Shown here piece by piece: positions 1 to 64,000 of a DNA stretch of 64,000 nt. Positions within the stretch are counted from its first letter, which is position 1; every line of letters starts with the position of its first letter. Origin of the DNA: an uncultured Clostridia bacterium (GTDB taxonomy: Bacteria; Bacillota; Clostridia; Christensenellales; UBA1242); the NCBI GenBank assembly GCA_947630405.1, contig CANRHL010000001.1, positions 92,971 through 156,970 of the forward strand, in the 5' to 3' direction. The translations under genes and the position numbers were made by a program. Under the pieces are notes generated by a model. That model saw only the letters and a program-made list of their open reading frames with translations. It had not been told where the DNA came from and did not search any database.

Positions 1-85
1 AAAAATTAAACAAAAACCACAAAAATAGAAAAATAAAAATAATCAAACCATTTTTAAAATAATAAAAAAATAATATAAACAAGGC

Positions 86-148
86 GAGAGTAAATTCTAC
101 AAAAATTTTTGTTTTTGTAAAAATTCACTCTTGTTTTTTTGTTTTTTT
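86..148 (+). terminator. imperfect long hairpin plus T-runs, probably the terminator of a gene lying upstream of the window
   Basis: GAGTAAATTCTACAAAAA (88-105) is imperfectly complementary to TTTTTGTAAAAATTCACTC (112-130), followed by TTGTTTTTTTGTTTTTTT. Confidence 0.35.
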
Positions 149-174
149 ATTTTTCGTGTGACAAACATTTAATT

Positions 175-696
175 ATGAAAAAATTTTTAGTTTTATTTTT
201 TGTTATTTTACTTGTTGGTGGCATTGCACTTGCCCTTCCTAAGACAGAGGATGACGATTATTTGCGCATACATATTCGAGCCAACAGCAACAGCGCGGTT
301 GACCAAAATGTTAAATATATTGTTAAAGATAAAGTAGTGGAATTTTTAACGCCGCATCTTTGCAACGTGGCAAGCAAAGACGAGGCAATTAAAATTGTAA
401 ATCGCCTCACACCGCAAATTGAAAGTTTGTGCCTTAGCACATTAAAAAACAATGGATTTAATTATTCGGTTAATGTGAAAATTAACAACGAATATTTTCC
501 AACGCGCACCTATGCAAACACCACCTTGGAAAGCGGCTATTATGATGCGGTTATTGTTGAACTTGGTGCGGCGGCAGGCGACAATTGGTGGTGCGTTATG
601 TACCCACCTTTATGTTTTGTGAATAAAAATGAAACGAACACGCAAATTAAATATAAATCGAAGATATTGGAGTGGATAAAATCTCTTTTCGATTAA
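175..696 (+). CDS. spoIIR: stage II sporulation protein R (SpoIIR)
   Basis: N-terminal signal/TM (MKKFLVLFFVILLVGGIALA). The LRIHIRANSNS and GDNWWCVMYPPLCF motifs match the SpoIIR family consensus as I remember it. Start moved to the ATG at 175 (track began at 139); no clear SD. Confidence 0.8.
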   Translation: MKKFLVLFFVILLVGGIALALPKTEDDDYLRIHIRANSNSAVDQNVKYIVKDKVVEFLTPHLCNVASKDEAIKIVNRLTPQIESLCLSTLKNNGFNYSVNVKINNEYFPTRTYANTTLESGYYDAVIVELGAAAGDNWWCVMYPPLCFVNKNETNTQIKYKSKILEWIKSLFD

Positions 697-706
697 GGAG
701 TGAAAA

Positions 707-1411
707 GTGAAAAAAGTTCTTTTATTTTTGCTTGTTGTGTTGTGCGGGGCGTTGAGCGTGTGGGGTGCAAACACAATTATAAAATTAAATAATGTTGCCG
801 AACAAAAAGCCGAGCATACCATTGCCCGCCTAGAGAATGTTGAAGCGGCAGTTGCCAACACGCGCGAAGTGCAAACGCGCCTTAAAAAGTGGGGTTATTA
901 TACGGGCAATGTGGATGGCATTAACGGGCCCAAAACTATTGCGGCAGTTAAAAAATTTCAAAAGAAATACGGCCTAACGCAAGACGGAATTGTGGGACCA
1001 TTAACCGCCGCCAAAATGGGGCTAAGCGTGAGTTCATCTAAAAGTTCATCCAACTATAACAGTAACGATAGATACCTGCTTGCAAAAGTAATTTACGCCG
1101 AAGCGCGTGGCGAAAGTTACACCGGGCAGGTGGCAATTGGCGCGGTGGTGTTAAATAGGGTTAGGGATAGCCGTTTTCCTAACACTGTTGCGGGCGTAAT
1201 TTATCAGCCTTGGGCGTTCACCGCCGTCAACGATGGGCAAATAAATTTAGAGCCAAATCAAACCGCATATCAGGCGGCAGACGATGCACTAAACGGCTGG
1301 GACCCAACCTATGGCGCAGTGTATTATTACAATCCGGCAACCGCCACAAGCAAGTGGATTTACACCACAAAAAAAGTTACGCAAATTGGCAAACACGTGT
1401 TTGCAGTTTAA
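707..1411 (+). CDS. sleB: spore cortex-lytic enzyme SleB-like (PG_binding_1 domain plus SleB/CwlJ-type hydrolase domain)
   Basis: GTG start 6 nt after AAGGAG. Signal peptide. KKWGYYTGNVDGINGPKTIAAVKKFQKKYGLTQDGIVG is a peptidoglycan-binding repeat. YAEARGESYTGQVAIGAVVLNRVRDSRFPNTVAGVIYQPWAFTAV is the hydrolase_2 signature. Followed by ypeB. Confidence 0.85.
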   Translation: MKKVLLFLLVVLCGALSVWGANTIIKLNNVAEQKAEHTIARLENVEAAVANTREVQTRLKKWGYYTGNVDGINGPKTIAAVKKFQKKYGLTQDGIVGPLTAAKMGLSVSSSKSSSNYNSNDRYLLAKVIYAEARGESYTGQVAIGAVVLNRVRDSRFPNTVAGVIYQPWAFTAVNDGQINLEPNQTAYQAADDALNGWDPTYGAVYYYNPATATSKWIYTTKKVTQIGKHVFAV

Positions 1412-1421
1412 GGGGGAATAA

Positions 1422-2849
1422 ATGAAAAAAGTTGTTAGTGAAGATATTGAAAAAGAAAAGCAAGAAAATTTGTCGAAAGTAAATCAAGATAAACAAACCA
1501 AGAAAAAGAGCAACGCGCAAAAAGCCGTGCCAATTTTGGTGGTGGTTATCATCACACTTTTAGTAATTTTAACTTGCGTGTTAATTGCCTATTATCAGGT
1601 GTATAAATCGGGCAAACAAAACGCCAACATTTTGGAGGGCGTTTACACTTCTAGTTATTATTCTATGGTGGATAATATCAATAATCTGGCGGTGGATATT
1701 TCCAAATATTCCACTCTCACCACCAAGCAAGCAAAGTTGAACACTCTAAACGATATGCGTGGCGATTGCAACTATATTTTGGCTGGCCTTAGCGTTATTC
1801 CAATTAACGAGGAAAATGTGGTTAGTGCCACCAAATTTTTTAACCAAGTTGACGGGCTTTGCGAGGCCTATGCAACAAAACTAAACAAGAACGAAGAACT
1901 AACGCAAGAGGAAGAAGTTATGTTTGATAAAATTGGCTTGGTGCTTGGCGAAATTAAGGAAAAATTCAACACGCAAAATTACGGCATGTACGACACAAAT
2001 TTTAATTTTATTGATGCCTCAATTTTTGATAACACGGGCATGAACGAAATTTCCTCTGGACTTGGCGATTTAACCAATGCAAGCATTGAATATCCATCTA
2101 TGATTTTTGATGGCCCGTTTTCAACCGCACTTGAAACAAGAGAGGTTAAAGGCCTACCTAAAAACGAAATTAGCAAGGACGATGCAACAAAATATTTAAA
2201 AGAAAAAGTTTATAAAAACCGAGATGTTGAAATTGAATTTAAAAATGAAACCGAAGGAGACATTTCCACATATGATTTTGAAATTATTATAGAGGGCAAA
2301 AAATATAACGCACAAGTAAGCAAGCGCGGTGGGTTACTTATAACCCTTTCAAGTTACGCAGAGGGTGGCGACCCAATTATGAAAGGCGAGCAAGCAAGCG
2401 AGATGGCAAACACTTTTGCAAATAACATTGGCTTTGAAAGTATGGAGCCGGTTTGGCTTGAAATTCACGAAAACGTGGCATATGTTAACCTTGCGCCAAC
2501 AATCGATGATGTTATTTATTACCCCGACCTTGTTAAAGTTAAAGTGGACCTAACTGGGCAAGATATTATTGGCTTTGAGGCAGTGAATTATGCACTAAAT
2601 CACGTAAAAAGAGCGCCACAATTTAATGTGGCCGAACAAGAAGCCGAAAAATTGCTTGGCTTTGACTACGAAATTTTAAAGATTTCAAAAACAGTTATAA
2701 AACTTGATTCGGGCAAGGAAATTGCCGCCTACGAGTTTATGACCGAGCGAATTGACGGGCTTTATTACTATTACATTGACGCCAACACCAACCAAATTGC
2801 CAAGACAATGAAAGTGGTGTCAATTAAGGGTGTTCAAAAATTAATTTAA
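1422..2849 (+). CDS. ypeB: germination protein YpeB-like (N-terminal TM, PepSY-like C-terminal region)
   Basis: Immediately downstream of sleB (conserved sleB-ypeB synteny). AAGGGGGA SD. One N-terminal TM helix. Size about 475 aa, typical of YpeB. Confidence 0.7.
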   Translation: MKKVVSEDIEKEKQENLSKVNQDKQTKKKSNAQKAVPILVVVIITLLVILTCVLIAYYQVYKSGKQNANILEGVYTSSYYSMVDNINNLAVDISKYSTLTTKQAKLNTLNDMRGDCNYILAGLSVIPINEENVVSATKFFNQVDGLCEAYATKLNKNEELTQEEEVMFDKIGLVLGEIKEKFNTQNYGMYDTNFNFIDASIFDNTGMNEISSGLGDLTNASIEYPSMIFDGPFSTALETREVKGLPKNEISKDDATKYLKEKVYKNRDVEIEFKNETEGDISTYDFEIIIEGKKYNAQVSKRGGLLITLSSYAEGGDPIMKGEQASEMANTFANNIGFESMEPVWLEIHENVAYVNLAPTIDDVIYYPDLVKVKVDLTGQDIIGFEAVNYALNHVKRAPQFNVAEQEAEKLLGFDYEILKISKTVIKLDSGKEIAAYEFMTERIDGLYYYYIDANTNQIAKTMKVVSIKGVQKLI

Positions 2850-2890
2850 AATAAAAATTTAATAAAAAAATTAAAAAATATCAAAAAATG

Positions 2891-2925
2891 CACAAAAAAA
2901 TCGAATTTTTGTGTGTTTTTTATTA
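2891..2925 (+). terminator. AT-rich rho-independent terminator after ypeB
   Basis: CACAAAAA (2891-2898) pairs with TTTTTGTG (2906-2913), followed by TGTTTTTTATT. Confidence 0.45.
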
Positions 2926-3040
2926 AAAAATGAATTAATTTTTAATTTTTTCCTATTTTTAATGCCCTTTTTTTATTAAAAAGGCACAAAAACAAGCCAA
3001 AAAAATTTATTAAAAATTAAACAAATAAATTTTAATTTAT

Positions 3041-3069
3041 TTGTATTTAAATTTTTCTTATGATATAAT
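3041..3069 (+). promoter_or_regulatory. sigma-A type promoter for the giant gene
   Basis: TTGTAT (3041-3046), 17-nt spacer, extended -10 TGaTATAAT (3061-3069). Confidence 0.55.
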
Positions 3070-3088
3070 TTGTATAAATTACAAATTA
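3066..3088 (+). promoter_or_regulatory. perfect 9-bp inverted repeat overlapping the -10 box and predicted transcription start (operator or 5' hairpin)
   Basis: TAATTTGTA (3066-3074), 5-nt loop, TACAAATTA (3080-3088). Confidence 0.35.
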
Positions 3089-3145
3089 AAAGTCGTAAAA
3101 TAAATATTTTTGTCTAGTATTGGCAAAATAAAAAGGGGAAGCATT

Positions 3146-6100
3146 TTGAAGGGGAAAATTAAAGTTTTTAGTAAAATAATTATTGCATTATTTGCGGTGC
3201 TTACCGCAGTTGTTTTAGTTGCCTTTGCGTTTAAAGATAAGGGGGCAAAAGGTTACGCCGAGTTTATTAAGAATGGCAACGATTATAGTGGCTTTACCGA
3301 GCAGGGCATGATTTTGTCGGTTGAAAAGGTTGGCGTTAGTGCGCAAGACGTTCAAAACTATGTGGATAATTCCGGCACTAGTTTTAAAACCCCGCTATAT
3401 TCAACCCCACTTGCTCCTGGAGAGGAAGAAGAACAAAAGAAAAATAAAGAAATTGAAAAAATGCTTGTTCCAGGCGGTGCATATTACTATAAAAATTTAA
3501 CCAACCAACTTGCAAGTGCTGGCAACTCAGAAAAATATGTTGTAAATAACGGCGAATTCGTTATGCTTAACAACCGCCTTTCTAACGGGCAATATATTAA
3601 CGACCAAATTAGTGATGCCTACACAGAAGAAGGCCCCGCAGTTAAAATGAGCGAAGCTATTTTAATTACGTTCGGTGGATATTTTAGATATACCGATGTG
3701 ACTGGCAATACCAAGTTCGGCAAGGCTGGGCAAGTTAATGATATGCAAGGAAGCATCGATGCACAAAATAGCGGCGCCAACATGGAGAATCTTATAGTTA
3801 ACATAACAAAGGATGGCCAGCCGCTTGAAATGACCAACGTTATTAGAACTTATAACACCTATTATCAGGATTTTGGGCTTATAATTCCGCAATTTCAAGA
3901 TGGTGAACAGAGCACCGAAGGGCATTATGTTTTAAACTTTAGTTATAGATACGATGGCAACCCTAGCTCTAACAATGTTTTTGAATTTAATTTGTTGTTT
4001 AGGTCGTCTTATCATGCAACCGAGTCGGTTGGCGAAGATCAATACACCGCCGAGCCAACAATATCCAAAGCGACAAGGGTCATAAATGAATCTAATAACC
4101 AATTTGAATATTTCTTAGGCAAGCAGGCTGACTACCCAGTTTTAGTTTACGATTACACTAAATATCACATGAGTTTCACGCACACTGCAAATGGTGTGGC
4201 AACAACTTGCGAATATACTGCCACAATTAATTCAACTGGCGAGTTATCCGCCACCCTTACTGCCGACATTCCTAACCAAACAGACGATGAACCGATATCT
4301 TACAACATGAGCAAATTTACGCGTGGCCGCAACAACTTTGTTGTGTTCGTGTTCACCGAAATGGGCAGTTACGATTTCCACTTTACCTACCTTTATGAAA
4401 CGATTGGCGAAAATGGCGCAATCAATTTAACATCTAGTGGAATGAACTTGCAGGTGGACGACCTTAGTTTGTCAATTTACGGACACGAACTTAAATATTC
4501 CCCAGTTGGCTATAGGGAAGCTGAATTGAGGAAAATAACTTTGTCTGGCAAACAGGGCGAGGCGGGGGAAAACCAGCGTGCCGATTTAATTGTGCCGGGC
4601 GATATTGAATATATTAACGCGCATAGGACAACTCAATTAAACGAACTTGGCCCTAAATTTGAATATAGAAATGATTCAACTGCAATGGTTGGCAGCGTAA
4701 TTGAAATGCTTGATGCAAACATTCAAACTCAGAGCGAAGAATATTTAACAAGCGGAGAGGGCATTACTTCAAAGGATGATGACATTATAGAGTTTGTAAG
4801 AGAGATAAACGAAATTAAAGACCAAGCAACAATTGACGCGGCAACAGAACAAAAGGTTGCTGATTGGCTTAACAACAAAATTGACTTTGTTAAAACTAAC
4901 CAGCCAAACATTTGGCTTGAAACTAATAATGCAATAAATAGAGATGCAAGTTTTTACTACACATCAACCAACAAAAACAATCTTTTAACTAAGCCTTCTC
5001 AAGATGGTGGAAGCCGCGTTCCACAAGAGCAACAGAAGTATATTAACACAACCACCTTCTCAACGGCAGGCTATTATTTAGTGTTTATTTATAACGATGT
5101 CTCAAATGAAAATGATTATTATCAAGTGTTTGCGTTTGAATATTCAGATGAAGTTATTGTGCCAAACATCGTTGAACAAAGCACAGAAGAATACGAGGGA
5201 AAAGTTATTGGCAGCCGCGGGTTTACAAACAAAAATGTTGAAATTTATTGGCAAAAACCAGGCGTGTTCGAAAAACAAGTTCAAGGCAAATATTATTATA
5301 TGTTGGATAGATATATTAACAATGAAATAACATTAGATTACATTGTTAGCCACGGCATTCAACAAAACTTAACTAGCGGGGACAAAAACATCGTTGGCAA
5401 CGAAGTGCCTGAAGGGCACGGCGCAACATTTGTTGTTAAAATTGAAGGCGATGGGCAGAGCTATAGAATTTTCACTATCGATAGGCAGCCAATTTCGGGC
5501 GTTGGGCTTTATGAGGTTAGGACAAACCCTGCAACTTTTGGCGGAGTGTATTACACAGTTAGCACGGATACAAACGGGCAATATGTTCAACTTACAAACG
5601 TTATAACAAACAGTTTGGCAACACTTAATTGGAACGACAAAAATAGTGGCGCAAAAATTACCGCACAATACACTTACACTCCGTTCACAAAATACACACC
5701 AACTGCCGATGACAATTCAAAAAAGATTAAAATGGTTGAAAACACCCCATCAAACGAACTATGGTTTACCACCAACTATCAGCTTGGGCAAACCAGTTCA
5801 ATTTTTGAGGACATTACAAAACCAACCGCGCTAAACGATATTTTAAGCGATGAAAATTTAATAAAAAATCAGGGCATATACCTATTTACCTTAACAGATG
5901 ATGCGGGCAACCAAACCAAATTTATGTTTGTTGTTGACGATACTGAATCCTACTTTTATGTGTATGAAGATGGCAAGGAAGGAGAAGGCAAATATTTAAC
6001 CGCATCAAGCGAGATGTATGCCTCCAGCACCAAAGTTAGAGTTAGCACGCACAAAGCCATTAACTTATTTTCAAGCACGGATGTAAGCACGGATATTGAC

Positions 6101-9100
6101 GAAACGGCAGACGACAAAAATAGGCAAGACCTTCTTAAAATTATATCTAACTTGAGTAGTGATGTTGAACTTAATAGCCTTAATTATTACACCGATGCCG
6201 GACACAGAAGTAACATTAGAAATTTGTTTGATAGCACCGGGCAGGGCACACTTGATTACTATTTAAAAGTTAGGAACAGAAGCCTTACCACATACGACAA
6301 TTTGGATAACTATAAGGGTGAGAACTCAATTGGCGAGATTTCAAGGATAAACAACTCAATTACAATTGAGCACAACGAAGAAGACGGAACTTCAACCGTG
6401 AGATTCCTTTATATAATTGGCGAAAATCAAATTTCTGCCGGCATAAATTTAGACCCAAGTAACACAAGTTACATTAGAAATTCAAGGTCATATTTGTTAA
6501 TTGAAATTAACACGGATAATTCACGTGGGTTCGTTTACTACGGCAACACCGATTTCACATCCAACCAAATCCCAGCAGATGGGAAATCTTCATCTGACGT
6601 GATTAGGTTATACACGGGCAACTCGCTAAACAATTTGGAAGCAACTTCGGACAACCATATTGCTTTTGTTTGGAACACAAGCAACAACGGCTTTACCGTG
6701 GAAAGCATAACTTATTCTTACTACACACTTGATGTTACAAATTACAGTGAGCAAACGGCATTCTACACACTTTCGGAAGAAGATGTTGTGCTTTATCAGT
6801 CGGGCGGTGGTTACGAAAAAGGCGCTTACACCTTTGATAACGGCAACCGCGCCTTTGCGCCAATTAGAAAAATTGGCAGGCAAACACAAGAGGGACTTTA
6901 TATAATCACGCGTACTTATACCGAGGGTGGCAATTTTGAAAAAGACGACCGAGAAAAACATTATTGGTTTATTGTGGATAGAAACGGCATAAAAACTTCG
7001 GGCATTAGCGGGGATAGAATAAGCACTAATTTGCTTAAAGACGAAACCACATTCAATTCATTCGGCCTTGTTGGCACAGAACTTGGCTCGGTTAATTTTG
7101 TGGAAGGCAAGGAACTTGTTGGGCCAATTGACTATAACGTTTATTTCACCACCAACAAACTTCCTGCAACACTTTCTATTCCAAACAACAAATATTATCA
7201 ATACGGCACAGGAGCAACACCAAATGTTTCTAACTACGCAATGGGTTTATTAAATGTTAAAGTGGTGTTTAAAGATACGGCATATCAACTTCAAAACATT
7301 CCAGGCTTTGCCGCAAGTAGCAACTTGTTAATTTATAGCGGCAATGCAGAAGTTAAAATAGACGCACAAAACAACCAATATTTTAATGTGGATTTCTATG
7401 ACTATCTCTCCAACTATAGCGATGTGCGCGTTAGAGATAGATTTGTAAATAGCGGAAACAACCACGATTGGATTTGCTTGCCGGGCGACTATGTTGTTAT
7501 TATTTCAGATAATGTAAGGAGCATTGAATATCCAAACGGCGGCAGCCACCAAATGGTGTTTGGCTTTAGGGTTAGCCCTAACGCACCGGCAGCAAATTTG
7601 GGCGCAATTTCAGAAAAAGTTTCAGGCGGAGAATTAACCTTTAGCGAAGGCGATAAACCAACCTTGAACGCGGACGGAAGTTATTCGTTAACCACAAACA
7701 AAGAATATATTGCGGTTGAATTGCCTGAATATGTTGTTGTGGAAAATTATTCCTATGAAAATAGGCAAAACGCATTGTACGCACAACTTGATGTTGAATA
7801 TTTGGTTGTAAAGAAAAATGGTGGTTACTATTTCAATTATAATCACGGAGATTTAGGCGAGGCAACGCACGACCTAAACAACGACCCAGATGTGGAAAAT
7901 AATAGATCTGGTCAAAACATTGTTTCGCGTAAAATTTATTTGAACACCGATTTAAGAAAAGCCGACGGCTCAATCAATTTAGATAATATCAGTACGCCAA
8001 TCAATTTTGAAATTACTGTAAGGTTTAAATTATATAACGCAAGATCAAGCGGATACGAAGAATTTTTAAATAGTTACTATTCATATGATGAAAATGGAAA
8101 TTTGCGGGATTATTATTACGCAACTTACAACATCACAATAGATAGGCAAGCACCAATTAATAACACTAATTATTTAGAGCAAAACGATGCACTTGTTAGC
8201 TATTATAATGAGGAAAATGGCACAAATAAAATGATTATGCCATATGCAAACGATAACCCTGTTTACTTCGCTAATAGATATGAAAGTTACTATTCAAGCA
8301 ACAAAAATCAAGCCAAAATTTATCCGTTTAAAGTTAGTTCAAGCACCCATTTTGATTTAACCGATGTAGAGCGAATTTTCTATAGGGCATACACATCTAA
8401 TTTAAACTTGCCAGTTGTGCCGGATGCCGAGCCAACTTGGCATGAATATAACCAGCGTGCTGACGATTTAACCTATGGTGATATAATTGGAGAATATCGT
8501 AGGGACCCTAACTTTAATATTGAAAACATTACCTATGTTGAAATGTTGGAAATAGATAAAGCGGGCAACGCAACGCAATATGTTGTGTTCTTTGATGATG
8601 GCTCAAATAGTTATGACGATTTAAACTTAGTGTTCAATGTTCGCACATTAAACAACAAACTCTTCGAAAATGATAATTTCACAATTAATCTATCCGAAAA
8701 CCGCACGCAAGATTTAAGCATATTTAATATAAGTGTGCCGCAAGATTTGGACGATGAAGAAGCCGTTTATGGTTCATATATCGACAAATTTTATCATTAT
8801 GAACTATTAAATTTGGCAACCAACACGCGCGTTAGCAAAAACACAAATTTAACAACGCAGTTCACAAAGAGCGGAATAATTTTGGATATTGTAAACTTAA
8901 TTAAAGATAGTGGCGAAGGCAACTACCGCCTAACCTTAATGAGCCGTACGCACACTGTTACAATAAATTTAAACTATTATAACGAAGCCACATTTGATGA
9001 AACCTTAACTCAACTAGACCCTGGCGCACTTGTGGAAGGCGTGGGCGAAAACACTCAAATCAATTTAACCAAAGCCAAAAAGGAAATTATTGAAGGAAGC

Positions 9101-11695
9101 GGAGTTTACAACTATGCAACCACAATAATAATTAGGTTAAACGGCGCGTTATATGATGAATACACCTGCAATCCAAATGACAATTATAGTTACACAAACC
9201 GCCAAGGCGATAAAGTGGAAATTATTTCCCACTTGGATGTTAACGGAAACTATCAAATTGAAATGATTGATGTTATGGGCGCGCGAAAAACCTATTACGA
9301 ATTTAACATTTCGCACGAGCCATATTCAATTTCGTTTGGCCTAGATGGGAGCGCAAATTATTATAAAGACCCTAACGGGAGCGACCCTTATTACTATTCA
9401 TTCAATCAAGCCAACATCTCTTATAATAGCGATTACTATTTGGCAACAATAACCTACTCAATTCAAAGCGAAGGCGTATCTCATATTATAAGCGGCAGTT
9501 CGGCTGGTGGAAATGCGGGCGGCATTAAAGTTGTGGACATCACAACCGAAAACGGCTTTACCATAATTAAACTTATTCCATATTTAAACGGAAATTCTCA
9601 AGGCGACCTTTTAACTGCCGAAATTAACATTTACAGGGAAGATAACACGTTTAGTTACACCTATCTTGTTAGGGTGGATAACCGATTGGGCGAAGTATGG
9701 CTGAGAAATGGCAAGGGTGAAAATTGCGATTATAGAGTTGATATCAATGCGGACCACACTCAAACCGAGAGGCCAACCAACACCTATTCCGGCACTTCAA
9801 CATTAAGTTGGGAAGTTAGCGAAAGCAATCAATTTGATTATGTTTACACTTTATATGAACAACTAGACACCGATGAAATTGTTGCCACCAACTTAAACGG
9901 AAGGCAAAATTACATTATTGATACGCGTGAAAATAGCAAGGGCATATATAGATTTGTTGTGGATGTTTATGCAAAAGGCATATTAGACCTTAACAATATA
10001 ACCGAGCAAGAGAAGTCGATATATTATCTTGGCAACAAGGTTTACACCTTTGTGGTTACCGCGAAATCTGACCAATTGTATTATGTGAGAACAGAAAATT
10101 TTGTGGTTATGGACGCGAACTCAACCTTTAAATGGAGCGAATTGTTTGCAGCAGATTCTGGCTTAAATTTAAGGCAGGATGAGAAGGATGCAATTTTAAA
10201 TTGGTTCCATTTGGGAGACGATTATAACATCATTGAAAACAAGATGTTCCCGCTTTACATTTCCAATGAGAACTTGGAAGTGGTGGTTGAGCCAGACCTT
10301 AACGCAACAAAACTTGCCTATCCAGCAATTGTGAACGGAAATTATTCTTTAGTGTTGTATAAAATTAGCACACCAAACTATAATTATTATATAGCCACAC
10401 TTAAAGCACCGGTTACAAACAATTTAGTGGAGAACTTCCAATTGGTTAGTTCAAGCACAACAAGGACGCTTGAAAACAACACCAACTACACCTTTGCAGG
10501 AAGTGCACAAGAAAGCTTTAGCCTAAACGCAACTCAAATTAGATACTCTAGCTTGTTTGAAAAGAAAAACACAATTTTGATGTACGTTTATTATAACGAC
10601 ACCTTTGTTAAAATGGTTGAATTTAACACCGATAAAATTAATTTTGACATTTTAGGCAATGGGCGCTACAGTTTTGTGTTTAAAGATTTGGCTGGCAACA
10701 CTCACTATTTTGGGCAGGGTGGTTCAACACTATATTTAACCATTTTGCGTGAAGTTGTTGTGTTCGTAAATGGCGAAGCACCAATTGAATACGCTTATTA
10801 TAACGATAAAGTTGAACTTTCAATTTACAATCCAGGCATGTATTTGCAATCCACTGAATCCGCGCCAATAAACGTAACCGCAACTCGTAACGGGCAAGTT
10901 TACACGCCTGAAATTGCTTCGTCAAAATACACGTTTAGTGATTATGGAACTTATAGGGTAACCGTTACCGCCACATATGTTGATAGCAATGGGCAGAGTT
11001 ATCCACTTACAAAAGTTTTCTCGTTCACAATTTTGAACAATGGCGAGGCAAGGCAGTCAATCGATTTAACCTCACTAAACGGCTACGAATTGATTAAAGC
11101 AACAAACAACTTAAATGAAGATATAACCGATGTTTTAATGGGCATTTTAAACCTAAACAACAGTTCGGAGGGCATGTTATTAACTTACGATAAACTGCTT
11201 GAAAACAGTGCAACACTTAACATAACGGCAGGCAAGCAAACCTTTACGCTAACATATCGCGCAAAAGCGGATATTTACCCAGAAAGAACGTTTACTTTTG
11301 CATTTGTTATGAACAACGAAGTTCCAACAATAGAGTGTTCATTAGCGCCGGGAGATAGCAACAACAAAGGCTTTAGCCTAACATTTAATCCGGCAATAAT
11401 TTACGAGCAAGTTGGCGAAAGTGCAGTTTACTTAAACAACACCCTTCTTGCCACAATTGATAAAGATGTTGCCGATTCAGTTGTTTCGTTCTACATTTCA
11501 CAAAAAGAATATGGTTCAGGCGATTATTACATTTCGCTAAGAACAAAATCGGGTGACATTATTTCACAATACATGGTAACCCTAACCGAGCCATTGAACG
11601 TTTGGGCAATAATCATTATTGTTGTTGTGGTGGCGGTGGTTATCACAGTTGTTACCATAATTATAGTTTTAAGAACAAGGATGAAAATTAGATAA
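3146..11695 (+). CDS. giant (2849 aa) surface protein with an N-terminal signal-anchor and a C-terminal TM anchor; no domain recognised
   Basis: Uninterrupted 8.5-kb ORF. There is no ATG before residue 67 of the track translation, so a TTG start is required. I prefer TTG 3146, 6 nt after AAAGGGGA (3132-3139), over TTG 3110. N-terminus KGKIKVFSKIIIALFAVLTAVVLVAFAF. C-terminus VWAIIIIVVVVAVVITVVTIIIVLRTRMKIR. N/Y/T/S-rich beta-type composition. Confidence 0.85.
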   Translation: MKGKIKVFSKIIIALFAVLTAVVLVAFAFKDKGAKGYAEFIKNGNDYSGFTEQGMILSVEKVGVSAQDVQNYVDNSGTSFKTPLYSTPLAPGEEEEQKKNKEIEKMLVPGGAYYYKNLTNQLASAGNSEKYVVNNGEFVMLNNRLSNGQYINDQISDAYTEEGPAVKMSEAILITFGGYFRYTDVTGNTKFGKAGQVNDMQGSIDAQNSGANMENLIVNITKDGQPLEMTNVIRTYNTYYQDFGLIIPQFQDGEQSTEGHYVLNFSYRYDGNPSSNNVFEFNLLFRSSYHATESVGEDQYTAEPTISKATRVINESNNQFEYFLGKQADYPVLVYDYTKYHMSFTHTANGVATTCEYTATINSTGELSATLTADIPNQTDDEPISYNMSKFTRGRNNFVVFVFTEMGSYDFHFTYLYETIGENGAINLTSSGMNLQVDDLSLSIYGHELKYSPVGYREAELRKITLSGKQGEAGENQRADLIVPGDIEYINAHRTTQLNELGPKFEYRNDSTAMVGSVIEMLDANIQTQSEEYLTSGEGITSKDDDIIEFVREINEIKDQATIDAATEQKVADWLNNKIDFVKTNQPNIWLETNNAINRDASFYYTSTNKNNLLTKPSQDGGSRVPQEQQKYINTTTFSTAGYYLVFIYNDVSNENDYYQVFAFEYSDEVIVPNIVEQSTEEYEGKVIGSRGFTNKNVEIYWQKPGVFEKQVQGKYYYMLDRYINNEITLDYIVSHGIQQNLTSGDKNIVGNEVPEGHGATFVVKIEGDGQSYRIFTIDRQPISGVGLYEVRTNPATFGGVYYTVSTDTNGQYVQLTNVITNSLATLNWNDKNSGAKITAQYTYTPFTKYTPTADDNSKKIKMVENTPSNELWFTTNYQLGQTSSIFEDITKPTALNDILSDENLIKNQGIYLFTLTDDAGNQTKFMFVVDDTESYFYVYEDGKEGEGKYLTASSEMYASSTKVRVSTHKAINLFSSTDVSTDIDETADDKNRQDLLKIISNLSSDVELNSLNYYTDAGHRSNIRNLFDSTGQGTLDYYLKVRNRSLTTYDNLDNYKGENSIGEISRINNSITIEHNEEDGTSTVRFLYIIGENQISAGINLDPSNTSYIRNSRSYLLIEINTDNSRGFVYYGNTDFTSNQIPADGKSSSDVIRLYTGNSLNNLEATSDNHIAFVWNTSNNGFTVESITYSYYTLDVTNYSEQTAFYTLSEEDVVLYQSGGGYEKGAYTFDNGNRAFAPIRKIGRQTQEGLYIITRTYTEGGNFEKDDREKHYWFIVDRNGIKTSGISGDRISTNLLKDETTFNSFGLVGTELGSVNFVEGKELVGPIDYNVYFTTNKLPATLSIPNNKYYQYGTGATPNVSNYAMGLLNVKVVFKDTAYQLQNIPGFAASSNLLIYSGNAEVKIDAQNNQYFNVDFYDYLSNYSDVRVRDRFVNSGNNHDWICLPGDYVVIISDNVRSIEYPNGGSHQMVFGFRVSPNAPAANLGAISEKVSGGELTFSEGDKPTLNADGSYSLTTNKEYIAVELPEYVVVENYSYENRQNALYAQLDVEYLVVKKNGGYYFNYNHGDLGEATHDLNNDPDVENNRSGQNIVSRKIYLNTDLRKADGSINLDNISTPINFEITVRFKLYNARSSGYEEFLNSYYSYDENGNLRDYYYATYNITIDRQAPINNTNYLEQNDALVSYYNEENGTNKMIMPYANDNPVYFANRYESYYSSNKNQAKIYPFKVSSSTHFDLTDVERIFYRAYTSNLNLPVVPDAEPTWHEYNQRADDLTYGDIIGEYRRDPNFNIENITYVEMLEIDKAGNATQYVVFFDDGSNSYDDLNLVFNVRTLNNKLFENDNFTINLSENRTQDLSIFNISVPQDLDDEEAVYGSYIDKFYHYELLNLATNTRVSKNTNLTTQFTKSGIILDIVNLIKDSGEGNYRLTLMSRTHTVTINLNYYNEATFDETLTQLDPGALVEGVGENTQINLTKAKKEIIEGSGVYNYATTIIIRLNGALYDEYTCNPNDNYSYTNRQGDKVEIISHLDVNGNYQIEMIDVMGARKTYYEFNISHEPYSISFGLDGSANYYKDPNGSDPYYYSFNQANISYNSDYYLATITYSIQSEGVSHIISGSSAGGNAGGIKVVDITTENGFTIIKLIPYLNGNSQGDLLTAEINIYREDNTFSYTYLVRVDNRLGEVWLRNGKGENCDYRVDINADHTQTERPTNTYSGTSTLSWEVSESNQFDYVYTLYEQLDTDEIVATNLNGRQNYIIDTRENSKGIYRFVVDVYAKGILDLNNITEQEKSIYYLGNKVYTFVVTAKSDQLYYVRTENFVVMDANSTFKWSELFAADSGLNLRQDEKDAILNWFHLGDDYNIIENKMFPLYISNENLEVVVEPDLNATKLAYPAIVNGNYSLVLYKISTPNYNYYIATLKAPVTNNLVENFQLVSSSTTRTLENNTNYTFAGSAQESFSLNATQIRYSSLFEKKNTILMYVYYNDTFVKMVEFNTDKINFDILGNGRYSFVFKDLAGNTHYFGQGGSTLYLTILREVVVFVNGEAPIEYAYYNDKVELSIYNPGMYLQSTESAPINVTATRNGQVYTPEIASSKYTFSDYGTYRVTVTATYVDSNGQSYPLTKVFSFTILNNGEARQSIDLTSLNGYELIKATNNLNEDITDVLMGILNLNNSSEGMLLTYDKLLENSATLNITAGKQTFTLTYRAKADIYPERTFTFAFVMNNEVPTIECSLAPGDSNNKGFSLTFNPAIIYEQVGESAVYLNNTLLATIDKDVADSVVSFYISQKEYGSGDYYISLRTKSGDIISQYMVTLTEPLNVWAIIIIVVVVAVVITVVTIIIVLRTRMKIR

Positions 11696-12435
11696 TGAAA
11701 AACGAACATGTGGAAAAGGTTCAAATCAACGACACCGAAATAGACTTCACCGAAGTGGTGCCGATAACTGAACTTATGCGTTTAATTGAAATTGCGGCAT
11801 TTAATCATGCAGATAATATTGGGCTTGACCATGCGTCAATGCTCAAATTTAGCAACGTTTTTTGGGTGGTTACAAAAATAAAATTGCACATAAAAGACGA
11901 TGTGCGCGCCCACGAAAAGATTTCCGTTAAAACGTGGACACACCCACCAACCATGATTAGGGCAATTAGGGATGCGGAAATTAAATGCAAAAACAAAGTT
12001 AAAGTTAAAAGTTCTAGTGAGTGGTGTTGCTTGGATTATGACACTCATAAAATTAGGAAATTTTCAACAATAAAATATCCCGACCTTGAAATGTTGGATA
12101 ACCGCGAAGTGAACTTAAAACCTTTAAATTTTAAGGCGGAAATGACAGAAAAAAATTATGTTTACACCAAAATTGTTAGGCCAACCGACATCGACCTTAA
12201 CATGCACACCAACAATTTAAAATATAATTACATTGCCCTTGACGCGTTTACTACAGACGAGTTTAAAGAGTTTAGAATAACAGACTATGAAATTCACTTT
12301 TTAAACGAAAGCCACGAAGGCGATAAAATTGACGTTTATAAACTGAAAAAGGGCAGAGTGTATGTTGTTGAAGGCAGAACTCAAGAAAAACCAATTTTTA
12401 GGGTGTTCTTAAAGGTTAAACCAAACAAAAAATAA
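11695..12435 (+). CDS. acyl-ACP thioesterase family protein
   Basis: Double hot-dog sized (246 aa). FWVVTKIKLHI and DIDLNMHTNNLKYNYIALDAF resemble the acyl-ACP thioesterase family consensus. The ATG overlaps the giant gene stop (TAATG). Confidence 0.65.
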   Translation: MKNEHVEKVQINDTEIDFTEVVPITELMRLIEIAAFNHADNIGLDHASMLKFSNVFWVVTKIKLHIKDDVRAHEKISVKTWTHPPTMIRAIRDAEIKCKNKVKVKSSSEWCCLDYDTHKIRKFSTIKYPDLEMLDNREVNLKPLNFKAEMTEKNYVYTKIVRPTDIDLNMHTNNLKYNYIALDAFTTDEFKEFRITDYEIHFLNESHEGDKIDVYKLKKGRVYVVEGRTQEKPIFRVFLKVKPNKK

Positions 12436-12581
12436 AGGCACATAGAGTGCTTTTATTTTTTTATTTTATTATTGATGTTAGATTGCTTTATATTTTTTAT
12501 TTTAACTACTCATTTTTTGTTATTTTGAGTTGGGATTTTTATTGTGTTGTTCCACTTGTTTAATTTTTTATTGCGTTGTGT

Positions 12582-13832
12582 TTATTTTATTTCAATTTCA
12601 GTTATGTTTTCAGTTATTTTGTTGCCAACCACATCAAACGATAACTGCATTGCCTTTTCCTCAATTTTTTCTTCCAAATCTTGTGCGATGGCTTTAACAT
12701 TTTCTTTAAATTCCTCTCTAATTTCCGCCTTGTTCACTTCCAGGTGTTTGCTATCGGCAGATTTTAAGCGCAACTGAACTTCCACTTCCGGCTTTTTCTT
12801 TAATTCTCTATAGAACGCCTCGCCTTCGTGCGATAGGAAGAAAACGCCAACAATGCCCTTTTTCTTTGAACTTAGAATTTGGTAAGCAGCACGTTTGCGT
12901 GCGCCACCAACTATGTAGCCAAGTTTTTTTGAGTTAGTTTCCACAAACACATTGTAGGCTAAAATCTGGCCTTTGTTATCTAGTATCGTTATGCCGTCAA
13001 AGTTGAGCATGCGAACAAATAGGTCGGAGTAAACGCGCAGTTTTTGTTCGTTATAACTCTTGCTTTGGGCAAAAAGTTTGCTATAACTAATTGGCTCTTT
13101 TAGCCAAATGCCGTCCTCAAACAGGCCGGTATCTTTATAATCTTTATCCACAACCACGCAAATTGTGCCGTTAATATCGTTAACCGCACTTGTGAAAATG
13201 TTGTAATACATATTTTTCATATCTTGCAACTTGCGTTGCGTGGTGCGTAATTTTGAAAATGCTGCGTCAACAAAGGCACGAATTTCGGTGGCGTATGGGC
13301 TGAATTTGGATTTATCTAGCGAAAAGTTTACAATCAAGTTTCTGCCCGAAACCGAGTGCAATTGCATGGTGTAAAAGTTAAGCGGGCGGGCAAGTATGCA
13401 GTTAATTTTTGGCTGCTTATCTTTAATGGTTACATTCTCTTCAAGGCTTCTAATAAAGCCCTTATCCTTAATGCTGCCAAAAGACATTGCAAGCCCGTAA
13501 GTTATGGACTTTTCTTTAATATTAATAAACACGCACCAATCGTTACGGCACACGGCAAGTAAACTTTTCATGCGCATATTAAAGTTTGCGGCATCTTTAT
13601 CTTCAAAAATTGTAATGATGTGCGACTTTGGAATGCTTTTAATTAGCGCCTCAATGTTATCGGTGAACACAAGTTTTGGGCGAATTAGGTTGCCTTCTTC
13701 CTTATAATACATGATTTCGTTAAAGTTGTTTAGGAAGTGGCTCATAACAAGCGGCGGAAAATTAGCAAACTCTTGTTCAAAGAAATTTGTTACATTATCC
13801 TTGGCGTTGTCGAAAAAAATCATCTCATCCAT
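12582..13832 (-). CDS. DAC (diadenylate cyclase / DisA_N)-like domain protein with an unknown ~200-aa N-terminal domain and a C-terminal coiled coil
   Basis: In order: GTICVVVD, FDGITILDNKGQILAYNVFV, GGARKRAAYQI, VFFLSHEGEAF. These parallel the DAC motifs GALIVI, HDGAVI, GTRHRAA, VSEETG. No SD at the start. Confidence 0.55.
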   Translation of the reverse strand: MDEMIFFDNAKDNVTNFFEQEFANFPPLVMSHFLNNFNEIMYYKEEGNLIRPKLVFTDNIEALIKSIPKSHIITIFEDKDAANFNMRMKSLLAVCRNDWCVFINIKEKSITYGLAMSFGSIKDKGFIRSLEENVTIKDKQPKINCILARPLNFYTMQLHSVSGRNLIVNFSLDKSKFSPYATEIRAFVDAAFSKLRTTQRKLQDMKNMYYNIFTSAVNDINGTICVVVDKDYKDTGLFEDGIWLKEPISYSKLFAQSKSYNEQKLRVYSDLFVRMLNFDGITILDNKGQILAYNVFVETNSKKLGYIVGGARKRAAYQILSSKKKGIVGVFFLSHEGEAFYRELKKKPEVEVQLRLKSADSKHLEVNKAEIREEFKENVKAIAQDLEEKIEEKAMQLSFDVVGNKITENITEIEIK

Positions 13833-13840
13833 TTAAAAAG

Positions 13841-13869
13841 AATATAACAATAATTTAAAAAATTTGCAA
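13841..13869 (-). promoter_or_regulatory. putative promoter abutting the start codon of the DAC-like gene
   Basis: Minus strand: TTGCAA (13869-13864), 17 nt, TGtTATATT (-10 at 13846-13841), 8 nt, ATG (13832). Confidence 0.4.
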
Positions 13870-13914
13870 ATATTTTAAAAATTTTTCTAAAAAAAACCAA
13901 AAAAAATCTCAATT

Positions 13915-14160
13915 TTATGGTTTTAACTGAGATTTTAAATAAATTATTTCGTTTTTTAGCCGGTTGCACTCGGCCGTTTTTGCCTTTAACTCTTTAAGCA
14001 ATTTTTCGTTGGTTAGGTTCAAATTTAAAATTTCGGCTTTGGTGTCCAACTCAAGTTTGTGTTTAACCACGCCCATAATTCCTTTGAACAGGGCGGTGAT
14101 ATCGTCATCGGTTATGCTTGGCGGCATAACATAAATGTTGCAATCCTTTTTTTCCTTCAT
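13915..14160 (-). CDS. hypothetical small coiled-coil protein (81 aa)
   Basis: ORF only. C-terminal heptad-like LKELKAKTAECNRLKNEIIYLKSQL. Upstream of and same strand as the DAC-like gene. Confidence 0.45.
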   Translation of the reverse strand: MKEKKDCNIYVMPPSITDDDITALFKGIMGVVKHKLELDTKAEILNLNLTNEKLLKELKAKTAECNRLKNEIIYLKSQLKP

Positions 14161-14276
14161 AACACTATCTTGCCCCCGCTCGCTCGTTTTTATTTATTGT
14201 TAAATTACTAATTTTGTAACAAATTAAATATTTTTGTAGAAGTAAAATTTTATTATCTTTATTCATAAGTATATAT

Positions 14277-15119
14277 ATGAATTATTTAATTTCAAAGTTA
14301 AATTGTTTTGTTTTGGAACTTAAATTAAAAATAGATGCTAACGCAAAATATAAAATTGAAAATCTTGAAAATGAGTTTTACACTTTTATTGTGAACGATA
14401 AACCTCTTTTCGTTAATTTTTTGGAAAAAAATAAACACCTAACAAAAATTGACTATTTAGGGGATTCATTTTTTTTCTTATTTTTTAATAGCAATGAATT
14501 AAACGATGTTCAATTAATAAAATGCAACAACGCTGACGTTTTAATTTCGTTTGGCGATAGGCTAAAATTGTTTGTTGATGGGCAGCCTGCGGTGGATTTT
14601 GAAAACTTAAATTTCTGTTACTCTCATCAAGAAACTTTTAACGCTTACACCATACTTTATTTTGAAGGGGTGCGTAAATTTTTTGTGCTTTTAAAGGGCA
14701 GGGAAGTTTGTGCGTATGATTTTTTTGATGAAATTAACAAGGGCGAAAATGAAATATATTTTATGGCAAAACTCTTTGATAGTTTAAATCACGGCAGGGT
14801 TTATCATGTTGAAAAGGGCGAGTTTAATTCATATCTTGTTTATCTTGACGAGTTTGAACTTAATTTAAAGCCCGAGTTCTGCCCGCTTGTGTTTCTTGAT
14901 TGCTTGCTTGCAAAAAACTATAAATACTGCGCAAATTTATTAGATGAAAATATCCGCCCGAGCGAGGAAAAACTAATTAAAGATTTTTTTACCGAATTTG
15001 ATTATTATTACCCGCTAAAACAAAATGCGGTTGCACTCTTTAAAAAAAATGCCCCTGCGGGCATTTACGAATTTGAAACTTTAAACCAGCTAATTACTAA
15101 CATCGTTTGCGTTAGGTGA
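14277..15119 (+). CDS. hypothetical protein (280 aa), no recognisable motif
   Basis: Long ORF in stop-rich AT-rich DNA. Its 3' end overlaps the convergent ATPase gene by 30 nt. Confidence 0.5.
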   Translation: MNYLISKLNCFVLELKLKIDANAKYKIENLENEFYTFIVNDKPLFVNFLEKNKHLTKIDYLGDSFFFLFFNSNELNDVQLIKCNNADVLISFGDRLKLFVDGQPAVDFENLNFCYSHQETFNAYTILYFEGVRKFFVLLKGREVCAYDFFDEINKGENEIYFMAKLFDSLNHGRVYHVEKGEFNSYLVYLDEFELNLKPEFCPLVFLDCLLAKNYKYCANLLDENIRPSEEKLIKDFFTEFDYYYPLKQNAVALFKKNAPAGIYEFETLNQLITNIVCVR

Positions 15120-17495
15120 TTGATAGTTAAATAATTTCATTAAAGTAATATAAACAGGGTAAGCACATTGGCAAACCACAATTAAGAACAACAGTTCGGT
15201 GTAGCCAAAGCGCACATATTTGAATAGCCATGGCATAGTGAACACTAAGGTTATTGCAAGCGTTAGGCAAACAGTGTAAAGTAGCGCTTTAAACCAGTTG
15301 AACGGCTTGCACATTCTAAATAACGCAATAAAGCCAACCGCCAAAATTGCAAGTGAGGCCATGGTTACCAACACTTCGGTTGAAATGCCGGTGAACAACT
15401 GATAAATGTACATTGCAATTGTTGTGCCAACCATACATATGCCGGCAGGCAGCGAATTCTTTGCCAAGTTAAGCATAAATTTACCTTTAATAGGGTTGGT
15501 GTTTGGCTGCAGCGCTAGGAAGAACGAAGGTATGCCAATAACCAAAGTTTCCAGCAGAATAAATTGAATTGGGCTGAACGGATAGGTCGAGCCGGTTTTT
15601 TTGAAATAGCCATAGCATAGCACAAAAATTGAAATGCAAATTGCAAAAATTGTTTTCATTAGGAATAGAGATGCGGATTTTTGCACGTTGTTCACAACTT
15701 GCCTGCCTTCCGCCACCACGCTTGGCATTGAACTAAAGTTGCTATCCAGCAGCACAAGTTGGCTAACACTTCGCGCCGCATCACTGCCCGCCGCAATGGC
15801 AACCGAGCAATCCGCCTCTTTAAGCGCCAAAATGTCGTTCACACCATCGCCCGTCATGGCAACCGTTTTGCCTTGCGCCTTAAGCGCTTTAACAAGCACG
15901 GCTTTTTGCTCTGGGCTAACTCTGCCAAAAATGGTGAATTTTTCTGCCGCCTCAATAACATGATTGTTGCTTAAGCCCTGAAGGCTAATGTATTTATCAT
16001 AATTATCCACACCCACACGGCGCGCAACTTCGCTAACCGTTATTGGGTTATCGCCCGAAATAATTTTAATGTCCACGCCGTTTTGCTTGAACCACTCAAT
16101 TGTTTTAGGTGCGTCCTTTCTAATGTTATCTTGCAATAGTATCATTGCAACTGGGCGGCTATTATTATTTGTAAAATTGGCATCGCACTCGGTTAAAAGC
16201 AACACCCTATAGCCGCTTAACGCATATTGTTCCGCCTGCTTTTTAATGGCATCGGTTGGCTTATCAATAACATATTCATATGCACCAAGTTTGTACGCAC
16301 CAACACTTTTAAACTTGCAGCCCATAAACTTCCTTTCACTCGAAAATGGCACACTTTTATCTGCCGAATAAACAGGCTTGCCAAAATAAGATTTTAATGC
16401 CACTGCGGTGTGGTTTGCATCGTGGAAGGCGTTAACCATGCTGGATACAATTTTATCAACATCTTTTTGCGTTTCTTTGCTTAAAAGCACCACATCTTTA
16501 ACGCTCATCGACCCGCTTGTTAGCGTGCCGGTTTTATCTAGGCACAACACGTTAGTGCGGGCAAGCATTTCAATGCAGTAAAGGTCTTGCACAAGTGTTC
16601 GCTTTTTTGCCAAACGAATTACGCTAACCGCAAGCGCCACCGAAGTTAAAAGGAACATGCCGGCAGGTATCATGGCAATTATGCAGCCCGCCGTTTTGGT
16701 TATAACCATGTAGGTTAGCGAGTAGTTTTGCGCCGGATTTGCCGTGTAGTAAGTGTAGTTGTTGTAAAGCATTACAATAGCAATTGGCACCATAAATATT
16801 GAAATTATTTTTATAAGGGCACGCAAACTTGTAAGAAGTTCGCTCTTTGCTTGTTTAAACTTTTTTGCCTTTTGGCTTAGTTGCGAAATATAGTTATCAT
16901 CGCCTATTTTATTTACCTTTGCTTTGCACGTGCCGGAAGAGATGAAACTGCCACCAAGTAGGCTATCGCCTTTCTTTTTCTTAATTGGCTGACTCTCGCC
17001 CGTAAGCAAACTTTCATTAACTTCCACTTGGCCATCAATAACCACGCTATCGCACGCAATTTGCATGCCGGGGTTTAGGCACAAAACATCGTCTAGCACC
17101 ACTTCGGTTTTGTAAATTTCCTGCTCCTCGCCTTCACGCATAACCTTAACGAAATTGGAGTTGGTAAGAGAAAGTTTATCCATAGTTTTCTTTGCGCGTA
17201 TCTCTTGAAAAATACCAATGGCGGTGTTTAAAACAACAATTACCATAAATAGCATATCGCTATATGCGCCAACGCAGATTAGGGCAATGGCAACCACAAG
17301 GCAGGTTAGGTTGAAAAATGTAAAAATATTTTTAGCAAAAATGCTGCCCAAACTTTTTGTGGTTTTAACCTTGGAAACATTAACCAAATTATCTGTTATG
17401 CGCTGATTAATTTGTTTTGCGTTAAGCCCTTCGTTTGGCTTTGGATTGAACCGTGAAACGGTTTTTTTTGTTTCAACTAATTTTGTTTTTTTCAT
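15090..17495 (-). CDS. cation-translocating P-type ATPase (HAD-IC family)
   Basis: Phosphorylation motif CLDKTGTLT, TGES loop (LTGESQP), hinge MTGDGVNDILALKEAD, multiple TM helices. Confidence 0.9.
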   Translation of the reverse strand: MKKTKLVETKKTVSRFNPKPNEGLNAKQINQRITDNLVNVSKVKTTKSLGSIFAKNIFTFFNLTCLVVAIALICVGAYSDMLFMVIVVLNTAIGIFQEIRAKKTMDKLSLTNSNFVKVMREGEEQEIYKTEVVLDDVLCLNPGMQIACDSVVIDGQVEVNESLLTGESQPIKKKKGDSLLGGSFISSGTCKAKVNKIGDDNYISQLSQKAKKFKQAKSELLTSLRALIKIISIFMVPIAIVMLYNNYTYYTANPAQNYSLTYMVITKTAGCIIAMIPAGMFLLTSVALAVSVIRLAKKRTLVQDLYCIEMLARTNVLCLDKTGTLTSGSMSVKDVVLLSKETQKDVDKIVSSMVNAFHDANHTAVALKSYFGKPVYSADKSVPFSSERKFMGCKFKSVGAYKLGAYEYVIDKPTDAIKKQAEQYALSGYRVLLLTECDANFTNNNSRPVAMILLQDNIRKDAPKTIEWFKQNGVDIKIISGDNPITVSEVARRVGVDNYDKYISLQGLSNNHVIEAAEKFTIFGRVSPEQKAVLVKALKAQGKTVAMTGDGVNDILALKEADCSVAIAAGSDAARSVSQLVLLDSNFSSMPSVVAEGRQVVNNVQKSASLFLMKTIFAICISIFVLCYGYFKKTGSTYPFSPIQFILLETLVIGIPSFFLALQPNTNPIKGKFMLNLAKNSLPAGICMVGTTIAMYIYQLFTGISTEVLVTMASLAILAVGFIALFRMCKPFNWFKALLYTVCLTLAITLVFTMPWLFKYVRFGYTELLFLIVVCQCAYPVYITLMKLFNYQSPNANDVSN

Positions 17496-17606
17496 ATTTA
17501 TCCTATAATTTTTAACTATATTAACACACTTTAAAATTATTTACAAATAAATTACAAATTTTTAACTCAAATTTTAAATTGAGCATAAAAATAATAAGGA
17601 GAAATT

Positions 17607-18119
17607 ATGGATTTATCAAATTATCAAATAAAAATTAACGAAAGTTACCCACAAATTGAAAATGCCGAGCCAGATATTAACACAGTGAACATTTTAAAGG
17701 CGCTTGCATTTTCTAGAACGGGGGAACTAAGTGGCGTGCTAACTTATGTGTATCAATCCAACATCGCAGACCGAACAGATAGCGATTTAGGCGAACTTTT
17801 TGAGGAAATTGCCATAACCGAAATGATGCACCTAAACATGCTCATGCACGCAATTAGCGAATTTGGTGGCACGCCTAAATATGAAAGTGCGGGCGCATAT
17901 TTTAACGCATCGTGCGTGAATTACACCACTAAATTAAAGGAAATGTTGGAAAATAATATTCAAGCAGAACAAGGCGCAATTGCCGATTACACTGAGGCAA
18001 TAAAACGCGTTAAAAACGAAAGTTTAAAATCACTTTTTGCCCGCATTATTAAGGACGAGGAATTGCACCTAAATGCGTTTAAAAATTTAAGAGATACCGT
18101 TCAGTTTTTATCTATTTAA
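17607..18119 (+). CDS. ferritin-like di-iron/manganese fold protein (CotJC / Mn-catalase-like)
   Basis: AAGGAG SD. Paired ExxH-type helices: EEIAITEMMHLNML and IIKDEELHLNAF, plus QAEQGAIADY. Confidence 0.55.
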   Translation: MDLSNYQIKINESYPQIENAEPDINTVNILKALAFSRTGELSGVLTYVYQSNIADRTDSDLGELFEEIAITEMMHLNMLMHAISEFGGTPKYESAGAYFNASCVNYTTKLKEMLENNIQAEQGAIADYTEAIKRVKNESLKSLFARIIKDEELHLNAFKNLRDTVQFLSI

Positions 18120-18130
18120 ACTTTACTATT

Positions 18131-18166
18131 TAAAAAACCAACTTTTTGTTGGCTTTTTATTTTTTA
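18131..18166. terminator. short bidirectional terminator-like hairpin
   Basis: AAAAAACCAAC-TTTTT-GTTGGCTTTTTATTTTTT; only a 5-bp stem. Confidence 0.4.
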
Positions 18167-18214
18167 AATTAAATTTATTAATTATTTTTTAAAAATTTGC
18201 TTAAAAAATTAAAA

Positions 18215-18266
18215 TTTTTGCATTTTTTGCATATTTTTTGCATATTTTTTGCGTATTTTTTGTAAT
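18215..18266. repeat. tandem 11-bp repeat TTTTTTGCATA (about 5 units, helically phased T-tracts)
   Basis: The GCAT/GCGT/GTAA cores start at 18220, 18229, 18240, 18251 and 18262, i.e. spacings of 9, 11, 11 and 11 bp. Confidence 0.75.
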
Positions 18267-18332
18267 TTTCTTTAAATTTTTTTAAATTTTTATTATTTTT
18301 TATTTAATTTATTCAACTCCAAATTATTCTTC

Positions 18333-18375
18333 TTATGTCATGTTTAGCGTAGCGTAAACGCAGCCGAAACATCTT
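18333..18375 (+). repeat. degenerate copy of the GTCATTCTGAGCG...TCGAAGAATCT interspersed repeat
   Basis: TTATGTCATGTTTAGCGTAGCGTAAACGCAGCCGAAACATCTT compared with the copies at 29289, 29679 and 51859. Confidence 0.4.
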
Positions 18376-18413
18376 TTAAAATAATTTTTCAAAAATACAT
18401 TTTTAATTATTTT

Positions 18414-19136
18414 TTATTTTGAATAGAGCATTAATTCTCTTAATTTTCCAAATTTATTAATTTCTTTTAAATTCTTTTTATTAATTACAGTGTGCGCTTT
18501 AATTAATATTTCATTATTAAAATTAAATATATCCTTTGTGCAGATGCGGCCTAAAAGAAAATCGGCATTTTGATTATTTTTTATTTCTTCCACTGGGGCG
18601 GCGGTTGGCTTTATTTCTTCTGCTATTGGCTGAATTTCTGCCGTTTGAACGTTTATTGTTTTAAATATTTTAGGGCTTTTATTTGGGGTGAATTTTTTAA
18701 CATTAATTTTATCGCTATCCTCATAAAAAATTGTGGTGTTTTTGCCCGAGGATGCAAGTTGGCTTACGTCAAGTGTGCTATTTTCTAGCAAAAATTTTTC
18801 ACACAAGAATTTTTCGCTTACACTAATCTCTTTAATTATGCCTAAAAATTCACCTTTAATTGTGTAGGCCTTTGAATTAATTGGGGCGGCAACAAAATTG
18901 GTTTCTTCCACTTTTAAATTTACCGCCTGATTATTCCTTACCGTTATTGCATTTTTGCCAATGTGGTAAATATTTTTTGTTGGCAGCGTTAATTTTGCGC
19001 CGTCCGCACCAACAAGTTCAATTTCCACTAATTTTTTTAATTTTTTATCAAAAAAAAGCTTGTCCACCACGCCAATTAAATCGCCTTCATAAAGAGATAA
19101 AACGTTTAAACCTAAAAATTCTTTACAATAATACAT
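18414..19136 (-). CDS. PRC-barrel domain protein (two PRC-like repeats; YlmC/YmxH-like)
   Basis: GGAG SD. The N-terminus LGLNVLSLYEGDLIGVVDKLFFDKKLKKLVEIEL and a second segment AYTIKGEFLGIIKEISV fit the PRC-barrel pattern. Confidence 0.45.
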   Translation of the reverse strand: MYYCKEFLGLNVLSLYEGDLIGVVDKLFFDKKLKKLVEIELVGADGAKLTLPTKNIYHIGKNAITVRNNQAVNLKVEETNFVAAPINSKAYTIKGEFLGIIKEISVSEKFLCEKFLLENSTLDVSQLASSGKNTTIFYEDSDKINVKKFTPNKSPKIFKTINVQTAEIQPIAEEIKPTAAPVEEIKNNQNADFLLGRICTKDIFNFNNEILIKAHTVINKKNLKEINKFGKLRELMLYSK

Positions 19137-19275
19137 AATTTACTCCTAAATTAATGTATGTTTAAATTTTTACATTATGATTGGCTTAAAAATTTTAAAA
19201 AAATAAAAATTGTCTAATTTGTTTGATTTATAGCAAATTTTGGGGTATAATAAAATTAACAAAAATAGGGGTAAT

Positions 19276-20979
19276 ATGAAAAAGTTAAGGTGGTTAGCAT
19301 TGTTTTTAATATTTGTTCCTTTTGCTTTTTTTGCGTGCAATAATAATAGGCCAACCCTGCCCGTACCAACAAACATTGAGGTGAGCGATGGCGTTATTAG
19401 TTTTGTGCGCGTTGAAAATGCAGACTCCTACATAATTTATATAAACGATTTTTCAGTTAGAATTTTAGATAAAGAGGTGGGCGAAAATAGCAAGGTTACA
19501 CTTAAAACGGTTGCCGGAGTGAATTATTTATACTACGATGCAAGCGCGGCGCTTGTTTTAGGCGAAAGTTACAATTTAAGAATTAAAGCCTCTGGGCCAA
19601 ACTTTAATGATAGCGAGTTAACCGAACAAATAACATACACTTACACCCTTCCACTTAACAAGCCAAACCGAGTGTTTTTAAACGGCACGGTTTTAAGCTG
19701 GGATGCGGTTGAAAGCGCAAGCTCATATAACCTTAAAATTGAAATGCCAAACGGCGAGAGCAGAACAGTTTCATGCAAGGATAATAATTACGATTTTGAG
19801 CGTGTTTTAACCGAGGCGGGCTATTACAATTTTTATGTTCAAGCAGTAAGCACAAACGAATTATATTCAAATAGCGACTTTACCGAAAAAACAACATATT
19901 TAAACAAAGTTGAGCTTAATGTGCCAACAGTTAGCGAGGTGCATGAAATAGATGGAGAATTGCATCTGCTTGTTGTGCTTGACGATAACGCCAACGCGCT
20001 AACAATTAAAGTGAACGGCAGCGAACTTACAAACGAGTTGACACCTGATTCAGTTTGGTGCGAAAAAACCGATAATTTGTTAGATGTTAATATAAATAAA
20101 TTTTTTAAAAATACAAATTTAGATTTCACTCAATTTAGGCAATATAGTGTTAGCGCAAAATCTAGTTACATAACGCACAACGAGGCGGAAAGGTTTTATG
20201 TTGACTCGCAGTATAGTGAAATAAAAATTTACGAAAAGAATTACACCCCTGCTGCACCAACGGTTAGCTTAGATGCTGAAAATGTTTTGCACTTTAGTTC
20301 AACCGAGCAGCAGTTCACAGGTTTTGATTTGTATGTTGCCACTCGAAGTGGGGTGGATGTGATAAGTGTTGGCACGCAAAGCGAAAATTACAAACTGTCA
20401 AGCAATGTCATCTGTGCGGCGGTTAGGTGTGTGGGCATGGGCAATTATGCTCCGTCAAAATTATCCAATTGGGTTTATGCGGATGGGCTAGATGAAATTG
20501 AACAAGAATTATCAATTAGCCAAAATGCAAACACATTTAGTTTCAGCGAAATTGTAGGTGCAAATTATGTTGTTGAAATGGACGGCGAAATAATTATCAC
20601 TAGCCAAAACGAAATTACGCTTAATTTAAAAGATAAAACAAACATTACCGTTACTGCAATAATTGAAGGCCACAAGCCAAAAACAGTTAGTGCGCAAATT
20701 GAAAAATTATTTCTTACCCTAAACGCAGCTGAAGGCGAAATTAATAGCACAATTGAATTTGCAAAAAATGAAAATGCGCTTGGCTATTATGTTTATATTA
20801 AATCGGGCGAGAGCGAGCAAAAAATTGACCACCTTTTTGTTAGCAACAAAATTGATTTATCTAATTATTTAGCGGGCGCGGGCGAATATGAAATTTATGT
20901 TCAAGCGGTGGCAGATAAATATAGTGAATTTAGAGATAGCGCAAAAGTAAAACTTGGCACAGTTAGAATTGCTGAATAA
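19276..20979 (+). CDS. surface lipoprotein built from Fn3-like modules
   Basis: The ATG at 19276 follows AGGGG. Lipobox FAFFAC. At least five modules with the pattern (V/L)xW/FxxVxxAxxYx(I/L), e.g. VISFVRVENADSYIIYI, VLSWDAVESASSYNLKI, IEFAKNENALGYYVYI. Confidence 0.8.
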   Translation: MKKLRWLALFLIFVPFAFFACNNNRPTLPVPTNIEVSDGVISFVRVENADSYIIYINDFSVRILDKEVGENSKVTLKTVAGVNYLYYDASAALVLGESYNLRIKASGPNFNDSELTEQITYTYTLPLNKPNRVFLNGTVLSWDAVESASSYNLKIEMPNGESRTVSCKDNNYDFERVLTEAGYYNFYVQAVSTNELYSNSDFTEKTTYLNKVELNVPTVSEVHEIDGELHLLVVLDDNANALTIKVNGSELTNELTPDSVWCEKTDNLLDVNINKFFKNTNLDFTQFRQYSVSAKSSYITHNEAERFYVDSQYSEIKIYEKNYTPAAPTVSLDAENVLHFSSTEQQFTGFDLYVATRSGVDVISVGTQSENYKLSSNVICAAVRCVGMGNYAPSKLSNWVYADGLDEIEQELSISQNANTFSFSEIVGANYVVEMDGEIIITSQNEITLNLKDKTNITVTAIIEGHKPKTVSAQIEKLFLTLNAAEGEINSTIEFAKNENALGYYVYIKSGESEQKIDHLFVSNKIDLSNYLAGAGEYEIYVQAVADKYSEFRDSAKVKLGTVRIAE

Positions 20980-21002
20980 AAACATTTTAACTAGTTAAAC
21001 TA
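20973..21002 (+). promoter_or_regulatory. possible forespore (sigma-G-like) promoter of the ger operon
   Basis: TGAATA (20973-20978), 17 nt, TAAACTA (20996-21002), compared with the sigma-G consensus TGAATA / CATACTA. The ATG lies 6 nt after the hexamer and there is no SD. Confidence 0.3.
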
Positions 21003-21007
21003 GCATT

Positions 21008-22465
21008 ATGAAGTTTAATGCAGTTGAAACTAAAAAAGATATTGAACAAAAACTGCACAATAGTAGCGATTTAAAATCTCGCACCGTGCAGTTTTTTGAA
21101 AAGACAATTGTGTTAATGTACATTGCCGATATAACCGACAATGTTTTGTTTAATCAAACTCTAATTGCGCCAATAACAAATTACAACAAGCCGCTTGAAA
21201 AAGACGTTATTACAGAACTTAAAGAAAAGGTGCTGGCAAGCCATGAAGTTATTGAATATGAAACCATTGAGGAAGCAATGGACGATATGCTTTCGGGCAA
21301 GAGCATCGTTATTGTGGATGGCGAAGAAAAAATTTTAGGCCTAGACACCGAAAAAATTACCACTCGCCCGGTTATGGAGCCACCAACAAGCGTGGTGGTT
21401 AAAGGTCCGAGAGAAGGGTTTACTGAAAGCATAAAATACAACATTGCGCTAATTAGAAAGCGCGTTAGAACGCCCGATTTGGTTGTGAACATTATGGATA
21501 TTGGCGAACTAACTAAAACGCAAGTTGGCGTTGTTTATTTTGATTCGGTGGCGGATAAAACCGTGGTTAGCGACATTGAAAAAAAGTTAAAAAAAATTAA
21601 AATTGATGGCGTTCTTGATGCGCACTATTTAATTTCATATTTGCAGCGAAATTCAAAATCCATGTTCAAGCAAATTGGTGATGTTGAAAAACCCGATGTG
21701 TTGGTTGGCAAAATGCTTGAAGGCAGAGTTGGCATAATTGTTGACGGCTCGCCAATTGTTTTAACCATGCCATTTGTGTTGGTTGAGGATTTGCAAAATA
21801 GCGATGATTATTATAGCCAGCCAATCCGCGTTGGATTTGTGCGAGTGCTAAGGTTGTTGGGTGTAATTTTGGCAGTGGTGTTGCCGGGCGTGTTTATTGC
21901 GCTTGAAATTTATCACTATAAAATTATTCCAACCGAATTTTTAGTAACCATTATGAACACGCGGCAGGGAATACCTTTTTCGCCGTTTGTGGAAGTGTTT
22001 TTCTTGGTTGTGCTATTTGAAATTTTATACGAAGCCAACTTACGCATGCCGCAATATTTTGGTATGGCAATGAGCATTGTGGGCGCGTTAATTTTGGGCG
22101 AAACCACTGTTAATGCTGGGCTTGTTAGCCCGCCCGCCGTTATGATTGTGGCGCTATCTGGCATAACGTTTTACATTGTGCCAAGCCAAGCGGCACAATT
22201 TAGTTTGCTTAGGCTTGCCGCGTGCGTTATTGGGGCTTGCTTGGGGCTTTATGGAATGCTTATATTTTGCGTGTTTATTTTATCGTATCTATCAAGTTTT
22301 GATAGTTACAAATCCGCCTACCTTGCACCAACCGCGCCATACATTGACCGCGACCAGCAAGATAACTTTAAGCGCGATTTAATTAAGAATATGAAAAAGC
22401 GGCCAAAGAGCATTGCAAACAATAGCAAAAATGCAGATAGGAGGGGCGATGAAAATCAATTATAG
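21008..22465 (+). CDS. gerAA: spore germination protein, GerA-family A subunit
   Basis: Soluble N-terminal domain plus about 5 C-terminal TM helices. The motif run PREGFTESI...NIALIRKRV...G and the operon context with B and C subunits. Confidence 0.85.
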   Translation: MKFNAVETKKDIEQKLHNSSDLKSRTVQFFEKTIVLMYIADITDNVLFNQTLIAPITNYNKPLEKDVITELKEKVLASHEVIEYETIEEAMDDMLSGKSIVIVDGEEKILGLDTEKITTRPVMEPPTSVVVKGPREGFTESIKYNIALIRKRVRTPDLVVNIMDIGELTKTQVGVVYFDSVADKTVVSDIEKKLKKIKIDGVLDAHYLISYLQRNSKSMFKQIGDVEKPDVLVGKMLEGRVGIIVDGSPIVLTMPFVLVEDLQNSDDYYSQPIRVGFVRVLRLLGVILAVVLPGVFIALEIYHYKIIPTEFLVTIMNTRQGIPFSPFVEVFFLVVLFEILYEANLRMPQYFGMAMSIVGALILGETTVNAGLVSPPAVMIVALSGITFYIVPSQAAQFSLLRLAACVIGACLGLYGMLIFCVFILSYLSSFDSYKSAYLAPTAPYIDRDQQDNFKRDLIKNMKKRPKSIANNSKNADRRGDENQL

Positions 22466-23570
22466 GCAACTTTCAATTTTGGTTTTTATGAGTTTTATTG
22501 CACTAAAATGTTTGGCATTGCCCGGCCTACTTTACGTTGAAAGCAAAAACATGAGCATGGTGGTGACTCTTGTTTTGATGTTTGTGGATTTTATTTATGC
22601 ACTGCTCATAATTGACCTAATGAAAAAGAGCAACGAAAAAAACATTTTAGATTTTATGACGCGTTGCTTAGGTCCGGTTTTGCCGCGAATTTTTATGGCA
22701 GTTTTAATTGTGAAATATGCGCTTGTGGTTGCGAACATTTCAAAAGGACTTGAATTTTTTGTGGTGGAAAATTTTTATAATTCACTAAATTGGATTGTGT
22801 TTGTGCTGCCGCTAATAATTTTAGTTGGCTTTATGCTTTATAAGGGCATTAGAAACATTGCCCGCGTTAGCGAACTCATCTGTTGGGCAATATTTTTTGG
22901 CTGCTTATATATTGCGTTAAAGTCAATTGCCGGCATTGACGTTTTGAATTTTTTGCCCGCCTTTCACGAGGGGGCATTGCCACTAATAAAAAGTGGTTAC
23001 ACGCACATGAGCTGGTTTGGCTCAAGCACATTTTTGTTGATGCTTTTTGGCAAGGTGGATTTTACAAACGAGAAAAAATTGCAAGTTGTTAAATATTCAT
23101 TTTTAGCAATTGCGCTTGTTATGTTTGTGCACCTTGTGTTTTACGGGTTGTTTGACGTAACCAGCCCTACGCACAATTTTTGCATTAGTGATATTAGCCA
23201 ATATTCAAGCGGGCAATCCTCAATTGACGAACTCTCGTGGTTGGTGGTGTCATTATGGGTTACTGCACAAGCCGTGCAACTTGCCTTATTTGGCTATGCA
23301 ATGATACAAGCCATTAAATTTACATTTAATATTAAGAGCAATGTTTTCCCTATTTTGTTTGTTTTAATTTACATTTTTGTGTGGAGTTTTGTTGGCGAGC
23401 AAACGGTTGGGTTGGAGAGGATTTTCCTATCGCACTTTTCGTCAATTTTAACCATATTCACGGCGTATGTGATACCGCTGATTTTGTACGTTGGTTATGT
23501 TGTTGAGCGGGGAAAGGGTAAGCCAAAAAAGAAGGGGGCTAAAAATGAAAAAGTTAAAGTCAATATTTAG
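22449..23570 (+). CDS. gerAB: spore germination protein, B subunit (APC-type permease, 10 TM)
   Basis: The ATG at 22449 follows AGGAGGGG and overlaps the A subunit by 17 nt. Polytopic membrane protein beginning INYRQLSILVFMSF, typical of GerAB. Confidence 0.8.
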   Translation: MKINYRQLSILVFMSFIALKCLALPGLLYVESKNMSMVVTLVLMFVDFIYALLIIDLMKKSNEKNILDFMTRCLGPVLPRIFMAVLIVKYALVVANISKGLEFFVVENFYNSLNWIVFVLPLIILVGFMLYKGIRNIARVSELICWAIFFGCLYIALKSIAGIDVLNFLPAFHEGALPLIKSGYTHMSWFGSSTFLLMLFGKVDFTNEKKLQVVKYSFLAIALVMFVHLVFYGLFDVTSPTHNFCISDISQYSSGQSSIDELSWLVVSLWVTAQAVQLALFGYAMIQAIKFTFNIKSNVFPILFVLIYIFVWSFVGEQTVGLERIFLSHFSSILTIFTAYVIPLILYVGYVVERGKGKPKKKGAKNEKVKVNI

Positions 23571-24774
23571 CCCGCGCAAAATTATAATTATTTTGTTAAT
23601 TATTGTTGGCATTATAACCGTGCCCGGCTTAAATATGCCCGCAATGAGCGAAACCGAAGCAATTGTTACCATGCTTTGCATGGACAAGCAGGATGAAAAC
23701 ATTGTTGTTAGCGCAACCGTGTTATCTCCGGGTCCAAACAATGTGCCGAACTATCAGGTGTTCACTGGCAGCGGGCAAACGCTTAGCAATGCGGTGGATG
23801 CGGTGTCGCTAACCATTGGCAAAGAAATGGGCTTTGCACAGTGCGAAGTTATGGCGCTTGGCGAAAATTTGTGTGATATTGGCGTTATGCAAACGCTTGA
23901 TTTTATGACGCGCACAAAAAAGGTTGGCAGAAATGCGTATTTAGTAAGTTTTGCGGGCGATATTAACGATTTTAGCGAAAGTATGTCAAATTTAAATAAA
24001 GAAAAATCACTTTCGCTTGAAAAAATTTTAAAATTTGACGAGCGCTATACTCTTATTAAAAATAGCAACATAGAAAATTTTTACATTGGCTATTTTAACG
24101 ATTTATCGCTTGGCGTTATGCCAAAAGTTGAAATAAAAAACACGGAGGACGACAACGCAATTGAAGTGGCAAGCGGCGGGCAATCTGCGGGCGATGAGGC
24201 AGAAACAAAGAGCGGCGAAAAAGAAAAAAAATATTTTGTAAACGATGGCAGCATATCAATTTTTAAAAAGGGCAAACGCGTATTTGACGTGGATAGCAAA
24301 ATGGTTAAAAAAGCAAACTTTTTTGTGAATAACGAACAAGAGGGCGCGTTAGTTATTGAAAATGTTGACGACGATTTATACACCGATGCAACCGTGATTG
24401 TGGATGTTGTTAGAAAACAAAATGAAATTGGTGTGCGTTTTGATGGCGACACTCCTGTGTATAGAAACCACATGGAAATTGTGGTGTTTGTTGAGCAAGT
24501 GCTTGGCAATCAGCCAAAAGAAAATTTGTTAAAACGCAACAAAGATTTTTTAACTAAAACTCTACTTGAACGCATTAAAGAAAAAGTGCAAAACGACATG
24601 CAAGATTGCATTGACTTTTGCAAAACCAACAAAGTGGATTTAATTGACGCATATAAACATTTTTATAAACTTACAAACAAAAAGTTTGAAGAATATTTAA
24701 AAATTACAGGCAAAGAAAATTATTTAGATAACATTAAATTTGAATTTGATATAAAAGTAAGCAACGAATATTAA
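23545..24774 (+). CDS. gerAC: spore germination protein, Ger(x)C-type C subunit
   Basis: The ATG at 23545 follows GAAGGGGG and overlaps the B subunit. Third position of a gerA-type operon and about 409 aa. The N-terminal hydrophobic segment has no lipobox Cys (IIVGIITVPGL). Confidence 0.7.
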   Translation: MKKLKSIFSPRKIIIILLIIVGIITVPGLNMPAMSETEAIVTMLCMDKQDENIVVSATVLSPGPNNVPNYQVFTGSGQTLSNAVDAVSLTIGKEMGFAQCEVMALGENLCDIGVMQTLDFMTRTKKVGRNAYLVSFAGDINDFSESMSNLNKEKSLSLEKILKFDERYTLIKNSNIENFYIGYFNDLSLGVMPKVEIKNTEDDNAIEVASGGQSAGDEAETKSGEKEKKYFVNDGSISIFKKGKRVFDVDSKMVKKANFFVNNEQEGALVIENVDDDLYTDATVIVDVVRKQNEIGVRFDGDTPVYRNHMEIVVFVEQVLGNQPKENLLKRNKDFLTKTLLERIKEKVQNDMQDCIDFCKTNKVDLIDAYKHFYKLTNKKFEEYLKITGKENYLDNIKFEFDIKVSNEY

Positions 24775-24790
24775 TCCGCTTGATAAAATA

Positions 24791-24818
24791 AAAAAATGCA
24801 ATGTTGAATTGCATTTTT
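24791..24818. terminator. bidirectional terminator between the ger operon and pheT
   Basis: AAAAAATGCAAT-GTTGA-ATTGCATTTTT. Confidence 0.6.
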
Positions 24819-27192
24819 ATGTTCTCAAATTTATGTTTTGTGCTTCAAAAGTTTTTATTAAGCGTTTAGAAAATTTTTCAATTTCCTCGCTTGTTAATGT
24901 TTTATCTTTTGGCGTGATTGTAATGTTAATTGTGTAACTTGTTTTGCCCTTTAAAACCTCCTCATTTTTGTAAACGTCTTTTAGGCAATACTCCATAATG
25001 TAGTTACATTTAAAATTACTAATAATGTTATCAATATCTGCATAAGGGCGAGTAGAGTCCATAACAAAATTGAAGTCCAAACTAACGGCTTGGAATTTGC
25101 TTGTGTGCGTAATTTTTGCTGCAAGTTTTTCGGTTTCTAAAAATTTATTCACATCAAGTTCAAGGCAAGCAAAGTGTTTGCGCTTATCAATGTTTTTTGC
25201 AATTGTTGGGTGCAAAATTCCCATTTCACCCAAATGAATATTTCCGCTATCAACTGAACAGGAATTAACCGGGTGATAAATTTCATTTTCAGTTTTATTA
25301 AATTCAATTTTGCAATTAACAAGTTCGCTTGCAACGTATTCCACAATTTGTTTTAATTTAAAATATAAATTCTTTTCGCTTTGCGTTTCGCTTGCAAGCA
25401 CAACGCTTAATTTTTTCTTTTCGTTAACTAAATTATTTTTGTCGAGTTCGTCAAACGTTCTGCCAATTTCAAAAATTGAAATTTCACTAAATTTATTTTT
25501 GTTTTCGTCAGCAAATTTTAATAGCGTTGGAGTGAGCATCGTTCTTAAACCACTTTGCCCGCTTTTGCTTGCATCAATTAAATGCACAACGCTTGTTTGC
25601 TTTATGCCAACTTGTTTGTTGAAATCTAAATAATTCCACACATAACTGTGCACTTCGTTTAAGTTAAAGCGGCTTGCCAACGCAAATTTAATTTGATACT
25701 CTAACTCGTGCGTTGGAATTTTATCAACAGGAGTAAGAGGCATGGACATTGGCGCACTTTCAATGTTATCGTAGCCATACATTCTAAACACTTCTTCAAC
25801 TAAATCCTCGCGAATTGAAACATCTTTTGTGGCGCGGAAAGTTGGCACGTTAACTTTTAAATTTTCTTTATCAACACTAACTTGAAAGCCAAGTCGGGTT
25901 AATATATCGGCAATTTTGTTTGCACTTAGTTTAACACCGCCGCGTTTTGAAATGAAATCGGCAGTTGTGTTGATTGTTATTTTTGGATATTTAAAATTGT
26001 AAACGTCGGTGAAACTTGAAGTGACTTTAACATTTTTATCGGCTTGTTTTAATAGATATAAAAGCCTCTCAGTTGCAGTTAAACACAACTCTGGGTCAAG
26101 CGATTTTTCATAACGCAGACTTGCGTCTGTAATAAGGCCAATTTTTCGGCTAGTTTTTCGAATTGTGGCGCTATCAAAACATGCACTTTCAATCAGCAAA
26201 CTATTTGTGCTTTCGCTTATGCCGGATTTTAATCCGCCCTTAATGCCGGCAATTGCAACCGGCTCTTTTGCTTCGTCGCAAATTATAATTGAGTTAGGCG
26301 CAATTTCATGTTTTTCGCCTTCAAGCGTTTGCATGGTTACCGGCTTTTTGTTTTCAATAACCGTTATGCCTTTAACAACGGCGTTATCAAAAGCATGCAT
26401 TGGCTGGCCAAGTTCAAGCATAACATAGTTGGTTAAATCGGCAAGCAAATTAATATCACGCATGCCGCAATAGTTTAGGCGCAATTTCATAAGCGGGGTG
26501 GATGTGTGGCGCGCAATGTTTTCAACCGTGATGCCGGTGTATCTAAAACAATTTTTAGTTTCAACTTTAATATCTAATTTTTTAAGTTTTTCATATTGCG
26601 AAACATCGTCAAGTTTAAGCGGCTTTAATTTGCGGTTAAAAATTGCAGCAAACTCACGCGCAATGCCGTAATGTCCCCACAAATCTGGGCGGTTGGTTAG
26701 CGATTTGTTGTCAATTTCAATAAGCACATCTTCAACCGGCAAAATATCGTGAATATCTGTGCCAACAACTGCGCTTTCGTCCAACTCAACAATGCCAGAA
26801 GTGTCCGCCTCAATGCCAAGTTCGTTGCCACCACAACACATGCCGTTGCTTGAAACGCCAACCATATTCACCGGCTTAATTTTCATGTCTTTAACTTGCC
26901 CACCAACGCGGCAGAAAAATGTTTTTAACCCGACCCTAACATTTGGCGCGCCGCACACAACTTGCACGGGACTTCCGCTGCCATCGTCAACCATTAAAAC
27001 ATGCAGATGGTCGCTTTTGGGGTGGTTTTCAACCGACAAAATTTTGGCAACCACAATATCTTTAAGGTCGCCGCCAACATGTGTTACGCTTTCAATTTCG
27101 GCGGTGGACAAACCAAAGCGCTTTACTAGTTCGTCAACTTCAATGCCGCTTAAATCAACATATTCTTTAATCCAATTTAATGAAATAATCAT
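24817..27192 (-). CDS. pheT: phenylalanine--tRNA ligase beta subunit
   Basis: MIISLNWIKEYVDL N-terminus, tRNA-binding, B3/4 and B5 domain order, 791 aa, downstream of pheS. Confidence 0.95.
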   Translation of the reverse strand: MIISLNWIKEYVDLSGIEVDELVKRFGLSTAEIESVTHVGGDLKDIVVAKILSVENHPKSDHLHVLMVDDGSGSPVQVVCGAPNVRVGLKTFFCRVGGQVKDMKIKPVNMVGVSSNGMCCGGNELGIEADTSGIVELDESAVVGTDIHDILPVEDVLIEIDNKSLTNRPDLWGHYGIAREFAAIFNRKLKPLKLDDVSQYEKLKKLDIKVETKNCFRYTGITVENIARHTSTPLMKLRLNYCGMRDINLLADLTNYVMLELGQPMHAFDNAVVKGITVIENKKPVTMQTLEGEKHEIAPNSIIICDEAKEPVAIAGIKGGLKSGISESTNSLLIESACFDSATIRKTSRKIGLITDASLRYEKSLDPELCLTATERLLYLLKQADKNVKVTSSFTDVYNFKYPKITINTTADFISKRGGVKLSANKIADILTRLGFQVSVDKENLKVNVPTFRATKDVSIREDLVEEVFRMYGYDNIESAPMSMPLTPVDKIPTHELEYQIKFALASRFNLNEVHSYVWNYLDFNKQVGIKQTSVVHLIDASKSGQSGLRTMLTPTLLKFADENKNKFSEISIFEIGRTFDELDKNNLVNEKKKLSVVLASETQSEKNLYFKLKQIVEYVASELVNCKIEFNKTENEIYHPVNSCSVDSGNIHLGEMGILHPTIAKNIDKRKHFACLELDVNKFLETEKLAAKITHTSKFQAVSLDFNFVMDSTRPYADIDNIISNFKCNYIMEYCLKDVYKNEEVLKGKTSYTINITITPKDKTLTSEEIEKFSKRLIKTFEAQNINLRT

Positions 27193-27206
27193 CTTTTACT
27201 CCTATT

Positions 27207-27407
27207 TTATAAGCTTATTTGATTTTCAGTTTCGTCAAAATCGTTTTTTGCTCTAATATTTTTTAAACCCTTTTTCTTTGGCTTTATGGTAATGTTTTTT
27301 GGTTTATAAAAGCTTTCCATTGACTTAAGTTCTGCTTCTGTATAAACTGTTTTAGTTTTTTTTATGTGTTTGTGTTCTTCAATTTGTGGTAAATTTAATA
27401 TTTTCAT
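27207..27407 (-). CDS. hypothetical small basic protein (66 aa) inserted between pheS and pheT
   Basis: The ATG at 27407 follows AAAGGAGAAATT. Lys-rich; no motif recognised. Confidence 0.4.
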   Translation of the reverse strand: MKILNLPQIEEHKHIKKTKTVYTEAELKSMESFYKPKNITIKPKKKGLKNIRAKNDFDETENQISL

Positions 27408-27480
27408 AATTTCTCCTTTAATTTCGATAACATTAGAAATTTTAAGATTATCTGGCAACTTTGTTGACAGATAATTTCTC

Positions 27481-28509
27481 CTATTTAATTTTAAATTGCT
27501 TTAATAATTTTAGGTTTCCGCTATTTAATTCGCGAATATCGTTAAGGTTGGTGGAAAGCATTGTCATGCGGTCAAGGCCTAAACCGAACGCACAGCCGCT
27601 ATAAACTTCGGGGTCTAACCCGCCATTTCTTAACACTTGTGGGTGAATCATACCGCATGGGCAGAGTTCAATCCAGCCACCATTTTTGCAAGTTGGGCAA
27701 CCCTTGCCATCGCAGAACGGGCATTTAACGTCCATTTCAAAACTTGGCTCAGTGAAAGGGAAGAAGCCTGGGCGCAAACGCACTTCAACCGGCTTGTTGA
27801 ATATTTTAGAAAGCATCTCTTTCATAAAATAAATTAAGTTGCCAACAGAAACGTCTTTATCTACAATCACGCCTTCAAGTTGGAAGAAGGTGTTTTCGTG
27901 GCTGGCGTCCACGTCCTCATTTCTAAAGCATCTGCCCGGGAAAATTGCGCGGATTGGTGGGGTGTATTTTTTCAAAATGCGGTTTTGCGATGCCGATGTG
28001 TGAGTTTTTAACACTTCGCCGTTATCAAGCCAAAAAGTGTCTTGCATATCGCGTGCGGGGTGATTTTCTGGCACGTTTACGGCGGTGAAATTGTTGTATT
28101 CTGTTTCCACTTCGTTGCCATCTTCAACCACAAAACCCATTGAAGTGAACACTTCTTCAATTTCGCGCTGAATAATTGTTCTTGGGTGTAAACTGCCTGT
28201 GCATTTTTCAGCGGGCAAGGTGATATCAATTTTTTCTGCCGAATAAATTTCTTTGTTAATTTCTTCTTCACTCATTTTGCGCTCGTTATCCGAAATCAAC
28301 CCTTCAATTTCTTGTTTGGCTGTATTTAAAATTTGCCCAACCTTGCCTTTTTCTTCGGCTGGCACATCTTTAATTAATTTAAACAATTCGGTAAATTTGC
28401 CAGATTTACCAAACATCTCCACGCGCAAGGCTTGGCACTCTTTTAAATTTTTAATGCCCTTAATTTTTTCTAAAATGTATTTTTTAATTTCATTAATTTT
28501 GTTTTGCAT
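27481..28509 (-). CDS. pheS: phenylalanine--tRNA ligase alpha subunit
   Basis: Class II motifs (FRNEDVDASHENTFFQLEG; GCAFGLGLDRM), AAGGAG SD, T-box leader upstream. Confidence 0.95.
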   Translation of the reverse strand: MQNKINEIKKYILEKIKGIKNLKECQALRVEMFGKSGKFTELFKLIKDVPAEEKGKVGQILNTAKQEIEGLISDNERKMSEEEINKEIYSAEKIDITLPAEKCTGSLHPRTIIQREIEEVFTSMGFVVEDGNEVETEYNNFTAVNVPENHPARDMQDTFWLDNGEVLKTHTSASQNRILKKYTPPIRAIFPGRCFRNEDVDASHENTFFQLEGVIVDKDVSVGNLIYFMKEMLSKIFNKPVEVRLRPGFFPFTEPSFEMDVKCPFCDGKGCPTCKNGGWIELCPCGMIHPQVLRNGGLDPEVYSGCAFGLGLDRMTMLSTNLNDIRELNSGNLKLLKQFKIK

Positions 28510-28518
28510 TGTTTCTCC

Positions 28519-28921
28519 TTAAATAAAAAATTCGCCCTTCAACAATGATAAAAATCATTTTTAAGGACGAGTTGTGTTCGTTTTACCACCCTAAATTCGC
28601 TTCGCAACCCTCACTATTGCCAAATAATTTTGCAAGCAAAATTGTTGTAGGCTTTTTGTTCGATTGCTCGCCATTTATGAGGGACAACCAACAAGTTGTT
28701 TTTCCCTCATTACTCCTTTTCCAATAATAGGCTTATTATTTAAAAAGGTTGGCATGAAGCCTCATTACATTTTCACAGTTTTGTCTGGCACAAGTTCGCT
28801 TGTGCAACTCCGATGCTGAAATTCATTTGCCCGCTGAACATAAGTGTTTTTCAGCCACGAACACTTTTCTCTACCTGAAACGAGCAAACTACTACACACA
28901 CCTTCATAGTTTTTATTAAAC
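28519..28921 (-). promoter_or_regulatory. T-box leader (tRNA-Phe responsive) controlling pheST
   Basis: Minus strand: AGAGA box (GGTAGAGAAAAG), GNUGA-type GGCTGAAAA, putative specifier UUC followed by A (28837-28835), T-box AATTTAGGGTGGTAAAACG (about 28597-28579). Terminator CTCGTCCTT...AAGGGCGAATTTTTTATTT lies just upstream of the SD. Confidence 0.85.
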
Positions 28922-28927
28922 TAATAT

Positions 28928-28956
28928 AATAATAACCAAAAAAAATGATATTGTCA
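28928..28956 (-). promoter_or_regulatory. sigma-A promoter of the pheST T-box leader
   Basis: Minus strand: TTGACA (28956-28951), 17 nt, TATTAT (28933-28928). Confidence 0.6.
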
Positions 28957-28972
28957 ACAAGTTTTGAAAAAT

Positions 28973-29182
28973 TTATTTTTTATCGGGTACAAAAACAAAT
29001 AAATCGTCAGGCGAACACTCCAAAATTTCACACAACAAGGCTAAATTGGAATATTTTATCGATTGAGTTTTGTTTGTTATCATATTATTAAAATTTTGAT
29101 AACTCATATTCATTTGATTATATAACCAATATTTAGTTTTATGTTTTTGTTTAAGAATTTTCAAAACATTTAATTTTATCAT
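28973..29182 (-). CDS. XRE-family HTH regulator (short YozG/HTH_26-like, 69 aa)
   Basis: GGAG SD. The pattern LKILKQKHKTKYWLYNQMNMSYQNFNNMITNKTQSIKYSNLALLCEILECSPDDLF matches short Cro/C1 regulators. Confidence 0.75.
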   Translation of the reverse strand: MIKLNVLKILKQKHKTKYWLYNQMNMSYQNFNNMITNKTQSIKYSNLALLCEILECSPDDLFVFVPDKK

Positions 29183-29232
29183 TATATAACTCCATCATTA
29201 TCTAATGTTTTTATAATATATGTTTTAAACGC

Positions 29233-29261
29233 TTGACTTATAGACTTTTGCATTATATAAT
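29233..29261 (+). promoter_or_regulatory. sigma-A promoter for the 4-Cys gene
   Basis: TTGACT (29233-29238), 17 nt, TATAAT (29256-29261). The predicted ~120-nt leader contains two repeat copies. Confidence 0.55.
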
Positions 29262-29288
29262 GTAAACATAAGATATTGATAAAGTATT

Positions 29289-29375
29289 AGATTCTTCGGC
29301 TCGCAGGGTGCTCGCTCAGAATGACATACGTGGTAGGAAATTCATAGGTCGCAAGATATTTGCTCAGATGACATA
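29289..29375 (-). repeat. two tandem copies (reverse orientation) of the GTCATTCTGAGCG...GAAGAATCT interspersed repeat
   Basis: Copy 29289-29328 reads TATGTCATTCTGAGCGAGCACCCTGCGAGCCGAAGAATCT on the minus strand. Copy 29335-29375 is a degenerate second copy ending right at the SD. Confidence 0.6.
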
Positions 29376-29388
29376 GGAGGTGTAAAAA

Positions 29389-29667
29389 ATGAAACGCAGT
29401 TGTTATGATTGTAAAAAGTTTGAAGAAAATTATCGCTTTGCTGAAGACGGGTCTTTGTATTGCGTGGGTTTGAGTTGTAGAATTGGCACTAAAGTTACAA
29501 ATGGCGATGAAGCACAGAGTTGTTTTCGATATGAATTTACACCTTCGGTTAGAGAGCTGCCAGATAGGATAAAGCCGGACGAATTGTTGGTGCAATTAAA
29601 AACCGAATTATATTATTTAAAAAACATTATTGCCGAAATTGAAAAATTTTATAATGAAAAAAAATAA
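29389..29667 (+). CDS. small 4-Cys (CxxC...C...C) protein with a C-terminal amphipathic helix; paralog of 40941-41228
   Basis: AGGAGGTG SD. CYDCKKF...EDGSLYCVGLSCRIG...AQSCFRYE...LLVQLKTELYYLKNIIAEIEKFY aligns with the second copy. Confidence 0.7.
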   Translation: MKRSCYDCKKFEENYRFAEDGSLYCVGLSCRIGTKVTNGDEAQSCFRYEFTPSVRELPDRIKPDELLVQLKTELYYLKNIIAEIEKFYNEKK

Positions 29668-29678
29668 CTTAATTACAA

Positions 29679-29727
29679 TATGTCATTCTGAGCGGATGAC
29701 ATCGCTGGCACATAGTCGAAAAATCTC
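29679..29727 (+). repeat. forward copy of the interspersed repeat
   Basis: TATGTCATTCTGAGCGGATGACATCGCTGGCACATAGTCGAAAAATCTC, with an internal ATGTCAT/ATGACAT hairpin. Confidence 0.6.
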
Positions 29728-29732
29728 AAAAA

Positions 29733-29762
29733 AACACCTAAAAGTTAGGTGTTAATTTTTTG
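29733..29762. terminator. bidirectional terminator shared by the 4-Cys gene and rmuC
   Basis: AACACCTAA-AAG-TTAGGTGTT, a perfect 9-bp stem flanked by an A-run and a T-run. It overlaps the rmuC stop codon. Confidence 0.65.
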
Positions 29763-31059
29763 TGCCGGATTGGTCGCCGCTTGATTTATCACTTTCGTTG
29801 TTGCTATCGGGGTTGGATTTGTCAATTTGAATTTCATCGTCAATGCCGATTAGGTCGCTAACATTATCAAGTTTTTTGGCAATTTTTTGGCTTGATTTTG
29901 TGGCTTGTTCAAGATTATTTGTGGCTTGACCAAGTTGACCTTGTGATTTTTCAAGCAGTGTTAAATATTTAGAAAATTCTTGTTTTAAAGTGGAAAGGAA
30001 ATTCCAAATTTCACTGCTCCGTTTTTGAATATATAGCGTTTTAAAGCCGAGTTGTAAACTATTAAGCAGCGCGGTTAATGTAGTTGGCCCACAAACAACA
30101 ACCTTATATTGAGTGTTTAGTTCGTCAAAGAGTTCAACATTTCTCACCACTTCGGCATAAAGGCCCTCAATTGGCAAAAACATAATTGCAAAATCGGTGG
30201 TGTCGGGCACATTTATGTATTTTTCTTTAATTGATTTTGCCTCTTCCTTAATGCGTTTAAAAAGTTGTTTTTGGCATTTTTCAATAAGTTCTTTGTTGAG
30301 CGTATCGCTCGCTTCAACAAGGCGGTTGTAATCTTCAAGCGGGAATTTGCTGTCGATTGGCAAATAAACTTCGTTGCCGTCCTTGCCCGGCATGCAGACA
30401 ACAAAATCCACACGCTCCTTGCTATTTTCCTTAACTTGCACTTGCGCCTTATATTGATTTGGTGCTAATATTTGCTCAAGCAGGGTGGAGAGCATAACTT
30501 CGCCCCAACCACCGCGAATTTTAACGTTGGAAAGCACCTTTTTTAAATCGCCAACACCGGTTGCAAGCGTGCGCATTTCGCCTAGGCCAAGATTAACACT
30601 TTCCAAACTTTGCTGGATTTTACTAAAACTTTCGTTCAAGCGCTCGGAGAGTGATGCGTTAAGTTTTTCGTCCACCGTTTGACGCATTTTTTCAAGGCTT
30701 TTTTCATTTTCTTCACGCATGTTGGTTAGCGTTTGATTGACTTGCATGGTTAATTTTTCAATTTTATCTTCATTTCTAAAGGTGAGTTCGTTAACGCGTT
30801 TAGAAATTACTTCAAACTCTTGTTTTTGCAAAATAGATAGATTATTTATTGTGTTTTGCGTGGCAATTTCGCTATTTTTAACTGCCTGCATAAGCATGTT
30901 GTTTAAAAGTTGATTTTGTTCCTTTTGGTTATCCACAACTGTTTTAATAGATTTATCGTCTTGCAAGGTTGGTTGTTTTTTCTTGTAAAGCACCACAAAA
31001 ACTATAGTGGTTAATAGCCACACCGCACCAAATATTGAGCCTAAAATAATCATTTCCAT
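29752..31059 (-). CDS. rmuC: DNA recombination protein RmuC
   Basis: N-terminal TM, long coiled coil, then RGGWGEVMLSTLLEQ...VDFVVCMPG...YLPIDSKFPLEDY, characteristic of RmuC. Confidence 0.85.
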   Translation of the reverse strand: MEMIILGSIFGAVWLLTTIVFVVLYKKKQPTLQDDKSIKTVVDNQKEQNQLLNNMLMQAVKNSEIATQNTINNLSILQKQEFEVISKRVNELTFRNEDKIEKLTMQVNQTLTNMREENEKSLEKMRQTVDEKLNASLSERLNESFSKIQQSLESVNLGLGEMRTLATGVGDLKKVLSNVKIRGGWGEVMLSTLLEQILAPNQYKAQVQVKENSKERVDFVVCMPGKDGNEVYLPIDSKFPLEDYNRLVEASDTLNKELIEKCQKQLFKRIKEEAKSIKEKYINVPDTTDFAIMFLPIEGLYAEVVRNVELFDELNTQYKVVVCGPTTLTALLNSLQLGFKTLYIQKRSSEIWNFLSTLKQEFSKYLTLLEKSQGQLGQATNNLEQATKSSQKIAKKLDNVSDLIGIDDEIQIDKSNPDSNNESDKSSGDQSGTKN

Positions 31060-31167
31060 AAAAAATCCTTCTATTAAAGTATAGTTAAAACTAGTATAAT
31101 TGTCAATAAAAAACGAAAAGTTGGCTAAACAATTTGCGTTTTTAATTTTTTTGGTTATACTAATAGT

Positions 31168-32034
31168 ATGCTTAATTTAATTGTTGCACCTTATTCATAT
31201 AACGAAAATGCAGAAAGAATTACAAAACGCGTTGTGGCTTTTTTGAAAGAACAAAAAGTTGAATATGCGGTGTTTTTTCATGAAAAAGTAGAAGATATAA
31301 CCGAAAATGTTATTTCGCTTGTTGAGGACGGCGAAAATGAATTTGTTGTGGTGGGGGACGACCCTATTATTTCCACATTCGTTAATTCAGTTAAGGATTT
31401 ATCTAAAATAAAATTTGGCATTGTGCCAATTGGCGGGCAGGACGATTTTGCGGCATACTTGAATTTAAGTTTAAACCCTATTCAAGCAATTAAAGATATT
31501 CTTAGGAAAAAAGTTGATAGTGTGGATTGTTTAAACGTTAATGGCTTTAAAGTTACTAACAATATTAGCATTGGCGCGGGGGCAGAAGCGCAAGAACTGT
31601 TTAATAGTTACAAAGTTAAAAATTCACTAACGCGCTCAATAGCAAACAAAAAAAATGCAGCCAAATTTGAAGGCGTTGAACTTACATTTTATTCGCGCGG
31701 AAAACAACCAACCACCGAAACCATTTTTGAAATGAGCATTGCAAACGGCGGCATTAGAAAGGGCAAAAAAATAAGCCCGCTTGCAAATGTTAAAGACGGG
31801 CTTTTCAATTTTAATTATGTAACGCTAACCGAAAAAAAAGAAAAACAAAATTATGTTGACGAAATAAATTCGGGCGAACACATTTATAACGAAAAAACAA
31901 AACAACAGTGGCTAACAAACATTAAAATTTTTAGCCCGGAAAATAAAATTAAAGCAATAATTGACGGCAAACTTATGACGGTTGATGAACTTTCAATTTC
32001 AGTAGCGGAAAACGGACTAAAAATTTATAGATAA
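31168..32034 (+). CDS. diacylglycerol/lipid kinase (YegS/DagK) fold protein with a degenerate GGDGT motif
   Basis: Size and layout of DAGK_cat proteins. EFVVVGDDPIISTFVNSV sits where GGDGT is expected. No SD; a -10 box abuts the ATG. Confidence 0.5.
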   Translation: MLNLIVAPYSYNENAERITKRVVAFLKEQKVEYAVFFHEKVEDITENVISLVEDGENEFVVVGDDPIISTFVNSVKDLSKIKFGIVPIGGQDDFAAYLNLSLNPIQAIKDILRKKVDSVDCLNVNGFKVTNNISIGAGAEAQELFNSYKVKNSLTRSIANKKNAAKFEGVELTFYSRGKQPTTETIFEMSIANGGIRKGKKISPLANVKDGLFNFNYVTLTEKKEKQNYVDEINSGEHIYNEKTKQQWLTNIKIFSPENKIKAIIDGKLMTVDELSISVAENGLKIYR

Positions 32035-32074
32035 CAAAGTTTAAAATTCGACAAAATTACACATAATAATAGCG

Positions 32075-33391
32075 ATGAAAAAATCTGGCTTAACGCTAAC
32101 GTTTTGTGTAATTTTTATTATGCTTGCAGCGTGCTTAACTGTAGGGTTATTTTCAATTGAAAAATTGCACGTTTTTGCGGACAATTTAGAGGAAAACGAC
32201 CTTGAATTTTATCTTGATAACAAAACCTTTAATTACGATTATAAAAAGAACATAAAAAAATCGAGCCAATTTGATTTGGATTATGAGTTAAATAAATATA
32301 GCCGCTTTTCAACATCCGAAGAGCGAAAAATTTTAATGCGAAAAATGGTGGCGTTGAATTTTGATAATTTTGTTATTGTGAATTATCTTTTTCCTTCTCT
32401 TGACGATTTAATTTTAAAAATGGAAAAAACAATTTTTGTTGCGCCGAAAAACGCAAATTTAAAAATTAATAGTGATAGTGAAAAAGTGTTTTTCATAACG
32501 CCCGAAGTTGTTGGTAGAAAATTAGATAGAGAAAAATTATATAAAAATATAATTGATAATTTTTTATTAAATAAACCGCTAAAATTTAAACTTCCGCTTA
32601 TAAAATTAAATCCGGAAATTGTATCTGGCGACTTTGAAAAATTTGCGCATTTGCGCGCCGATTTTGCAACAGATTTTTCATCAAGTTCAATTGACCGAAA
32701 ACACAACATTAAAAACGCGCTCACTAGCCTTAACAAAATTGAAATTGCGCCTAGTCAAATATTTTCTTTTAATAAAACCATTGGCAGAAGGACGAAAGAA
32801 AATGGATATAGGGAAGCAAAAATAATTGTTAATAATGAGTTTGTTGACGGCATTGGTGGCGGAGTGTGCCAAGTTTCCACCACGCTTTATAATAGTGCAC
32901 TTATGGCGGGGCTTCAGATTGTGGAAGCCAACAAACATAGCAAACAAATTGGCTATGTTAAATATGGTTTTGATGCCATGGTAAATTTTGGCAGCAGCGA
33001 CCTTAAATTTAAAAACAACACGAACGAAAAAATTACAATTATAACAAGTTACAAAAACAACAAAGCCCGAATTAGAATTTTTGGCTCTAAACCGAATTGC
33101 ACATATAAACTTACAAACGAAATTGTTAGCGTAACCGAGCCGAACGAACAAATTTTAATTGACGAAAAAGGCGAGTATTTAGACAAAGTGCAGTATGAAG
33201 ATGAATTTTTCTATTTAAAAAAAGGCACACGTGGCATGGAAGTTAAATCTTATCGCGAAACTTATCGCAACGGCGAGTTAATTAAAAGAGAACTTTTAAG
33301 GTTGGATAAATTTAAGCCAACCGATGCCGTAAAAGTTTATGGCACAAAAAAACGCAAAGAAGAAATCTTTGCGCCTATGGTTTTTCATTAA
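32075..33391 (+). CDS. VanW family protein
   Basis: N-terminal TM. FSFNKTIGRRTKENGYREAKIIVNNEFVDGIGGGVCQVSTTLYNSALMAGL is the VanW core signature. Confidence 0.85.
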   Translation: MKKSGLTLTFCVIFIMLAACLTVGLFSIEKLHVFADNLEENDLEFYLDNKTFNYDYKKNIKKSSQFDLDYELNKYSRFSTSEERKILMRKMVALNFDNFVIVNYLFPSLDDLILKMEKTIFVAPKNANLKINSDSEKVFFITPEVVGRKLDREKLYKNIIDNFLLNKPLKFKLPLIKLNPEIVSGDFEKFAHLRADFATDFSSSSIDRKHNIKNALTSLNKIEIAPSQIFSFNKTIGRRTKENGYREAKIIVNNEFVDGIGGGVCQVSTTLYNSALMAGLQIVEANKHSKQIGYVKYGFDAMVNFGSSDLKFKNNTNEKITIITSYKNNKARIRIFGSKPNCTYKLTNEIVSVTEPNEQILIDEKGEYLDKVQYEDEFFYLKKGTRGMEVKSYRETYRNGELIKRELLRLDKFKPTDAVKVYGTKKRKEEIFAPMVFH

Positions 33392-35225
33392 TTGAAAGAA
33401 CCTGAAATTCATACGATTTAAGAGCTGTTTGAAAACCCGGAATGCCATTATCCGGAACATAAATTTTTAAGTCTGCACCCTTGTGTTTTGGCATGCTTCC
33501 AACCGAAAAGGTAGGCGGCTTTGCGCTTGTAAAAGTCATCGATTGCAAATGCTCAAAACTGGTTGTGCTTCCATTAAAAGCCGAAGTTGAAAATGAGGTT
33601 ACATTCGGCCCAAAAGTTACAGAACGCACATCCCCATCATACCAAAACGATTGAGGGATTACGGTTATAATATTTGGTATAACAAAATCTTTATCTAGAT
33701 ACATACCTTGCATTATTCCGTCCGGCAAAGTTTTTTGCGACCAATCCTCAGGAATTATAAAGTCGTCAATTTGCAGTCTTTCCCCGTTGACGAACACTGA
33801 TGCTCCGTACTTTATTGTTTTTTTTAGTTCAATCACTTTTGTTGCCGAAGTTTCTAGGCATTCGCCAAAGCAACAATCTCCTAAAGATGTAACCGTGTCG
33901 GGAATGGTTCCAATATCGATATTTTTACAACGATAAAAAGCGTATCTGCCAATTTTTTTAAGTTTTTTTGCTGCTTCAAAATTCATTATTTTTGTGTCGG
34001 CACCGTAGCCAAAACAAAAATCGCCAATTTCTTCCAAATTTTCATCTAGCCATACCCTTAGCTTGTTGGTAAATCTATAGAATTTGTAGCCGAGGATGTG
34101 AACCATATAATCTGGTATAACCAAATCGAGGCTTTTTTGCGGATCATCTTTTAGTGAATATTCGTACATATAAAGATCCTTTATTAATGTAGGATAGTCG
34201 GGCATTGAACCTGTTTTAATTTCTTTGTTTCCGGCAAAGAAAGTTTTGCCTTCTAACACATCTGCTTCGGTTGCGGTTGCACTAGTAGTGTCTAAATCTT
34301 CATAAACACCTGTTTTTAAACTGCCATCTCCAGCATAAAAAGTTACATCTTTTTTAACATCGTTTTCAGTTGCCGTTGCAAGGCTAAAATCTGGCTTGAC
34401 ATAGTTGCCAATTTTAATTGTTTTATTGCCGGCATAAAAAGTTTTACCTTCTATAACATCGTCTTCTGTTGCGGTGGCATTAGAGGGGTCTAATTCAACA
34501 AATTTTCCCGTTTTTAAATTGCCATCGCCCGCATAAAAGGTGGCATCTTTTTTAACATCATCTTCAGTGGCGGTTGCCAAAGAAAAGTTTGTTTTAACAT
34601 AACTTCCGGTTTTAATTGTTTCATTTCCGGCAAAGAATTTTTTGCCTTCTATAACGTCTTCTTCACTAGCATCTGCCTGAGTTAAATCTGGCTTTGTAAG
34701 CGTGCCAGTTTTTATTTCTTCATCACCCGCATAAAAGGTTTTGCCATGCATAACATCCGATGCGGTTGCCGTGGCAATTTTCATATCAGGTTTTGTAAGA
34801 GTTCCTGTTTTTATAGTTTCATTGCCTGCGAAGAAAGTTTTACCTTTCATAACATCGCTTTCATCTGCGGTGGCAAGGCTAATATCGGGTTTGGTTAGTG
34901 TTCCAGTTTTTACGGTTTCATCTCCGGCAAAAAACTTTTTGCCTAGCAAAACATCTGTTTCAGTTGCGTCGGCTAGGTTTAAGTTGGGCTTTGTTAGGGT
35001 GCCGGTTTTCATTTCTTTTGTTTGAGAAAAAAATGTTTTACCCGATAAAACATCTTCTTCCTGGGCTGTTGAGGTTGTTAAGTCCACGCCAACGATGGTC
35101 TTAATTCCGTCAGTAATTTCGCTTGGGCTAGGGTTCAAATTTAAGACGGAAACTTTGCCACCCAAATTTTCAATTTCTTTTTTTTGGTTGAGCAATTCTT
35201 GTTTTAAGTTTTCAATGTTTTCCAT
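33375..35225 (-). CDS. repeat protein: N-terminal coiled coil, nine 33-aa repeats, C-terminal BspA-type leucine-rich repeats
   Basis: AGGAGA SD. Repeat consensus ATAxExDVxxGKTFFAGNExIKTGTLTKPDxSL. The C-terminal IGxxAFxxCxxL-type LRR_5 pattern (IGDFCFGYG, IGRYAFYRCKNI, LGDCCFGECLE). No signal peptide. Confidence 0.8.
   Translation of the reverse strand: MENIENLKQELLNQKKEIENLGGKVSVLNLNPSPSEITDGIKTIVGVDLTTSTAQEEDVLSGKTFFSQTKEMKTGTLTKPNLNLADATETDVLLGKKFFAGDETVKTGTLTKPDISLATADESDVMKGKTFFAGNETIKTGTLTKPDMKIATATASDVMHGKTFYAGDEEIKTGTLTKPDLTQADASEEDVIEGKKFFAGNETIKTGSYVKTNFSLATATEDDVKKDATFYAGDGNLKTGKFVELDPSNATATEDDVIEGKTFYAGNKTIKIGNYVKPDFSLATATENDVKKDVTFYAGDGSLKTGVYEDLDTTSATATEADVLEGKTFFAGNKEIKTGSMPDYPTLIKDLYMYEYSLKDDPQKSLDLVIPDYMVHILGYKFYRFTNKLRVWLDENLEEIGDFCFGYGADTKIMNFEAAKKLKKIGRYAFYRCKNIDIGTIPDTVTSLGDCCFGECLETSATKVIELKKTIKYGASVFVNGERLQIDDFIIPEDWSQKTLPDGIMQGMYLDKDFVIPNIITVIPQSFWYDGDVRSVTFGPNVTSFSTSAFNGSTTSFEHLQSMTFTSAKPPTFSVGSMPKHKGADLKIYVPDNGIPGFQTALKSYEFQVLSINEKP
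34191..35075 (-). repeat. nine tandem 99-bp (33-codon) coding repeats
   Basis: Read from the translation, residues about 51-345 of the 616-aa protein. Confidence 0.8.
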
Positions 35226-35403
35226 CTTTGTCTCCTAATTGATAATTGCCCGACATTATTTTTTCTAAATCGTCTTTAATAACATACGTGCCGTTAATAA
35301 TAAAGTCGAGCTCGTTAGTTATGTTTAGCAATTTATAATAGCGTTCAAGCTTTTTTTCAAGTTCGCTTATGCGCCTTAATGCCAACTCTAACAATTCTTC
35401 CAT
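35212..35403 (-). CDS. hypothetical small coiled-coil protein (63 aa), translationally coupled to the repeat protein
   Basis: GGGAGG SD. Its 3' end overlaps the downstream start by 14 nt. Confidence 0.5.
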   Translation of the reverse strand: MEELLELALRRISELEKKLERYYKLLNITNELDFIINGTYVIKDDLEKIMSGNYQLGDKDGKH

Positions 35404-35595
35404 TACACTACCTCCCGCTAAAAATATAATAAAAAAAGTTGTTTTTTTATCCTTAACCTGTCTGTTTTAGGAAGAATTGTTGGATTTTTGTAGTATTATT
35501 AAATTTTTAGTAATTTTTTGTAAACTGAGGAAAAAGTGTTAAATTTATTGCCAAAATTAAAATTTTTTGATAAAATATAATAAGGAAGTGAAAAA

Positions 35596-36141
35596 ATGAA
35601 GAGTTTAAAATTGTCTTACATATTATTTTTAAGTTTTGCAGCATCAGTGTTGGCATTTAAATCGGTTTCCGCCTTCTTTGGCGGGGTTGGGCTTGCCTTT
35701 GTGCTTAGTTTGGTGCTATTTTCGGCAGCCCTTGTTGTGTTCTTTAAAAACGCAGATGTTAAAAAAAGCGCACTAGACCAAGTTATTGTTTCCGCCGTTT
35801 TGCTTGCAATGGAATTTATTGTTTACTTTGCGGGCGAAATTGTGCTTGGCGGCCTAAGTAGAGGTATGTCAATTTATCAAAGCGTAATTTCTTGCCTAGG
35901 TGTGTTGTTCTTCGCCTATGTTCTGGTTAGGGCAATTTTGCAACTTAACGGCAAAAATTTTGCGTTTACATCAAAAAAAGAAAAACGCGTTAAAGCCGCA
36001 AAAGAACTAACCAACGGCAGTCTAGAAGATAAACCCAAAAAGACCACAGAAAAAACTTTGTTTGAACGAATTCAAACAGAAAAACCAACCGAGACCGAGA
36101 AGCCAAAACCAACCAATTTAGACGAAAATAGTGAAAAATAA
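35596..36141 (+). CDS. hypothetical membrane protein (about 4 TM) with a charged C-terminal tail
   Basis: AAGGAAG SD, hydrophobic segments, followed by a terminator. Confidence 0.6.
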   Translation: MKSLKLSYILFLSFAASVLAFKSVSAFFGGVGLAFVLSLVLFSAALVVFFKNADVKKSALDQVIVSAVLLAMEFIVYFAGEIVLGGLSRGMSIYQSVISCLGVLFFAYVLVRAILQLNGKNFAFTSKKEKRVKAAKELTNGSLEDKPKKTTEKTLFERIQTEKPTETEKPKPTNLDENSEK

Positions 36142-36166
36142 AAGTGGCAAACGCCACTTTTTTATT
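36141..36166 (+). terminator. rho-independent terminator (GTGGC/GCCAC family)
   Basis: AAAGTGGC-AAAC-GCCACTTTTTTATT. Confidence 0.7.
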
Positions 36167-36213
36167 AGAATTTAGAGAAAAATAGTAAATTGAAAAAATT
36201 TTTAAAAATTGTG

Positions 36214-36242
36214 TTGACATCTATATTTTTTTGTGCTAATAT
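36214..36242 (+). promoter_or_regulatory. sigma-A promoter of rpmG-secE-nusG
   Basis: TTGACA (36214-36219), 17 nt, TGcTAATAT (-10 at 36237-36242). Confidence 0.6.
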
Positions 36243-36309
36243 ATAATTGCACTTAAAAAGGGGTGCTTTTTTAATACTATTTAAGCGCCTTAAAATAAAA
36301 GGAGAAATT

Positions 36310-36480
36310 ATGGCAAAAGCAAAGAAAACTAAAAGAGAAAAAGTAATTTTTGAATGCACCGAATGCAAAGAAAGAAATTATTATTCTACCAAAAACAAGG
36401 CTAATGACCCTGACAGAATGGAGTTAAACAAATATTGCCCAAAATGCAAAAAAACCACAAAACACAAAGAAACTAAATAG
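36310..36480 (+). CDS. rpmG: 50S ribosomal protein L33 (zinc-ribbon C+ form)
   Basis: [50 protein letters not shown]. Confidence 0.9.
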
Positions 36481-36488
36481 GAGTGAAC

Positions 36489-36914
36489 ATGTCTAAAAAG
36501 AAAAAGAAATCCGCACACAAGTCAAAACCTAGTGTTAAAGTTACGGAAGAAAAAGTTTTAGATGAAGTTAAAACAACCGAAGCCGAAACCAACGCCCAAG
36601 TTGAAACCCTTACGGCAGAAGTTCTAGAAAAAACCGACAAAGAAGTAAAAGCCGAGAAAAAGGGCAAAAACAAGGCGGTTGAAGTTAAGGCAAAGGATGT
36701 TAACAAACCTAAAAAGGAAAAGGTTAAAAAGCCAAACAAAGTTGCCCGTGCAATAAAAAACACCGGCAGCGAACTTAAAAAAGTTACCTGGCCAAAATTT
36801 AAAGAAGTTGTTAAGCAAACTGGCATAGTTTTAGTGGTTGTGCTTGTGTTTGCTTTGGTAATTTTCGGCCTAGATGCACTTTGTGGTTGGTTAACTAACC
36901 TTTTGTTGAAGTAA
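36489..36914 (+). CDS. secE: preprotein translocase subunit SecE with a ~80-aa Lys/Glu-rich N-terminal extension
   Basis: The C-terminal 60 aa (ELKKVTWPKFKEVVKQTGIVLVVVLVFALVIFGLD) is canonical SecE. Position between rpmG and nusG. AGGAG SD. Confidence 0.8.
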   Translation: MSKKKKKSAHKSKPSVKVTEEKVLDEVKTTEAETNAQVETLTAEVLEKTDKEVKAEKKGKNKAVEVKAKDVNKPKKEKVKKPNKVARAIKNTGSELKKVTWPKFKEVVKQTGIVLVVVLVFALVIFGLDALCGWLTNLLLK

Positions 36915-36925
36915 AAGGAGAAGAA

Positions 36926-37486
36926 ATGGCTATAATTGATAATAATAAGGATACCGAACCAAAATGGTACGCACTTAAAGTGTTTTCTGGCTATGAAAAT
37001 GTTGCAAAACAGAACTTGCAAAACACTGTTGAAAAGTACGAACTTGAAAACCGCATTTTTGATATTGTTATTCCTATGGAAGATGTGCTTGTTGAAAAGC
37101 GCGGCAAAAAAGTGCTTGTGCCTAAAAAGACCATGCCCGGTTACATCTTTGTTAGAATGATGTATGGCGATGATATTTGGCATGCTGTAACCAGAACACA
37201 ATACATTTCAAGTTTTGTTGGCCCAGCTGGTAGGCCAATCTGCCTAACTGACGACGAAGAGCGCAGAATGGGCTTAAACGGCAACAAAGCAAGCGAAGTT
37301 AAGGTTGAATATAATATTAACGTTGGCGATTTGGTTGAAATTATTGAAGGCTCACTAAACAGTTTTGTTGGCACGGTTAAAGCCGTTGATAACGAAAATC
37401 AAAAGGCAACAGTGCTTGTTGAAATGTTTGGCAGAACTAGCGAAGTTGAGCTTGGCTTTAATCAAATAAGAGTTAGCAATAAATAG
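36926..37486 (+). CDS. nusG: transcription termination/antitermination factor NusG
   Basis: KWYALKVFSGYENVAKQNL, PGYIFVRM, and the KOW motif GDLVEIIEGSLNSFVGTVKAVD. Confidence 0.95.
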   Translation: MAIIDNNKDTEPKWYALKVFSGYENVAKQNLQNTVEKYELENRIFDIVIPMEDVLVEKRGKKVLVPKKTMPGYIFVRMMYGDDIWHAVTRTQYISSFVGPAGRPICLTDDEERRMGLNGNKASEVKVEYNINVGDLVEIIEGSLNSFVGTVKAVDNENQKATVLVEMFGRTSEVELGFNQIRVSNK

Positions 37487-37527
37487 AAAGTGGTAACGCT
37501 TTCTTTTTTGGTTTCATAGAAGATATT

Positions 37528-37869
37528 ATGTATAAATTTTCCACACTAGATAACCTAATGCGAGTAAGACACATATTAACTGACGAACTCGAGCATAAAT
37601 ATGATATTCTTGTTTGCCTTTCACAAGAAGGTTTTCGCTCGTTCCATTTGGATAACAAAGCCAAGCCGTTTAACTCAAAGGGGCAGGCAACACATTTTGA
37701 TGTTGTTGTTCTAAACGATTTTGAAGTTGAAATTAAAAGCGAAATAAGCCACGCCAGTTCAATAAATTTTACAAAAATTTTTAGAAAACTTATGTGTAAG
37801 GTGTGCGGGCAAGAATATAGGGCGGCGCTAGACGAATTTTTAAAAGATAAAACAAAAATAATTTTATAA
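37528..37869 (+). CDS. hypothetical protein (113 aa) between nusG and rplK
   Basis: ORF only; no SD and no motif. Supported mainly by its length in stop-rich DNA. Confidence 0.4.
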   Translation: MYKFSTLDNLMRVRHILTDELEHKYDILVCLSQEGFRSFHLDNKAKPFNSKGQATHFDVVVLNDFEVEIKSEISHASSINFTKIFRKLMCKVCGQEYRAALDEFLKDKTKIIL

Positions 37870-37875
37870 AAGTAG

Positions 37876-37904
37876 TTGACAAACTGCTTTTTTTATGCTA
37901 AAAT
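37876..37904 (+). promoter_or_regulatory. sigma-A promoter of rplK-rplA
   Basis: TTGACA (37876-37881), 17 nt, TGcTAAAAT (-10 at 37899-37904). Confidence 0.65.
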
Positions 37905-37990
37905 GCCCATTGATTGAATTTTCAATCACTTTTGTGGGAGAACATTGTTCTATAACACCACACCATTTAAAAAATTAAAAGGAGAGAGAA

Positions 37991-38431
37991 ATGGCAAAAA
38001 AAGTTAAATCTATCGTTAACATTCAACTTCCTGCTGCCAAGGCAACCGCTGGTCCGCCAGTTGGTAGTTCACTAGGCCCACACGGCATTAACATTGGCGC
38101 TTTTGTTAAAGAATTTAACGATAAAACCGCAAAAATGGTTGGTTACACAATTCCTTGCGTTATCACCATTTATGAAGATAGAAGTTTCACTTTTATCTTA
38201 AAGCAACCACCTGCAGTTGACTTAATTTTAAAAGAAGCAGGACTTGAAAAGGGGACAGATAAATCCCGTAACAAAGTTGGCAAAATAACTGTCGAGCAAC
38301 TTAAAAAGATTGCTGAAACAAAAATGCCAGATCTTAATGCAGCAAGTCTTGACGCTGCAATGAGCATGATTGCTGGCACATGTAGAAGCATGGGTGTTGT
38401 TGTGGAGGGCTGGAAAAATGAAAAGAAGTAA
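37991..38431 (+). CDS. rplK: 50S ribosomal protein L11
   Basis: [32 protein letters not shown]. Confidence 0.95.
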
Positions 38432-39110
38432 AAATTATGTTGAAGCTTCAAAGCTAGTTGATAAAACCAAACAATACGATGCAAAAGAAGCGGTTAGTGC
38501 AGTTATTTCAACAAGCAAAGCAAAATTTGATGAAACTGTTGAACTCCACATTAGGCTTGGTGTTGATGGCCGTAATGCAGATCAACAAGTTCGTGGCGTT
38601 GTTGTGTTGCCAGAAGGCACGGGTAAAACTGTTAGAGTTTTAGTTATTGCTAAAGGCGACAAAGCAGAGGAAGCTAAAAAAGCCGGGGCAGACATCGTTG
38701 GCGATGACGATATCGTTGCAAAAATTATGTCTGGCAACTGGTTAGATTTTGATGTGTGCATCACCACCCCTGATATGATGGGTGCGTTAGGTAGATGTGC
38801 GCGTATATTAGGCCCTAAAGGCTTAATGCCAAACCCTAAGAGCGGCACTGTTACAATGGACGTTACTAAGGCAGTTAAAGATGTTAAAGCCGGTAAAGTT
38901 GAATATAGGCTTGATAAACAAAACATCGTGCACGTTCGTATTGGTAAGGTAAGTTTTGGTGCAGATAGATTGCTTACTAACTTAACCACCGTTATGGATG
39001 CAATTATCAAGGCAAAACCTGCCGCAGCAAAGGGAACATATTTAAAATCTGTTTACCTTGCAACCACTATGGGCCCAAGCGTTAAAGTTAATTATTCTGA
39101 ATCAAAATAA
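38418..39110 (+). CDS. rplA: 50S ribosomal protein L1
   Basis: The start [10 protein letters not shown] at 38418 overlaps rplK by 14 nt. [38 protein letters not shown]. Confidence 0.95.
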
Positions 39111-39136
39111 AAAATGGCGTTTAGCCATTTTTTTGT
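39111..39136 (+). terminator. rho-independent terminator after rplA
   Basis: AAAAATGGC-GTTTA-GCCATTTTTTTG. Confidence 0.65.
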
Positions 39137-39203
39137 TGCGGCATTGCGTTTTTGCTATTGACAAAACCAATAAAATGTGTTATTATAAATTTTAGGAGAG
39201 ATT

Positions 39204-39899
39204 ATGAAATTAGTTAAACACATAAGAATTTATTACCCTTTTGAATTGGAAGGGAAGAAAGAGGATTTTGTACCAACACGCGATATGACGGAAGCCGAGT
39301 TTAAAAAATATAAAATTGAACCAGATGCCAATTATTTTAGCATTTTTTATACCTTGGAAGATGAAGTTGCGGTTAAATATCATTCCGCACCTTTTTGCCT
39401 TCAATCAATTAGGTTTGCTAAGGATGATTTAGCGCATCTGTCCTTAAAAACTCAGGCGCAAGACATGTTAGATAGGTTGCCAAGGGTGAAAGTTGGCAGC
39501 GTTAGTGGTGCAAAAACTAGATATATTCAAGCGTATTACGACTCGGCAAACGAAGAAGTAAGCCGTTGCAAAGAACGTGTGGTTAAAACATTAGACCCAC
39601 GCAACATTAAATTTTATGCGGATGTTCAACGTGTGAAACTCTACACCGAAAGCGTGATGGACGTGCCAGTAACTATAGATGGGAAAAGCAGCACGATTGA
39701 AGTGGTTTCAGAGCCTATTCAACCTAAAAATTATTATGTTGGAATATTTGAAGATGTTGGGCCAGGTGGCCTTATCTCGTTTACAACCGAAAAGGGCAAT
39801 TCTGCTTTTGCTGAAAAGGGTTCCTCAATAATTCCGCCAGAGCAACTTGATAGTTCCGGCAAAATAATTTTTGGCACAAGTAAAGGAAAAGGGGTTTAA
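39204..39899 (+). CDS. hypothetical protein (231 aa)
   Basis: AGGAGAG SD; no motif recognised. Confidence 0.6.
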   Translation: MKLVKHIRIYYPFELEGKKEDFVPTRDMTEAEFKKYKIEPDANYFSIFYTLEDEVAVKYHSAPFCLQSIRFAKDDLAHLSLKTQAQDMLDRLPRVKVGSVSGAKTRYIQAYYDSANEEVSRCKERVVKTLDPRNIKFYADVQRVKLYTESVMDVPVTIDGKSSTIEVVSEPIQPKNYYVGIFEDVGPGGLISFTTEKGNSAFAEKGSSIIPPEQLDSSGKIIFGTSKGKGV

Positions 39900-39900
39900 A

Positions 39901-40311
39901 ATGCAAACAAACGAAGTTTTATATGCTCGCCTAACTACCGATGGCGGCTTTGTTGAACAAAAAGTGGATAGTTTTGATATTTCCAAAATAAAAATTAGTA
40001 AGGACGTTTTTAAAGTTACCTTCCGCCGCACATGGCAAGTTAAGGTGGCGGTTAATAACAGGGAAAAACATTCCGAAAAGGAAGCCCGTATGGCAACTTA
40101 CTATATTGGGGAAATTGTTACAATGAAAGATGCACTCGCCGGCGGAGTTGATAGAAATTCAACCGCATATTCAAAGCTTATTAGCGGGGAAGAAAAGCAG
40201 ATGCTTAAAGCAAACAACGGCAAAATTTATAAAATTGAAGAAGGCGCAATAATTTTATCCCCTGCCGACTTTGTTAATGGTTATTATAACGGGCAGAATT
40301 TAAATGTTTAA
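39901..40311 (+). CDS. hypothetical protein (136 aa), coupled to the preceding gene
   Basis: The ATG lies 1 nt after the upstream TAA. GGAAAAGGGG SD lies inside the upstream gene. Confidence 0.6.
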   Translation: MQTNEVLYARLTTDGGFVEQKVDSFDISKIKISKDVFKVTFRRTWQVKVAVNNREKHSEKEARMATYYIGEIVTMKDALAGGVDRNSTAYSKLISGEEKQMLKANNGKIYKIEEGAIILSPADFVNGYYNGQNLNV

Positions 40312-40393
40312 AAAGTTCACAATAAGTGAATTTTTTTTGTTATTTAATTTACTAAATCTTACGAAAGTGTTACAATAAATTAGGAGAAAAATT

Positions 40394-40864
40394 ATGAGGA
40401 AATTTGAACTTGTTCGCCCAGAATTTATGCAATATGGGGTGGACCCAAAAACACTTAAAAAACCCTATCGCGCAACAAAATATGCGGTGTGTTACGATTG
40501 CTTTTCGCCAATCGATTTGGTTGTGCCAGCAGAGGAAACAAAATTGGTGTTTATTAACTTTAAAGCCTATTGCAACCATGATGAAGGTTACATTTTGGCT
40601 TCCACTAGCGGCTTAGGCAAAAAAGGCATAATTCTTGCTAACGGCATAGGCATTATTGAAAGTGATTATGCTGATAACGAAACAAACGATGGAAACATTG
40701 GCTTTCTGTTGCACAATTTAAACAAAACTCCGTACGAAATTAAGGCGGGAGATAAAATTGGCCAAATTTTCTTTATTAAATTTTTAACAACAGACGATGA
40801 TGCCGAAACCAACGCAAATGTTGTGCGTAAAGGTGGCTTTGGCAGCACAAATAAAAACAAATAA
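40394..40864 (+). CDS. dut: trimeric dUTPase-family protein with atypical motifs
   Basis: AGGAGA SD. GIGIIESDYADN (motif III), GDKIGQIFF (motif IV), RKGGFGST (motif V). Motif II reads ASTSGLG instead of PRSS. Confidence 0.7.
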   Translation: MRKFELVRPEFMQYGVDPKTLKKPYRATKYAVCYDCFSPIDLVVPAEETKLVFINFKAYCNHDEGYILASTSGLGKKGIILANGIGIIESDYADNETNDGNIGFLLHNLNKTPYEIKAGDKIGQIFFIKFLTTDDDAETNANVVRKGGFGSTNKNK

Positions 40865-40888
40865 AAGTGGCATACGCCACTTTTTGTT
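40863..40888 (+). terminator. rho-independent terminator (GTGGC/GCCAC family)
   Basis: AAAAGTGGC-ATAC-GCCACTTTTTG. Confidence 0.7.
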
Positions 40889-40940
40889 TTACTTGTTTTA
40901 TTGGTTGCTTATTTTTTTGTTTATTAAATTTTCCCCTAAG

Positions 40941-41228
40941 TTAAGGTTGTTCTTTATTTTTTTCATATGTTTTTTCAATGTCGTCAATTATTGATTTAAG
41001 ATTAAAAAGTTCGTGTTTTAATTCTATTAAAAGATTAGGAATATTAACATTTTCCATTTCGTCCACGCTTGTTGCTCGCGGCCTAAACATATAACAAGTT
41101 TGTGCGTCTTTATAATTTTCTATTGTTTTGCCCAAACTGCAATGATTTCCGTCACTCCTTAAAAAGCCATCTTCGTCAACATAAAAATATTTAGTGAATT
41201 TTAGACATTTTAAACAATTATATTCCAT
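40941..41228 (-). CDS. small 4-Cys protein, paralog of 29389-29667
   Basis: AAGGAGAG SD. CLKCLKF...EDGFLRSDGNHCSLGK...AQTCYMFR...LLIELKHELFNLKSIIDDIEKTY. Confidence 0.7.
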   Translation of the reverse strand: MEYNCLKCLKFTKYFYVDEDGFLRSDGNHCSLGKTIENYKDAQTCYMFRPRATSVDEMENVNIPNLLIELKHELFNLKSIIDDIEKTYEKNKEQP

Positions 41229-41386
41229 TTTTCTCTCCTTTAAAGATGTGCAGTTTGGACAGAATTTTTAAAAACAATGTTCAAAACAAACACATAATAA
41301 AATTATAATGTGCATTTCGACCATTTGTCAAGCATTTTTAAGCAAAACATGTCCGTTTTGTTGGTGTATTTTTAAAATTTATAATA

Positions 41387-41704
41387 ATGGAAAAGTTAAA
41401 AGAACTAAGAAAAAAGATGAATAAAAGCCAACAACAAGTTGCTGCCGACTTGAATTTAAATTTTTACACATATCAAAATTACGAATTGGGCAGAAGGCAA
41501 CCGGATATTGAAACCTTAAAAAGCCTTGCCGATTATTTTAACACCACCATTGACAACATTGTTGGCCATAGCACAAAGCATTTTGTGGATATTTCCACAC
41601 TATCTAATGCGCAACTTGTGTTGATTGAAAAAATTAAAAATTCCACCGAAGCGGTTTGCAATAGTGTTTCTGCATATATTGACGGACTAAAAACTAAAAT
41701 ATAA
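41387..41704 (+). CDS. XRE-family HTH regulator (HTH_3, 105 aa)
   Basis: LKELRKKMNKSQQQVAADLNLNFYTYQNYELGRRQPDIETLKSLADYFNTTIDNIVG. Divergent from the 4-Cys gene. Confidence 0.8.
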   Translation: MEKLKELRKKMNKSQQQVAADLNLNFYTYQNYELGRRQPDIETLKSLADYFNTTIDNIVGHSTKHFVDISTLSNAQLVLIEKIKNSTEAVCNSVSAYIDGLKTKI

Positions 41705-41730
41705 AAAAGTGGCATATGCCACTTTTTTGT
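41704..41730 (+). terminator. rho-independent terminator (GTGGC/GCCAC family)
   Basis: AAAAAGTGGC-ATAT-GCCACTTTTTTG. Confidence 0.7.
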
Positions 41731-41803
41731 TTTGCTATCCGCTTTTTATTATTTCAATTTATTTACTATCTTTTCATTATTTATTTTCTTGTTTTTTTTG
41801 TTT

Positions 41804-42712
41804 TTATTTTATGCGCTTGTCCGCTGATGTTAGGTTAATTGTTATTGCCAAATGTTTGTTGGCTAGGCGGCTGAAAATGCGCTCATCGTAACGCGATAAA
41901 ATATTATCTAAACTAAGGTTGGTTGAAATAAATGTTGGTTTTTTGTGTATTTGGCGGGTGTTAATTAAATTGTATAAATATTCAATTGTAACATTTTTTA
42001 AAATTGGCTCGGTGCCAAGGTCATCAATCAACAAAATATCCGCATTTAAAACGTCGCCAAACTCAAACGATTTGCCAATATGGTAAAGCCTAGCAAGTTC
42101 GTTCAACTCAAACGCGGTTTTGTAAACCACAACATAATTTTTGTTTAGCATTTCGTTTGCAACGCATTCAAGCAAAAAGGTTTTTCCGCTGCCCGCACCG
42201 CCTAAAATGTTTAAATTAATTTTAGTTATCTCAGGGTATTTTTCGCACCAAGATTTTATAACCTCATATGCCTTTTTATCGTTGGCAGTAAGAGAGGAAT
42301 CATCACTATTTTCAAAGTTTTTAAATTCGCTTTGGCTAGATGAATTAATTGAAATTGTTTTGTTAAGTTCGTTTAACAAACATTTGCAAATTCGCCCGCC
42401 AACCACGCCCGTATCGTTACAAATAGGGCAATCATATTTTGGGGTTAGTTTGCTTTCGTCAATGTTGTTGGCTTTTAAAAATTTGTTAATTTTTTCTTTT
42501 AAATCCAACACATCGTGCTTTAATGCCAAACTCTCTTCTTCAAACTGCGAGCGAGTGTATTCAATTTGTTTTTTTGTATATTCGCTATAAAGTTTATCGA
42601 ACTCGGGGTTTTGTTTTAGCTCAGTTATGTAATCCTCGCACTCTTGTTGAGCGTGTATGCGTTTTAACATGAAATTTTGTTTAATGTTGGCTATAAGTTT
42701 TTGTCTGTCCAC
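41804..42712 (-). CDS. dnaI: helicase loader DnaI/DnaC-like AAA+ protein with an N-terminal zinc-binding motif
   Basis: GTG start after GGAGGTG. CPICNDTGVVGGRICKC. Walker A GGAGSGKTFLL, Walker B LLIDDLG. Confidence 0.8.
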   Translation of the reverse strand: MDRQKLIANIKQNFMLKRIHAQQECEDYITELKQNPEFDKLYSEYTKKQIEYTRSQFEEESLALKHDVLDLKEKINKFLKANNIDESKLTPKYDCPICNDTGVVGGRICKCLLNELNKTISINSSSQSEFKNFENSDDSSLTANDKKAYEVIKSWCEKYPEITKINLNILGGAGSGKTFLLECVANEMLNKNYVVVYKTAFELNELARLYHIGKSFEFGDVLNADILLIDDLGTEPILKNVTIEYLYNLINTRQIHKKPTFISTNLSLDNILSRYDERIFSRLANKHLAITINLTSADKRIK

Positions 42713-42713
42713 A

Positions 42714-44144
42714 CTACACCTCCACTTCGTCCAAATTGGTGATTAGGCTTTTAATTTGCTCTTTAGAATAGTTGTTGTGAATAAAGTTTTGCTCGCCAAG
42801 TTCAACTTTTGCTTGCTTTGCTTTATCAAGGGTTTTAATGCCTTCGCCATTCCAGTTGGATAAAATTTTATTTAAGTAGGAAATTGAATTTGCTTTATCT
42901 TTACTAAGGCTTGCCGCATACAAAATAACATCTTGGCTAAAGCCCCAATCTATTGACCAAACTTTATAAAACGCGCGGTCGTTATTATTGGCAACGCGGT
43001 TAAGGTTAAGCGCGGTGAGCACTTCGTTAATTAGGGAGTCCACTTTTAAATTGTCGCTTAAATATTTATTATAGCCTTCAAGTGTGGTAATGCCCAGTTT
43101 GAATAGTTTTGTTATTATGTTATTAAAGCCGTCAAGCGTTTTAACAGTTGTTCCGTGGCAATTGTTGGCGATGGTTTTTAGCGTTACTTCGTCGAACCCC
43201 ATATTTAGCCAAGGCACAACAAATTTATCAATTTCGTTAGATAAATCGTCATAATACAAGCCAAGTTGTTGGTTGATTGTTTTGGCAATTGAAAACATAT
43301 GGTCCTTTTCATTTTCATAGTTTTCAATTTCCTTAATGCTTGTTAATTTCATTTCATAATAACGCGTGAGATAATCGTCAAGCACATTAATATCTAGATG
43401 CCTTTTTTTGGCCTTTAAATTTTTAACAACAAAGATAACAACATTGAGTTCAAAGCCATAATCTTCAAGCCATTTTTTTAATAGTTCCTTATCTTCAAGT
43501 TGTGGTTTGCGCTTGCTACCCATGGCCGAAAGTATTTGTGACATATTATCGCTAACAAGGCCAAGTTCTTCAATTTTTTGCTCAACATCGCTAACGGTTC
43601 GCACGCCCTCTTTAAGCCAATTTTTTGCAACCACAATGCAGTAGTTAGGGCTAAGGCCAAAACCTTTGTTATCCACACAATATTTAATTAGGGTAATAAG
43701 CGCGTTTTCTTCCATTTGGTGGCGTTCAATTAAATTGTAAAATTCAGCAAACTCGTTTGGCATAACCATACGTTTGTCAAAAAGTTCTTGCACCTGAATG
43801 TTGAAACTTGCGTATTTATCCACCTTATATTTTTTAATGTTTTTAGCGTTGGAAATAATTGGCAAATATCTAACTTCAATAGGGTTGGTGTTAAGAATTT
43901 GCACCACGCCTAACTCTTGCCAATATTTGAATATGGAAACAACGTCATCCTCGCTAATCTTAAGCGTTTTTGCAAAAAAGGCTAGGTTGTTTTCCGCATC
44001 ATCAGCATTGCATTTGGATAAACCTAAAATGTATGCCTTAACGCACATATCGGGCGCGGACGGCAAAAACTCACTAACAAAAGTGTTATCCAACATAATT
44101 TTGTTATTGTTTTCATAACTTGCGCTAAACTTACAAAATGACAT
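42714..44144 (-). CDS. dnaB: replication initiation / membrane attachment protein (DnaB_2 / DnaD-like domains)
   Basis: About 476 aa, directly upstream of dnaI as in Bacillus dnaB-dnaI, with a DnaD-like repeat architecture. Start placed at the second ATG (44144) because the -10 box abuts the first. Confidence 0.7.
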   Translation of the reverse strand: MSFCKFSASYENNNKIMLDNTFVSEFLPSAPDMCVKAYILGLSKCNADDAENNLAFFAKTLKISEDDVVSIFKYWQELGVVQILNTNPIEVRYLPIISNAKNIKKYKVDKYASFNIQVQELFDKRMVMPNEFAEFYNLIERHQMEENALITLIKYCVDNKGFGLSPNYCIVVAKNWLKEGVRTVSDVEQKIEELGLVSDNMSQILSAMGSKRKPQLEDKELLKKWLEDYGFELNVVIFVVKNLKAKKRHLDINVLDDYLTRYYEMKLTSIKEIENYENEKDHMFSIAKTINQQLGLYYDDLSNEIDKFVVPWLNMGFDEVTLKTIANNCHGTTVKTLDGFNNIITKLFKLGITTLEGYNKYLSDNLKVDSLINEVLTALNLNRVANNNDRAFYKVWSIDWGFSQDVILYAASLSKDKANSISYLNKILSNWNGEGIKTLDKAKQAKVELGEQNFIHNNYSKEQIKSLITNLDEVEV

Positions 44145-44150
44145 AACCAT

Positions 44151-44179
44151 ATATTAGCACAATTTCCAAATTAACGCAA
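44151..44179 (-). promoter_or_regulatory. promoter abutting the dnaB-like start
   Basis: Minus strand: TTGCGT (44179-44174), 17 nt, TGcTAATAT (-10 at 44156-44151), 6 nt, ATG (44144). Confidence 0.5.
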
Positions 44180-44240
44180 CTAAACTAAATTTATAAATAA
44201 AAATCGTTATAAATTTTAACTTGTCCTCATACAATTTTGT

Positions 44241-45716
44241 ATGAAAAAATTTGGTGTGTTTTTATTGGTTGTGCTATCGGTTTTTAGTTTTTCCGCCTGC
44301 AAAAAGCAAGATAATTTAGCTGAGCTTGGCAAAAATCTTTCAACATATAGTATGGATATAGAATTAAATACCCAAGAAAAGCGGGCAGCGGTTAGAGAGA
44401 AGGTTAATTATGTGAACAACACGGGCAGCATAATTAAGCAGGTTAAATTCCATTTGTATCCGCAATTTTTTAAGGCGGGGGCAAATCAAACAGTGGTTAG
44501 CAGCAACAAAATGAACGATGCCTATCCTAATGGCATGAGTTATGCCGAGTTCGATGTTTTGCGCGTTTTGGTGGGAAGTGAAGAGTGCGCAGTCAATTAT
44601 TCGGGCGAGCATGATGGCATTTTGACGGTGGATTTAATAACCAGCCTAACGCCGAACAATAGCGTGGATATTTTTATAGATTTCAATTTTAAATTGCCAA
44701 ATTGTGAACATCGTTTTGGCTACGGGCAGAGTGCAATTAATGTTGCCAATTTTTACCCAATAGCCTGCGTTTATGAAAACGGCGCGTTTAACGAAAATGG
44801 CTATAACGCAAATGGCGATCCGTTTTATAGCGACATGGCAAACTATTATGTGAACATTACTTTAGATGATGGCTACACTGTGGCGGCAAGTGGGGACGAA
44901 ATTAAAAGAACAACAGACGAAAATAAGCAAACAATTTCTTACGAAGGCCACATGATACGCGACTTTGCTTTTGTTGTTAGCAACAAGTTTAGTGTGGCAA
45001 CAGAAAAGTTGGGCGACACAACAATAAACTACTATTATTATGATGATGAAAACCCTTCGGCTGCGCTTAAAGCGGGAGTTGATGCAATTAAAACTTTTTC
45101 AAACCTGTTTGGCGAATATCCATACAAAACTTTTAACATTGTAAAAACCAATTTCATTTATGGCGGCATGGAATATCCTAACCTTATTTTGATAAGCGAT
45201 GACGTGGTGGATAGTGCCGATTATCTTAACGTTATTGTGCATGAAACCGCGCACCAGTGGTGGTATGGCATGGTGGGCAACGATGAATTTACACTGCCTT
45301 GGCTGGACGAAGCATTAACCGAATATAGTTCAATTTTGTTTTACGATTATAACGAGGGTTACGAGTTAAACCATAAAGACATGGTTAAGGCAAATTATGA
45401 AAACTACAAAATGTTTTTAACCGCCTACACAGATGTACTTGGCGATATGGACACGAGCATGCGCGCCGTGAACGAGTATGCCACCGAGCCAGAATATACA
45501 TATTGCACATACGTTAAGGGTGTGTTAATGTTCGATAGCCTTTATAACCTTGTTGGCGAAAAGAAATTTGTAAAAAGCCTAAAAACCTATTTTGACGAGA
45601 ACAAATACACGAACGCAACCGCTAAGGACCTTATTAATGCATTTGAAAAAACCTGCAAAACAGATTTAACAGGTTTCTTCGATAGTTGGCTCAATGGAAA
45701 AGTGATAATTAGATAA
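44241..45716 (+). CDS. M1-family zinc metallopeptidase lipoprotein
   Basis: Lipobox VFSFSAC. The gluzincin motif HETAHQWWYGMVGNDEFTLPWLDEALTEY (HExxH plus E 18 residues later). Confidence 0.85.
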   Translation: MKKFGVFLLVVLSVFSFSACKKQDNLAELGKNLSTYSMDIELNTQEKRAAVREKVNYVNNTGSIIKQVKFHLYPQFFKAGANQTVVSSNKMNDAYPNGMSYAEFDVLRVLVGSEECAVNYSGEHDGILTVDLITSLTPNNSVDIFIDFNFKLPNCEHRFGYGQSAINVANFYPIACVYENGAFNENGYNANGDPFYSDMANYYVNITLDDGYTVAASGDEIKRTTDENKQTISYEGHMIRDFAFVVSNKFSVATEKLGDTTINYYYYDDENPSAALKAGVDAIKTFSNLFGEYPYKTFNIVKTNFIYGGMEYPNLILISDDVVDSADYLNVIVHETAHQWWYGMVGNDEFTLPWLDEALTEYSSILFYDYNEGYELNHKDMVKANYENYKMFLTAYTDVLGDMDTSMRAVNEYATEPEYTYCTYVKGVLMFDSLYNLVGEKKFVKSLKTYFDENKYTNATAKDLINAFEKTCKTDLTGFFDSWLNGKVIIR

Positions 45717-45746
45717 AAAAGCCTAATTTCTAGGCTTTTTTATTTT
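45717..45746. terminator. bidirectional terminator
   Basis: AAAAAGCCTA-ATTTC-TAGGCTTTTTTATTTT. Confidence 0.7.
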
Positions 45747-46317
45747 AATATCTTTCTTGAATTGCTATCAAATTTTCAAGTTTTTCAATACGATCTTTAT
45801 GATAATTATATGGCTTGAAACCAATGCAATCATAATAATTGTTTTTAATTTTAAGCACGTTTTTAAAACATTGTTCAACTTTAATTGCGCCCAAATCTTG
45901 CTCAACCATGTTAGATATTTCGGCTAAAATTTGTTCAACAACTTTTGCCTTATTTTCGCACTGTTCAAGTTTCTTTACAAAACCAGGAAAGTTTAATTTG
46001 TCGTCTAACTTACAATAGTCGAGTATCAAAAAAAGTTCATCAGTGTAGGCGCTAGTGTCCAACCCGCAGCCTTCAATCATGGCAATGAAACTTCCAAAAG
46101 AAGTTAAAAATTTATCCAAATTTTCATTAATAAAGCGATATTTTTTGCCTTCAACATCTTTTGTTACGGGCGTGCCATATGTTGAAATTAAATATTGTTC
46201 CACTTCAATAATTTTATCATCTAGGGCAACGGCTTCTTTAGGATTTATATCTGTTAACACTCTTTTTGTGTTTAGCCTTTTTAAAAAGAGCGTTACAATC
46301 ATGTTTTCGCTTCTCAT
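45745..46317 (-). CDS. hypothetical protein (190 aa)
   Basis: Strong SD (GGAGGAAGGAA); no motif recognised. Confidence 0.6.
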   Translation of the reverse strand: MRSENMIVTLFLKRLNTKRVLTDINPKEAVALDDKIIEVEQYLISTYGTPVTKDVEGKKYRFINENLDKFLTSFGSFIAMIEGCGLDTSAYTDELFLILDYCKLDDKLNFPGFVKKLEQCENKAKVVEQILAEISNMVEQDLGAIKVEQCFKNVLKIKNNYYDCIGFKPYNYHKDRIEKLENLIAIQERY

Positions 46318-46432
46318 TTCCTTCCTCCGCGCTTATTCTAACACCTTATTATAGGTTTGTCAATACGCTTTTAAAAAATTTTTAATTTAATTTTGTTTGT
46401 AAAATAAAATTAGATGTTTTATAATATTTTAA

Positions 46433-48148
46433 ATGAAAAGGTTAATGGGGTATTTAAAAAAGTATAAGTGGTTCTTAATTTTGGGCCCATTTTTTAAGAT
46501 GCTGGATGCCATAATTGAACTTATTAACCCTATGCTTATTGCAAAAATTATTGATGTTGGCGTAACTAATAGCGATTGGCAATATATTGCAAAAATTGGC
46601 ATTATAATTTTAGTTTTAAACCTTTTAAACTTTGCGTTTTCAATTATTGGGCAAAAATGTGCCTCAATAACTTGCTCGGGCGTTTCAACCGATATGCGTA
46701 AGGATTTCTTTAATAAAATAACCACATTTTCGCATGCCGAGTTGGATAAATTTGGCACATCATCGCTTGTTAACCGCATAACCAACGATATTTCGCAAGT
46801 GGAAATGGCGGTTGGCATGTTTATGCGCCTAATTGTGCGCGTGCCATTTTTGCTTATTGGCGCATTTGTGTTAAGTTTAACCATCAACATAAAAATGTCG
46901 CTCGTGTTCTTGGTGCTTATTCCAATTGTTAGCCTAATTTTGTTCTTTTATGTTAAAAAAACCACGCCTTACTTTAAAATTATTCGTGAAAAACTAGATA
47001 ATGTTAGCAAGGTTACTAACGAAAACCTATCCGGCACGCGTGTTATTCGCGCCTTCAATAAGCAAGAGGACGAACAAAAAAGGTTTGAGGCCGTTAGTGA
47101 GGATTACACTTCAACAAGCATAAAAGTTTCAAAAATTTCGGCACTACTTAACCCGCTAATTTATTTGATTGTGGACTTTGCAATTATTGCCTTACTTTAT
47201 TTTGGCGGCATACAAATTAACATCGGCGCGATGACGCAAGGTGATATTCTTGCGCTTATTAACTATGTAACAATCATAACCATGTCCATGTTAGTGGTGT
47301 CGCGCATAATTATGATGTTTGTGCGCACATCGGCCAGCCTTCACCGAATTAATGAAATTATGGAAACCGAGCCAAGCATTAAAAATGTGCCGGGCATAAA
47401 ACACGTGAACAACACAAATTACGATGTGCTTATGGAATTTAAAAATGTGAGTTTTAACTACACGGGCAAAAAACAAACTAAATCGTTCATTAAAGATTTA
47501 TCTTTTAAAATTTATCCGCACCAAACCATTGGAATTATTGGTGGCACAGGCAGCGGCAAAAGCACAATTGCCAGCCTTATGACGCGTTTTTACGATGTAA
47601 CCGACGGCGAAATTTTATATAAGGGCAAAGATATAAAAAAATATTCAATAGAGCAGTTAAGGGACGAAATTAGTATTGTGCAACAACGCAGCATACTCTT
47701 TAGCGGCAGTTTAAGAAAAAACATGCAGTTAAGAGATAATGTTTCGGATGAGGAGATTATTGAAGCGTTAAAAATAAGCCAAGCATGGGAGTTTGTTAAA
47801 GATTGGAAAAACGGATTGGACTATCAAATTATGGCAGGCGGCAAAAACGTTTCTGGCGGGCAAATGCAACGCTTAACAATTGCGCGCGCAATAATTGGCA
47901 AACCCGAAATGTTAATTTTGGACGATAGCAGTTCGGCTCTGGACTTTTTAACCGACCACAAGTTGCGTGAAGCACTTAAAAAGTTAGATAACACTCTCGT
48001 TATAATCTCGCAGCGCGCCACTTCAATTATGGATGCCGATTTAATTATTGTGCTGGATAACGGCGATGTGGTTGGCATGGGCAAGCATGAGGATTTAATG
48101 AAGAATTGCGCAATTTATAAAGAAATTTATTTAAGCCAATCAAAATAG
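46433..48148 (+). CDS. ABC transporter permease/ATP-binding protein (type I exporter half-transporter)
   Basis: Six TM helices plus NBD: Walker A GGTGSGKST, signature VSGGQMQRL, Walker B LILDDSSSALD. Confidence 0.9.
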   Translation: MKRLMGYLKKYKWFLILGPFFKMLDAIIELINPMLIAKIIDVGVTNSDWQYIAKIGIIILVLNLLNFAFSIIGQKCASITCSGVSTDMRKDFFNKITTFSHAELDKFGTSSLVNRITNDISQVEMAVGMFMRLIVRVPFLLIGAFVLSLTINIKMSLVFLVLIPIVSLILFFYVKKTTPYFKIIREKLDNVSKVTNENLSGTRVIRAFNKQEDEQKRFEAVSEDYTSTSIKVSKISALLNPLIYLIVDFAIIALLYFGGIQINIGAMTQGDILALINYVTIITMSMLVVSRIIMMFVRTSASLHRINEIMETEPSIKNVPGIKHVNNTNYDVLMEFKNVSFNYTGKKQTKSFIKDLSFKIYPHQTIGIIGGTGSGKSTIASLMTRFYDVTDGEILYKGKDIKKYSIEQLRDEISIVQQRSILFSGSLRKNMQLRDNVSDEEIIEALKISQAWEFVKDWKNGLDYQIMAGGKNVSGGQMQRLTIARAIIGKPEMLILDDSSSALDFLTDHKLREALKKLDNTLVIISQRATSIMDADLIIVLDNGDVVGMGKHEDLMKNCAIYKEIYLSQSK

Positions 48149-48188
48149 AAAAAATTAAAAAAACACAAAAAAATATGAAAGGAGAAAA

Positions 48189-49940
48189 ATGAAAGTTAAA
48201 GAAATAAAAAATGTATTTCCAAAATTACTTACATTTGTGCGCCCACACAAACGCACCTTCTTTCTTTCAATAATTTTTAGCCTTGTTGCAATTGTTTTAA
48301 ACACGATTATTCCAATTTTCTCGGGCTATGCAATCGACTGCATGATTGGCGTGAACAATGTGGATTTTATGGGGTTATTTAAAAACCTAATTATAATTTT
48401 AGTGTTTACAATTTCAAGTTCGTTCTTTGAGTGGTTTGGAAGTTATTACATGAACATTTTAACTTACAAAACCGCGCAGTCAATTAGGAACGGAATTTAT
48501 GAAAAGTTAAACGCCGTGCCAATTAAGTATATTGATAACACCGCGCATGGCGACATTATGAACACCATGATTGCCGATGTTGAAAATGTAACCGATGGCT
48601 TTTTGGAAGGCTTTTCAACCGTGGTGCAAGGGTTGTTCCAAGTTATTATTGTTATGGTTATGATGTTTGTGCTAAATTGGGGGCTTGCGCTTGTGGTTAT
48701 TGTGGTGGCACCTTTCTCACTTTTATTTGCCATTTTGTTAACAAGAAAAAGCAAAAAACTTTATCGCGCCAGGGTGGAGTTGCAGGGCAAACTTAGTGGT
48801 TATAGTGAAGAAATGATAACCAATATGAAAATTATTAAAGCCTTTAATGACGAAGTGGATACAAACAAAAAATTTAACGAAATAAATTCAAAACTTGGCA
48901 AGGCGGGCGAAAAATCTATGTTCTTTTCATCACTTGCCAACCCCGCATCAAGAATTGTTAATGGCCTACTTCATGGCTGCATTGGTGTGGTGGGCGCATT
49001 GTTTGCAATTCAGGGCAAAATTAAAATTGGTTTAATTTCATCCTTCTTAAATTACTCGCAAGATTACACTCGCCCATTTAATGATATAACCAACATTTTT
49101 GCCGATTTAAACATTGCAATTGCAAGCGCAAACCGAGTGTTCAGCCTGCTTGACGTTAAAAACGAAATTAGTGACGAAAATTTGCCCGCACTTAAAAAAT
49201 GCAATGGCGAAGTTGAAATTAAAAAAGTTGAATTTAGTTACGAAAAATCGTTTAAACTTATTGAAAATTTAAACCTTTCAGTTAAGAAAGGTGAACGCGT
49301 GGCAATTGTTGGCCCAACCGGTTGCGGCAAAAGCACAATTATAAATTTGCTTATGCGTTTTTACGATGTGGATAGCGGCAGCATTAAGGTTAGCAATAAA
49401 GATATAAGAAAGGTTACAAGAAAATCCTTTAGAAGTTTTTACGGAATGGTGTTGCAAGAAAGTTGGCTTTATAACGCAAGCGTTAAAGATAATGTTGCAT
49501 ATGGCAAGCCCGATGCCAGCATGGACGAAATTGTGGAAGCCTGCAAAAAGGCAAATGCGCATGCGTTCATTGAAAAATTGCCACAAGGTTATGATACAAT
49601 TATCACCGAGCGGGCAGATAACATTAGTGCCGGGCAAAAACAACTATTGTGCATTGCAAGAATTATGCTTGTTAAACCGCCAATGATGATTTTGGACGAA
49701 GCCACCAGCAACATTGATACGCGCACCGAAATGAAAATTCAACAAGCACTTGACGTTATGATGGAGGGGCGCACTTGCTTTATTGTGGCGCACCGCTTAA
49801 GTACAATTGAAAATGCCGATACAATTTTGGTTATGAACAAAGGCAAAATTATTGAACAGGGCAAGCACAAAGAACTTTTGGCAAAACAAGGTTTTTACTA
49901 TAAATTATTTAATAGCCAATTTGCCGCGCCAAACAAATAA
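48189..49940 (+). CDS. ABC transporter permease/ATP-binding protein, probable heterodimer partner
   Basis: AAAGGAG SD. GPTGCGKST, ISAGQKQLL, MILDEATSNID, VAHRLSTI. Confidence 0.9.
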   Translation: MKVKEIKNVFPKLLTFVRPHKRTFFLSIIFSLVAIVLNTIIPIFSGYAIDCMIGVNNVDFMGLFKNLIIILVFTISSSFFEWFGSYYMNILTYKTAQSIRNGIYEKLNAVPIKYIDNTAHGDIMNTMIADVENVTDGFLEGFSTVVQGLFQVIIVMVMMFVLNWGLALVVIVVAPFSLLFAILLTRKSKKLYRARVELQGKLSGYSEEMITNMKIIKAFNDEVDTNKKFNEINSKLGKAGEKSMFFSSLANPASRIVNGLLHGCIGVVGALFAIQGKIKIGLISSFLNYSQDYTRPFNDITNIFADLNIAIASANRVFSLLDVKNEISDENLPALKKCNGEVEIKKVEFSYEKSFKLIENLNLSVKKGERVAIVGPTGCGKSTIINLLMRFYDVDSGSIKVSNKDIRKVTRKSFRSFYGMVLQESWLYNASVKDNVAYGKPDASMDEIVEACKKANAHAFIEKLPQGYDTIITERADNISAGQKQLLCIARIMLVKPPMMILDEATSNIDTRTEMKIQQALDVMMEGRTCFIVAHRLSTIENADTILVMNKGKIIEQGKHKELLAKQGFYYKLFNSQFAAPNK

Positions 49941-49983
49941 AATTTTAGTTGACTAAAAAAGGGGGATAAGTAAACTTAAATAT

Positions 49984-51843
49984 ATGGTACAACAAACAAA
50001 AACAAACGAAGAAAACATTAAAAACAAAAAGTTTAAATTTTGGCAATATTTTAAGCCCTATAAAGGCACAATTTTTGTGCTTTTGTTGATGCAGGTTTTT
50101 TACATAGTAAGGCCGGTAATTGATACCTTGCTTTCCGCACAATTCTTTGTGTATATAACGGAAGGATTTAACAACCATATTTTCTTTTGGGAAGCAGCAA
50201 AACTTTTAATTATTATCACAATGTTGCAACTATTAAATTTTGTTATTAACCACCTTAATAATAGAATTTATTTTAAACTTGAAATTAAAGTTAGCAAGGC
50301 AATGAGCACCGATATTACTCAGCAGGCGTTTACCGTTTCGTCTAAAGCGTATAGCGACCATCAAACTGCCAATTTCACGCAACGCATTAACAACGACCCG
50401 TTTGTAATTTTCGACAACATGGCAAGTTTTATGGAAACGGTTTCGGGCTTAATAACCAGCGCCATTGTTGTAGGCTATATTATTTTTGTTAATTTTTATA
50501 TTGGCCTTGTTTTAATTGCCTCGGTTATTATTTGCTCGTTTATTGAAACTTATAGAAAACGAAAACATAAAAAACTGAGCAAAGAAGCCAAAAGAAGAAA
50601 CGAAAAATATTCTAGTTTGCTTAACGAAGTTGTTAGAAGTGAACGCGATATAAAATCGCTGAACTTAGAGGCAAATTTAAAAGATAATATTAGCGAAAGT
50701 TTTGATAATTGTAACAACTATAATTATAAAGTAAACATGTTTTATAACAAGTGGTGGATTTTGCGCTCGGCTGTGTCGCGAATTTTCAATGCCGCCGCGC
50801 TCATTTTAGGCATCTACTTTATGGATTTAGGGCTATTGACTTTGGCATCCTACATGATAATTCAAAATAACCGCGGCTATGTGTTTGACCTTTTAACTGC
50901 CTATGAGCAATTAACCAAACATTTTAGCGAAATTTCGCTTGCCGTTAATAGAGTTAGCGAACTTTATGAGGACGACGAATATGAACTTGAAAAATTTGGA
51001 ACGAAAAACCGAAAACACATAAAGGGCAAAATTGCATTTAAAGATGTTGGCTTTACCTATGTTGAATATAGAGATAAAACAGCGCAAGAATTTAAATTGG
51101 AAAAGCAATCGAACAAGCGCCAGCATATCAAAACAAAAATATCACGGCGCGTTGAGGCGGGCAGAAACCGCGTTTTTGACGATTTGAGTTTTGAAATTCA
51201 GCCAAACACCACTGTGGCGTTTGTTGGCAAATCGGGTAGCGGAAAAAGCACAATTTTAAGTTTAATTTCAAAAATGTATGTGGTGGATGATGGCAAAATT
51301 ACCATCGACGGCGTTAATATTAACGATTTAGATAAAGAAAGTTTGCGTTCGTCAATTGCACTTGTTAATCAGTTCCCATACATTTTCGATATGACAATTA
51401 AAGAAAACTTGCTGCTTGCAAAACCCAACGCAACCGAAAAAGAGTTAAATCAGGTGCTTAAAGATAGCGCGCTTGATGAGTTTGTTGCGGGGCTTAGGGA
51501 AGGCATAAACTCCCGCGTTGGCGAAAGCGGAATTAAACTAAGTGGTGGGCAACGCCAAAGGCTTGCGATTGCGCGTGCGCTATTAAAAAAATCGAGCATT
51601 ATTTTGTTTGACGAAAGCACTTCTTCACTTGATAACCTTGCACAAAATCAAATTAAAAAGAGCATTGATAACATTAAAGGTAAATCTACCATTGTTATTG
51701 TTGCTCATAGGCTCTCCACTATTAAAAATGTGGATAAAATATTCTTTTTGGAAAATGGCGTTATTGTGGACGAAGGAACTTTTGACGAACTATTCAAACG
51801 CAACAAAGCCTTTAAAACTATGTTTTTGGCAGAAAATATATAG
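49984..51843 (+). CDS. third ABC exporter half-transporter with an insertion in the NBD
   Basis: GKSGSGKST, LSGGQRQRLAIARA, ILFDESTSSLD, VAHRLSTI. About 35 extra residues (YRDKTAQEFKLEKQSNKRQHIKTKISRRVEAGRNR) precede Walker A. Confidence 0.85.
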   Translation: MVQQTKTNEENIKNKKFKFWQYFKPYKGTIFVLLLMQVFYIVRPVIDTLLSAQFFVYITEGFNNHIFFWEAAKLLIIITMLQLLNFVINHLNNRIYFKLEIKVSKAMSTDITQQAFTVSSKAYSDHQTANFTQRINNDPFVIFDNMASFMETVSGLITSAIVVGYIIFVNFYIGLVLIASVIICSFIETYRKRKHKKLSKEAKRRNEKYSSLLNEVVRSERDIKSLNLEANLKDNISESFDNCNNYNYKVNMFYNKWWILRSAVSRIFNAAALILGIYFMDLGLLTLASYMIIQNNRGYVFDLLTAYEQLTKHFSEISLAVNRVSELYEDDEYELEKFGTKNRKHIKGKIAFKDVGFTYVEYRDKTAQEFKLEKQSNKRQHIKTKISRRVEAGRNRVFDDLSFEIQPNTTVAFVGKSGSGKSTILSLISKMYVVDDGKITIDGVNINDLDKESLRSSIALVNQFPYIFDMTIKENLLLAKPNATEKELNQVLKDSALDEFVAGLREGINSRVGESGIKLSGGQRQRLAIARALLKKSSIILFDESTSSLDNLAQNQIKKSIDNIKGKSTIVIVAHRLSTIKNVDKIFFLENGVIVDEGTFDELFKRNKAFKTMFLAENI

Positions 51844-51858
51844 CCGTCGCGAACAAGC

Positions 51859-51944
51859 TTATGTCATTTTGAGCGAACGGAGTGAGTCGAAAAATCTTAT
51901 TTGGAAAAGAGGATGAGATTCTTCGACTACGCTCAGAATGACAA
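51859..51944. repeat. palindromic pair (forward plus reverse copy) of the interspersed repeat
   Basis: TTATGTCATTTTGAGCGAACGGAGTGAGTCGAAAAATCTT (51859-51898) and GAGATTCTTCGACTACGCTCAGAATGACAA (51915-51944) are inverted copies. Confidence 0.7.
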
Positions 51945-51959
51945 GGTTTCGCTTATAAT

Positions 51960-53048
51960 TTATTTTTCGTTTAGTTTGTTTTTAAAAATTTGCAGGTTCT
52001 GTTTTAGGCGCGGGTCGGTTGGGTTTAATTTTATGGCGGTTTCTATTGTGGAAATCGCCTTTTTATATTCGCCAATTTCATAGTAGGCAAGCGAGAGATA
52101 ATCGTAAGGCAGACTATTCCAACAGAGCGGCGAACTCATGTAATTTAAATATCTATCTTGCACCTTTAACATTTCATTAAACGCAAATGCCGAGTTTAAA
52201 AACTGCCCGTTTTCGTAGTAAAAAACACCAAGTTCAAAATATGGCTCACGCACATAATTGCACTCTAAAATTGCACGCATTATGGAGTTTTCTTGCTTTT
52301 GTTTTTCGCCCTTTTGCTTATAACACTCGGCAATGTAACGTAGACTTGCGCAGCGCTCAATGTCCCAGCGAGAAGTTGGCATTTTTAGGTGGCGGGTTAG
52401 CGTTTCAATGGCTTTATCGTACTGCTTATCAAACATATATTCACGGCCAAGATAGTGAACATTGCGGTCGTCGTTAGGGTTTTCGCTAACCGAAAGTTCA
52501 AGTAAGGGCAAATAACTTTTGCGCGATTTTGTTTCGTCTGCTTTGTGGTTGAGTTGCATGGCGGGTAGGTCAATAAATTTTAAATTTTCATTTGTTGTGG
52601 GTGCAAGCACTTCATGCACGGGGTAAACCCATTTGTATGCGCCATTTTTGTGGATTTTATCCGCCATAAACACCACACCTTCACTGCCGTCGGGGTAAAA
52701 ATTCCAAGTGTAGCGGTAACGCGCTCTGCCAACGCCTTCACTCCAATTTTGCCTTAAAATTTTTGTCCAGCCCGGGTTAAAATATTCGTCAATGTCCACG
52801 CAAACACAAATTTCCGCATCTTTAGGGATTAATGCCATGCTATCATTTCTTGCAACGTCAAAACGAAAGAAATCGTATTTCTTTTGCTCGATAATTACAC
52901 CTAACTCTTTAAATCTTTCATACGTTCCGTCAGTGCTGCCGGTATCTAACACACAAACGTAGTCCGCTTCTTTAACCGAATTATAAAAACGCTCAACAAA
53001 CTTAATTTCATTTTTGCTTATTGCATAAACACAAATTTTCTTTTTCAT
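51960..53048 (-). CDS. family 2-like glycosyltransferase fused to C-terminal TPR repeats
   Basis: KICVYAISKNEIKFVERF...YVCVLDTGSTDGT...DIDE is the GT-A/GT2 pattern. TPR-like helices follow (YDKAIETLTRHL, EYKKAISTIETAIKLNP). No SD. Confidence 0.7.
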   Translation of the reverse strand: MKKKICVYAISKNEIKFVERFYNSVKEADYVCVLDTGSTDGTYERFKELGVIIEQKKYDFFRFDVARNDSMALIPKDAEICVCVDIDEYFNPGWTKILRQNWSEGVGRARYRYTWNFYPDGSEGVVFMADKIHKNGAYKWVYPVHEVLAPTTNENLKFIDLPAMQLNHKADETKSRKSYLPLLELSVSENPNDDRNVHYLGREYMFDKQYDKAIETLTRHLKMPTSRWDIERCASLRYIAECYKQKGEKQKQENSIMRAILECNYVREPYFELGVFYYENGQFLNSAFAFNEMLKVQDRYLNYMSSPLCWNSLPYDYLSLAYYEIGEYKKAISTIETAIKLNPTDPRLKQNLQIFKNKLNEK

Positions 53049-53091
53049 ATTGTTATTTTATTAAACCGAAAAAAATATTGTTAAATTAAAG

Positions 53092-53118
53092 CAAATAAAA
53101 AAGGGCAACAAGCCCTTT
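53092..53118 (-). terminator. terminator downstream of the 215-aa gene
   Basis: Minus strand: AAAGGGC-TTGTT-GCCCTTTTTTATTTGC. Confidence 0.55.
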
Positions 53119-53124
53119 AATAGT

Positions 53125-53772
53125 TTATAATTTAAGGTTTATTTCTGAAACAAGTTTATCAATTGTTTCTTGTATTCTTGATTTGCCATTCAACAAATCA
53201 CCTTTGTGGTCTAGGTAAGAAATGTAATCATGTTTTGGAAAGCAATAATAATCAAAATCAACATTAGAATATTTATTAAGTATAGTTATTTCAAATATTA
53301 AACGTGGAGTAGGGTCAATTATAAATTGCAATGGGTTTTGATTTCTGCGGTCCATATCAATTTTGTTAGATGCCACATGATAATCAATTATTGTTTGTGT
53401 AAAGTTATTAAGATTTTCAGCACAATCGGCCAAAATTAGCAAATGAGCGCCGCCCATCATATTGTCAGTAGCAATATCCATAACCGGTTGCTGGATAAAA
53501 TAAATTGAATATCTCCACTTTTCATTTAAACTGGTGGATGCGTTCAATTCACCTTTGCCTAGCCCAAAATCTTGTAAAATGTGAATTTCACGCCCGTTGT
53601 CGGCTTCTTGCTTACATAAAGTTTCAAATAATTGAAAGTCATCGGTTAAGACAATAGTGCCTTTTGAACTAAAACCAAAAGGTACACGGTCGTCAGAATG
53701 AATGTCATGCATAAATTTTAAAAAGTTTTGTTGGGTTATATCATTTCTTCCGGTAAATGAAACGTTTTTCAT
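53125..53772 (-). CDS. hypothetical protein (215 aa)
   Basis: The ATG at 53772 follows AGGAGGAATT; no motif recognised. Confidence 0.6.
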   Translation of the reverse strand: MKNVSFTGRNDITQQNFLKFMHDIHSDDRVPFGFSSKGTIVLTDDFQLFETLCKQEADNGREIHILQDFGLGKGELNASTSLNEKWRYSIYFIQQPVMDIATDNMMGGAHLLILADCAENLNNFTQTIIDYHVASNKIDMDRRNQNPLQFIIDPTPRLIFEITILNKYSNVDFDYYCFPKHDYISYLDHKGDLLNGKSRIQETIDKLVSEINLKL

Positions 53773-53875
53773 AATTCCTCCTAAGTTTAAAAAGTATATC
53801 ATGTAAAAATAAATTTGTCAATAATGAATTATCAATTTGTTTGTAAAAAATTTTAAAATAAACTATACTTTTTAT

Positions 53876-54706
53876 ATGAAAAATGATGTAAATGAAGCCG
53901 AATTGAAGGACGAACTTTTATTTTGCCTTTTTAAAGATGCCGAACTCCCTGTTAAAACGGACTTAAGCGAGCAAGATAAAGATAAATTTTTGCACGCACT
54001 CTTTTTAACGCGGGCGGAAGATAGTGTGGAAGAAAAACTTTTGGCGGTGCAAAATAAATATTTAAGTTTAAAAAATAAAAAATCTTGCGTTGACGTGAAT
54101 AGTTTAAAATTTAAAAATAATATTGCCTATGTAGATAACATTTTAAATTTAAATTGTGATTTGGTTGTTGTGATTAGTGAGAACTTGCTTGAAAATGTTA
54201 ATAAGTTGTTTTCCCATAGCGTGGATAATGAACTTATCTTAAATGCGGGGCTAGAATTTAAGGCGGATTTAATAAAGCAACTAAAGGCAAACAACGGGCA
54301 GATAGATTACTCTAAACCATACATATTAAGTGGCTATAATTTAAATGCAAAAAATATTGCAAAAATAATTTATAACAAAAAATTATTAAATTTAATCAAT
54401 TTTAACGAAAAAATTAACAAAAATAATGAAAATTACATTAAATTTTTAAATATTTTAAAAAATAATATAGATTTTTTATTTAATTTTATTTTTTCCAACA
54501 ACATAAAATCGGCCGCGTTTTGCTTTAACTTTGAAACCGCCCCGCAAGCGAACGGACCTGCCGCTGACGGCGCGAGCGAGTTGAAAGCGAAAGCCAATGA
54601 AGAGAGCAAAAACGAAAAATTAATTGCTGCTATAAATAAAGAAATAACAAATTATATAATTTTAAAAAATAAAAAGAGCAAAACCAAATTAATTTTTAAT
54701 TTATAA
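53876..54706 (+). CDS. degenerate macro-domain-like protein (protein-ADP-ribose hydrolase family relative lacking the consensus motifs)
   Basis: Collinear with the family pattern as I recall it: LLAVQNKYLS; NIAYVDNILNLNCDLVVVISEN (vs wqGDITxLxvDAIVNAAN); SVDNELILNAG (vs CIDNaIHxxAG); ILSGYNLNAKNIAKIIYN (vs ITxGYNLPAKYViHTVGP); FCFNFETAP (vs isTGvfxfP). Confidence 0.4.
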   Translation: MKNDVNEAELKDELLFCLFKDAELPVKTDLSEQDKDKFLHALFLTRAEDSVEEKLLAVQNKYLSLKNKKSCVDVNSLKFKNNIAYVDNILNLNCDLVVVISENLLENVNKLFSHSVDNELILNAGLEFKADLIKQLKANNGQIDYSKPYILSGYNLNAKNIAKIIYNKKLLNLINFNEKINKNNENYIKFLNILKNNIDFLFNFIFSNNIKSAAFCFNFETAPQANGPAADGASELKAKANEESKNEKLIAAINKEITNYIILKNKKSKTKLIFNL

Positions 54707-54766
54707 ACATAAAAAACAAATAAAAAAGCAAACGGAAAATTAAAAATTTTTATTACGTTTGTTTTT

Positions 54767-55228
54767 TTACATAAAGCGATATAATTGAATATTGCTATTT
54801 TCTAGGGCGGTTACAAGGCCCAATAAAATTTCATTTACAGTATTTAGTGAGTTTAAAGAAAATTGTTTAAAATATTCTTTTTGCTCAAATTTATGCCAAA
54901 AAATCAATTTTTTTTGTAAATTTGCTAGCATTTTTAAGAAATTAAATAAATTTTTTTCTTTAATTTCATTTTTGTTAATTTTAAAATTAAAGGTTGAATT
55001 AAAATTTTCAACAAGTTTTTTTAGTTCGCCTTCCGCCATTTGTAGCCCTTGCCTTAAAACCTGATTTGATTTGGCAACTAAAAGCGGAGTGGCGTTTTGC
55101 AAGGTTAATAAATCATTAAAAATATAATAAATATTTTCGTCACGATTAAAAGAAATATTTTCGTTAAATTTATTTTCTAAAAATTTATATTCTTCATCAT
55201 TTAAAATAGGGTAATCGTTATATTCCAT
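54767..55228 (-). CDS. hypothetical protein (153 aa), predicted helical
   Basis: ORF only; no SD. Confidence 0.45.
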   Translation of the reverse strand: MEYNDYPILNDEEYKFLENKFNENISFNRDENIYYIFNDLLTLQNATPLLVAKSNQVLRQGLQMAEGELKKLVENFNSTFNFKINKNEIKEKNLFNFLKMLANLQKKLIFWHKFEQKEYFKQFSLNSLNTVNEILLGLVTALENSNIQLYRFM

Positions 55229-55274
55229 ACTGAATATATTATTTTTTTTATCTTTTTAGAATTATTTATTAAAA

Positions 55275-55895
55275 TTAATCAATTGTTAGTGTGTCCATAT
55301 TTAAAGTGGTGGCAAACTCTAACCTTGAATTGTAACTTTTTAATATGCCCTTTCTTACGCCTTCGTGTGAGCGTTTTTCGGCCGATTTCCTTAGCATGTT
55401 GCCTTTTGCTCTATTTATAACATTTAAATTCCTTAAATATCTATCGTTTTCTTCCTTAAGTTTTTGTTGGCATGAAGTTTTTAAATAATCAATTAAAGCG
55501 GTTTTATAGTTTTCACCAAAAATTAAATACATATATTTATAAAAATCGATATTTCTTAAAAAATAACTAGTGGCGTAGTTGTTATTATTAAAGAGTTTTC
55601 CGTGCATATCAAGTTGAAAATCCTTAATTTTAAGCCCGAAAACATAACTTTTTACAAAATAGCCATTAACATATTTTTCCACAACCGCATCTATGATATC
55701 ATAATCAAAGTTATTGTTAACTTCTTGCGCGTTGTTGTGTTTACCATAAATAAAAATTAATTTTTCGCTTGGCGAAATCCTATATTCAACATTGTTTTGC
55801 GTGCTAAGGGTTTCGGATTTGCCGGCCTTTGCCAAAAATAGCATTAATAGTGATGTTAATTCTTGTTTGTTTAATCTAAAATCATATTTTTTCAT
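55275..55895 (-). CDS. hypothetical protein (206 aa)
   Basis: GGAG SD 6 nt upstream; no motif recognised. Confidence 0.55.
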   Translation of the reverse strand: MKKYDFRLNKQELTSLLMLFLAKAGKSETLSTQNNVEYRISPSEKLIFIYGKHNNAQEVNNNFDYDIIDAVVEKYVNGYFVKSYVFGLKIKDFQLDMHGKLFNNNNYATSYFLRNIDFYKYMYLIFGENYKTALIDYLKTSCQQKLKEENDRYLRNLNVINRAKGNMLRKSAEKRSHEGVRKGILKSYNSRLEFATTLNMDTLTID

Positions 55896-55959
55896 TTGTA
55901 ACTCCGCGCTAATTATAACACGAAAAACATATTTGTCAATAGGAAAAATAAAAAAGAGC

Positions 55960-57348
55960 TTAATTGCTCTTAATTATTTCATATTCGTTTTTAGGTTTAT
56001 CTAAAATTGTGTAACCGTAACTTACAATTTCGTCACGCAATTTATCGCTTGTTGCATAGTCCTTATTAATTCTTGCTAATTTTCTTTTTTCGGCAATTTC
56101 AATAATATTTTCAGGAATAATTTGTTTTTCCTCTTTAACTTCGCTTAATTTTAAACCTAAAAAGCGGTCAAAATCCAACACTAAATTATAAATATCCTTG
56201 CTATCCTTATAATTTTTAAGTGCGTCCCACACAACAGATAGGGCAAGTGGGCTGTTAACATCGTCAGCAATATAACTAGTAAATTTTTCTTTTAATTCAT
56301 TTAATTTTTCTTTTTCAATTAAATTTTGCCCATTTTTATGTTTAATTAACAATTTTTTTAAATTATTTAAACTTTCTTTTGCATTATTTAATGCTTCAAA
56401 AGTGAAATTTTGTGGTTTTGAATAGTGCGCAGTTAAATAGAAATATCTTAAATCCATTGGCGAAAAGCCCTTTTCTTTAATTTGGGTTAGGGTGTAAATT
56501 CCGCCTGCGGATTTACTCATTTTGCCGCCATTAAACATAAGGTGTTCAAGGTGGAACCAAATATCAACCACTTGATGCCCGCATTTTGCATAATTTTGCG
56601 CAATTTCATTTTCGTGATGCACGGTTTTATGCTCAACACCGCCGCCGTGCAAGTCGATATGTTCGCCTAAAAATTTGTTGCCAATTGCGCTGCACTCTAT
56701 GTGCCAGCCGGGGTAGCCAACACCCCACGGGCTATCCCAACGCTGAATATGGTTATCCCTTGCCTTAACCCACAGCACAAAGTCTGCCGGATTACGCTTG
56801 AATTCGTCCACATCAATGCGCGCGCCAAACTGCTTTTCGTTCTGGTTCATGCCGCCGAGTGCGCCATAATTAGGGCATTTGCTTGTGTCATAATAAACAC
56901 CGTTTTCAGTTATATAGCCATAGCCGTTATCTAAAATTTGCTTAACAAAGGCAATAATTTCCTTAATTACGCTAGTTGCGGGGCAGATGTGTTCGGGCGT
57001 TTCAATGTTAAGCGCTTGCATATCCGCAAAGCAAATGTCCCAATAAAACTTTGCCACTTCTTCCGGCGTTTTGTGTTCGCGCTTGCTGGCAACTTCCATT
57101 TTATCTTCGCCCTCGTCGGCATCGCTGGTCATGTGGCCCACATCGGTTATGTTCATAACGTGATTAATATTGTAACCTAAATATTTAACTGCCCGCCTAA
57201 CTGAATCCATAACAAAAAATGCACGCATATTACCAATGTGTTGAAACCAATAAACAGTTGGCCCGCAAAAATAATAATTAACTGTGTTGTTAATTGGCTT
57301 AAGGGCTTGCTTTTGCCTTGTGAGTGAATTGTAAATTTTTAATTCCAT
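55960..57348 (-). CDS. cysS: cysteine--tRNA ligase
   Basis: The start MELKIYNSLTRQK at 57348 follows AAAGGAAAATT. HIGN (HIGH) motif, KMSKS motif, and Zn ligands in the CGPTVY and WHIECSA contexts. Confidence 0.95.
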   Translation of the reverse strand: MELKIYNSLTRQKQALKPINNTVNYYFCGPTVYWFQHIGNMRAFFVMDSVRRAVKYLGYNINHVMNITDVGHMTSDADEGEDKMEVASKREHKTPEEVAKFYWDICFADMQALNIETPEHICPATSVIKEIIAFVKQILDNGYGYITENGVYYDTSKCPNYGALGGMNQNEKQFGARIDVDEFKRNPADFVLWVKARDNHIQRWDSPWGVGYPGWHIECSAIGNKFLGEHIDLHGGGVEHKTVHHENEIAQNYAKCGHQVVDIWFHLEHLMFNGGKMSKSAGGIYTLTQIKEKGFSPMDLRYFYLTAHYSKPQNFTFEALNNAKESLNNLKKLLIKHKNGQNLIEKEKLNELKEKFTSYIADDVNSPLALSVVWDALKNYKDSKDIYNLVLDFDRFLGLKLSEVKEEKQIIPENIIEIAEKRKLARINKDYATSDKLRDEIVSYGYTILDKPKNEYEIIKSN

Positions 57349-57639
57349 AATTTTCCTTTTTATATTTTTTTGCTTAATTATTTTATTAAAAAATTTTAAA
57401 TTTGTCAATAAAAGTTCAATAATTTTATCTAAATTCAAAAAAATAGCCAAAAAATACGCATTTTTTAATAAAATTTAAACAAATTTTAATTATTTTTTAA
57501 TTTTTCGTCCATTTTTCCGCCTATATATTTTTATAATATTAATTATAAAAAATTGTGATAATTATTTGATAAATAAATTTTAATGTGTTAAACTATTAGT
57601 GAATTAAGAAAAGCATTTAGTTCGTACATAAGGGGAAAA

Positions 57640-60600
57640 ATGACGAAGTTAAATAAAAAACATTTTATTTTGATGTTCATTTTGGCAATTGCTTGTGCCG
57701 TGTTTTTTGGTTGCGGGCAGGAAGTGATTGTTGAAGGCATAAATTTTGCCGATAAAAACATTGTGCTTTTGGTGGGCGAAAGTTATACACCAAATGTGGA
57801 TGTTTACCCAAGTTATTCTTCCGGCTATGAACTAACAAGTTTAAACACCGCGGTTGCCACAATTTCAAACGGCAAAATTAACGCAATAAGCGAAGGCACT
57901 GCCACAATTAAAGTTGTTGCCACAGATAATCGTTCACTTGAAGATGTTATGACAATCCGCGTGTTGTCTAATAGCGTTACGCTTGAAAGCCCAACGGTAA
58001 ATTACAACGCAGAAAATCAAACAATATATTTTAGCCCGGTTGCTAACGCGGTTGGTTACACCTTAAAAATTAACAACAACACAATTGACCTTGGCAATTA
58101 TTATAGTTATTCGCTTGCAAGGCTGCAAACCGAGTTTGGCTCGGCTTACGATAACGTTTTAAACATTTCAGTTAAGGCAAACGCGCCAACATATACGCGC
58201 GCTTTTGTGGAATCTAATTACTCAGCCAGCAAGGCAATTTATCAAGTTAAAGCAATTGAAAATGTGAGTGTTGTTGGCGGCGTTCTTCACTTTGATGTGA
58301 ATAGCAGCGCAAGTTATAGTTTTAGCATTAATGACGATAGGTTGATGGTCGGCGATTATAGTGCGGGCGTAAACTTAACGGATATAACAAACTACGGAGC
58401 CAATCTTGCAAAATACGCAGGCAAAAACGCAACACTAAAAGTTGTTGCCGAACGTGCAGTTGAGGGTGCAGAAGTTTACCCAGCAACTGCAAGTTTGCCG
58501 GTTTACATATTGGATGCTCCAAACCGCCTTGAGTTTAGCGGCGATGTTGTTTCGTGGAACAATGTTTTAAATGCGTCTAAATATACGGTGCTTTTAGACA
58601 GTGAAAAAGTTAAAGAAGTTAACACAAATTTCGTAGATTTAACCAGTTTGGAAAATGATAAGTATAACGAAATTGAAGCGGGCCACACTTACACTTTGAA
58701 AATTGAATCGGCAATTGCATTAGATAGCAAAAATATACTTGGCTGCGGCAAATTTATTAGCCAACAAATTTCAAGAAAACCAACCTTAGATTTAACACCA
58801 CACAACAACATTGTGTGGTGGCCATATTCATCTAACAGGTTTGAAGCCACCATTTCTTACGATGATAAAGTTGAAACTTTTGCGCTTGTAAATAGCCAGT
58901 TAAACCTAGATAGTTATGCGGGCGGCAAAACTTACAAAATAAAAGTTAAAACGCTTGGAAATTTGGAAAGGGATGGCATTTACTATTTGCCGGGCAAGGA
59001 AAGTGAAACTAGCATAACAAAGCAACTAAGTGTGGAGTTATCTTACGATAATATTAGCGAAAAAGTTTTAACTTTCACCGCATCGGCAGACGATAGTTTT
59101 AAAGCATATTTAGATGAAGAGAATGAAGAAACGCTTAATAACAATGCGGGAACAATAACTTTTGATTTGTCTAGACGCAACATAGCGGAAGGAACGCATA
59201 CAATAAACGTTAAGCGCGCAGGCAACAATAGAGAAATTTTTGATAGCGATGTTACAACTTTAACCTTCATTCAATTGGGGCAAATAAATAATATTGAAAT
59301 TATTAATAGCCACGCAACAATAGTGCGAAGCGAAGCCAACCAAAATGGCATGGTTGTGTTCACAATTAAAAAGAATGTTGGCGGAGAGAAAACAATTGAA
59401 CTTGAAACCGAAAACTCCGCGTTAATCGATAGCGAAAATGATGACTTTTACACGGCTGGGCTTTACACAATTTCGGTTGCCATTAAGGGGGATAACAAAC
59501 GAGTGTTCACCGCACCTACAAGCGAATATAACATTCCATTTAACGTTTTAGATATTCCAACACTTTCAATTTTATCAACCAACGCAAGCGAAATAAATTT
59601 TGCCGGGATTGATAATGCAAGCGAATATAATGTTTTTGAAGATGGAAGCAAGAAAAATTATTCGTTGGAAAGTGAAGGCAATTATAAGTTTAATATAATC
59701 ATTTTAGATGGCGAAACAAAAAAATATAAAGTTCAAACAATAGGCGATGGCGTGCACTTTTTAAATTCAAAAGTTTCTGATGAATTTGTGGTTAGCCGCC
59801 TATCTCGCCCAACTGTAAAATACAACAATGAAACAAACCATCTTGAAATTAGCGGAAATGATGAAAATCTTCTTACTAATCCGCAACACATGGTTACTGT
59901 TAACGGCGTTAGTGTGGATGAGGGTTCTAGCCTAAATTTGTTAGAGGGCACAAATGTTGTTAAAGCTTTTGCAAACGCGGTTAATCAATATGAAGGGGTT
60001 AATTATTTAAGTTCAACCGAAACCGAAATAACTATTGAAAAAATTGAGGCGGCAACTGCTTTTTCGGTGGTGGATAATCAAAAAATTAAATTAACAAGAA
60101 ATCCAAACGTTAAAACTCGCTATAAACTTTATGTGGAAATCACAACAACTCAAACAGGTTACATTTTTGACGAAAAAGACAACAAACTAACCAGCAGAAT
60201 TGGAAATGTGGATTTGCCACTAAGTTATGAAGATGATTGTTACATAATTACCTTAGAAAATAATTTTGAAAAACTTATTCCAAATGAGGATAATGAGTTA
60301 ACAATAAAAGTTAAATATTTAGCAGATGGCTTTGAAAATGTTGCCAATAGCGAGCAAGTAACACAAACAATTTCTTATTTACAAAAAACCACCCTTTCAA
60401 GAGAGGGGCAGAACATTGTGGTTTCTAATTTAACTGAAACGCGCGATGTTGATAATTATGCAATGCTAATTAATGGGGAATATCTACCATTAAACAACGC
60501 AATAAAAGATGGCCAAAACATTAAAGTTGATATAGCATTATTAGATGAATTTTTAACAAGTTCGCCAAATGAAGTTAAAGTTGTAACTCTTAATTTTGAT

Positions 60601-63600
60601 TACTCCGAAAAACTAACTCTTGCATCAATTAGCGAGCCAATTTATGTTGAGCGCGCGGGCAAAATTGAATTAATTTCAACAAAGGATAATGAGGATAGAA
60701 ACAACTCGGTTGTTGTTAGTGTTAATGCGCTTGATGTGGAATATGATTTAATATATGTGTTTGAAATAACCGATGGCGAAGGCTCGCCTTTAACCACCCT
60801 TAAATTTTCAAAAGGGCATGAAAAGAATGGATTAATTTCGTTCGATTTGGATGAGAAATTAGATAAGGTTTTAGAGGAATTTAAAGCCGAAATTAATATT
60901 AGCGCACACGTTGAAACAGTGGGCAGTTATGAGAACGAAAAAATAGTGCAAGTGTTCAACTCGCTTGATTCCAACACCATTAATTTAACAATGGTTGAGG
61001 CCGCAACAGAATTGTACATTGAAAATAACCATTTAAAATTTACCGAATCAATTTCCGACTACGTTGAAGGTTATGATATTTATGTTGACGCAGGCACGGG
61101 CGAACTAACAAAGGTTAACGCTCATCCGGTTACAACCAACGATTACGACCTAAATGATTATGTTGGCAAACTCACAGGTTTGGCAGTGCGCGCCATTGCT
61201 TCAAGCGAGCTTGCTGGTTACACAAACTCGTTATTGTCGCTTAAAATTAGTGCAATTAAACTTTCTAACCCCGACATTAAAATTGTTAATGGCGATGTTG
61301 TTTTAACGCTTCCTAACGAAGCTCAAACTTTGCTTGACTCGGAAATTGAGGCGGAAATTTTAATAAGCATTAAAAACGGCGAAACAATTTTAAACTTAAG
61401 CGAATTAAAACAAAATACTGACGACAGTTTCATAATTGAACCGAACCAATTTTTAACCTATTTAGACATCAATTTGCAAACCAGCGAAAGTGTGGATTTT
61501 AAAATTTTAGTTAACCTTGCTGCGGGTGGGGAAACTTATTATTTGAATTCCGACCCAGTAACTTTACAATGCACGGGAATTTTTAGCCCAACCAAAGTTG
61601 ATGTTAGTGCAGAACAAAATTTGGAAACAATTGTTTGGACAAAAAGCGAAAATAACATGCTTGATGATGAAGATATAACCGCTGGCTTTGTGTTTAAAAT
61701 TGAATATGAGGGAGTAATTTATTATTCAAACGATGAAAATTTAGTTTACAAGCAAAATGATGAATTTATTCCATACGATGCAATTATAAATGGCGAAAGT
61801 GCCCCATTCCCTTATGGCTATAAAGTGAACGGGGATAAAACAGATTGCGAAATTGTGTTTGGCTCGGGCGAATATAAAATTAGCGTTAAGACCGTGCCTT
61901 TGAATTTGGATGGACACAATTTTGTTTGTTCGGATTATATAACAGTTATTAAAACAATAATTCCAGTGCCAAAAATTTGGTCGTCAGACGGCTGCTTAAA
62001 ATGGAATTCAAACGACCTTGTGCAAGAATATCGCGTTGTGATTTATGACGATACTTTTAAACAGGTTAAAAAGGATTTTAGAATCCCTAATGATAACCAA
62101 ATTATTTCGTTTGACTTTTCTTCAAACGATAACGAGTTTGACAATTTCTACGGCATTTTTGGTATAACAGTGCAAGCAATTAGCAAAACGGAAGATGTGG
62201 ATGTTGTGGATAGCCTTGCAACCGAAATGTTCTATGTTTATCGCATGAAAGAGGCTTCCGGTGCGTTTATAGATGATGGCGCAATTGTGCTTGAGGCAAA
62301 CGACTTGTTCAGCAGCGCTCAACTTACCTTTAGCAATGGAAAAACCAGCACCACAATTGACTATTTTAGGCCTTTGGATGCCGAACAAGCGCGAAACGAT
62401 TTAAAAATTGCAAGTTGGAAGGAAGCCGAAGGAAAAGAAATTGGCAAAGAAAAGAATATTATAGTTAACTTCTCAAACAACAACACAATACTGTCGCTTG
62501 TTGAAGGTGGGGATTTCACAACCTTAAGTGTAAGGCTAATTGGCAACTCGTTCTCTGAAATTTCAACTGGCTCCTTAGTGATATTAAATTCAAAAGTTAA
62601 AACAATTACTGACTTAAAATCCACCAAATTAAAATCTAGTTTATATGAAATTGCAAAGGGCAGTTATAAATTTAAATTGGATGGTCATAACGCAAATTCT
62701 AACTTCAACCATCAGTTTATTGCAGACGTGGAAGATGAGTTTGTTAAAAAAGCACCAATCTTTAAAATAAATTTAACAATTGGCGAAAAAATTTACGATT
62801 TCTATGCAATTGATTATGACTATTTCATAGCACAAAAAGGCACCTTAAGCCAAGACGCATTTGAGGAAATTAAAACTAATGGCCTATATGCCACATATAT
62901 TTACAACCATTCACAAGAAAACAAAATGTACTTTAATGTGTTTGAAAACAACATAATCAATTTCAACAACACCAATTTTAATTTCTACCCATTAAGGCAA
63001 ACAATAGAAAAATCCACCGGCATATTTGAATATTCTAGCGAAGGGCTACAAACCATCAACTTGTTGGATGGCGGAGTGTTCACAATTTATTCAACAGTGT
63101 TGGGCGGAGATAGTTTTGATGAAGAAGGAATTCTTCATGGCTATTTAACCAGCAACAATTCAACCACATTTAATTACATTCGTTATGAAACAATTAAACC
63201 GGATGGTGAAGATGGGCTTATTAAGTTTAAAAATTTGCAGCCAAAACGTGGTGCATTGAATGTGGATTACCCAGTTTACGAACTGCAAATTACTCCAAAC
63301 AACGCAGAAATTACTTACTACATTTATTTGTATTATGCGGGCAACTATTATAATGGTGGAGCGCTTAACGCAGCAAAAGAAATTTCAACCAAACAGGGAA
63401 CAACTGATAAAAACCCACAATTTGTTGCAATTGACCAAACAAATATTGTAGAGGGTTTTGTTGTATTTGATATTACAAAATATATATCATCATTTAGTTA
63501 TTCTAACTACACAATAAAAATTAGAACATATGCCAACAAAGGTTCGGGCAACTCAATTGTGGGCAATATAGATGAATCCTATTTCTTGCTTGATGCTAAG

Positions 63601-64000
63601 ATTCCGGACTATGCACCATATCCTTGCCATGAGCTAGATTCAGTTAAGGATTTAGCAGTTGAATCGGGTGAACTTTCTGCAACCCTTGTTTCCGTGAACG
63701 AAAGCGATGGAGAAAGAAAAATTTATAACTACGAATTTACAATTGAGCAAGAAGAACAAACTTTTGTGTACCGAGTTAACATGATAAACGACCCTAACGT
63801 GCGAATTTCTAATGGCAAATTTTATTACACAATTCCAAGTGTTATTGAGTATAATGAATCGCAATTCGAATTGAATTTTGATAGCCAATATAGAATTAAG
63901 GCAAGAGCGATGGCGGGCGATGATAGTTCACTTTTAAATGGCGATTATTATAAGAAAGACGGGCAGGATGCGTATGTTGAATTCTTCAAAGCGCCAACGA
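57640..64000 (+). CDS. giant surface lipoprotein, 5' partial in this window (more than 2120 aa, runs off the 3' end); Big_2 domain followed by many Fn3-like modules
   Basis: Absent from the ORF track because no stop is reached. I read the frame by hand from ATG 57640 (AAGGGG SD) to 64000 and met no in-frame stop. Lipobox AVFFGC. Big_2-like LLVGESYTPNVDVYP...ISNGKINAISEGTATIKVVA. Modules such as VVSWNNVLNASKYTVLL and IYFSPVANAVGYTLKI. Confidence 0.85.
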   Translation, partial: MTKLNKKHFILMFILAIACAVFFGCGQEVIVEGINFADKNIVLLVGESYTPNVDVYPSYSSGYELTSLNTAVATISNGKINAISEGTATIKVVATDNRSLEDVMTIRVLSNSVTLESPTVNYNAENQTIYFSPVANAVGYTLKINNNTIDLGNYYSYSLARLQTEFGSAYDNVLNISVKANAPTYTRAFVESNYSASKAIYQVKAIENVSVVGGVLHFDVNSSASYSFSINDDRLMVGDYSAGVNLTDITNYGANLAKYAGKNATLKVVAERAVEGAEVYPATASLPVYILDAPNRLEFSGDVVSWNNVLNASKYTVLLDSEKVKEVNTNFVDLTSLENDKYNEIEAGHTYTLKIESAIALDSKNILGCGKFISQQISRKPTLDLTPHNNIVWWPYSSNRFEATISYDDKVETFALVNSQLNLDSYAGGKTYKIKVKTLGNLERDGIYYLPGKESETSITKQLSVELSYDNISEKVLTFTASADDSFKAYLDEENEETLNNNAGTITFDLSRRNIAEGTHTINVKRAGNNREIFDSDVTTLTFIQLGQINNIEIINSHATIVRSEANQNGMVVFTIKKNVGGEKTIELETENSALIDSENDDFYTAGLYTISVAIKGDNKRVFTAPTSEYNIPFNVLDIPTLSILSTNASEINFAGIDNASEYNVFEDGSKKNYSLESEGNYKFNIIILDGETKKYKVQTIGDGVHFLNSKVSDEFVVSRLSRPTVKYNNETNHLEISGNDENLLTNPQHMVTVNGVSVDEGSSLNLLEGTNVVKAFANAVNQYEGVNYLSSTETEITIEKIEAATAFSVVDNQKIKLTRNPNVKTRYKLYVEITTTQTGYIFDEKDNKLTSRIGNVDLPLSYEDDCYIITLENNFEKLIPNEDNELTIKVKYLADGFENVANSEQVTQTISYLQKTTLSREGQNIVVSNLTETRDVDNYAMLINGEYLPLNNAIKDGQNIKVDIALLDEFLTSSPNEVKVVTLNFDYSEKLTLASISEPIYVERAGKIELISTKDNEDRNNSVVVSVNALDVEYDLIYVFEITDGEGSPLTTLKFSKGHEKNGLISFDLDEKLDKVLEEFKAEINISAHVETVGSYENEKIVQVFNSLDSNTINLTMVEAATELYIENNHLKFTESISDYVEGYDIYVDAGTGELTKVNAHPVTTNDYDLNDYVGKLTGLAVRAIASSELAGYTNSLLSLKISAIKLSNPDIKIVNGDVVLTLPNEAQTLLDSEIEAEILISIKNGETILNLSELKQNTDDSFIIEPNQFLTYLDINLQTSESVDFKILVNLAAGGETYYLNSDPVTLQCTGIFSPTKVDVSAEQNLETIVWTKSENNMLDDEDITAGFVFKIEYEGVIYYSNDENLVYKQNDEFIPYDAIINGESAPFPYGYKVNGDKTDCEIVFGSGEYKISVKTVPLNLDGHNFVCSDYITVIKTIIPVPKIWSSDGCLKWNSNDLVQEYRVVIYDDTFKQVKKDFRIPNDNQIISFDFSSNDNEFDNFYGIFGITVQAISKTEDVDVVDSLATEMFYVYRMKEASGAFIDDGAIVLEANDLFSSAQLTFSNGKTSTTIDYFRPLDAEQARNDLKIASWKEAEGKEIGKEKNIIVNFSNNNTILSLVEGGDFTTLSVRLIGNSFSEISTGSLVILNSKVKTITDLKSTKLKSSLYEIAKGSYKFKLDGHNANSNFNHQFIADVEDEFVKKAPIFKINLTIGEKIYDFYAIDYDYFIAQKGTLSQDAFEEIKTNGLYATYIYNHSQENKMYFNVFENNIINFNNTNFNFYPLRQTIEKSTGIFEYSSEGLQTINLLDGGVFTIYSTVLGGDSFDEEGILHGYLTSNNSTTFNYIRYETIKPDGEDGLIKFKNLQPKRGALNVDYPVYELQITPNNAEITYYIYLYYAGNYYNGGALNAAKEISTKQGTTDKNPQFVAIDQTNIVEGFVVFDITKYISSFSYSNYTIKIRTYANKGSGNSIVGNIDESYFLLDAKIPDYAPYPCHELDSVKDLAVESGELSATLVSVNESDGERKIYNYEFTIEQEEQTFVYRVNMINDPNVRISNGKFYYTIPSVIEYNESQFELNFDSQYRIKARAMAGDDSSLLNGDYYKKDGQDAYVEFFKAPT

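Follow-up and report, generated by a model that had tools for sequence, protein, structure and literature searches.

A giant membrane-anchored protein of uncultured gut Clostridia is predicted to form a chain of Ig-like modules and may serve as a surface contact fibre

The window analysed here, a 64,000-nt stretch of DNA from an uncultured Clostridia bacterium, encodes a giant protein of 2,849 residues, which we read as a Sec-exported, membrane-anchored string of about 20 Ig-like folds with a fast-changing outer tip, probably serving attachment to other cells or to surfaces; the probability of such a contact or adhesion fibre is put at roughly 55%. On the best reading, wall-spanning contact or adhesion fibres are the general class, itself known, to which the protein adds a new family not described before. 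It is unnamed and specific to one family of uncultured gut Clostridia with probably small genomes. The gene and its surroundings comprise the following features:

139–2849, + strand: cluster of spoIIR (139–696), sleB (707–1411) and ypeB (1422–2849), upstream neighbour outside the unit
3041–3069, + strand: putative sigma-A-type promoter, with a -35 hexamer TTGTAT (3041–3046), a 17-nt spacer and an extended -10 element TGaTATAAT (3061–3069)
3133–3148, + strand: Shine-Dalgarno sequence AAGGGGA (3133–3139) and TTG start codon (3146–3148)
3146–11695, + strand: coding sequence of the giant protein, 2,849 aa plus stop, supported by full-length colinear homologues
11693–12435, + strand: TAA stop codon overlapping the ATG (as TAATG) of a downstream acyl-ACP thioesterase gene (11695–12435)

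The ORF occupies positions 3110 to 11695 of the + strand (2,861 aa when counted from the first in-frame TTG), and translation from the TTG at 3146–3148, located 7 nt downstream of AAAAAGGGGA (3130–3139), yields the 2,849-residue product. The original prediction of a single ORF starting at this TTG, with a good Shine-Dalgarno sequence, was confirmed. Most orthologous loci retain TTG; L023 uses GTG and L028 ATG, and in L003, L007 and L011 the start is an ATG that precedes this position by one codon. The nucleotides AAATAAAAAGGGGAAGCATT-TTG-AAG-GGG-AAA are kept across orthologues whose proteins are just 30–40% identical. It had also been stated correctly that the first 66 codons contain no ATG, as the first Met is codon 67 from 3110 (residue 55 from 3146). 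The coordinate 3041 given earlier as the start lies outside the ORF and coincides with the -35 hexamer of the conserved promoter. A promoter of the form TTGnnn-17-TGnTATAAT was found 85–165 nt 5' of the start codon in 26 of 26 loci (the spacer being 18 nt in L020), in the window within a 296-nt AT-rich intergenic region that separates the giant gene from the ypeB cluster; a generic promoter scan did not report it because its -35 hexamer shares just 3 of the 6 positions of TTGACA. Transcription would proceed from this housekeeping-type promoter of the gene's own, and translation from the conserved weak TTG start, probably coupled to that of the acyl-ACP thioesterase gene, with which the TAATG overlap is common to most Onthoplasma-type loci.

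The organisms carrying the gene are uncultured gut Christensenellales of the GTDB family UBA1242 (Ca. Onthoplasma and relatives), and intact colinear orthologues were identified in 26 species-level MAGs of this group. The ORF was intact and colinear in 27 of the 30 fetched loci, the other three being broken by contig ends, and one orthologue was found per locus. An exhaustive search with a profile of residues 2440–2849 retrieved 881 cluster representatives (E ≤ 1e-3; 390 at E ≤ 1e-30) that align at their very C-terminal end, and most of the 150 listed among these representatives are full length (2.4–3.05 kaa). Length and the order of the non-repetitive modules are constant over family-level divergence, down to about 20% identity. 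Between genomes the giant protein is 29–40% identical and the flanking genes mostly 50–90%, with a dN/dS of 0.21 or lower (0.21 in the sole pair with unsaturated dS). The gene is thus real: the colinear orthologues, the mostly full-length representatives and the dN/dS value exclude the assembly artefact or frameshift that had been considered, and the proposed survey of its phylogenetic distribution showed it to be family-wide.

The encoded protein was divided into the following regions:

3146–3259, + strand: probable cleavable Sec signal peptide (residues 1–38), assigned from the hydrophobic profile and a conserved -3/-1 pattern
3323–3655, + strand: hypervariable distal tip (about residues 60–170 of the precursor), assigned from identity, dN and dS per region
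3413–10612, + strand: predicted divergent Ig/FN3/macroglobulin-like beta-sandwich chain (residues 90–2489), from AlphaFold2 and Foldseek
10463–11581, + strand: membrane-proximal conserved module (residues 2440–2812), modelled up to residue 2489 only, with about four further sandwich modules suggested by motif
11588–11692, + strand: C-terminal anchor, with EPLN (2815–2818), the TM helix WAIIIIVVVVAVVITVVTIIIV (2820–2841) and the cytoplasmic tail LRTRMKIR (2842–2849)

Only two Kyte-Doolittle hydrophobic segments are present, one at each end of the protein (residues ~3–34 and 2809–2849). The N-terminal segment comprises a K-rich n-region, a hydrophobic core of about 18 residues and a polar, rather long c-region of about 10 residues, with G-Y-A followed by E. 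Position -3 (window residue 36) is I, V or T in 28 of 36 family members and position -1 (window residue 38) is Ala in 27 of 36, which gives a family motif [IVT]-[YF]-A past the hydrophobic core. The segment had been regarded as a signal-anchor; its hydrophobic nature stands, but the conserved motif makes a cleaved Sec signal peptide more likely than an anchor. At the other end, the proposed TM helix with its basic tail was found, and the EPLN-TM-LRxKMRIR anchor is the best-conserved part of the protein, with EPLNTVSII...LRKxMK[IV][RK] being nearly invariant family-wide, even in relatives at 20–28% identity. A regex search detected no LPxTG-like motif near the C-terminus, where instead the conserved EPLN precedes the hydrophobic segment and the basic tail. 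None of the NCBIfam sorting-signal models reached its threshold in the last 60 residues (the best, LAVTG, scored 11 bits against a cut-off of 27, through the TM segment only), and PEP-CTERM, GlyGly-CTERM, PGF-CTERM and similar models were not listed even at E ≤ 10. Pfam and NCBIfam likewise gave no SLH or other wall-binding domain in the window protein and 34 other family members. Both a sortase-anchored LPXTG-type surface protein and an S-layer or SLH-anchored protein were rejected on these grounds, in support of the earlier view of a huge extracytoplasmic ectodomain tethered to the membrane; known anchoring signals, sortase and SLH types included, are absent. The protein would be exported by Sec as a type I membrane protein, with the signal peptide of about 38 residues probably removed and the last 30 residues (TM helix and tail) halting transfer and tethering the chain, which would leave about 2,770 residues outside the cell.

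The protein is rich in N (10.0%), T (8.4%), Y (7.8%), S (7.6%) and G (6.7%), contains five Cys, and has an acidic ectodomain (D+E 360 vs K+R 219). The structure prediction and Foldseek search that had been suggested covered residues 90–2489, for which AlphaFold2 models built on an 18-sequence alignment had mean pLDDT values of 75.3 and 77.2 and contained 41–42% strand and about 10% helix, as foreseen from the composition; their pTM of 0.47–0.49 makes the inter-module geometry unreliable, and residues 1–89 and 2490–2849 lie outside the models. Small helical inserts occur within the sandwich chain, e.g. at residues ~531–578. Searches against the PDB matched complement and alpha2-macroglobulin MG chains, contactin, gp130, protocadherins and the bacterial adhesin or contact proteins PrgB (Ig-like domains, 8e-7), GhpA (2.7e-6) and SiiE (3.7e-4), with E-values from 1e-11 to 1e-3, and those against BFVD matched DUF11, Hoc, FN3 and Ig chains; all significant matches were multi-domain beta-sandwich chains. 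Module ends are marked by a recurring GxYxFxhxDxAGN...hxhD(R/D)xxP motif.

Pfam, NCBIfam and PDB-sequence searches gave no match above threshold. No named Ig-like family (PKD, Big_x, FN3, Cadherin, HYR and similar) reached the Pfam gathering threshold and nothing was consistent across 35 members, the best being a faint PKD match at residues 2592–2610 (10.3 bits against a cut-off of 23.5). The claim that the protein has no recognisable domains is therefore limited to its sequence, since the models match Ig/FN3/macroglobulin-type chains. In fold the protein comes close to a concatenation of common adhesin domains, which had been named as an outcome that would overturn the original prediction, but no sandwich reaches the threshold of any named family. 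The earlier impression that tandem repeats, LPxTG and SLH are lacking was upheld by the DNA-repeat search, the regex and Pfam/NCBIfam: the giant gene contains no tandem or long direct DNA repeats, and profile self-comparison, addressing the suggestion of cryptic repeats, gave motif-level internal similarity only (E ~1e-3 over 30–90 columns). The beta-sandwich stalk of fibrillar adhesins was found at the fold level only; neither tandem repeats of one recognisable family nor a Pfam stalk family at threshold was seen. The same Pfam, NCBIfam and PDB-sequence searches recognised no ligand-binding domain or known adhesive head, the N-terminal 130 residues being unmodelled or modelled at low confidence and the hypervariable tip no more than suggestive of such a head. 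The ectodomain is predicted to consist of about 20 (18–25) non-identical Ig/FN3/macroglobulin-like sandwich modules arranged head to tail, which at about 4 nm per module would give an acidic fibre of the order of 80–100 nm, with its conserved base on the membrane, its middle crossing the peptidoglycan and its N-terminal end projecting from the cell.

Conservation is highest in the membrane-proximal stretch (the region of residues 2440–2812) and lowest at the N-terminal tip. In the comparison of the close relatives L003 and L007, the first 200-residue bin was the most variable (82% vs 94–100% elsewhere); residues 41–200 had dS values of 0.41–0.77 and dN values of 0.12–0.33, compared to a dS of 0.008–0.11 and a dN of up to 0.015 elsewhere, and nucleotide identity fell to 74.8% in the tip, the rest of the locus being mostly 93–100% identical. 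Such a divergent patch between near-identical genomes appears recombination-like. The projecting tip, the fastest-changing part and apparently exchanged by recombination, is proposed to contact the ligand, and the protein is therefore proposed to be a contact or adhesion fibre.

Fibrillar adhesins (SiiE, PrgB, SasG/Aap, BapA-type) resemble the giant protein in its probable Sec-dependent export, its predicted long sandwich chain, its acidic ectodomain and its variable distal end, and the PrgB Ig-like domains and SiiE are among its fold matches. In contrast to these, the giant protein has no tandem repeats, no sign of copy-number variation, no Pfam Ig-like threshold match and no recognised adhesive head, is anchored by a C-terminal TM helix and not by LPXTG/sortase or type I secretion retention, and shows strict orthology and colinearity throughout an entire family of bacteria. 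The staphylococcal proteins Ebh and Embp are giant, carry an N-terminal export signal and a C-terminal membrane anchor with a basic tail, and are thought to span the Gram-positive wall; they consist of numerous, almost identical helical repeats of the FIVAR/GA type. The giant protein is similar to them in size and, probably, in its end signals and differs in its strand content (~42%, with ~10% helix) and lack of repeats. GhpA of Aureispira (PDB 9flw) is a giant extracellular Ig-like chain for cell-cell contact that matched in fold (E 2.7e-6), but it is a protein of a Gram-negative predator with different export and assembly, and has no sequence similarity to the giant protein.

The absence of tandem repeats and the constant length and module order would suit an adhesin no better than a defined component of a structure or machine. 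The fibre might be the extracellular contact element of a minimal type-IV-secretion-like transfer system between cells, a reading that we consider unlikely. It would then press the envelope of the cell to that of a partner, and DNA, proteins or metabolites would be moved by a VirD4-type coupling ATPase together with a small VirB2-like membrane protein. This reading is suggested by deeper-branching loci (L032, L033, L034, L035, L037, L041, L044, L047 and L054) where the giant gene has as its neighbour a VirD4/TraG-like gene matching Pfam T4SS-DNA_transf, TrwB_AAD_bind and TraG-D_C; among the 8 loci whose upstream flank extends for 2.5 kb or more, 7 have this neighbour, and in two further loci it lies downstream, with at least three arrangements in all, and a VirB2/T4SS_pilin-like gene (119–144 aa) is found nearby in L034, L041, L044 and L047. 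The fold matches include PrgB, which acts as the adhesin in a Gram-positive conjugation system, and a mechanism of this kind has been proposed for giant Ig-like surface proteins found in nanohaloarchaeal symbionts (PMC10266531). These ‘SPEARE’ proteins, from genome-reduced, partner-dependent organisms and linked to a TraG/VirB4/VirD4-class ATPase, share with the giant protein the Ig/FN-like fold and the VirD4-like linkage of its deeper-branching relatives; however, they are archaeal, three times longer, have beta-propellers as well as an ATPase domain fused to them and show no detected relationship in sequence, and no such ATPase gene lies near the giant gene in the window. Linkage to T4SS genes was moreover confined to the deeper-branching orthologues: the 64-kb window contains no VirD4-like or pilin-like gene, and the Onthoplasma-type loci have none within 8 kb of the giant gene. 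No VirB4-type ATPase or other T4SS component was seen next to the VirD4-like genes, whose adjacency could be the inherited synteny of one clade. A structural part of the envelope without a binding role (wall-spanning scaffold, spacer or S-layer-like) seems improbable; the single orthologue per locus, the constant length and module order, the best-conserved membrane anchor and the housekeeping-type promoter would all suit it, but a recombination-like hypervariable tip is unexpected for a pure spacer and SLH or other wall-binding domains are lacking.

The location directly after spoIIR-sleB-ypeB, pointed out originally, was verified as a position, for the window as for every Onthoplasma-type locus; the adjacency is kept but inverted in the distant L032, L034, L039, L041 and L044, and direct in L037. 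A role in sporulation or on the spore surface, for example in the intermembrane space or a spore appendage, could be proposed from this, but is very unlikely. The adjacency says little on function, because the 20-kb neighbourhood as a whole is syntenic across the family and a conserved extended -10 promoter of sigma-A type, located in the 296-nt intergenic region, serves the giant gene by itself; this gene neighbours dnaA and dlt-like genes in L035 and follows jag, tspO and DUF378 genes in L031, both without spore genes in the available flanks, and Pfam/NCBIfam gave no match to a known spore-protein family. Bacterial alpha2-macroglobulins, whose members are membrane-tethered, and complement C3 gave the best cumulative fold matches through their MG-type sandwich chains (top Foldseek matches: Salmonella alpha2-macroglobulin, 5.8e-11; complement C3/C4/C5, A2ML1 and CD109). 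A membrane-anchored protease trap of this type is nevertheless largely refuted and hardly credible, as the protein has no CxEQ thioester motif, thioester or CUB-like helical domain, lipobox or Pfam A2M-family match, and no 100-residue window of the models holds more than 41 helical residues, too few for a thioester domain. The TM-scores were about 0.1, in line with a generic matching of long sandwich chains.

The preferred reading, a contact or adhesion fibre, concerns organisms of the UBA1242/Onthoplasma group, for which a dependence on partner organisms has been proposed. Their genomes measure about 0.7–1.6 Mb, with parts of glycolysis, ATP synthase and standard transporters missing, data that refer to relatives of the window's genome; if the latter is of similar size, the 8.55-kb gene would take up about 1% of it.

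The giant gene occupies one ORF on the + strand (3110-11695) in the ORF listing of the window, and the original prediction of a single frame with a TTG start was borne out: the TTG at 3146 lies 7 nt from an upstream AAAAAGGGGA and opens a product of 2,849 residues, in which Met is first encoded at residue 55, counting from this TTG. The elements relevant to its expression are:
3041-3069, + strand: putative promoter of the giant gene, TTGnnn-17-TGnTATAAT pattern
3126-3157, + strand: conserved initiation region
3146-11695, + strand: giant gene, TTG start
11693-11697: giant stop codon overlapping the ATG of an acyl-ACP thioesterase gene (TAATG)

The promoter pattern was found 85-165 nt 5' of the start in 26 of 26 loci carrying homologues, with a spacer of 18 nt in one of them (L020). 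The initiation region is conserved at the nucleotide level in the window and at the same site in L001-L029 (AAATAAAAAGGGGAAGCATT-TTG-AAG-GGG-AAA), even while the encoded proteins are just 30-40% identical, and most loci begin translation at TTG as well. An SD-like AAGGGGAA is present twice, before the start and then as codons 2-4; this duplication, together with the weak TTG, may serve to keep initiation low or under regulation. The TAATG overlap is also kept in most Onthoplasma-type loci, i.e. the close relatives sharing the gene order of the window. No Rfam family reached its gathering score in the 5' region of the giant gene or in the whole 64-kb window; the scan, over positions 1-64000, picked up no tRNA, rRNA or riboswitch.

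A first search retrieved 17 full-length colinear homologues (29-38% identity), and a scan of species-representative genomes located homologues at 26 loci; each comes from a MAG of an uncultured gut organism, under the name Candidatus Onthoplasma, "uncultured Clostridia" or "uncultured Christensenella". NCBI assigns Onthoplasma to the Christensenellales. An exhaustive profile search using the C-terminal 410 residues returned 881 cluster representatives at E<=1e-3, of which 390 at E<=1e-30, compared to 18-19 hits from a word-indexed search, a method that thus badly underestimated the family size. Among the 150 representatives listed, most are 2.4-3.05 kaa long and match at the extreme C-terminus, and the shorter entries look like truncated proteins. 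Family members sharing 20-27% identity with each other are still colinear and carry the same landmark motifs, and each family locus that was fetched contains a homologue. Among the first 30 of these loci, 27 have an intact ORF and three are interrupted by contig ends; dN/dS is 0.21 in the single pair with unsaturated dS, saturation making the ratio unusable for most pairs. The gene is real and conserved, and the frameshift or assembly artefact that had been named as a possible refutation is excluded by these intact loci, the full-length family and the dN/dS value. The family comprises at least several hundred sequence clusters and has no Pfam or NCBIfam entry; literature searches found no description of the giant protein, and it is mentioned in neither PMC12306168 nor PMC13155120.

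The protein is rich in N, T, Y, S and G, as predicted, and strongly acidic (D+E 360 vs K+R 219). Pfam and NCBIfam gave nothing above threshold, PDB sequences gave no match by phmmer or hmmsearch, and nothing usable came from Pfam scans of 34 relatives, 17 close and 17 distant. The earlier statement that no domains can be recognized therefore stands for these sequence comparisons but not for the predicted fold, which is a chain of beta-sandwiches. Two AlphaFold2 models, each built from an 18-sequence alignment and covering residues 90-1289 and 1290-2489, had mean pLDDT values of 75.3 and 77.2 and consisted of 41-42% strand and about 10% helix, in line with the beta-rich structure proposed from composition. 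Foldseek against the PDB returned multi-domain beta-sandwich chains only: Salmonella alpha2-macroglobulin (E 5.8e-11), complement C3/C4/C5, A2ML1 and CD109, contactin and gp130-type receptors, the Ig-like domains of PrgB (E 8e-7), the grappling hook GhpA (E 2.7e-6), SiiE (E 3.7e-4), protocadherins and fibronectin; in a viral library the models matched DUF11, Hoc, FN3 and Ig chains. As TM-scores were about 0.1, these matches reflect the type of module and not the overall shape. An alpha2-macroglobulin-like trap, to which the top-named match might point, is highly improbable and was rejected, since the protein lacks a CxEQ motif and the models have no helical region big enough for a thioester domain.

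About 150 strands were counted from the model element lists over the 2,400 modelled residues, and four further modules were recognized by motif in the unmodelled C-terminal 360 residues, giving an estimate of approximately 20 modules (18-25). A GxYxFxhxDxAGN...hxhD(R/D)xxP motif recurs at module ends and is the source of the sole internal similarity and of the one DNA repeat, a weak one. The DNA of the gene has neither tandem nor long direct repeats, in agreement with the reported lack of obvious tandem repeats. Segments compared to the full family alignment revealed repeats at the motif level only, and a self-comparison of the family alignment by hhalign gave no hits.

A hydropathy scan found two hydrophobic segments only, at residues ~3-34 and 2809-2849, the latter ending in LRTRMKIR and matching the C-terminal TM helix with its basic tail that had been proposed. 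In the 36 members compared, the protein begins with a K-rich n-region; a hydrophobic core (~18 residues) comes next, then ~10 polar residues, and after these [IVT]-[YF]-A and [AV]. The -3 position is I, V or T in 28 of the 36 and the -1 position is Ala in 27. This pattern fits a Gram-positive type I signal peptide with putative cleavage after A38, so that of the signal-anchor originally predicted the hydrophobic segment is retained and the anchoring role is the less likely one. No other part of the protein is as well conserved as the C-terminus, EPLN-x-[WS]-A-IIIIVVV...-L-R-x-[KR]-M-[KR]-I-R, which persists in relatives of 20-28% identity; a linker of only ~4 residues lies between the last sandwich module and the membrane. 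The C-terminal sequence matched no known sorting-signal model, and known sorting signals were rejected; LPxTG is absent, and the view that anchoring involves neither sortase nor the S-layer was thus upheld.

Against the 26 loci, flanking proteins of the window are mostly 50-90% identical (SleB 74-90%, YpeB about 70%, P-type ATPase 73-83%, thioesterase 48-57%), whereas the giant protein is merely 29-40% identical. Its conservation increases toward the C-terminus; in close pairs variability is highest in the first 200 residues and conservation highest in the last bin. Between loci L003 and L007, nucleotide identity is mostly 93-100% across 22 kb and drops to 74.8% over giant codons ~67-167. For residues 41-200 of this pair dS is 0.41-0.77 and dN 0.12-0.33, each up about ten-fold or more, a signature of an imported, recombinant tip; the N-terminal, membrane-distal tip thus looks swappable. 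The sole other sharply divergent patch is L003 301-600 (83.7% identity), and an insertion or deletion around L003 2701-3300 spans an acetyltransferase gene.

We consider it somewhat probable (roughly 0.55) that the giant protein is a wall-spanning fibre: it would be exported by Sec and tethered via its C-terminus, approximately 20 divergent beta-sandwich modules would span the wall, and the variable N-terminal tip would touch a ligand on another cell or surface. A structural scaffold of the envelope is a rather unlikely alternative. The protein is of the general kind of giant Ig-like surface fibres and falls outside the sortase substrates, SLH proteins, repeat-type fibrillar adhesins, named Ig-like families and alpha2-macroglobulins; it therefore represents an undescribed family, distinguished by its conserved anchor and non-repetitive orthologous architecture.

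The gene does follow spoIIR, sleB and ypeB, as first noted, and a spore-associated protein might be suspected from this position. All Onthoplasma-type loci, however, share one gene order over ~20 kb (amidase, spoIIR, sleB, ypeB, giant, thioesterase, three unknown genes, P-type ATPase, rubrerythrin), so that adjacency to spore genes is no specific evidence of function, and the giant gene has its own promoter; a functional link was down-weighted accordingly and the spore reading appears quite improbable. The three conserved genes of unknown function, syntenic in most loci, lie a short way downstream at 12582-13832 (-), 13915-14160 (-) and 14277-15119 (+). One of their products, of 416 aa, shows 61-72% identity between loci and a faint match to a DisA-type (DAC) nucleotide-binding domain (E 0.05); another, of 280 aa (27-42% identity), evolves as fast as the giant protein.

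In the deeper-branching loci, a VirD4/TraG-like coupling ATPase gene adjoins the giant gene in L032, L033, L034, L035, L037, L041, L044, L047 and L054, corresponding to seven of the eight such loci with enough upstream flank plus two with the gene downstream; in L033 and L037 it takes the downstream position held by the thioesterase gene in Onthoplasma-type loci. A VirB2-like "T4SS_pilin" gene (119-144 aa) is close by in L034, L041, L044 and L047. The VirD4-like genes stand alone, as none was seen to have a VirB4-type neighbour, and several of these loci retain ypeB-sleB-spoIIR nearby, often inverted. In L035 (1394-5812), AMP-binding, PP-binding and MBOAT genes and a 335-aa Pfam-negative gene, read as a dlt-like (D-alanylation) operon, separate the VirD4-like gene from the giant gene. 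Neither VirD4-like nor pilin-like genes were found in the window or near the giant gene in Onthoplasma-type loci. That the protein makes the contact for a transfer system linked to VirD4 is accordingly a tentative proposal, unlikely on balance.

In nanohaloarchaeal symbionts, giant membrane-anchored proteins of Ig/FN-like type have a link to TraG/VirB4-like ATPases (PMC10266531); these proteins are functional analogues of the one described here. As a bacterial counterpart of the role proposed for those proteins, the giant protein, the lone VirD4-type ATPase and the VirB2-like protein could, speculatively, form an undescribed, chromosomally fixed apparatus by which UBA1242 bacteria attach to partner cells and trade material with them; the lineage of the window would then keep the ATPase elsewhere in its genome or have replaced that part.

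Onthoplasma, of the GTDB family UBA1242, has genomes of ~0.7-1.6 Mb with missing glycolytic steps, no ATP synthase and no standard transporters, unexpectedly keeps sporulation genes, and has been proposed to depend on partners via uncharacterised membrane proteins (PMC12306168). In chicken caeca these bacteria were confirmed as common genome-reduced specialists (PMC13155120); they are widespread in animal and human guts and uncultured, and no structure for attachment or exchange has been named for them (PMC12306168, PMC13155120). The giant protein, predicted to be surface-exposed and evolving quickly, is a concrete candidate for such a structure, and its gene would account for ~1% of a genome as large as those reported for relatives. 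It offers a handle for antibodies, FISH-coupled imaging, tip binding and metatranscriptome re-analysis, and the VirD4-like link in sister clades gives a lead, open to testing, on the interaction of these bacteria with other cells.

Elsewhere in the window, a germinant receptor operon of the gerA/gerB/gerC type lies at 21008-24774 (+), with a Pfam-negative ORF of 579 aa in front of it (region 19240-24774); together with spoIIR, sleB and ypeB, the operon indicates that sporulation and germination genes are retained. A second giant ORF (57592-64000, +; >2,136 aa, running past the window end) has a lipoprotein-type signal (…AVFFGCGQE) and an N-terminal domain that by eye resembles the Big_2 type; it was rejected as a relative of the first (best BLASTP E 0.5). 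A 616-aa protein with BspA-type leucine-rich repeats (33375-35225, -; LRR_5, E 3e-25) is probably another surface or interaction protein.

Follow-up and report, generated by a model that had tools for sequence, protein, structure and literature searches.

A diadenylate-cyclase-like two-domain protein of Christensenellales, a probable new type of regulated synthase for a nucleotide signal

Described diadenylate cyclases and the layout of the window protein

In most Firmicutes c-di-AMP synthesis is essential or nearly so, and to our knowledge all known c-di-AMP synthases fall into a few architectures, namely CdaA, DisA, CdaS, CdaM, DacZ and, recently, DS-2C and PanS. DisA consists, from its N-terminus, of a diadenylate cyclase (DAC) domain, a helical linker and a DNA-binding HhH domain, and CdaS, at ~200 aa, carries two regulatory helices only. 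DS-2C and PanS are defence DACs. DS-2C is a CBASS-variant DAC of ~550 aa with DACNG and DACNH sensor domains, and its DAC domain passes Pfam. PanS, of the Panoptoo system, is a minimal DAC of ~150 aa that makes 3'3'-cUA or c-di-AMP and is partnered by an S2TM-beta membrane effector.

The DNA analysed here, referred to as the window, is a stretch of 64,000 nt from an uncultured Clostridia bacterium of the Christensenellales. It encodes on its minus strand a 416-aa protein with the following layout.

12582..13832, minus strand: divergent DAC-like two-domain protein (complete ORF, 416 aa plus stop)
13248..13832, minus strand: N-terminal alpha/beta domain with linker helix, residues 1-195 (model pLDDT 85-98, invariant columns)
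12798..13247, minus strand: C-terminal domain predicted to have the DAC fold, residues 196-345 (Foldseek, Pfam DAC, profile against PDB, hhalign, conservation)
12585..12797, minus strand: Lys/Glu-rich C-terminal tail, residues 346-416 (alignment, tblastn, pLDDT, composition)

Hydropathy analysis found no transmembrane segment (maximum KD19 = 1.03), and the gene product is a soluble cytoplasmic two-domain protein of a previously unannotated family. Like CdaA/DacA (PF02457 + PF19293), it is predicted to have the DAC alpha/beta fold, keeps the four motifs in the same order, retains Asp-Gly, Arg-x-Arg and Ser-x-acid at their positions, and would be expected to need head-to-head pairing. Unlike CdaA, it has no N-terminal transmembrane helices and no match to PF19293, its gene has neither cdaR nor glmM as a neighbour, and the full-length CdaA HMM gives no match to it at E ≤ 1; it also has DGI and RKR signatures, one more helix separating motifs 1 and 2, and a soluble N-terminal domain of 195 aa. 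DisA provides the best structural matches (9y4s, 3c1y and 7y0d, probability 1.0) and is likewise a soluble multi-domain protein, whereas the DAC-like domain of the window protein is C-terminal, behind an unrelated domain, and Pfam matched neither HhH nor the DisA linker in it or in 106 relatives. The sporulation-specific CdaS (PDB 2fb5) is similar in being a soluble DAC of spore-formers with an N-terminal regulatory extension, yet the N-terminal module here comprises an alpha/beta domain of 195 aa and the promoter resembles the sigma-A type. With DS-2C the protein shares a DAC domain placed C-terminal to putative N-terminal sensor domains, and relatives in defence islands; it differs in having no DACNG or DACNH match and a DAC domain below the Pfam threshold. 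PanS offers a parallel in its non-canonical motifs (DGF/GGR, functional, in PanS; DGI/GGAR in the window family) and in the two-gene operons in defence islands. However, PanS has no extra domain, whereas the family protein has ~350 aa (416 aa in the window) including the 195-aa domain, the cassette partner of the family is an unrelated, soluble-looking 430-aa protein, and no effector adjoins the window gene within the window. The preliminary description, made from the DNA letters, had set this architecture apart from those of CdaA, DisA and CdaS; the comparison confirms this and extends it to DS-2C and PanS.

Fold, active-site residues and flanking regions of the protein

Using 106 diverse sequences, we obtained an AlphaFold model of the protein with a pLDDT of 89.5 and a pTM of 0.81; an earlier run with 36 close homologs gave the DAC half a pLDDT of only 30-45. 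A Foldseek search of the PDB with the better model gave a clear structural match. The best 18 matches were all DisA or CdaA at probability 1.0, the next match scored 0.06, and no non-DAC fold rose above probability 0.1. The TM score was only 0.47-0.50 when normalised to CdaA, with an rmsd of 4.5-6.6 Å against solved DACs. DisA, CdaM and CdaA also ranked first with the lower-quality model.

The sequence searches pointed to the same family. Pfam DAC (PF02457) scored 13.7 bits against a cutoff of 27 on the window protein (E = 0.048, residues 276-328), matched 20 of the 106 divergent relatives at E < 0.1 (all sub-threshold, best E = 1.1e-5) and was the sole family matched recurrently among them. 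When the 106-member family profile was searched against PDB sequences, five of the six best matches were DAC proteins with collinear motifs, the best being 2fb5 at E = 0.1. Only this profile reached DAC proteins; single-sequence and narrow-profile searches of PDB sequences returned nothing relevant. Alignment with the CdaA profile by hhalign brought the four motifs into register (P = 4.7e-4 to 1.9e-3) at a probability of only 14-22%, and UniRef automatically names one member, WP_099684107.1, a 'DAC domain-containing protein'. The profile matches to DAC are weak, each staying below threshold individually, but recurrent and collinear. The BFVD viral structure library and PHROGs gave no match for the target protein.

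We conclude that the C-terminal domain very probably adopts the DAC fold. The resemblance might instead be spurious, a coincidence of short motifs on an unrelated alpha/beta fold, given that the sequence-based scores are all sub-threshold and that the structural evidence is a predicted model rather than an experimental structure. Such a coincidence is highly improbable, as Foldseek with two models, Pfam, the PDB profile search, hhalign and the UniRef name converge on the same family in the same register, and no other fold exceeds probability 0.1 in Foldseek.

The DGA and RHR motifs define the active site of DACs, whose head-to-head pairing is both required and the point of regulation (PMC8573169). 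The window protein has its four motifs at residues 222-229 (GTICVVVD), 278-284 (FDGITIL), 309-319 (GGARKRAAYQI) and 333-340 (LSHEGEAF), spaced by 57, 33 and 22 residues versus 42, 32 and 19 in CdaA; the 15 residues by which it exceeds CdaA between motifs 1 and 2 correspond in the model to an additional helix spanning 262-277. (N/H)221-G222 is located in strand 1 of the DAC-fold domain, D279-G280-I281 corresponds to DGA, G309-G310-A311-R312-K313-R314 to RHR, and S334-H335-E336-G337 to SEETG, where the register is ambiguous and hhalign inserts a gap. G222, D279, G280, G309-G310-A311-R312, R314, S334 and G337 are invariant across the 36 close homologs and at least 94% conserved to invariant among the 106 relatives, a set with an overall identity of only 20-43%. 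By column, D279 and R312 are kept in 106/106 relatives, G280 in 105, D/E336 in 104, S334 in 103 and R314 in 100, the remainder having Lys. Because the residues are retained in both sets, the motif set, as judged from these alignments, is not a chance pattern. The four motifs in canonical order that the preliminary description read in this ORF are thus present and invariant across the family, and the changes it noted, DGA to DGI and RHR to RKR, recur family-wide as Ala-to-Ile and His-to-Lys substitutions. The third position of DGA is Ile in 88 of the relatives, Val in 13 and Ala in 4; none of the relatives has His in the middle of RHR, where K, R, S or T stands; and the Thr preceding RHR has become Ala throughout. 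The DGF and GGR motifs of PanS support an active cyclase, whose activity is lost when they are mutated, so the DGI and RKR changes do not imply inactivity.

Residues 1-195 form a well-folded domain in the model and carry a family-invariant signature, Y43-x-E45-E46-(G47)...P52...K89...W99...G113. No motif had been recognised in the ~200 aa before the DAC core, and this region indeed has no Pfam, NCBIfam, PDB (sequence), PADLOC or PHROG match. A sensor of the DACNG/DACNH type was ruled out: Pfam matched neither in the window protein at E ≤ 10, and DACNH was matched by 1 of the 106 relatives at a chance-level E of 0.057. A sequence-detectable duplicate of the DAC domain (P = 0.26) and a relationship to the CdaA N-terminus (P = 0.17) were both unsupported by hhalign. 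Given that its secondary-structure elements follow the same order as those of the DAC-fold domain, the N-terminal domain might derive from a purely structural duplication, as a second, degenerate copy of the DAC fold.

The C-terminal tail had been described as a charged coiled coil. It is charged (K or E at 25 of 71 residues) and is modelled as a single helix at only moderate confidence (pLDDT 60-78, with 51-78 for the tail as a whole). Its length and sequence vary in the alignment, and tblastn recognised it in only 2 of 80 related loci, which rules out a conserved coiled coil. The tail is clade-specific, restricted to the closest relatives, and lies outside the family architecture.

Family, genomic context and proposed function

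We found 421 homologs at 60-77% identity, and the gene is present in 123 species genomes. The superfamily comprises at least 511 representative clusters at 50% identity and occurs in two modes: within defence islands it forms two-gene cassettes together with a 430-aa partner, and in the other mode it is a solo chromosomal gene. The window gene belongs to the solo clade, grouping with pheS-pheT-linked and other solo genes (44% identity, versus 29% to cassette genes). Its neighbours are a convergent thioesterase gene, an 81-aa ORF, a 280-aa ORF and a P-type ATPase gene, a housekeeping neighbourhood. Among Christensenellales loci with enough flanking sequence, the target, thioesterase, 280-aa ORF and P-type ATPase occur together in 26, and individual flanking genes in 45-47. 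The median identity of the protein core is 68.6%, versus 37-58% for four neighbours; the gene is under strong purifying selection. No canonical DAC was found within the 64-kb window, nor any c-di-AMP phosphodiesterase, receptor or riboswitch.

The cassette relatives raise the question whether the window gene is a stranded part of the two-gene module, a remnant or a solo form that still serves phage defence, for instance by making a constitutive decoy signal as PanS does. These relatives, with their conserved, soluble-looking partner of 430-441 aa, adjoin type I R-M, dGTPase and integrase, Tn7-like, patatin and HipA/Zeta genes; the partner is adjacent in 18 of 56 metagenomic loci, and it has no Pfam match and matches phrog_27609. 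Against this, the partner is missing both in the window and in 80 Christensenellales loci, the window gene is syntenic in a housekeeping neighbourhood and conserved above most of its neighbours, and it clusters with the pheS-pheT-linked solo genes rather than with cassette genes. PADLOC-DB v2.0.0 (E ≤ 0.01) likewise matched neither the window protein nor any of four others searched, two distant relatives and two partners. We therefore see a slim chance that the window gene is a defence gene.

It is somewhat unlikely, in our estimate, that the protein is a pseudo-enzyme, in which the DAC-fold domain would bind a nucleotide or cyclic dinucleotide without synthesis and the protein would be a receptor or regulator. 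The His of RHR, the Ala of DGA and the Thr before RHR are all replaced family-wide, the divergence is so great that the Pfam DAC model fails, and no cyclase partner genes lie nearby, all of which would suit a non-catalytic protein. Yet the positions that carry the chemistry, namely the Asp, both Arg and the Ser-x-acid, are kept in 94-100% of members that elsewhere share only 20-30% identity, the DGF/GGR variant PanS is still catalytic, and the protein takes, in the defence-island cassettes, the usual place of the signal-generating enzyme of a two-gene module. Two points favour activity, the all but invariant Asp, Arg and Ser-x-acid residues and the precedent of active PanS, and on balance we consider an active cyclase slightly more likely than not.

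Because it joins a predicted DAC fold and the key catalytic residues to an attached N-terminal domain, the protein probably represents a new type of regulated synthase for a nucleotide signal. Two DAC domains from different protomers would meet head-to-head, as in all characterised DACs; in each, D279, R312, R314 and S334 with D/E336 would bind one NTP and a metal ion, and the paired domains would form a cyclic dinucleotide. The most likely candidate is c-di-AMP, an assignment that we make tentatively; another product is possible because of the Ala-to-Ile and His-to-Lys substitutions. The N-terminal domain may serve as a regulatory module, with binding of a ligand or partner permitting or blocking the head-to-head arrangement. 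From a solo, syntenic core-genome gene we infer a role in ordinary physiology and not in mobile defence. Taken as a whole, a DAC-fold cyclase gated by its N-terminal domain and serving a housekeeping role is the best explanation, which we favour with modest confidence.

A bolder proposal would make the family a new second-messenger synthase class, uniting a degenerate-DAC N-terminal domain, a principal cyclase in the solo lineages and a mobile two-gene anti-phage system; we give this combination only a small chance. The degenerate domain could pair with or gate the catalytic domain, so that the active site might become asymmetric and yield something other than c-di-AMP. The protein might replace or supplement CdaA as the principal physiological cyclase of Christensenellales and the pheS-pheT-linked lineages, and the mobile cassettes, in which the 430-aa partner accompanies it, might constitute a hitherto undescribed anti-phage signalling system of two genes.

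Despite its many clusters, the family evades the Pfam and NCBIfam models by which synthases are catalogued. The latest survey found defence DACs by their Pfam signatures and so would have overlooked the family of the window protein too. If the protein is active, surveys of cyclic-dinucleotide signalling overlook a whole enzyme class with a new regulatory domain. The gene belongs to the conserved core genome of a major group of gut anaerobes, and family members turn up repeatedly in defence islands as two-gene cassettes. The family provides a natural comparison of housekeeping and defence use of the same enzyme and a tractable entry to second-messenger physiology in the poorly studied Christensenellales.

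Promoter and flanking elements

Three elements flank the gene.

13841..13869, minus strand: sigma-70-type promoter TTGCAA-17 nt-TATATT with extended -10 TG (consensus scan, alignment)
13915..14160, minus strand: helical ORF of 81 aa immediately upstream, same strand (ORF list, locus comparison)
12427..12461, no strand assigned: hairpin with A/T flanks, lying between the target and the convergent thioesterase gene (terminator-like pattern)

The gene had been credited with its own promoter abutting the ATG, and the alignment bears this out: the -35 TTGC and the TGnTATATT are invariant in 11 of 11 aligned related loci. Only 8 nt separate the end of the -10 element from the ATG, which leaves the mRNA effectively leaderless in the source genome. 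Nine of the 11 loci have a leader of ~20 nt with GAGTGGTG or an ATGGGG Shine-Dalgarno-like element, which is missing in the window and in one further locus (L006). By its consensus the promoter looks sigma-A-type and not sporulation-specific, and we propose that the gene would be transcribed from it as a leaderless mRNA in this spore-forming gut bacterium.

The 81-aa ORF behind which the gene was said to sit exists, and lies ~150 nt upstream in 46 related loci with a median identity of 62.7%; its counterpart in one locus (L001) is a 90-aa gene. As a conserved companion it is confined to the Christensenellales clade, and it had no significant Pfam, NCBIfam, PADLOC or PHROG match. On the other side of the gene, the hairpin at 12427..12461 is, from its pattern, a possible bidirectional terminator.

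Resemblance to DAC enzymes

The preliminary description had proposed, from sequence alone, a divergent diadenylate cyclase (DAC)-like protein. The four DAC-like motifs could be located as listed, and their residues are invariant among close homologs. The motifs are spaced by 57, 33 and 22 residues, versus 42, 32 and 19 in CdaA. The protein contains no hydrophobic segment and is therefore soluble.

12582-13832, minus strand: DAC-like gene, 416 aa (ORF listing of the window)
Residues 222-229: motif 1, GTICVVVD
Residues 278-284: motif 2, FDGITIL
Residues 309-319: motif 3, GGARKRAAYQI
Residues 333-340: motif 4, LSHEGEAF

A homolog search returned 421 proteins with 60-77% identity to the target, all labelled 'hypothetical' and without a Pfam domain, from Clostridia, Onthoplasma and Christensenella-type gut MAGs. 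Among the close homologs, conservation is tight over residues 1-345; the tail that follows had been read as a charged coiled coil, a character that does not hold across them, as both its length and its sequence vary. Searching 1.84 billion representative proteins exhaustively with a profile yielded at least 511 family clusters, mostly ~350 aa long and covering both domains, of which 106 (20-43% identity to the target) were aligned. Across these, E45, E46, G222, D279, G310 and R312 are invariant, and Y43, P52, K89, W99, G113, H221, G280, F296, G309, A311, R314, S334 and G337 are at least 90% conserved. The conserved positions of the C-terminal half are those previously equated with the DAC motifs.

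Sequence profiles gave the weaker matches. The Pfam DAC profile (PF02457) aligned to residues 276-328 (profile positions 52-102) with E = 0.048 and 13.7 bits, below the cutoff of 27. Scanned singly, 20 of the 106 relatives matched it (best E = 1.1e-5), and any other Pfam family was matched by at most 2. When the family profile was searched against PDB sequences, five of the six best matches were DAC proteins (2fb5, DisA 3c1y/4yxm and DacA 6gyw/6gyy; E = 0.1-0.4), with collinear alignments pairing HGtLivv with HGALIVV, DGItvf with HDGAVLV and GGARkRA with GTRHRAA. Using hhalign against a 34-member CdaA alignment, the whole protein gave P = 1.9e-3 and the C-domain alone P = 4.7e-4 to 9.3e-4, all four motifs being aligned, at a probability of only 14-22%. 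A distant member from Bacillus fungorum (WP_099684107.1) bears the automatic UniRef name 'DAC domain-containing protein'.

Given 36 close sequences, AlphaFold produced a confident fold for the N-domain alone; given the 106 diverse ones, it reached a mean pLDDT of 89.5 and a pTM of 0.81. Searched against the PDB with Foldseek, the latter model had DAC enzymes as its top 18 matches, namely DisA of M. tuberculosis, T. maritima and M. smegmatis and CdaA of B. subtilis, all with probability 1.0, E ~1e-3 and TM of 0.47-0.50 when normalised to CdaA's 150-residue domain; match 19 fell to a probability of 0.06. The Foldseek output did not indicate which of the target's two domains had matched. Because the Foldseek and sequence matches lead to DAC proteins and not to an unrelated family, the proposed resemblance stands, and the predicted model supports the target as a divergent member of the DAC fold.

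The architecture, as had been noted, is unlike those of CdaA, DisA and CdaS. The protein lacks the transmembrane domain and cdaR/glmM operon of CdaA, the HhH domain and N-terminal DAC placement of DisA, and the two-helix extension of CdaS. It also lacks the DACNG and DACNH domains of DS-2C, and differs from PanS, which is minimal and is paired with an S2TM-beta protein. It has a predicted DAC fold, yet lies below the curated Pfam sequence threshold. A recent survey of defence DACs picked candidates by Pfam signatures and would therefore have missed this family, of which we found no description in the literature searched. On the predicted model, it is a DAC-fold family that has so far escaped annotation, with a predicted function and an N-terminal domain that is new.

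Catalytic positions and the N-terminal domain

Two motifs, DGA and RHR (in CdaA, D171GA and R203HR), define the DAC active site, and c-di-AMP formation requires two head-to-head DAC domains, an arrangement blocked by inhibitors such as GlmM (PMC8573169).

Target positions equated with DAC catalytic residues among the 106 aligned members
D279: Asp of DGA, 106/106
G280: Gly of DGA, 105/106
Position 281: Ala of DGA; Ile 88, Val 13, Ala 4
R312: first Arg of RHR, 106/106
Position 313: His of RHR; Lys, Arg, Ser or Thr, never His
R314: second Arg of RHR, 100/106, remainder Lys
S334: Ser of SEE, 103/106
Position 336: acidic residue; Asp or Glu in 104/106

PanS, with DGF for DGA and GGR for RHR, is an active DAC producing 3'3'-cUA or c-di-AMP, and mutating these motifs abolishes its activity (Ragucci et al., August 2026 preprint). 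The altered signatures of the target are therefore compatible with catalysis, and we lean slightly towards an active cyclase. A nucleotide-binding pseudo-enzyme appears unlikely. The substitutions could reflect another substrate or another product, and c-di-AMP itself would be a tentative assignment.

The first ~200 aa had been described as carrying no recognisable motif. Indeed, the N-domain has no match in Pfam (DACNG and DACNH included), NCBIfam, PADLOC, PHROGs or PDB sequences. AlphaFold predicts residues 1-195 as an alpha/beta domain (pLDDT 85-98) with the invariant signature Y43-x-E45-E46-(G47), P52, K89, W99 and G113. By analogy with the control of CdaA, CdaS and DisA, we infer that it would gate head-to-head DAC pairing. 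In the model, residues 8-170 (window 13248-13832, minus strand) follow the element order of the DAC domain, a-b-a-b-a-b-b-a-b-b-b, and the N-domain may be a degenerate DAC duplicate; hhalign gave this no sequence support (P = 0.26).

A solo core gene in the Christensenellales

3110-11695, plus strand: giant ORF, 2,861 aa, TTG start, hydrophobic C-terminal anchor
13869-13841, minus strand: promoter TTGCAA-17-TATATT with TG extended -10 (consensus scan)
13915-14160, minus strand: 81-aa ORF upstream of the target, same strand
14277-15119, plus strand: 280-aa ORF, divergent from the 81-aa ORF/target pair

The target is a solo core gene in this lineage, encoded in 123 species-level Christensenellales genomes. 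The kept order is a giant ~2,800-aa protein, acyl-ACP thioesterase, the target, the 81-aa ORF, the 280-aa ORF, a P-type ATPase and rubrerythrin. Among related loci with enough flanking sequence, the target, thioesterase, 280-aa ORF and ATPase occur together in 26, and individual flanking genes in 45-47. Over the 26 fully syntenic loci, median identity is 68.6% for the target core, versus 78.7% for the ATPase, 58.5% for rubrerythrin, 53.5% for the thioesterase, 39% for the 280-aa ORF and 37% for the fast-evolving giant protein. The stop of the giant ORF overlaps the thioesterase gene start at 11695; no Pfam match is recorded for its 2,739-aa syntenic counterpart. The 280-aa ORF, syntenic in 45 loci, matched nothing in Pfam, NCBIfam, PADLOC or PHROG; at its 3' end it shares 30 nt with the convergent ATPase gene. 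The 81-aa ORF, found where it had been reported, is conserved only within the Christensenellales clade.

The gene was also said to have its own promoter abutting the ATG; this agrees with the -10 lying 8 nt before it and with -35 TTGC and TGnTATATT being invariant in 11/11 aligned loci. Nine of the 11 carry a leader of ~20 nt that includes a Shine-Dalgarno-like element, GAGTGGTG or ATGGGG, whereas the window and its near relative L006 have lost it (window 13833-13869 versus L008-L021, upstream alignment A4). In these two, with the ATG placed 8 nt beyond the -10, the transcript appears to be leaderless.

The window is otherwise ordinary chromosome (spoIIR, sleB, ypeB, gerA operon, pheST, rmuC, dnaB/dnaI-like, rplA, cysS, ABC exporters), with no canonical DAC and no Rfam match within its 64 kb. 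Positions 139-2849 and 21008-24774 hold spoIIR, a sleB-type hydrolase, ypeB and a gerA/gerB/gerC-type operon, sporulation and germination genes that mark the source organism as a spore-former, although close relatives are labelled 'Candidatus Onthoplasma'. A low-GC stretch at 53125-55895 (26% GC at 54001-56000 versus ~35% elsewhere) has ORFs without Pfam hits at 53125-53802, 53837-54706 and 55275-55895, and could be horizontally acquired.

Distant relatives

Five of six sampled distant loci have a second gene, of 430-441 aa, directly downstream of the target homolog, either following it or overlapping it:

L084:9058-10353: partner gene
L086:1961-3253: partner gene
L087:8075-9400: partner gene
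L088:8050-9369: partner gene
L089:8076-9377: partner gene

The two partners compared share 48% identity. Their family comprises at least 659 clusters, has no match in Pfam or PADLOC, and matches the uncharacterised family phrog_27609. The pair looks like an undescribed two-gene cassette. Its loci are defence-island or mobile contexts, with a complete type I R-M system, a dGTPase and integrase, a Tn7-like element downstream of smpB, patatin, and HipA, HicB and Zeta toxins. Of the 56 metagenomic loci that extend far enough downstream, 18 carry the partner next to the DAC-like gene and five elsewhere in the locus; neither the window nor any of 80 Christensenellales loci contains it.

In 17 further metagenomic loci from termite-gut, rumen and similar samples (including L119, L130, L133 (L133:556-4954), L147-L150, L152, L153, L155 and L158), the DAC-like gene comes straight after pheS-pheT in the same orientation, at gaps of -12 to +86 nt, the overlap with pheT sometimes being 12 nt. 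Such an arrangement suggests that it is co-transcribed with an essential aminoacyl-tRNA synthetase operon. Average-linkage clustering placed all Christensenellales, all pheT-linked and other solo genes in one cluster, and most cassette genes in separate, more divergent ones; the target has median identities of 44% to pheT-linked and 29% to cassette genes. An intermediate homolog (P0121, 43% identical) is solo among housekeeping genes. Another, P0126 (L090:813-2913; 409 aa, 31% identical to the target), adjoins a phage tail-tube gene (Phage_TTP_14), and some members may be carried on prophages.

What the first reader, a model, noticed from the sequence alone, without database searches (positions are those of the whole stretch)
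28973..29667. Divergent XRE regulator plus small 4-Cys protein module, copy 1
A 69-aa XRE/HTH_26-like gene (minus strand) and a 92-aa CxxC...C...C protein (plus strand) diverge from a 206-bp region holding a good TTGACT-17-TATAAT promoter. The 4-Cys protein has a clear paralog at 40941-41228, which is also paired divergently with an XRE gene. Shared positions are C5, C8, KF, EDGxL, GxxCxxG, AQxC and a C-terminal LLxxLKxELxxLKxIIxxIEKxY helix. A conserved two-gene layout that recurs within 12 kb suggests a functional unit: a regulator plus a zinc-ribbon partner, an anti-repressor pair, or a toxin-antitoxin-like pair. I cannot assign the small protein to any known family.
Basis: seen in the sequence. 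Interest (0 to 1): 0.6.

Follow-up and report, generated by a model that had tools for sequence, protein, structure and literature searches.

The report
XRE regulator plus orphan four-cysteine protein cassette
Two copies of a small two-gene unit sit among housekeeping genes of an uncultured spore-forming gut Clostridia bacterium: a helix-turn-helix regulator facing a roughly 93-residue four-cysteine protein with no known relatives; the pairing is real and conserved, but its function is inferred only.

Summary
XRE1 (28973-29182, -) and Cys4-1 (29389-29667, +) diverge from a 206-bp spacer containing TTGACT-17-TATAAT. Cys4-2 (40941-41228, -) is a true paralog (BLASTP E 2e-17) and diverges from XRE2 (41387-41704, +).

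The Cys4 protein matches nothing in Pfam, NCBIfam, PHROGs, PADLOC, PDB sequences, or the phage and plasmid collections. An exhaustive HMMER scan of 1.84 billion representatives found four true relatives. At least one carrier is a rabbit-gut Clostridia MAG.

Every lineage with upstream sequence (5 of 5) has a divergent XRE-type gene, across four distinct genomic neighbourhoods. A congeneric genome (GerA 88% identical) carries the type-2 module at a different locus. Modules are AT-rich, bracketed by inverted repeats or REP-like elements, and under purifying selection (dN/dS 0.34-0.45).

The protein has four invariant cysteines, a predicted beta-hairpin, and a C-terminal heptad coiled coil. It is neutral to acidic.

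My best reading is a self-contained accessory switch: XRE represses a near-consensus promoter, and Cys4 is a metal-binding oligomeric effector acting through protein contacts. Function is not shown. Toxin-antitoxin-like and domesticated phage-switch readings remain open. This is a new small-protein family in a familiar layout, of moderate interest.

The parts
28973..29182 (-). XRE1, a 69-aa Cro/C1-type HTH regulator with a GGAG ribosome-binding site. Its stop codon lies 16 nt from the -35 box of the pheS T-box leader promoter.
   Evidence: ORF. Pfam HTH_26 at E 1e-12. pheS promoter at 28957-28929. GC is 22% against 36% for the window.
29233..29261 (+). Near-consensus sigma-70-type promoter of Cys4-1 (TTGACT-17-TATAAT).
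   Evidence: 11 of 12 matches. The same TTGACT-17-TATAAT is present in the relative L004.
29247..29266 (.). Dyad TTTGCATTATATAATGTAAA centred on the -10 box, a candidate operator.
   Evidence: A comparable dyad (ACAGATATATAATATGTGT) covers the -10 box in L004. Function as an operator is inferred.
29289..29381 (+). REP-like arm (AGATTCTTCG..CGCTCAGAATGACAT), followed by a partial tandem second copy that supplies the AGGAGG ribosome-binding site. It is inserted in the 5' UTR of Cys4-1.
   Evidence: Absent from the orthologous locus L004/L005, where the spacer is 114 bp. The UTR is not unusually structured, z-score +2.5.
29389..29667 (+). Cys4-1, a 92-aa protein with invariant C5, C8, C30 and C45, plus a C-terminal heptad helix.
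   Evidence: dN/dS against the L004 ortholog is 0.34.
29679..29726 (+). Complementary REP-like arm directly after the Cys4-1 stop codon. It forms a 16-nt perfect inverted repeat with 29313-29328.
29733..29753 (.). Bidirectional terminator-like hairpin shared by Cys4-1 and the convergent rmuC gene.
40851..40899 (.). Left inverted-repeat arm of module 2, centred on the terminator hairpin AAAAGTGGCATACGCCACTTTT between dut and Cys4-2.
40941..41228 (-). Cys4-2, a 95-aa paralog of Cys4-1.
   Evidence: GC is 28%. dN/dS against L011 is 0.45.
41302..41331 (-). Perfect consensus promoter of Cys4-2 (TTGACA-18-TATAAT). Its -35 box lies inside the palindrome TTGAC-N5-GTCGA at 41317-41331.
   Evidence: The promoter core, including its spacer, is conserved in L011 and L006. 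The palindrome is perfect in L011.
41280..41309 (+). Candidate XRE2 promoter (TTCAAA-18-TATAAT) lying back-to-back with the Cys4-2 promoter, with overlapping -10 boxes.
   Evidence: 10 of 12 matches. The hexamers are conserved in L013 by my reading of the sequence. Function is inferred.
41343..41360 (.). Perfect dyad CAAAAC-N6-GTTTTG between the XRE2 start and the Cys4-2 -35 box, a candidate operator or leader hairpin.
   Evidence: Only partly conserved in L011.
41387..41704 (+). XRE2, a 105-aa HTH_3 regulator with a roughly 40-residue C-terminal tail and no Shine-Dalgarno sequence.
   Evidence: (sub-threshold match to RstR-type phage repressors).
41690..41738 (.). Right inverted-repeat arm of module 2, centred on the terminator hairpin AAAAAAGTGGCATATGCCACTTTTTT between XRE2 and dnaI.

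Best explanation
Each copy is a self-contained accessory regulatory cassette.

**Proposed mechanism**
1. The XRE protein binds dyad sequences that overlap the near-consensus sigma-A-type promoter of the facing gene. It keeps that promoter off and probably also regulates its own back-to-back promoter. This step is inferred.
2. When repression is lifted, the Cys4 protein is made.
3. Cys4 has an N-terminal domain of about 50 residues that holds a metal through four invariant cysteines (zinc or an iron-sulfur centre; inferred). It also has a C-terminal 3-4-3-4 heptad helix that makes it a dimer or higher oligomer (pattern read from the sequence; the helix is modelled with high confidence).
4. Cys4 is neutral to acidic and has no DNA-binding motif. 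It most likely acts by binding another protein. The nearest candidate is its own XRE partner, which would make it an anti-repressor and give positive feedback and an on/off switch. The target is not shown.

**Cassette behaviour**
The two copies have different XRE proteins and different promoter and operator sequences, so they should be orthogonal. The cassette is accessory DNA. It is AT-rich, bounded by inverted repeats and REP-like elements, and sits at different chromosomal sites in close relatives.
For: **Shown by tool results**
- Genes, promoters and paralogy are confirmed.
- The divergent XRE partner is present in 5 of 5 lineages, across four distinct neighbourhoods.
- Both genes are under purifying selection, dN/dS 0.34-0.45.
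- Four cysteines are invariant in six divergent members.
- The C-terminal helix 63-91 has pLDDT above 90, preceded by a beta-hairpin.
- The proteins have pI 5.1-8.6 and no HTH match.
- The promoter core, including its spacer, is conserved across members whose proteins are only 18-31% identical.
- Dyads overlap the -35 or -10 boxes.
- The setting is housekeeping rather than prophage: pheST, rmuC, rplKA, dut, dnaB-dnaI.
- Inverted repeats bracket the modules, and independent assemblies confirm them for the L006 type.
- The type-2 module relocated between congeners. GerA is 88% identical and the ATPase-to-gerAC synteny is shared.
- Module GC is 22-33% against 35-41% for the flanking genes.
- In other XRE2-like loci, the divergent position is often held by a Cro-like gene.

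**From the literature**
Phage TF-smORF modules use an XRE-type factor controlling a divergently transcribed small anti-repressor that has no homologues (PMC10432266).
Against: - No experiment or expression data exist.
- Operators are guessed from two or three sequences per type, and they differ between types.
- XRE1 lacks the C-terminal tail that XRE2-type partners have, so a common XRE-Cys4 contact surface is not evident.
- No similarity links the XRE2 tail to the Cys4 helix.
- The metal site is not modelled with confidence: pLDDT is 45-60 around C30-C45.
- In the published TF-smORF modules the factor activates the small gene and the target is a separate phage cI repressor. Neither applies here.
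- The inverted repeats differ in sequence between loci and partly coincide with ordinary bidirectional terminators, so cassette mobility may owe more to rearrangement near repeats than to a dedicated mechanism.
Confidence: 0.45

Rival explanations
1. Toxin-antitoxin-like or abortive-infection-like addiction module. Cys4 is a growth-inhibiting small protein kept silent by the XRE repressor, which acts as a transcription-level antitoxin. Losing or inactivating XRE, for example during phage attack, releases Cys4 from its strong promoter.
For: - It is a two-gene, AT-rich, relocating accessory cassette with paralogous copies.
- The promoter of the small gene is very strong.
- XRE HTH proteins are common antitoxins (PMC2701414).
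- The XREs give weak HTH-only matches to PADLOC models PDC-M69A, RmrA and CapH.
Against: - The genes are divergent with separate promoters, not an operon.
- Cys4 matches no toxin or defence model.
- Its conserved residues are cysteines and heptad hydrophobics, not a catalytic set.
- The module is absent from the plasmid and phage collections.
Confidence: 0.17
2. Domesticated remnant of a phage or integrative-element lysogeny switch. XRE is the CI-like repressor, and Cys4 occupies the Cro or anti-repressor position. The pair survives after the rest of the element was lost and either has no cellular role or controls a distant element.
For: - XRE2 gives a sub-threshold match to RstR-type phage repressors. 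It also matches PHROG phrog_8, annotated 'transcriptional regulator', at E 5.5e-18.
- XRE2-like genes elsewhere commonly face a Cro-like HTH gene.
- The two promoters lie back-to-back.
- GC is low.
Against: - No integrase, structural, lysis or replication-module remnants flank either copy. The neighbours are bona fide chromosomal genes.
- Both genes are under purifying selection and retained in at least three related genomes.
- Cys4 has no relative in 50,697 phage records or in IMG/VR.
Confidence: 0.15
3. Redox, oxygen or metal sensor. The four cysteines hold an iron-sulfur cluster or form reversible disulfides, and the state of Cys4 modulates XRE or RNA polymerase in this strict anaerobe. This is a specialised version of the best explanation.
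For: - Four cysteines are invariant with non-ribbon spacing CxxC-x21-C-x14-C.
- The host is an anaerobic spore-former whose window also encodes rubrerythrin.
Against: No homology to any known iron-sulfur or redox-sensor family. The cysteine region is not modelled with confidence.
Confidence: 0.1
4. Chance adjacency, or a non-coding ORF. The Cys4 ORFs are not a functional partner of the XRE genes.
For: XRE genes are abundant. The family is tiny and known only from metagenome assemblies.
Against: - 5 of 5 lineages keep the divergent pairing across four distinct neighbourhoods.
- dN/dS is below 0.5 and four cysteines are invariant.
- Ribosome-binding sites and consensus promoters are conserved.
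Confidence: 0.03

Closest known systems
Phage TF-smORF induction modules (Silpe et al., Nature 2023, PMC10432266)
   Same: A small XRE-type transcription factor sits next to a divergently transcribed gene for a small protein that has no homologues or predictable domains. Paralogous modules in one cell are orthogonal at the promoter level.
   Different: - Those modules lie on plasmid-like prophages of Vibrio, Aeromonas and Shigella. Here the setting is chromosomal housekeeping DNA of a Clostridia bacterium, with no prophage.
- There the factor activates the small gene. Here the promoter is already consensus, so repression is the likelier logic.
- Their small proteins inactivate a separate cI repressor, and no such repressor is nearby here.
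- Cysteine and zinc are not mentioned in that paper. Here four cysteines are invariant.
CI/Cro-type bistable switch of temperate phages and integrative elements
   Same: Divergent genes are driven from a short spacer with back-to-back promoters, and the repressor is XRE-family. XRE2-like genes in other metagenomic loci face a Cro-like HTH gene.
   Different: The partner has no HTH, is neutral to acidic, and carries a Cys4 domain plus a coiled coil. There is no phage context.
XRE-DUF397 pairs of Streptomyces (Scr1/Scr2; PMC6262351, PMC10364602)
   Same: Multiple paralogous chromosomal pairs each combine an XRE regulator with a small protein of unknown biochemical function. They were once proposed to be toxin-antitoxin systems and later shown to be regulators.
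   Different: In those pairs the DUF397 gene follows the XRE gene downstream (abstracts). There is no DUF397 domain here. The phylum differs. That family is large, whereas this one has about 13 sequences.
SinR/SinI-type repressor/anti-repressor pairs of Bacillus (from my own knowledge)
   Same: An XRE-family repressor with a helical C-terminal tail sits next to a small helical antagonist in a spore-forming Firmicute.
   Different: SinI shares its helical domain with the SinR tail. Here hhalign finds no similarity (probability 0.4%), and XRE1 has no tail. There is no Pfam SinI match. SinI has no Cys4 domain.
CsfB/Gin, a small zinc-binding dimeric anti-sigma factor of spore formers (from my own knowledge)
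   Same: It is a small cytoplasmic protein made of a cysteine-ligated metal domain plus a helical dimerisation region, and it acts by binding a transcription protein.
   Different: There is no sequence match to the Gin family in Pfam at E up to 1. The cysteine spacing differs, with two CxxC motifs in CsfB. CsfB is not paired with an XRE gene.

Membership tests
XRE / Cro-C1 HTH regulators (the two regulator genes) | Helix-turn-helix domain matching HTH_3, HTH_26 or HTH_19 above the Pfam gathering score. | tested here: met
   XRE1 scores 48.6 bits on HTH_26 (cut-off 22). XRE2 scores 50 bits on HTH_3 (cut-off 23). The partners in L004, L006 and L011 also match HTH_3.
Type II toxin-antitoxin system | Two genes co-transcribed as one operon. 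| tested here: not met
   The genes are divergent, each with its own promoter and its own terminator.
Type II toxin-antitoxin system | The toxin belongs to a recognised toxin fold or family. | tested here: not met
   Cys4 has no match in Pfam, NCBIfam or PADLOC at E up to 1. There are no PDB sequence or fold matches.
Type II toxin-antitoxin system | The toxin inhibits growth, and direct binding by the antitoxin neutralises it. | not testable with these tools
   This needs expression experiments.
Phage TF-smORF module | A transcription factor with a divergently transcribed small ORF lacking homologues. | tested here: met
   Definition taken from PMC10432266.
Phage TF-smORF module | Encoded on a (pro)phage, where the small protein inactivates that phage's cI repressor. 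| tested here: not met
   The neighbours are housekeeping genes with no phage genes. There are no relatives in the phage collections. Whether the small protein inactivates a repressor is itself not testable here.
CI/Cro lysogeny switch | The divergent partner is a small HTH (Cro-like) DNA-binding protein. | tested here: not met
   Cys4 has no HTH match. Its pI is 5.1-8.6.
SinR/SinI-type pair | The antagonist shares the helical oligomerisation domain of the repressor's C-terminus. | tested here: not met
   hhalign of XRE2-type tails against Cys4 C-termini gives probability 0.4%. There is no SinI Pfam match. XRE1 has no tail.
Zinc ribbon / C4 zinc-finger small proteins (including Gin/CsfB and the MqsA N-terminal domain) | Two CxxC (or CPxCG) knuckles, with a match to a zinc-ribbon profile. 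| tested here: not met
   Only one CxxC is present. The other two ligands are single cysteines 14 residues apart. No zinc-ribbon, Gin or MqsA profile hit for Cys4.
Zinc ribbon / C4 zinc-finger small proteins | Four cysteines converge on one metal site in the structure. | tested here: inconclusive
   AlphaFold2 gives pLDDT 45-60 around C30-C45, with mean pLDDT 67-68. Metal content is not testable here.
XRE-DUF397 pair | The small partner carries a DUF397 domain. | tested here: not met
   No DUF397 match.
Transposon or MITE-like mobile cassette | Conserved terminal inverted repeats shared by all copies, with target-site duplications. | tested here: not met
   Every module has flanking inverted repeats: 81 nt in L011, about 48 nt in L006, 49 nt in window copy 2, and 16 nt in copy 1. 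Their sequences are unrelated between loci. No transposase lies nearby.

The most novel reading that the evidence does not exclude
The XRE-Cys4 pair is a previously undescribed kind of self-contained, relocating two-gene cassette in gut Clostridia. A repressor guards a consensus promoter, and the product is a metal- or redox-sensing coiled-coil protein founding a new fold family. That protein flips the switch by antagonising its own repressor or by hitting a core target such as RNA polymerase or the replication machinery. The cassette spreads between chromosomal sites through recombination at REP-like palindromes rather than through a transposase.
Probability: 0.15. Interest if true: 0.6.

Novelty: new variant of a known kind. 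Interest (0 to 1): 0.4.

Why it matters
If the model holds, this would add a new small-protein family to the set of XRE-controlled switches. It would combine a Cys4 metal domain with a coiled coil.

It would also show that the regulator-plus-divergent-small-effector logic recently described on phages exists as free-standing chromosomal cassettes in uncultured gut anaerobes.

Two apparently orthogonal copies in one genome would be convenient parts for synthetic control in Clostridia. The link with REP-like palindromes could inform how tiny accessory modules move without their own recombinase.

If Cys4 proves to be only a lineage-specific regulator of local importance, the impact is small.

Tried and rejected
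**Searches for known relatives of Cys4 (all negative)**
- Pfam, PHROGs, NCBIfam and PADLOC gave nothing for either Cys4 protein. The best hit was DUF7342 at E 0.065, far below its cut-off.
- A PDB sequence profile search returned one spurious kinase hit at E 0.016.
- Word-indexed searches of 5.8 billion clusters, with each copy and with a six-sequence profile, returned only the same six clusters.
- An exhaustive HMMER scan of 1.84 billion representatives returned four true relatives and one spurious coiled-coil protein, P0007.
- tblastn against the phage and plasmid collections found no match.
- Pattern scans of JGI metagenomes and IMG/VR with the Cys4 profile found no relatives.
- The GTDB species representatives yielded only L012, which is the same contig as L011.
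- Ninety-four XRE2-like loci fetched from metagenomes and IMG/VR were scanned with the Cys4 HMM. There were no hits at E up to 1.

**Structure**
- Both AlphaFold2 models are mediocre, with pLDDT 67 and 68.
- Foldseek against PDB and BFVD gave nothing below E 0.4.

**Specific ideas tested and dropped**
- SinI/SinR-like shared helix: rejected by hhalign.
- Riboswitch or structured leader: Rfam finds nothing in either spacer, and the copy-1 5' UTR folds worse than shuffled sequences.
- Prophage context around copy 2 (dut, DnaD-like, DnaC-like): rejected. The 478-aa DnaB_2 protein and the DnaI-like protein form a typical chromosomal dnaB-dnaI pair, and no other phage genes are present.
- Transposon with conserved ends: rejected because the inverted repeats differ between loci.
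- Inversion polymorphism: the independent assemblies of the L006 type (L006-L009) and the second long assembly of window copy 2 (L014) all show one orientation.
Full report
**1. What is in the sequence**

Copy 1:
- XRE1 is a 69-aa ORF on the minus strand at 28973-29182. It matches HTH_26 at E 1e-12.
- Cys4-1 is a 92-aa ORF on the plus strand at 29389-29667, preceded by AGGAGG.
- The 206-bp spacer holds TTGACT-17-TATAAT at 29233-29261, 11 of 12 matches.

Copy 2:
- Cys4-2 (95 aa, 40941-41228, minus) faces XRE2 (105 aa, 41387-41704, plus; HTH_3 at E 3e-13) across 158 bp.
- That spacer holds a perfect TTGACA-18-TATAAT for Cys4-2 at 41331-41302.

The two Cys4 proteins are clear paralogs, with BLASTP E 2e-17 and 40% identity.

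The two XRE proteins are not detectably similar to each other. XRE1 also lacks the roughly 40-residue tail of XRE2. The window holds only these two copies.

**2. Setting**

Neither copy lies in a prophage.
- Copy 1 lies between pheS-pheT and rmuC. The pheS gene has a sub-threshold T-box leader at 28560-28916.
- Copy 2 lies between nusG-rplK-rplA, two unknown ORFs and dut on one side, and the dnaB-dnaI pair on the other.
- The rest of the window encodes spoIIR, sleB-ypeB-like genes, a gerA operon, rubrerythrin and ABC exporters. This is a spore-forming anaerobic Firmicute.
- A close relative's contig is titled 'uncultured Clostridia bacterium isolate Lapin-027', that is, rabbit gut.
- The module genes are AT-rich, at 22-33% GC against 35-41% for their neighbours.

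**3. How rare the small protein is**

Cys4 hits nothing in the following:
- Pfam, PHROGs, NCBIfam or PADLOC.
- PDB sequences.
- The phage and plasmid collections by tblastn.
- JGI metagenomes and IMG/VR.

A full HMMER pass over 1.84 billion cluster representatives found only four true relatives. Cluster look-ups show about 13 distinct sequences in 15 billion. The family has three branches:
- Copy-1 type: the window protein and P0004.
- Copy-2 type: the window protein, P0003 and P0013.
- A distant branch, P0006.

C5, C8, C30, C45, L70, K71, I81 and I84 are invariant. Pairwise dN/dS is 0.34-0.45 between orthologs, so these are real proteins under constraint.

**4. Is the pairing conserved?**

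Yes. Wherever upstream DNA exists, a divergent XRE-type gene is there:
- L004/L005 (copy-1 ortholog): an HTH_3 fragment, with rmuC still downstream.
- L011: a 105-aa HTH_3 protein 71% identical to XRE2.
- L006-L010: a 104-aa HTH_3 protein seen in five assemblies.

The neighbourhoods differ:
- pheS | module | rmuC.
- dut | module | dnaI.
- gerAC | module.
- A zinc-ribbon protein | module | alaS.
- In L013, Cys4 is followed by a YncF-like dUTPase on the same strand.

The clearest case is L011. Its first 9 kb is collinear with window 15-25 kb, covering the P-type ATPase, rubrerythrin, a PRC-barrel gene, a 579-aa ORF and gerABC. GerA is 88% identical. Yet the type-2 module follows gerAC there, whereas the window has only a 42-nt terminator at that junction and carries its type-2 module 16 kb away. 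So the pair moves as a unit.

Conversely, none of 94 loci encoding XRE2-like proteins from other metagenomes and viral contigs has a Cys4 relative. Their divergent partner, where there is one, is often a Cro-like HTH gene.

**5. Boundaries**

Each module is bracketed by inverted repeats.

| Locus | Repeat | Coordinates |
|---|---|---|
| L011 | 81 nt, 99% complementary | 9222-9302 / 10337-10417 |
| L006 | about 48 nt, abutting both stop codons | 9497-9544 / 10277-10323 |
| Window copy 2 | 49 nt, 76%, centred on near-identical terminator hairpins | 40851-40899 / 41690-41738 |
| Window copy 1 | 16 nt, perfect, around Cys4-1 only | 29313-29328 / 29679-29694 |

- In L006, a perfect 37-nt direct repeat lies just outside the inverted repeat. 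Independent assemblies reproduce the whole arrangement.
- Much of this material belongs to a dispersed REP-like palindrome family (ATGTCATTCTGAGCG...CGAAGAATC). A complete hairpin copy sits at window 51858-51946.
- In the window, one arm plus a partial second copy has inserted into the Cys4-1 5' UTR and now supplies its ribosome-binding site. The ortholog in L004 lacks the insertion and has a 114-bp spacer.
- The repeat sequences differ between loci and no recombinase is nearby, so this is not a classical transposon.

**6. The protein**

- Both AlphaFold2 models are modest (mean pLDDT 67 and 68). They agree on a beta-hairpin at about residues 8-32 and a long C-terminal helix at 63-91 with pLDDT above 90.
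- That helix carries hydrophobic residues at 67, 70, 74, 77, 81, 84 and 88. This is a clean 3-4-3-4 heptad pattern read directly from the sequence, so a coiled-coil oligomer is likely.
- The region around C30-C45 is modelled poorly.
- Foldseek against PDB and BFVD gives nothing.
- The proteins are neutral to acidic and have no HTH.

**7. Regulation**

- The Cys4 promoters are near-consensus in all five loci.
- In the type-2 and L006 group, even the spacer between -35 and -10 is conserved, although the proteins are only 18-31% identical.
- A TTGAC-N5-GTCAA palindrome overlaps the -35 box. It is perfect in L011, 4 of 5 in the window and 3 of 5 in L006 (counts from reading the spacer sequences).
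- In the type-1 group, a dyad covers the -10 box in both the window and L004.
- A candidate XRE2 promoter lies back-to-back with overlapping -10 boxes.

These features fit repression by the adjacent XRE, but this is inference. No known RNA element lies in either spacer.

**8. Interpretation**

The best-supported model is an accessory, self-contained switch. XRE represses a strong promoter, and Cys4 is a metal-binding oligomeric effector acting through protein contacts. Its own repressor is the simplest candidate target.

- The closest published logic is the phage TF-smORF module (PMC10432266). That module sits on phages, uses activation, and targets a separate cI repressor.
- XRE-DUF397 pairs (PMC10364602) are another analogue.
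- A SinI/SinR-type shared helix was tested and rejected.
- The toxin-antitoxin reading fails the operon criterion and has no toxin homology, but it cannot be excluded without a toxicity test.
- A decayed phage switch is hard to reconcile with purifying selection, retention in several genomes, and the absence of Cys4 from all phage collections.

**9. Verdict**

The small protein is a genuinely unassigned, extremely narrow family. The architecture, however, is a familiar one, and the function is unproven. Interest is moderate.

Noticed in passing
window 51858-51946; also 29289-29328 and 29679-29726; L006 8113-8240, 9437-9473, 10330-10366; L011 1832-1891, 9099-9134, 10264-10340: A dispersed REP-like palindromic element family (ATGTCATTCTGAGCG...GTCGAAGAATC and its complement), plus a second family in L006 (GTCATTGCGA...GGCAATC). 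About 5-6 of the 8 sites seen in roughly 94 kb touch an XRE-Cys4 module. That is more than expected if the sites were spread evenly over intergenic regions.
   Followed up: partly
window 28560-28916 (-), with promoter at 28957-28929 (-): A T-box leader upstream of pheS scores 62 bits (E 1e-12), below Rfam's gathering score of 93, so the default scan of the whole window reported no RNA family at all. The -35 box of its promoter begins 16 nt after the XRE1 stop codon with no terminator between, so XRE1 transcription could read into the pheST leader.
   Followed up: partly
window 3110-11695 (+): A giant 2861-aa ORF with a TTG start has no Pfam family at E up to 1e-5.
   Followed up: no
window 36142-36159, 40863-40884, 41703-41728: Three near-identical bidirectional terminator hairpins (AAAAGTGGCAWAYGCCACTTTT) occur within 6 kb. 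Two of them bracket module 2. None is expected by chance.
   Followed up: partly
window 15090-24774 versus L011 1-9084: This block is collinear with a congeneric rabbit-gut Clostridia MAG (GerA 88% and rubrerythrin 71% identical). Collinearity ends exactly at the gerAC stop codon. The MAG has REP elements and a type-2 XRE-Cys4 module there. The window instead has pheT after a 42-nt terminator.
   Followed up: yes
L013 444-626 (+) and window 40394-40864 (+): In two genomes the type-2 Cys4 gene lies next to a dUTPase gene, but the two dUTPases are unrelated in sequence and differ in orientation. L013 has a YncF-like gene downstream on the same strand, while the window has a 156-aa dut that is convergent. 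This may be coincidence.
   Followed up: partly
window 39204-39899 and 39871-40311 (+); also 35596-36141 and 37528-37869: Several ORFs around rplK-rplA and before dut have no Pfam or PHROG family. The usual rplJ-rplL-rpoBC continuation after rplA is absent here.
   Followed up: no
L011 9222-9302 / 10337-10417: An 81-nt, 99% inverted repeat encloses the whole module, and the contig ends 5 nt after the right arm. This would be expected if the assembler met a repeat or an inversion polymorphism. Only one assembly is available.
   Followed up: partly
L006 8509-9426 (+): A 305-aa protein with a C-terminal zinc-ribbon domain lies convergent with the XRE gene of the distant module, in all assemblies of that species. 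It has no counterpart next to the window modules.
   Followed up: no
window 29287-29595 (-): A 102-aa TTG-start ORF runs antisense to Cys4-1 and through the REP-like insertion. It is most likely spurious.
   Followed up: no
window 41126-41141 and 41249-41264: A 16-nt segment of the Cys4-2 5' UTR is 88% complementary to the coding region around codons 30-35 (the C-S-L-G-K motif). The pairing is weaker in L013 and shows no compensatory changes.
   Followed up: partly
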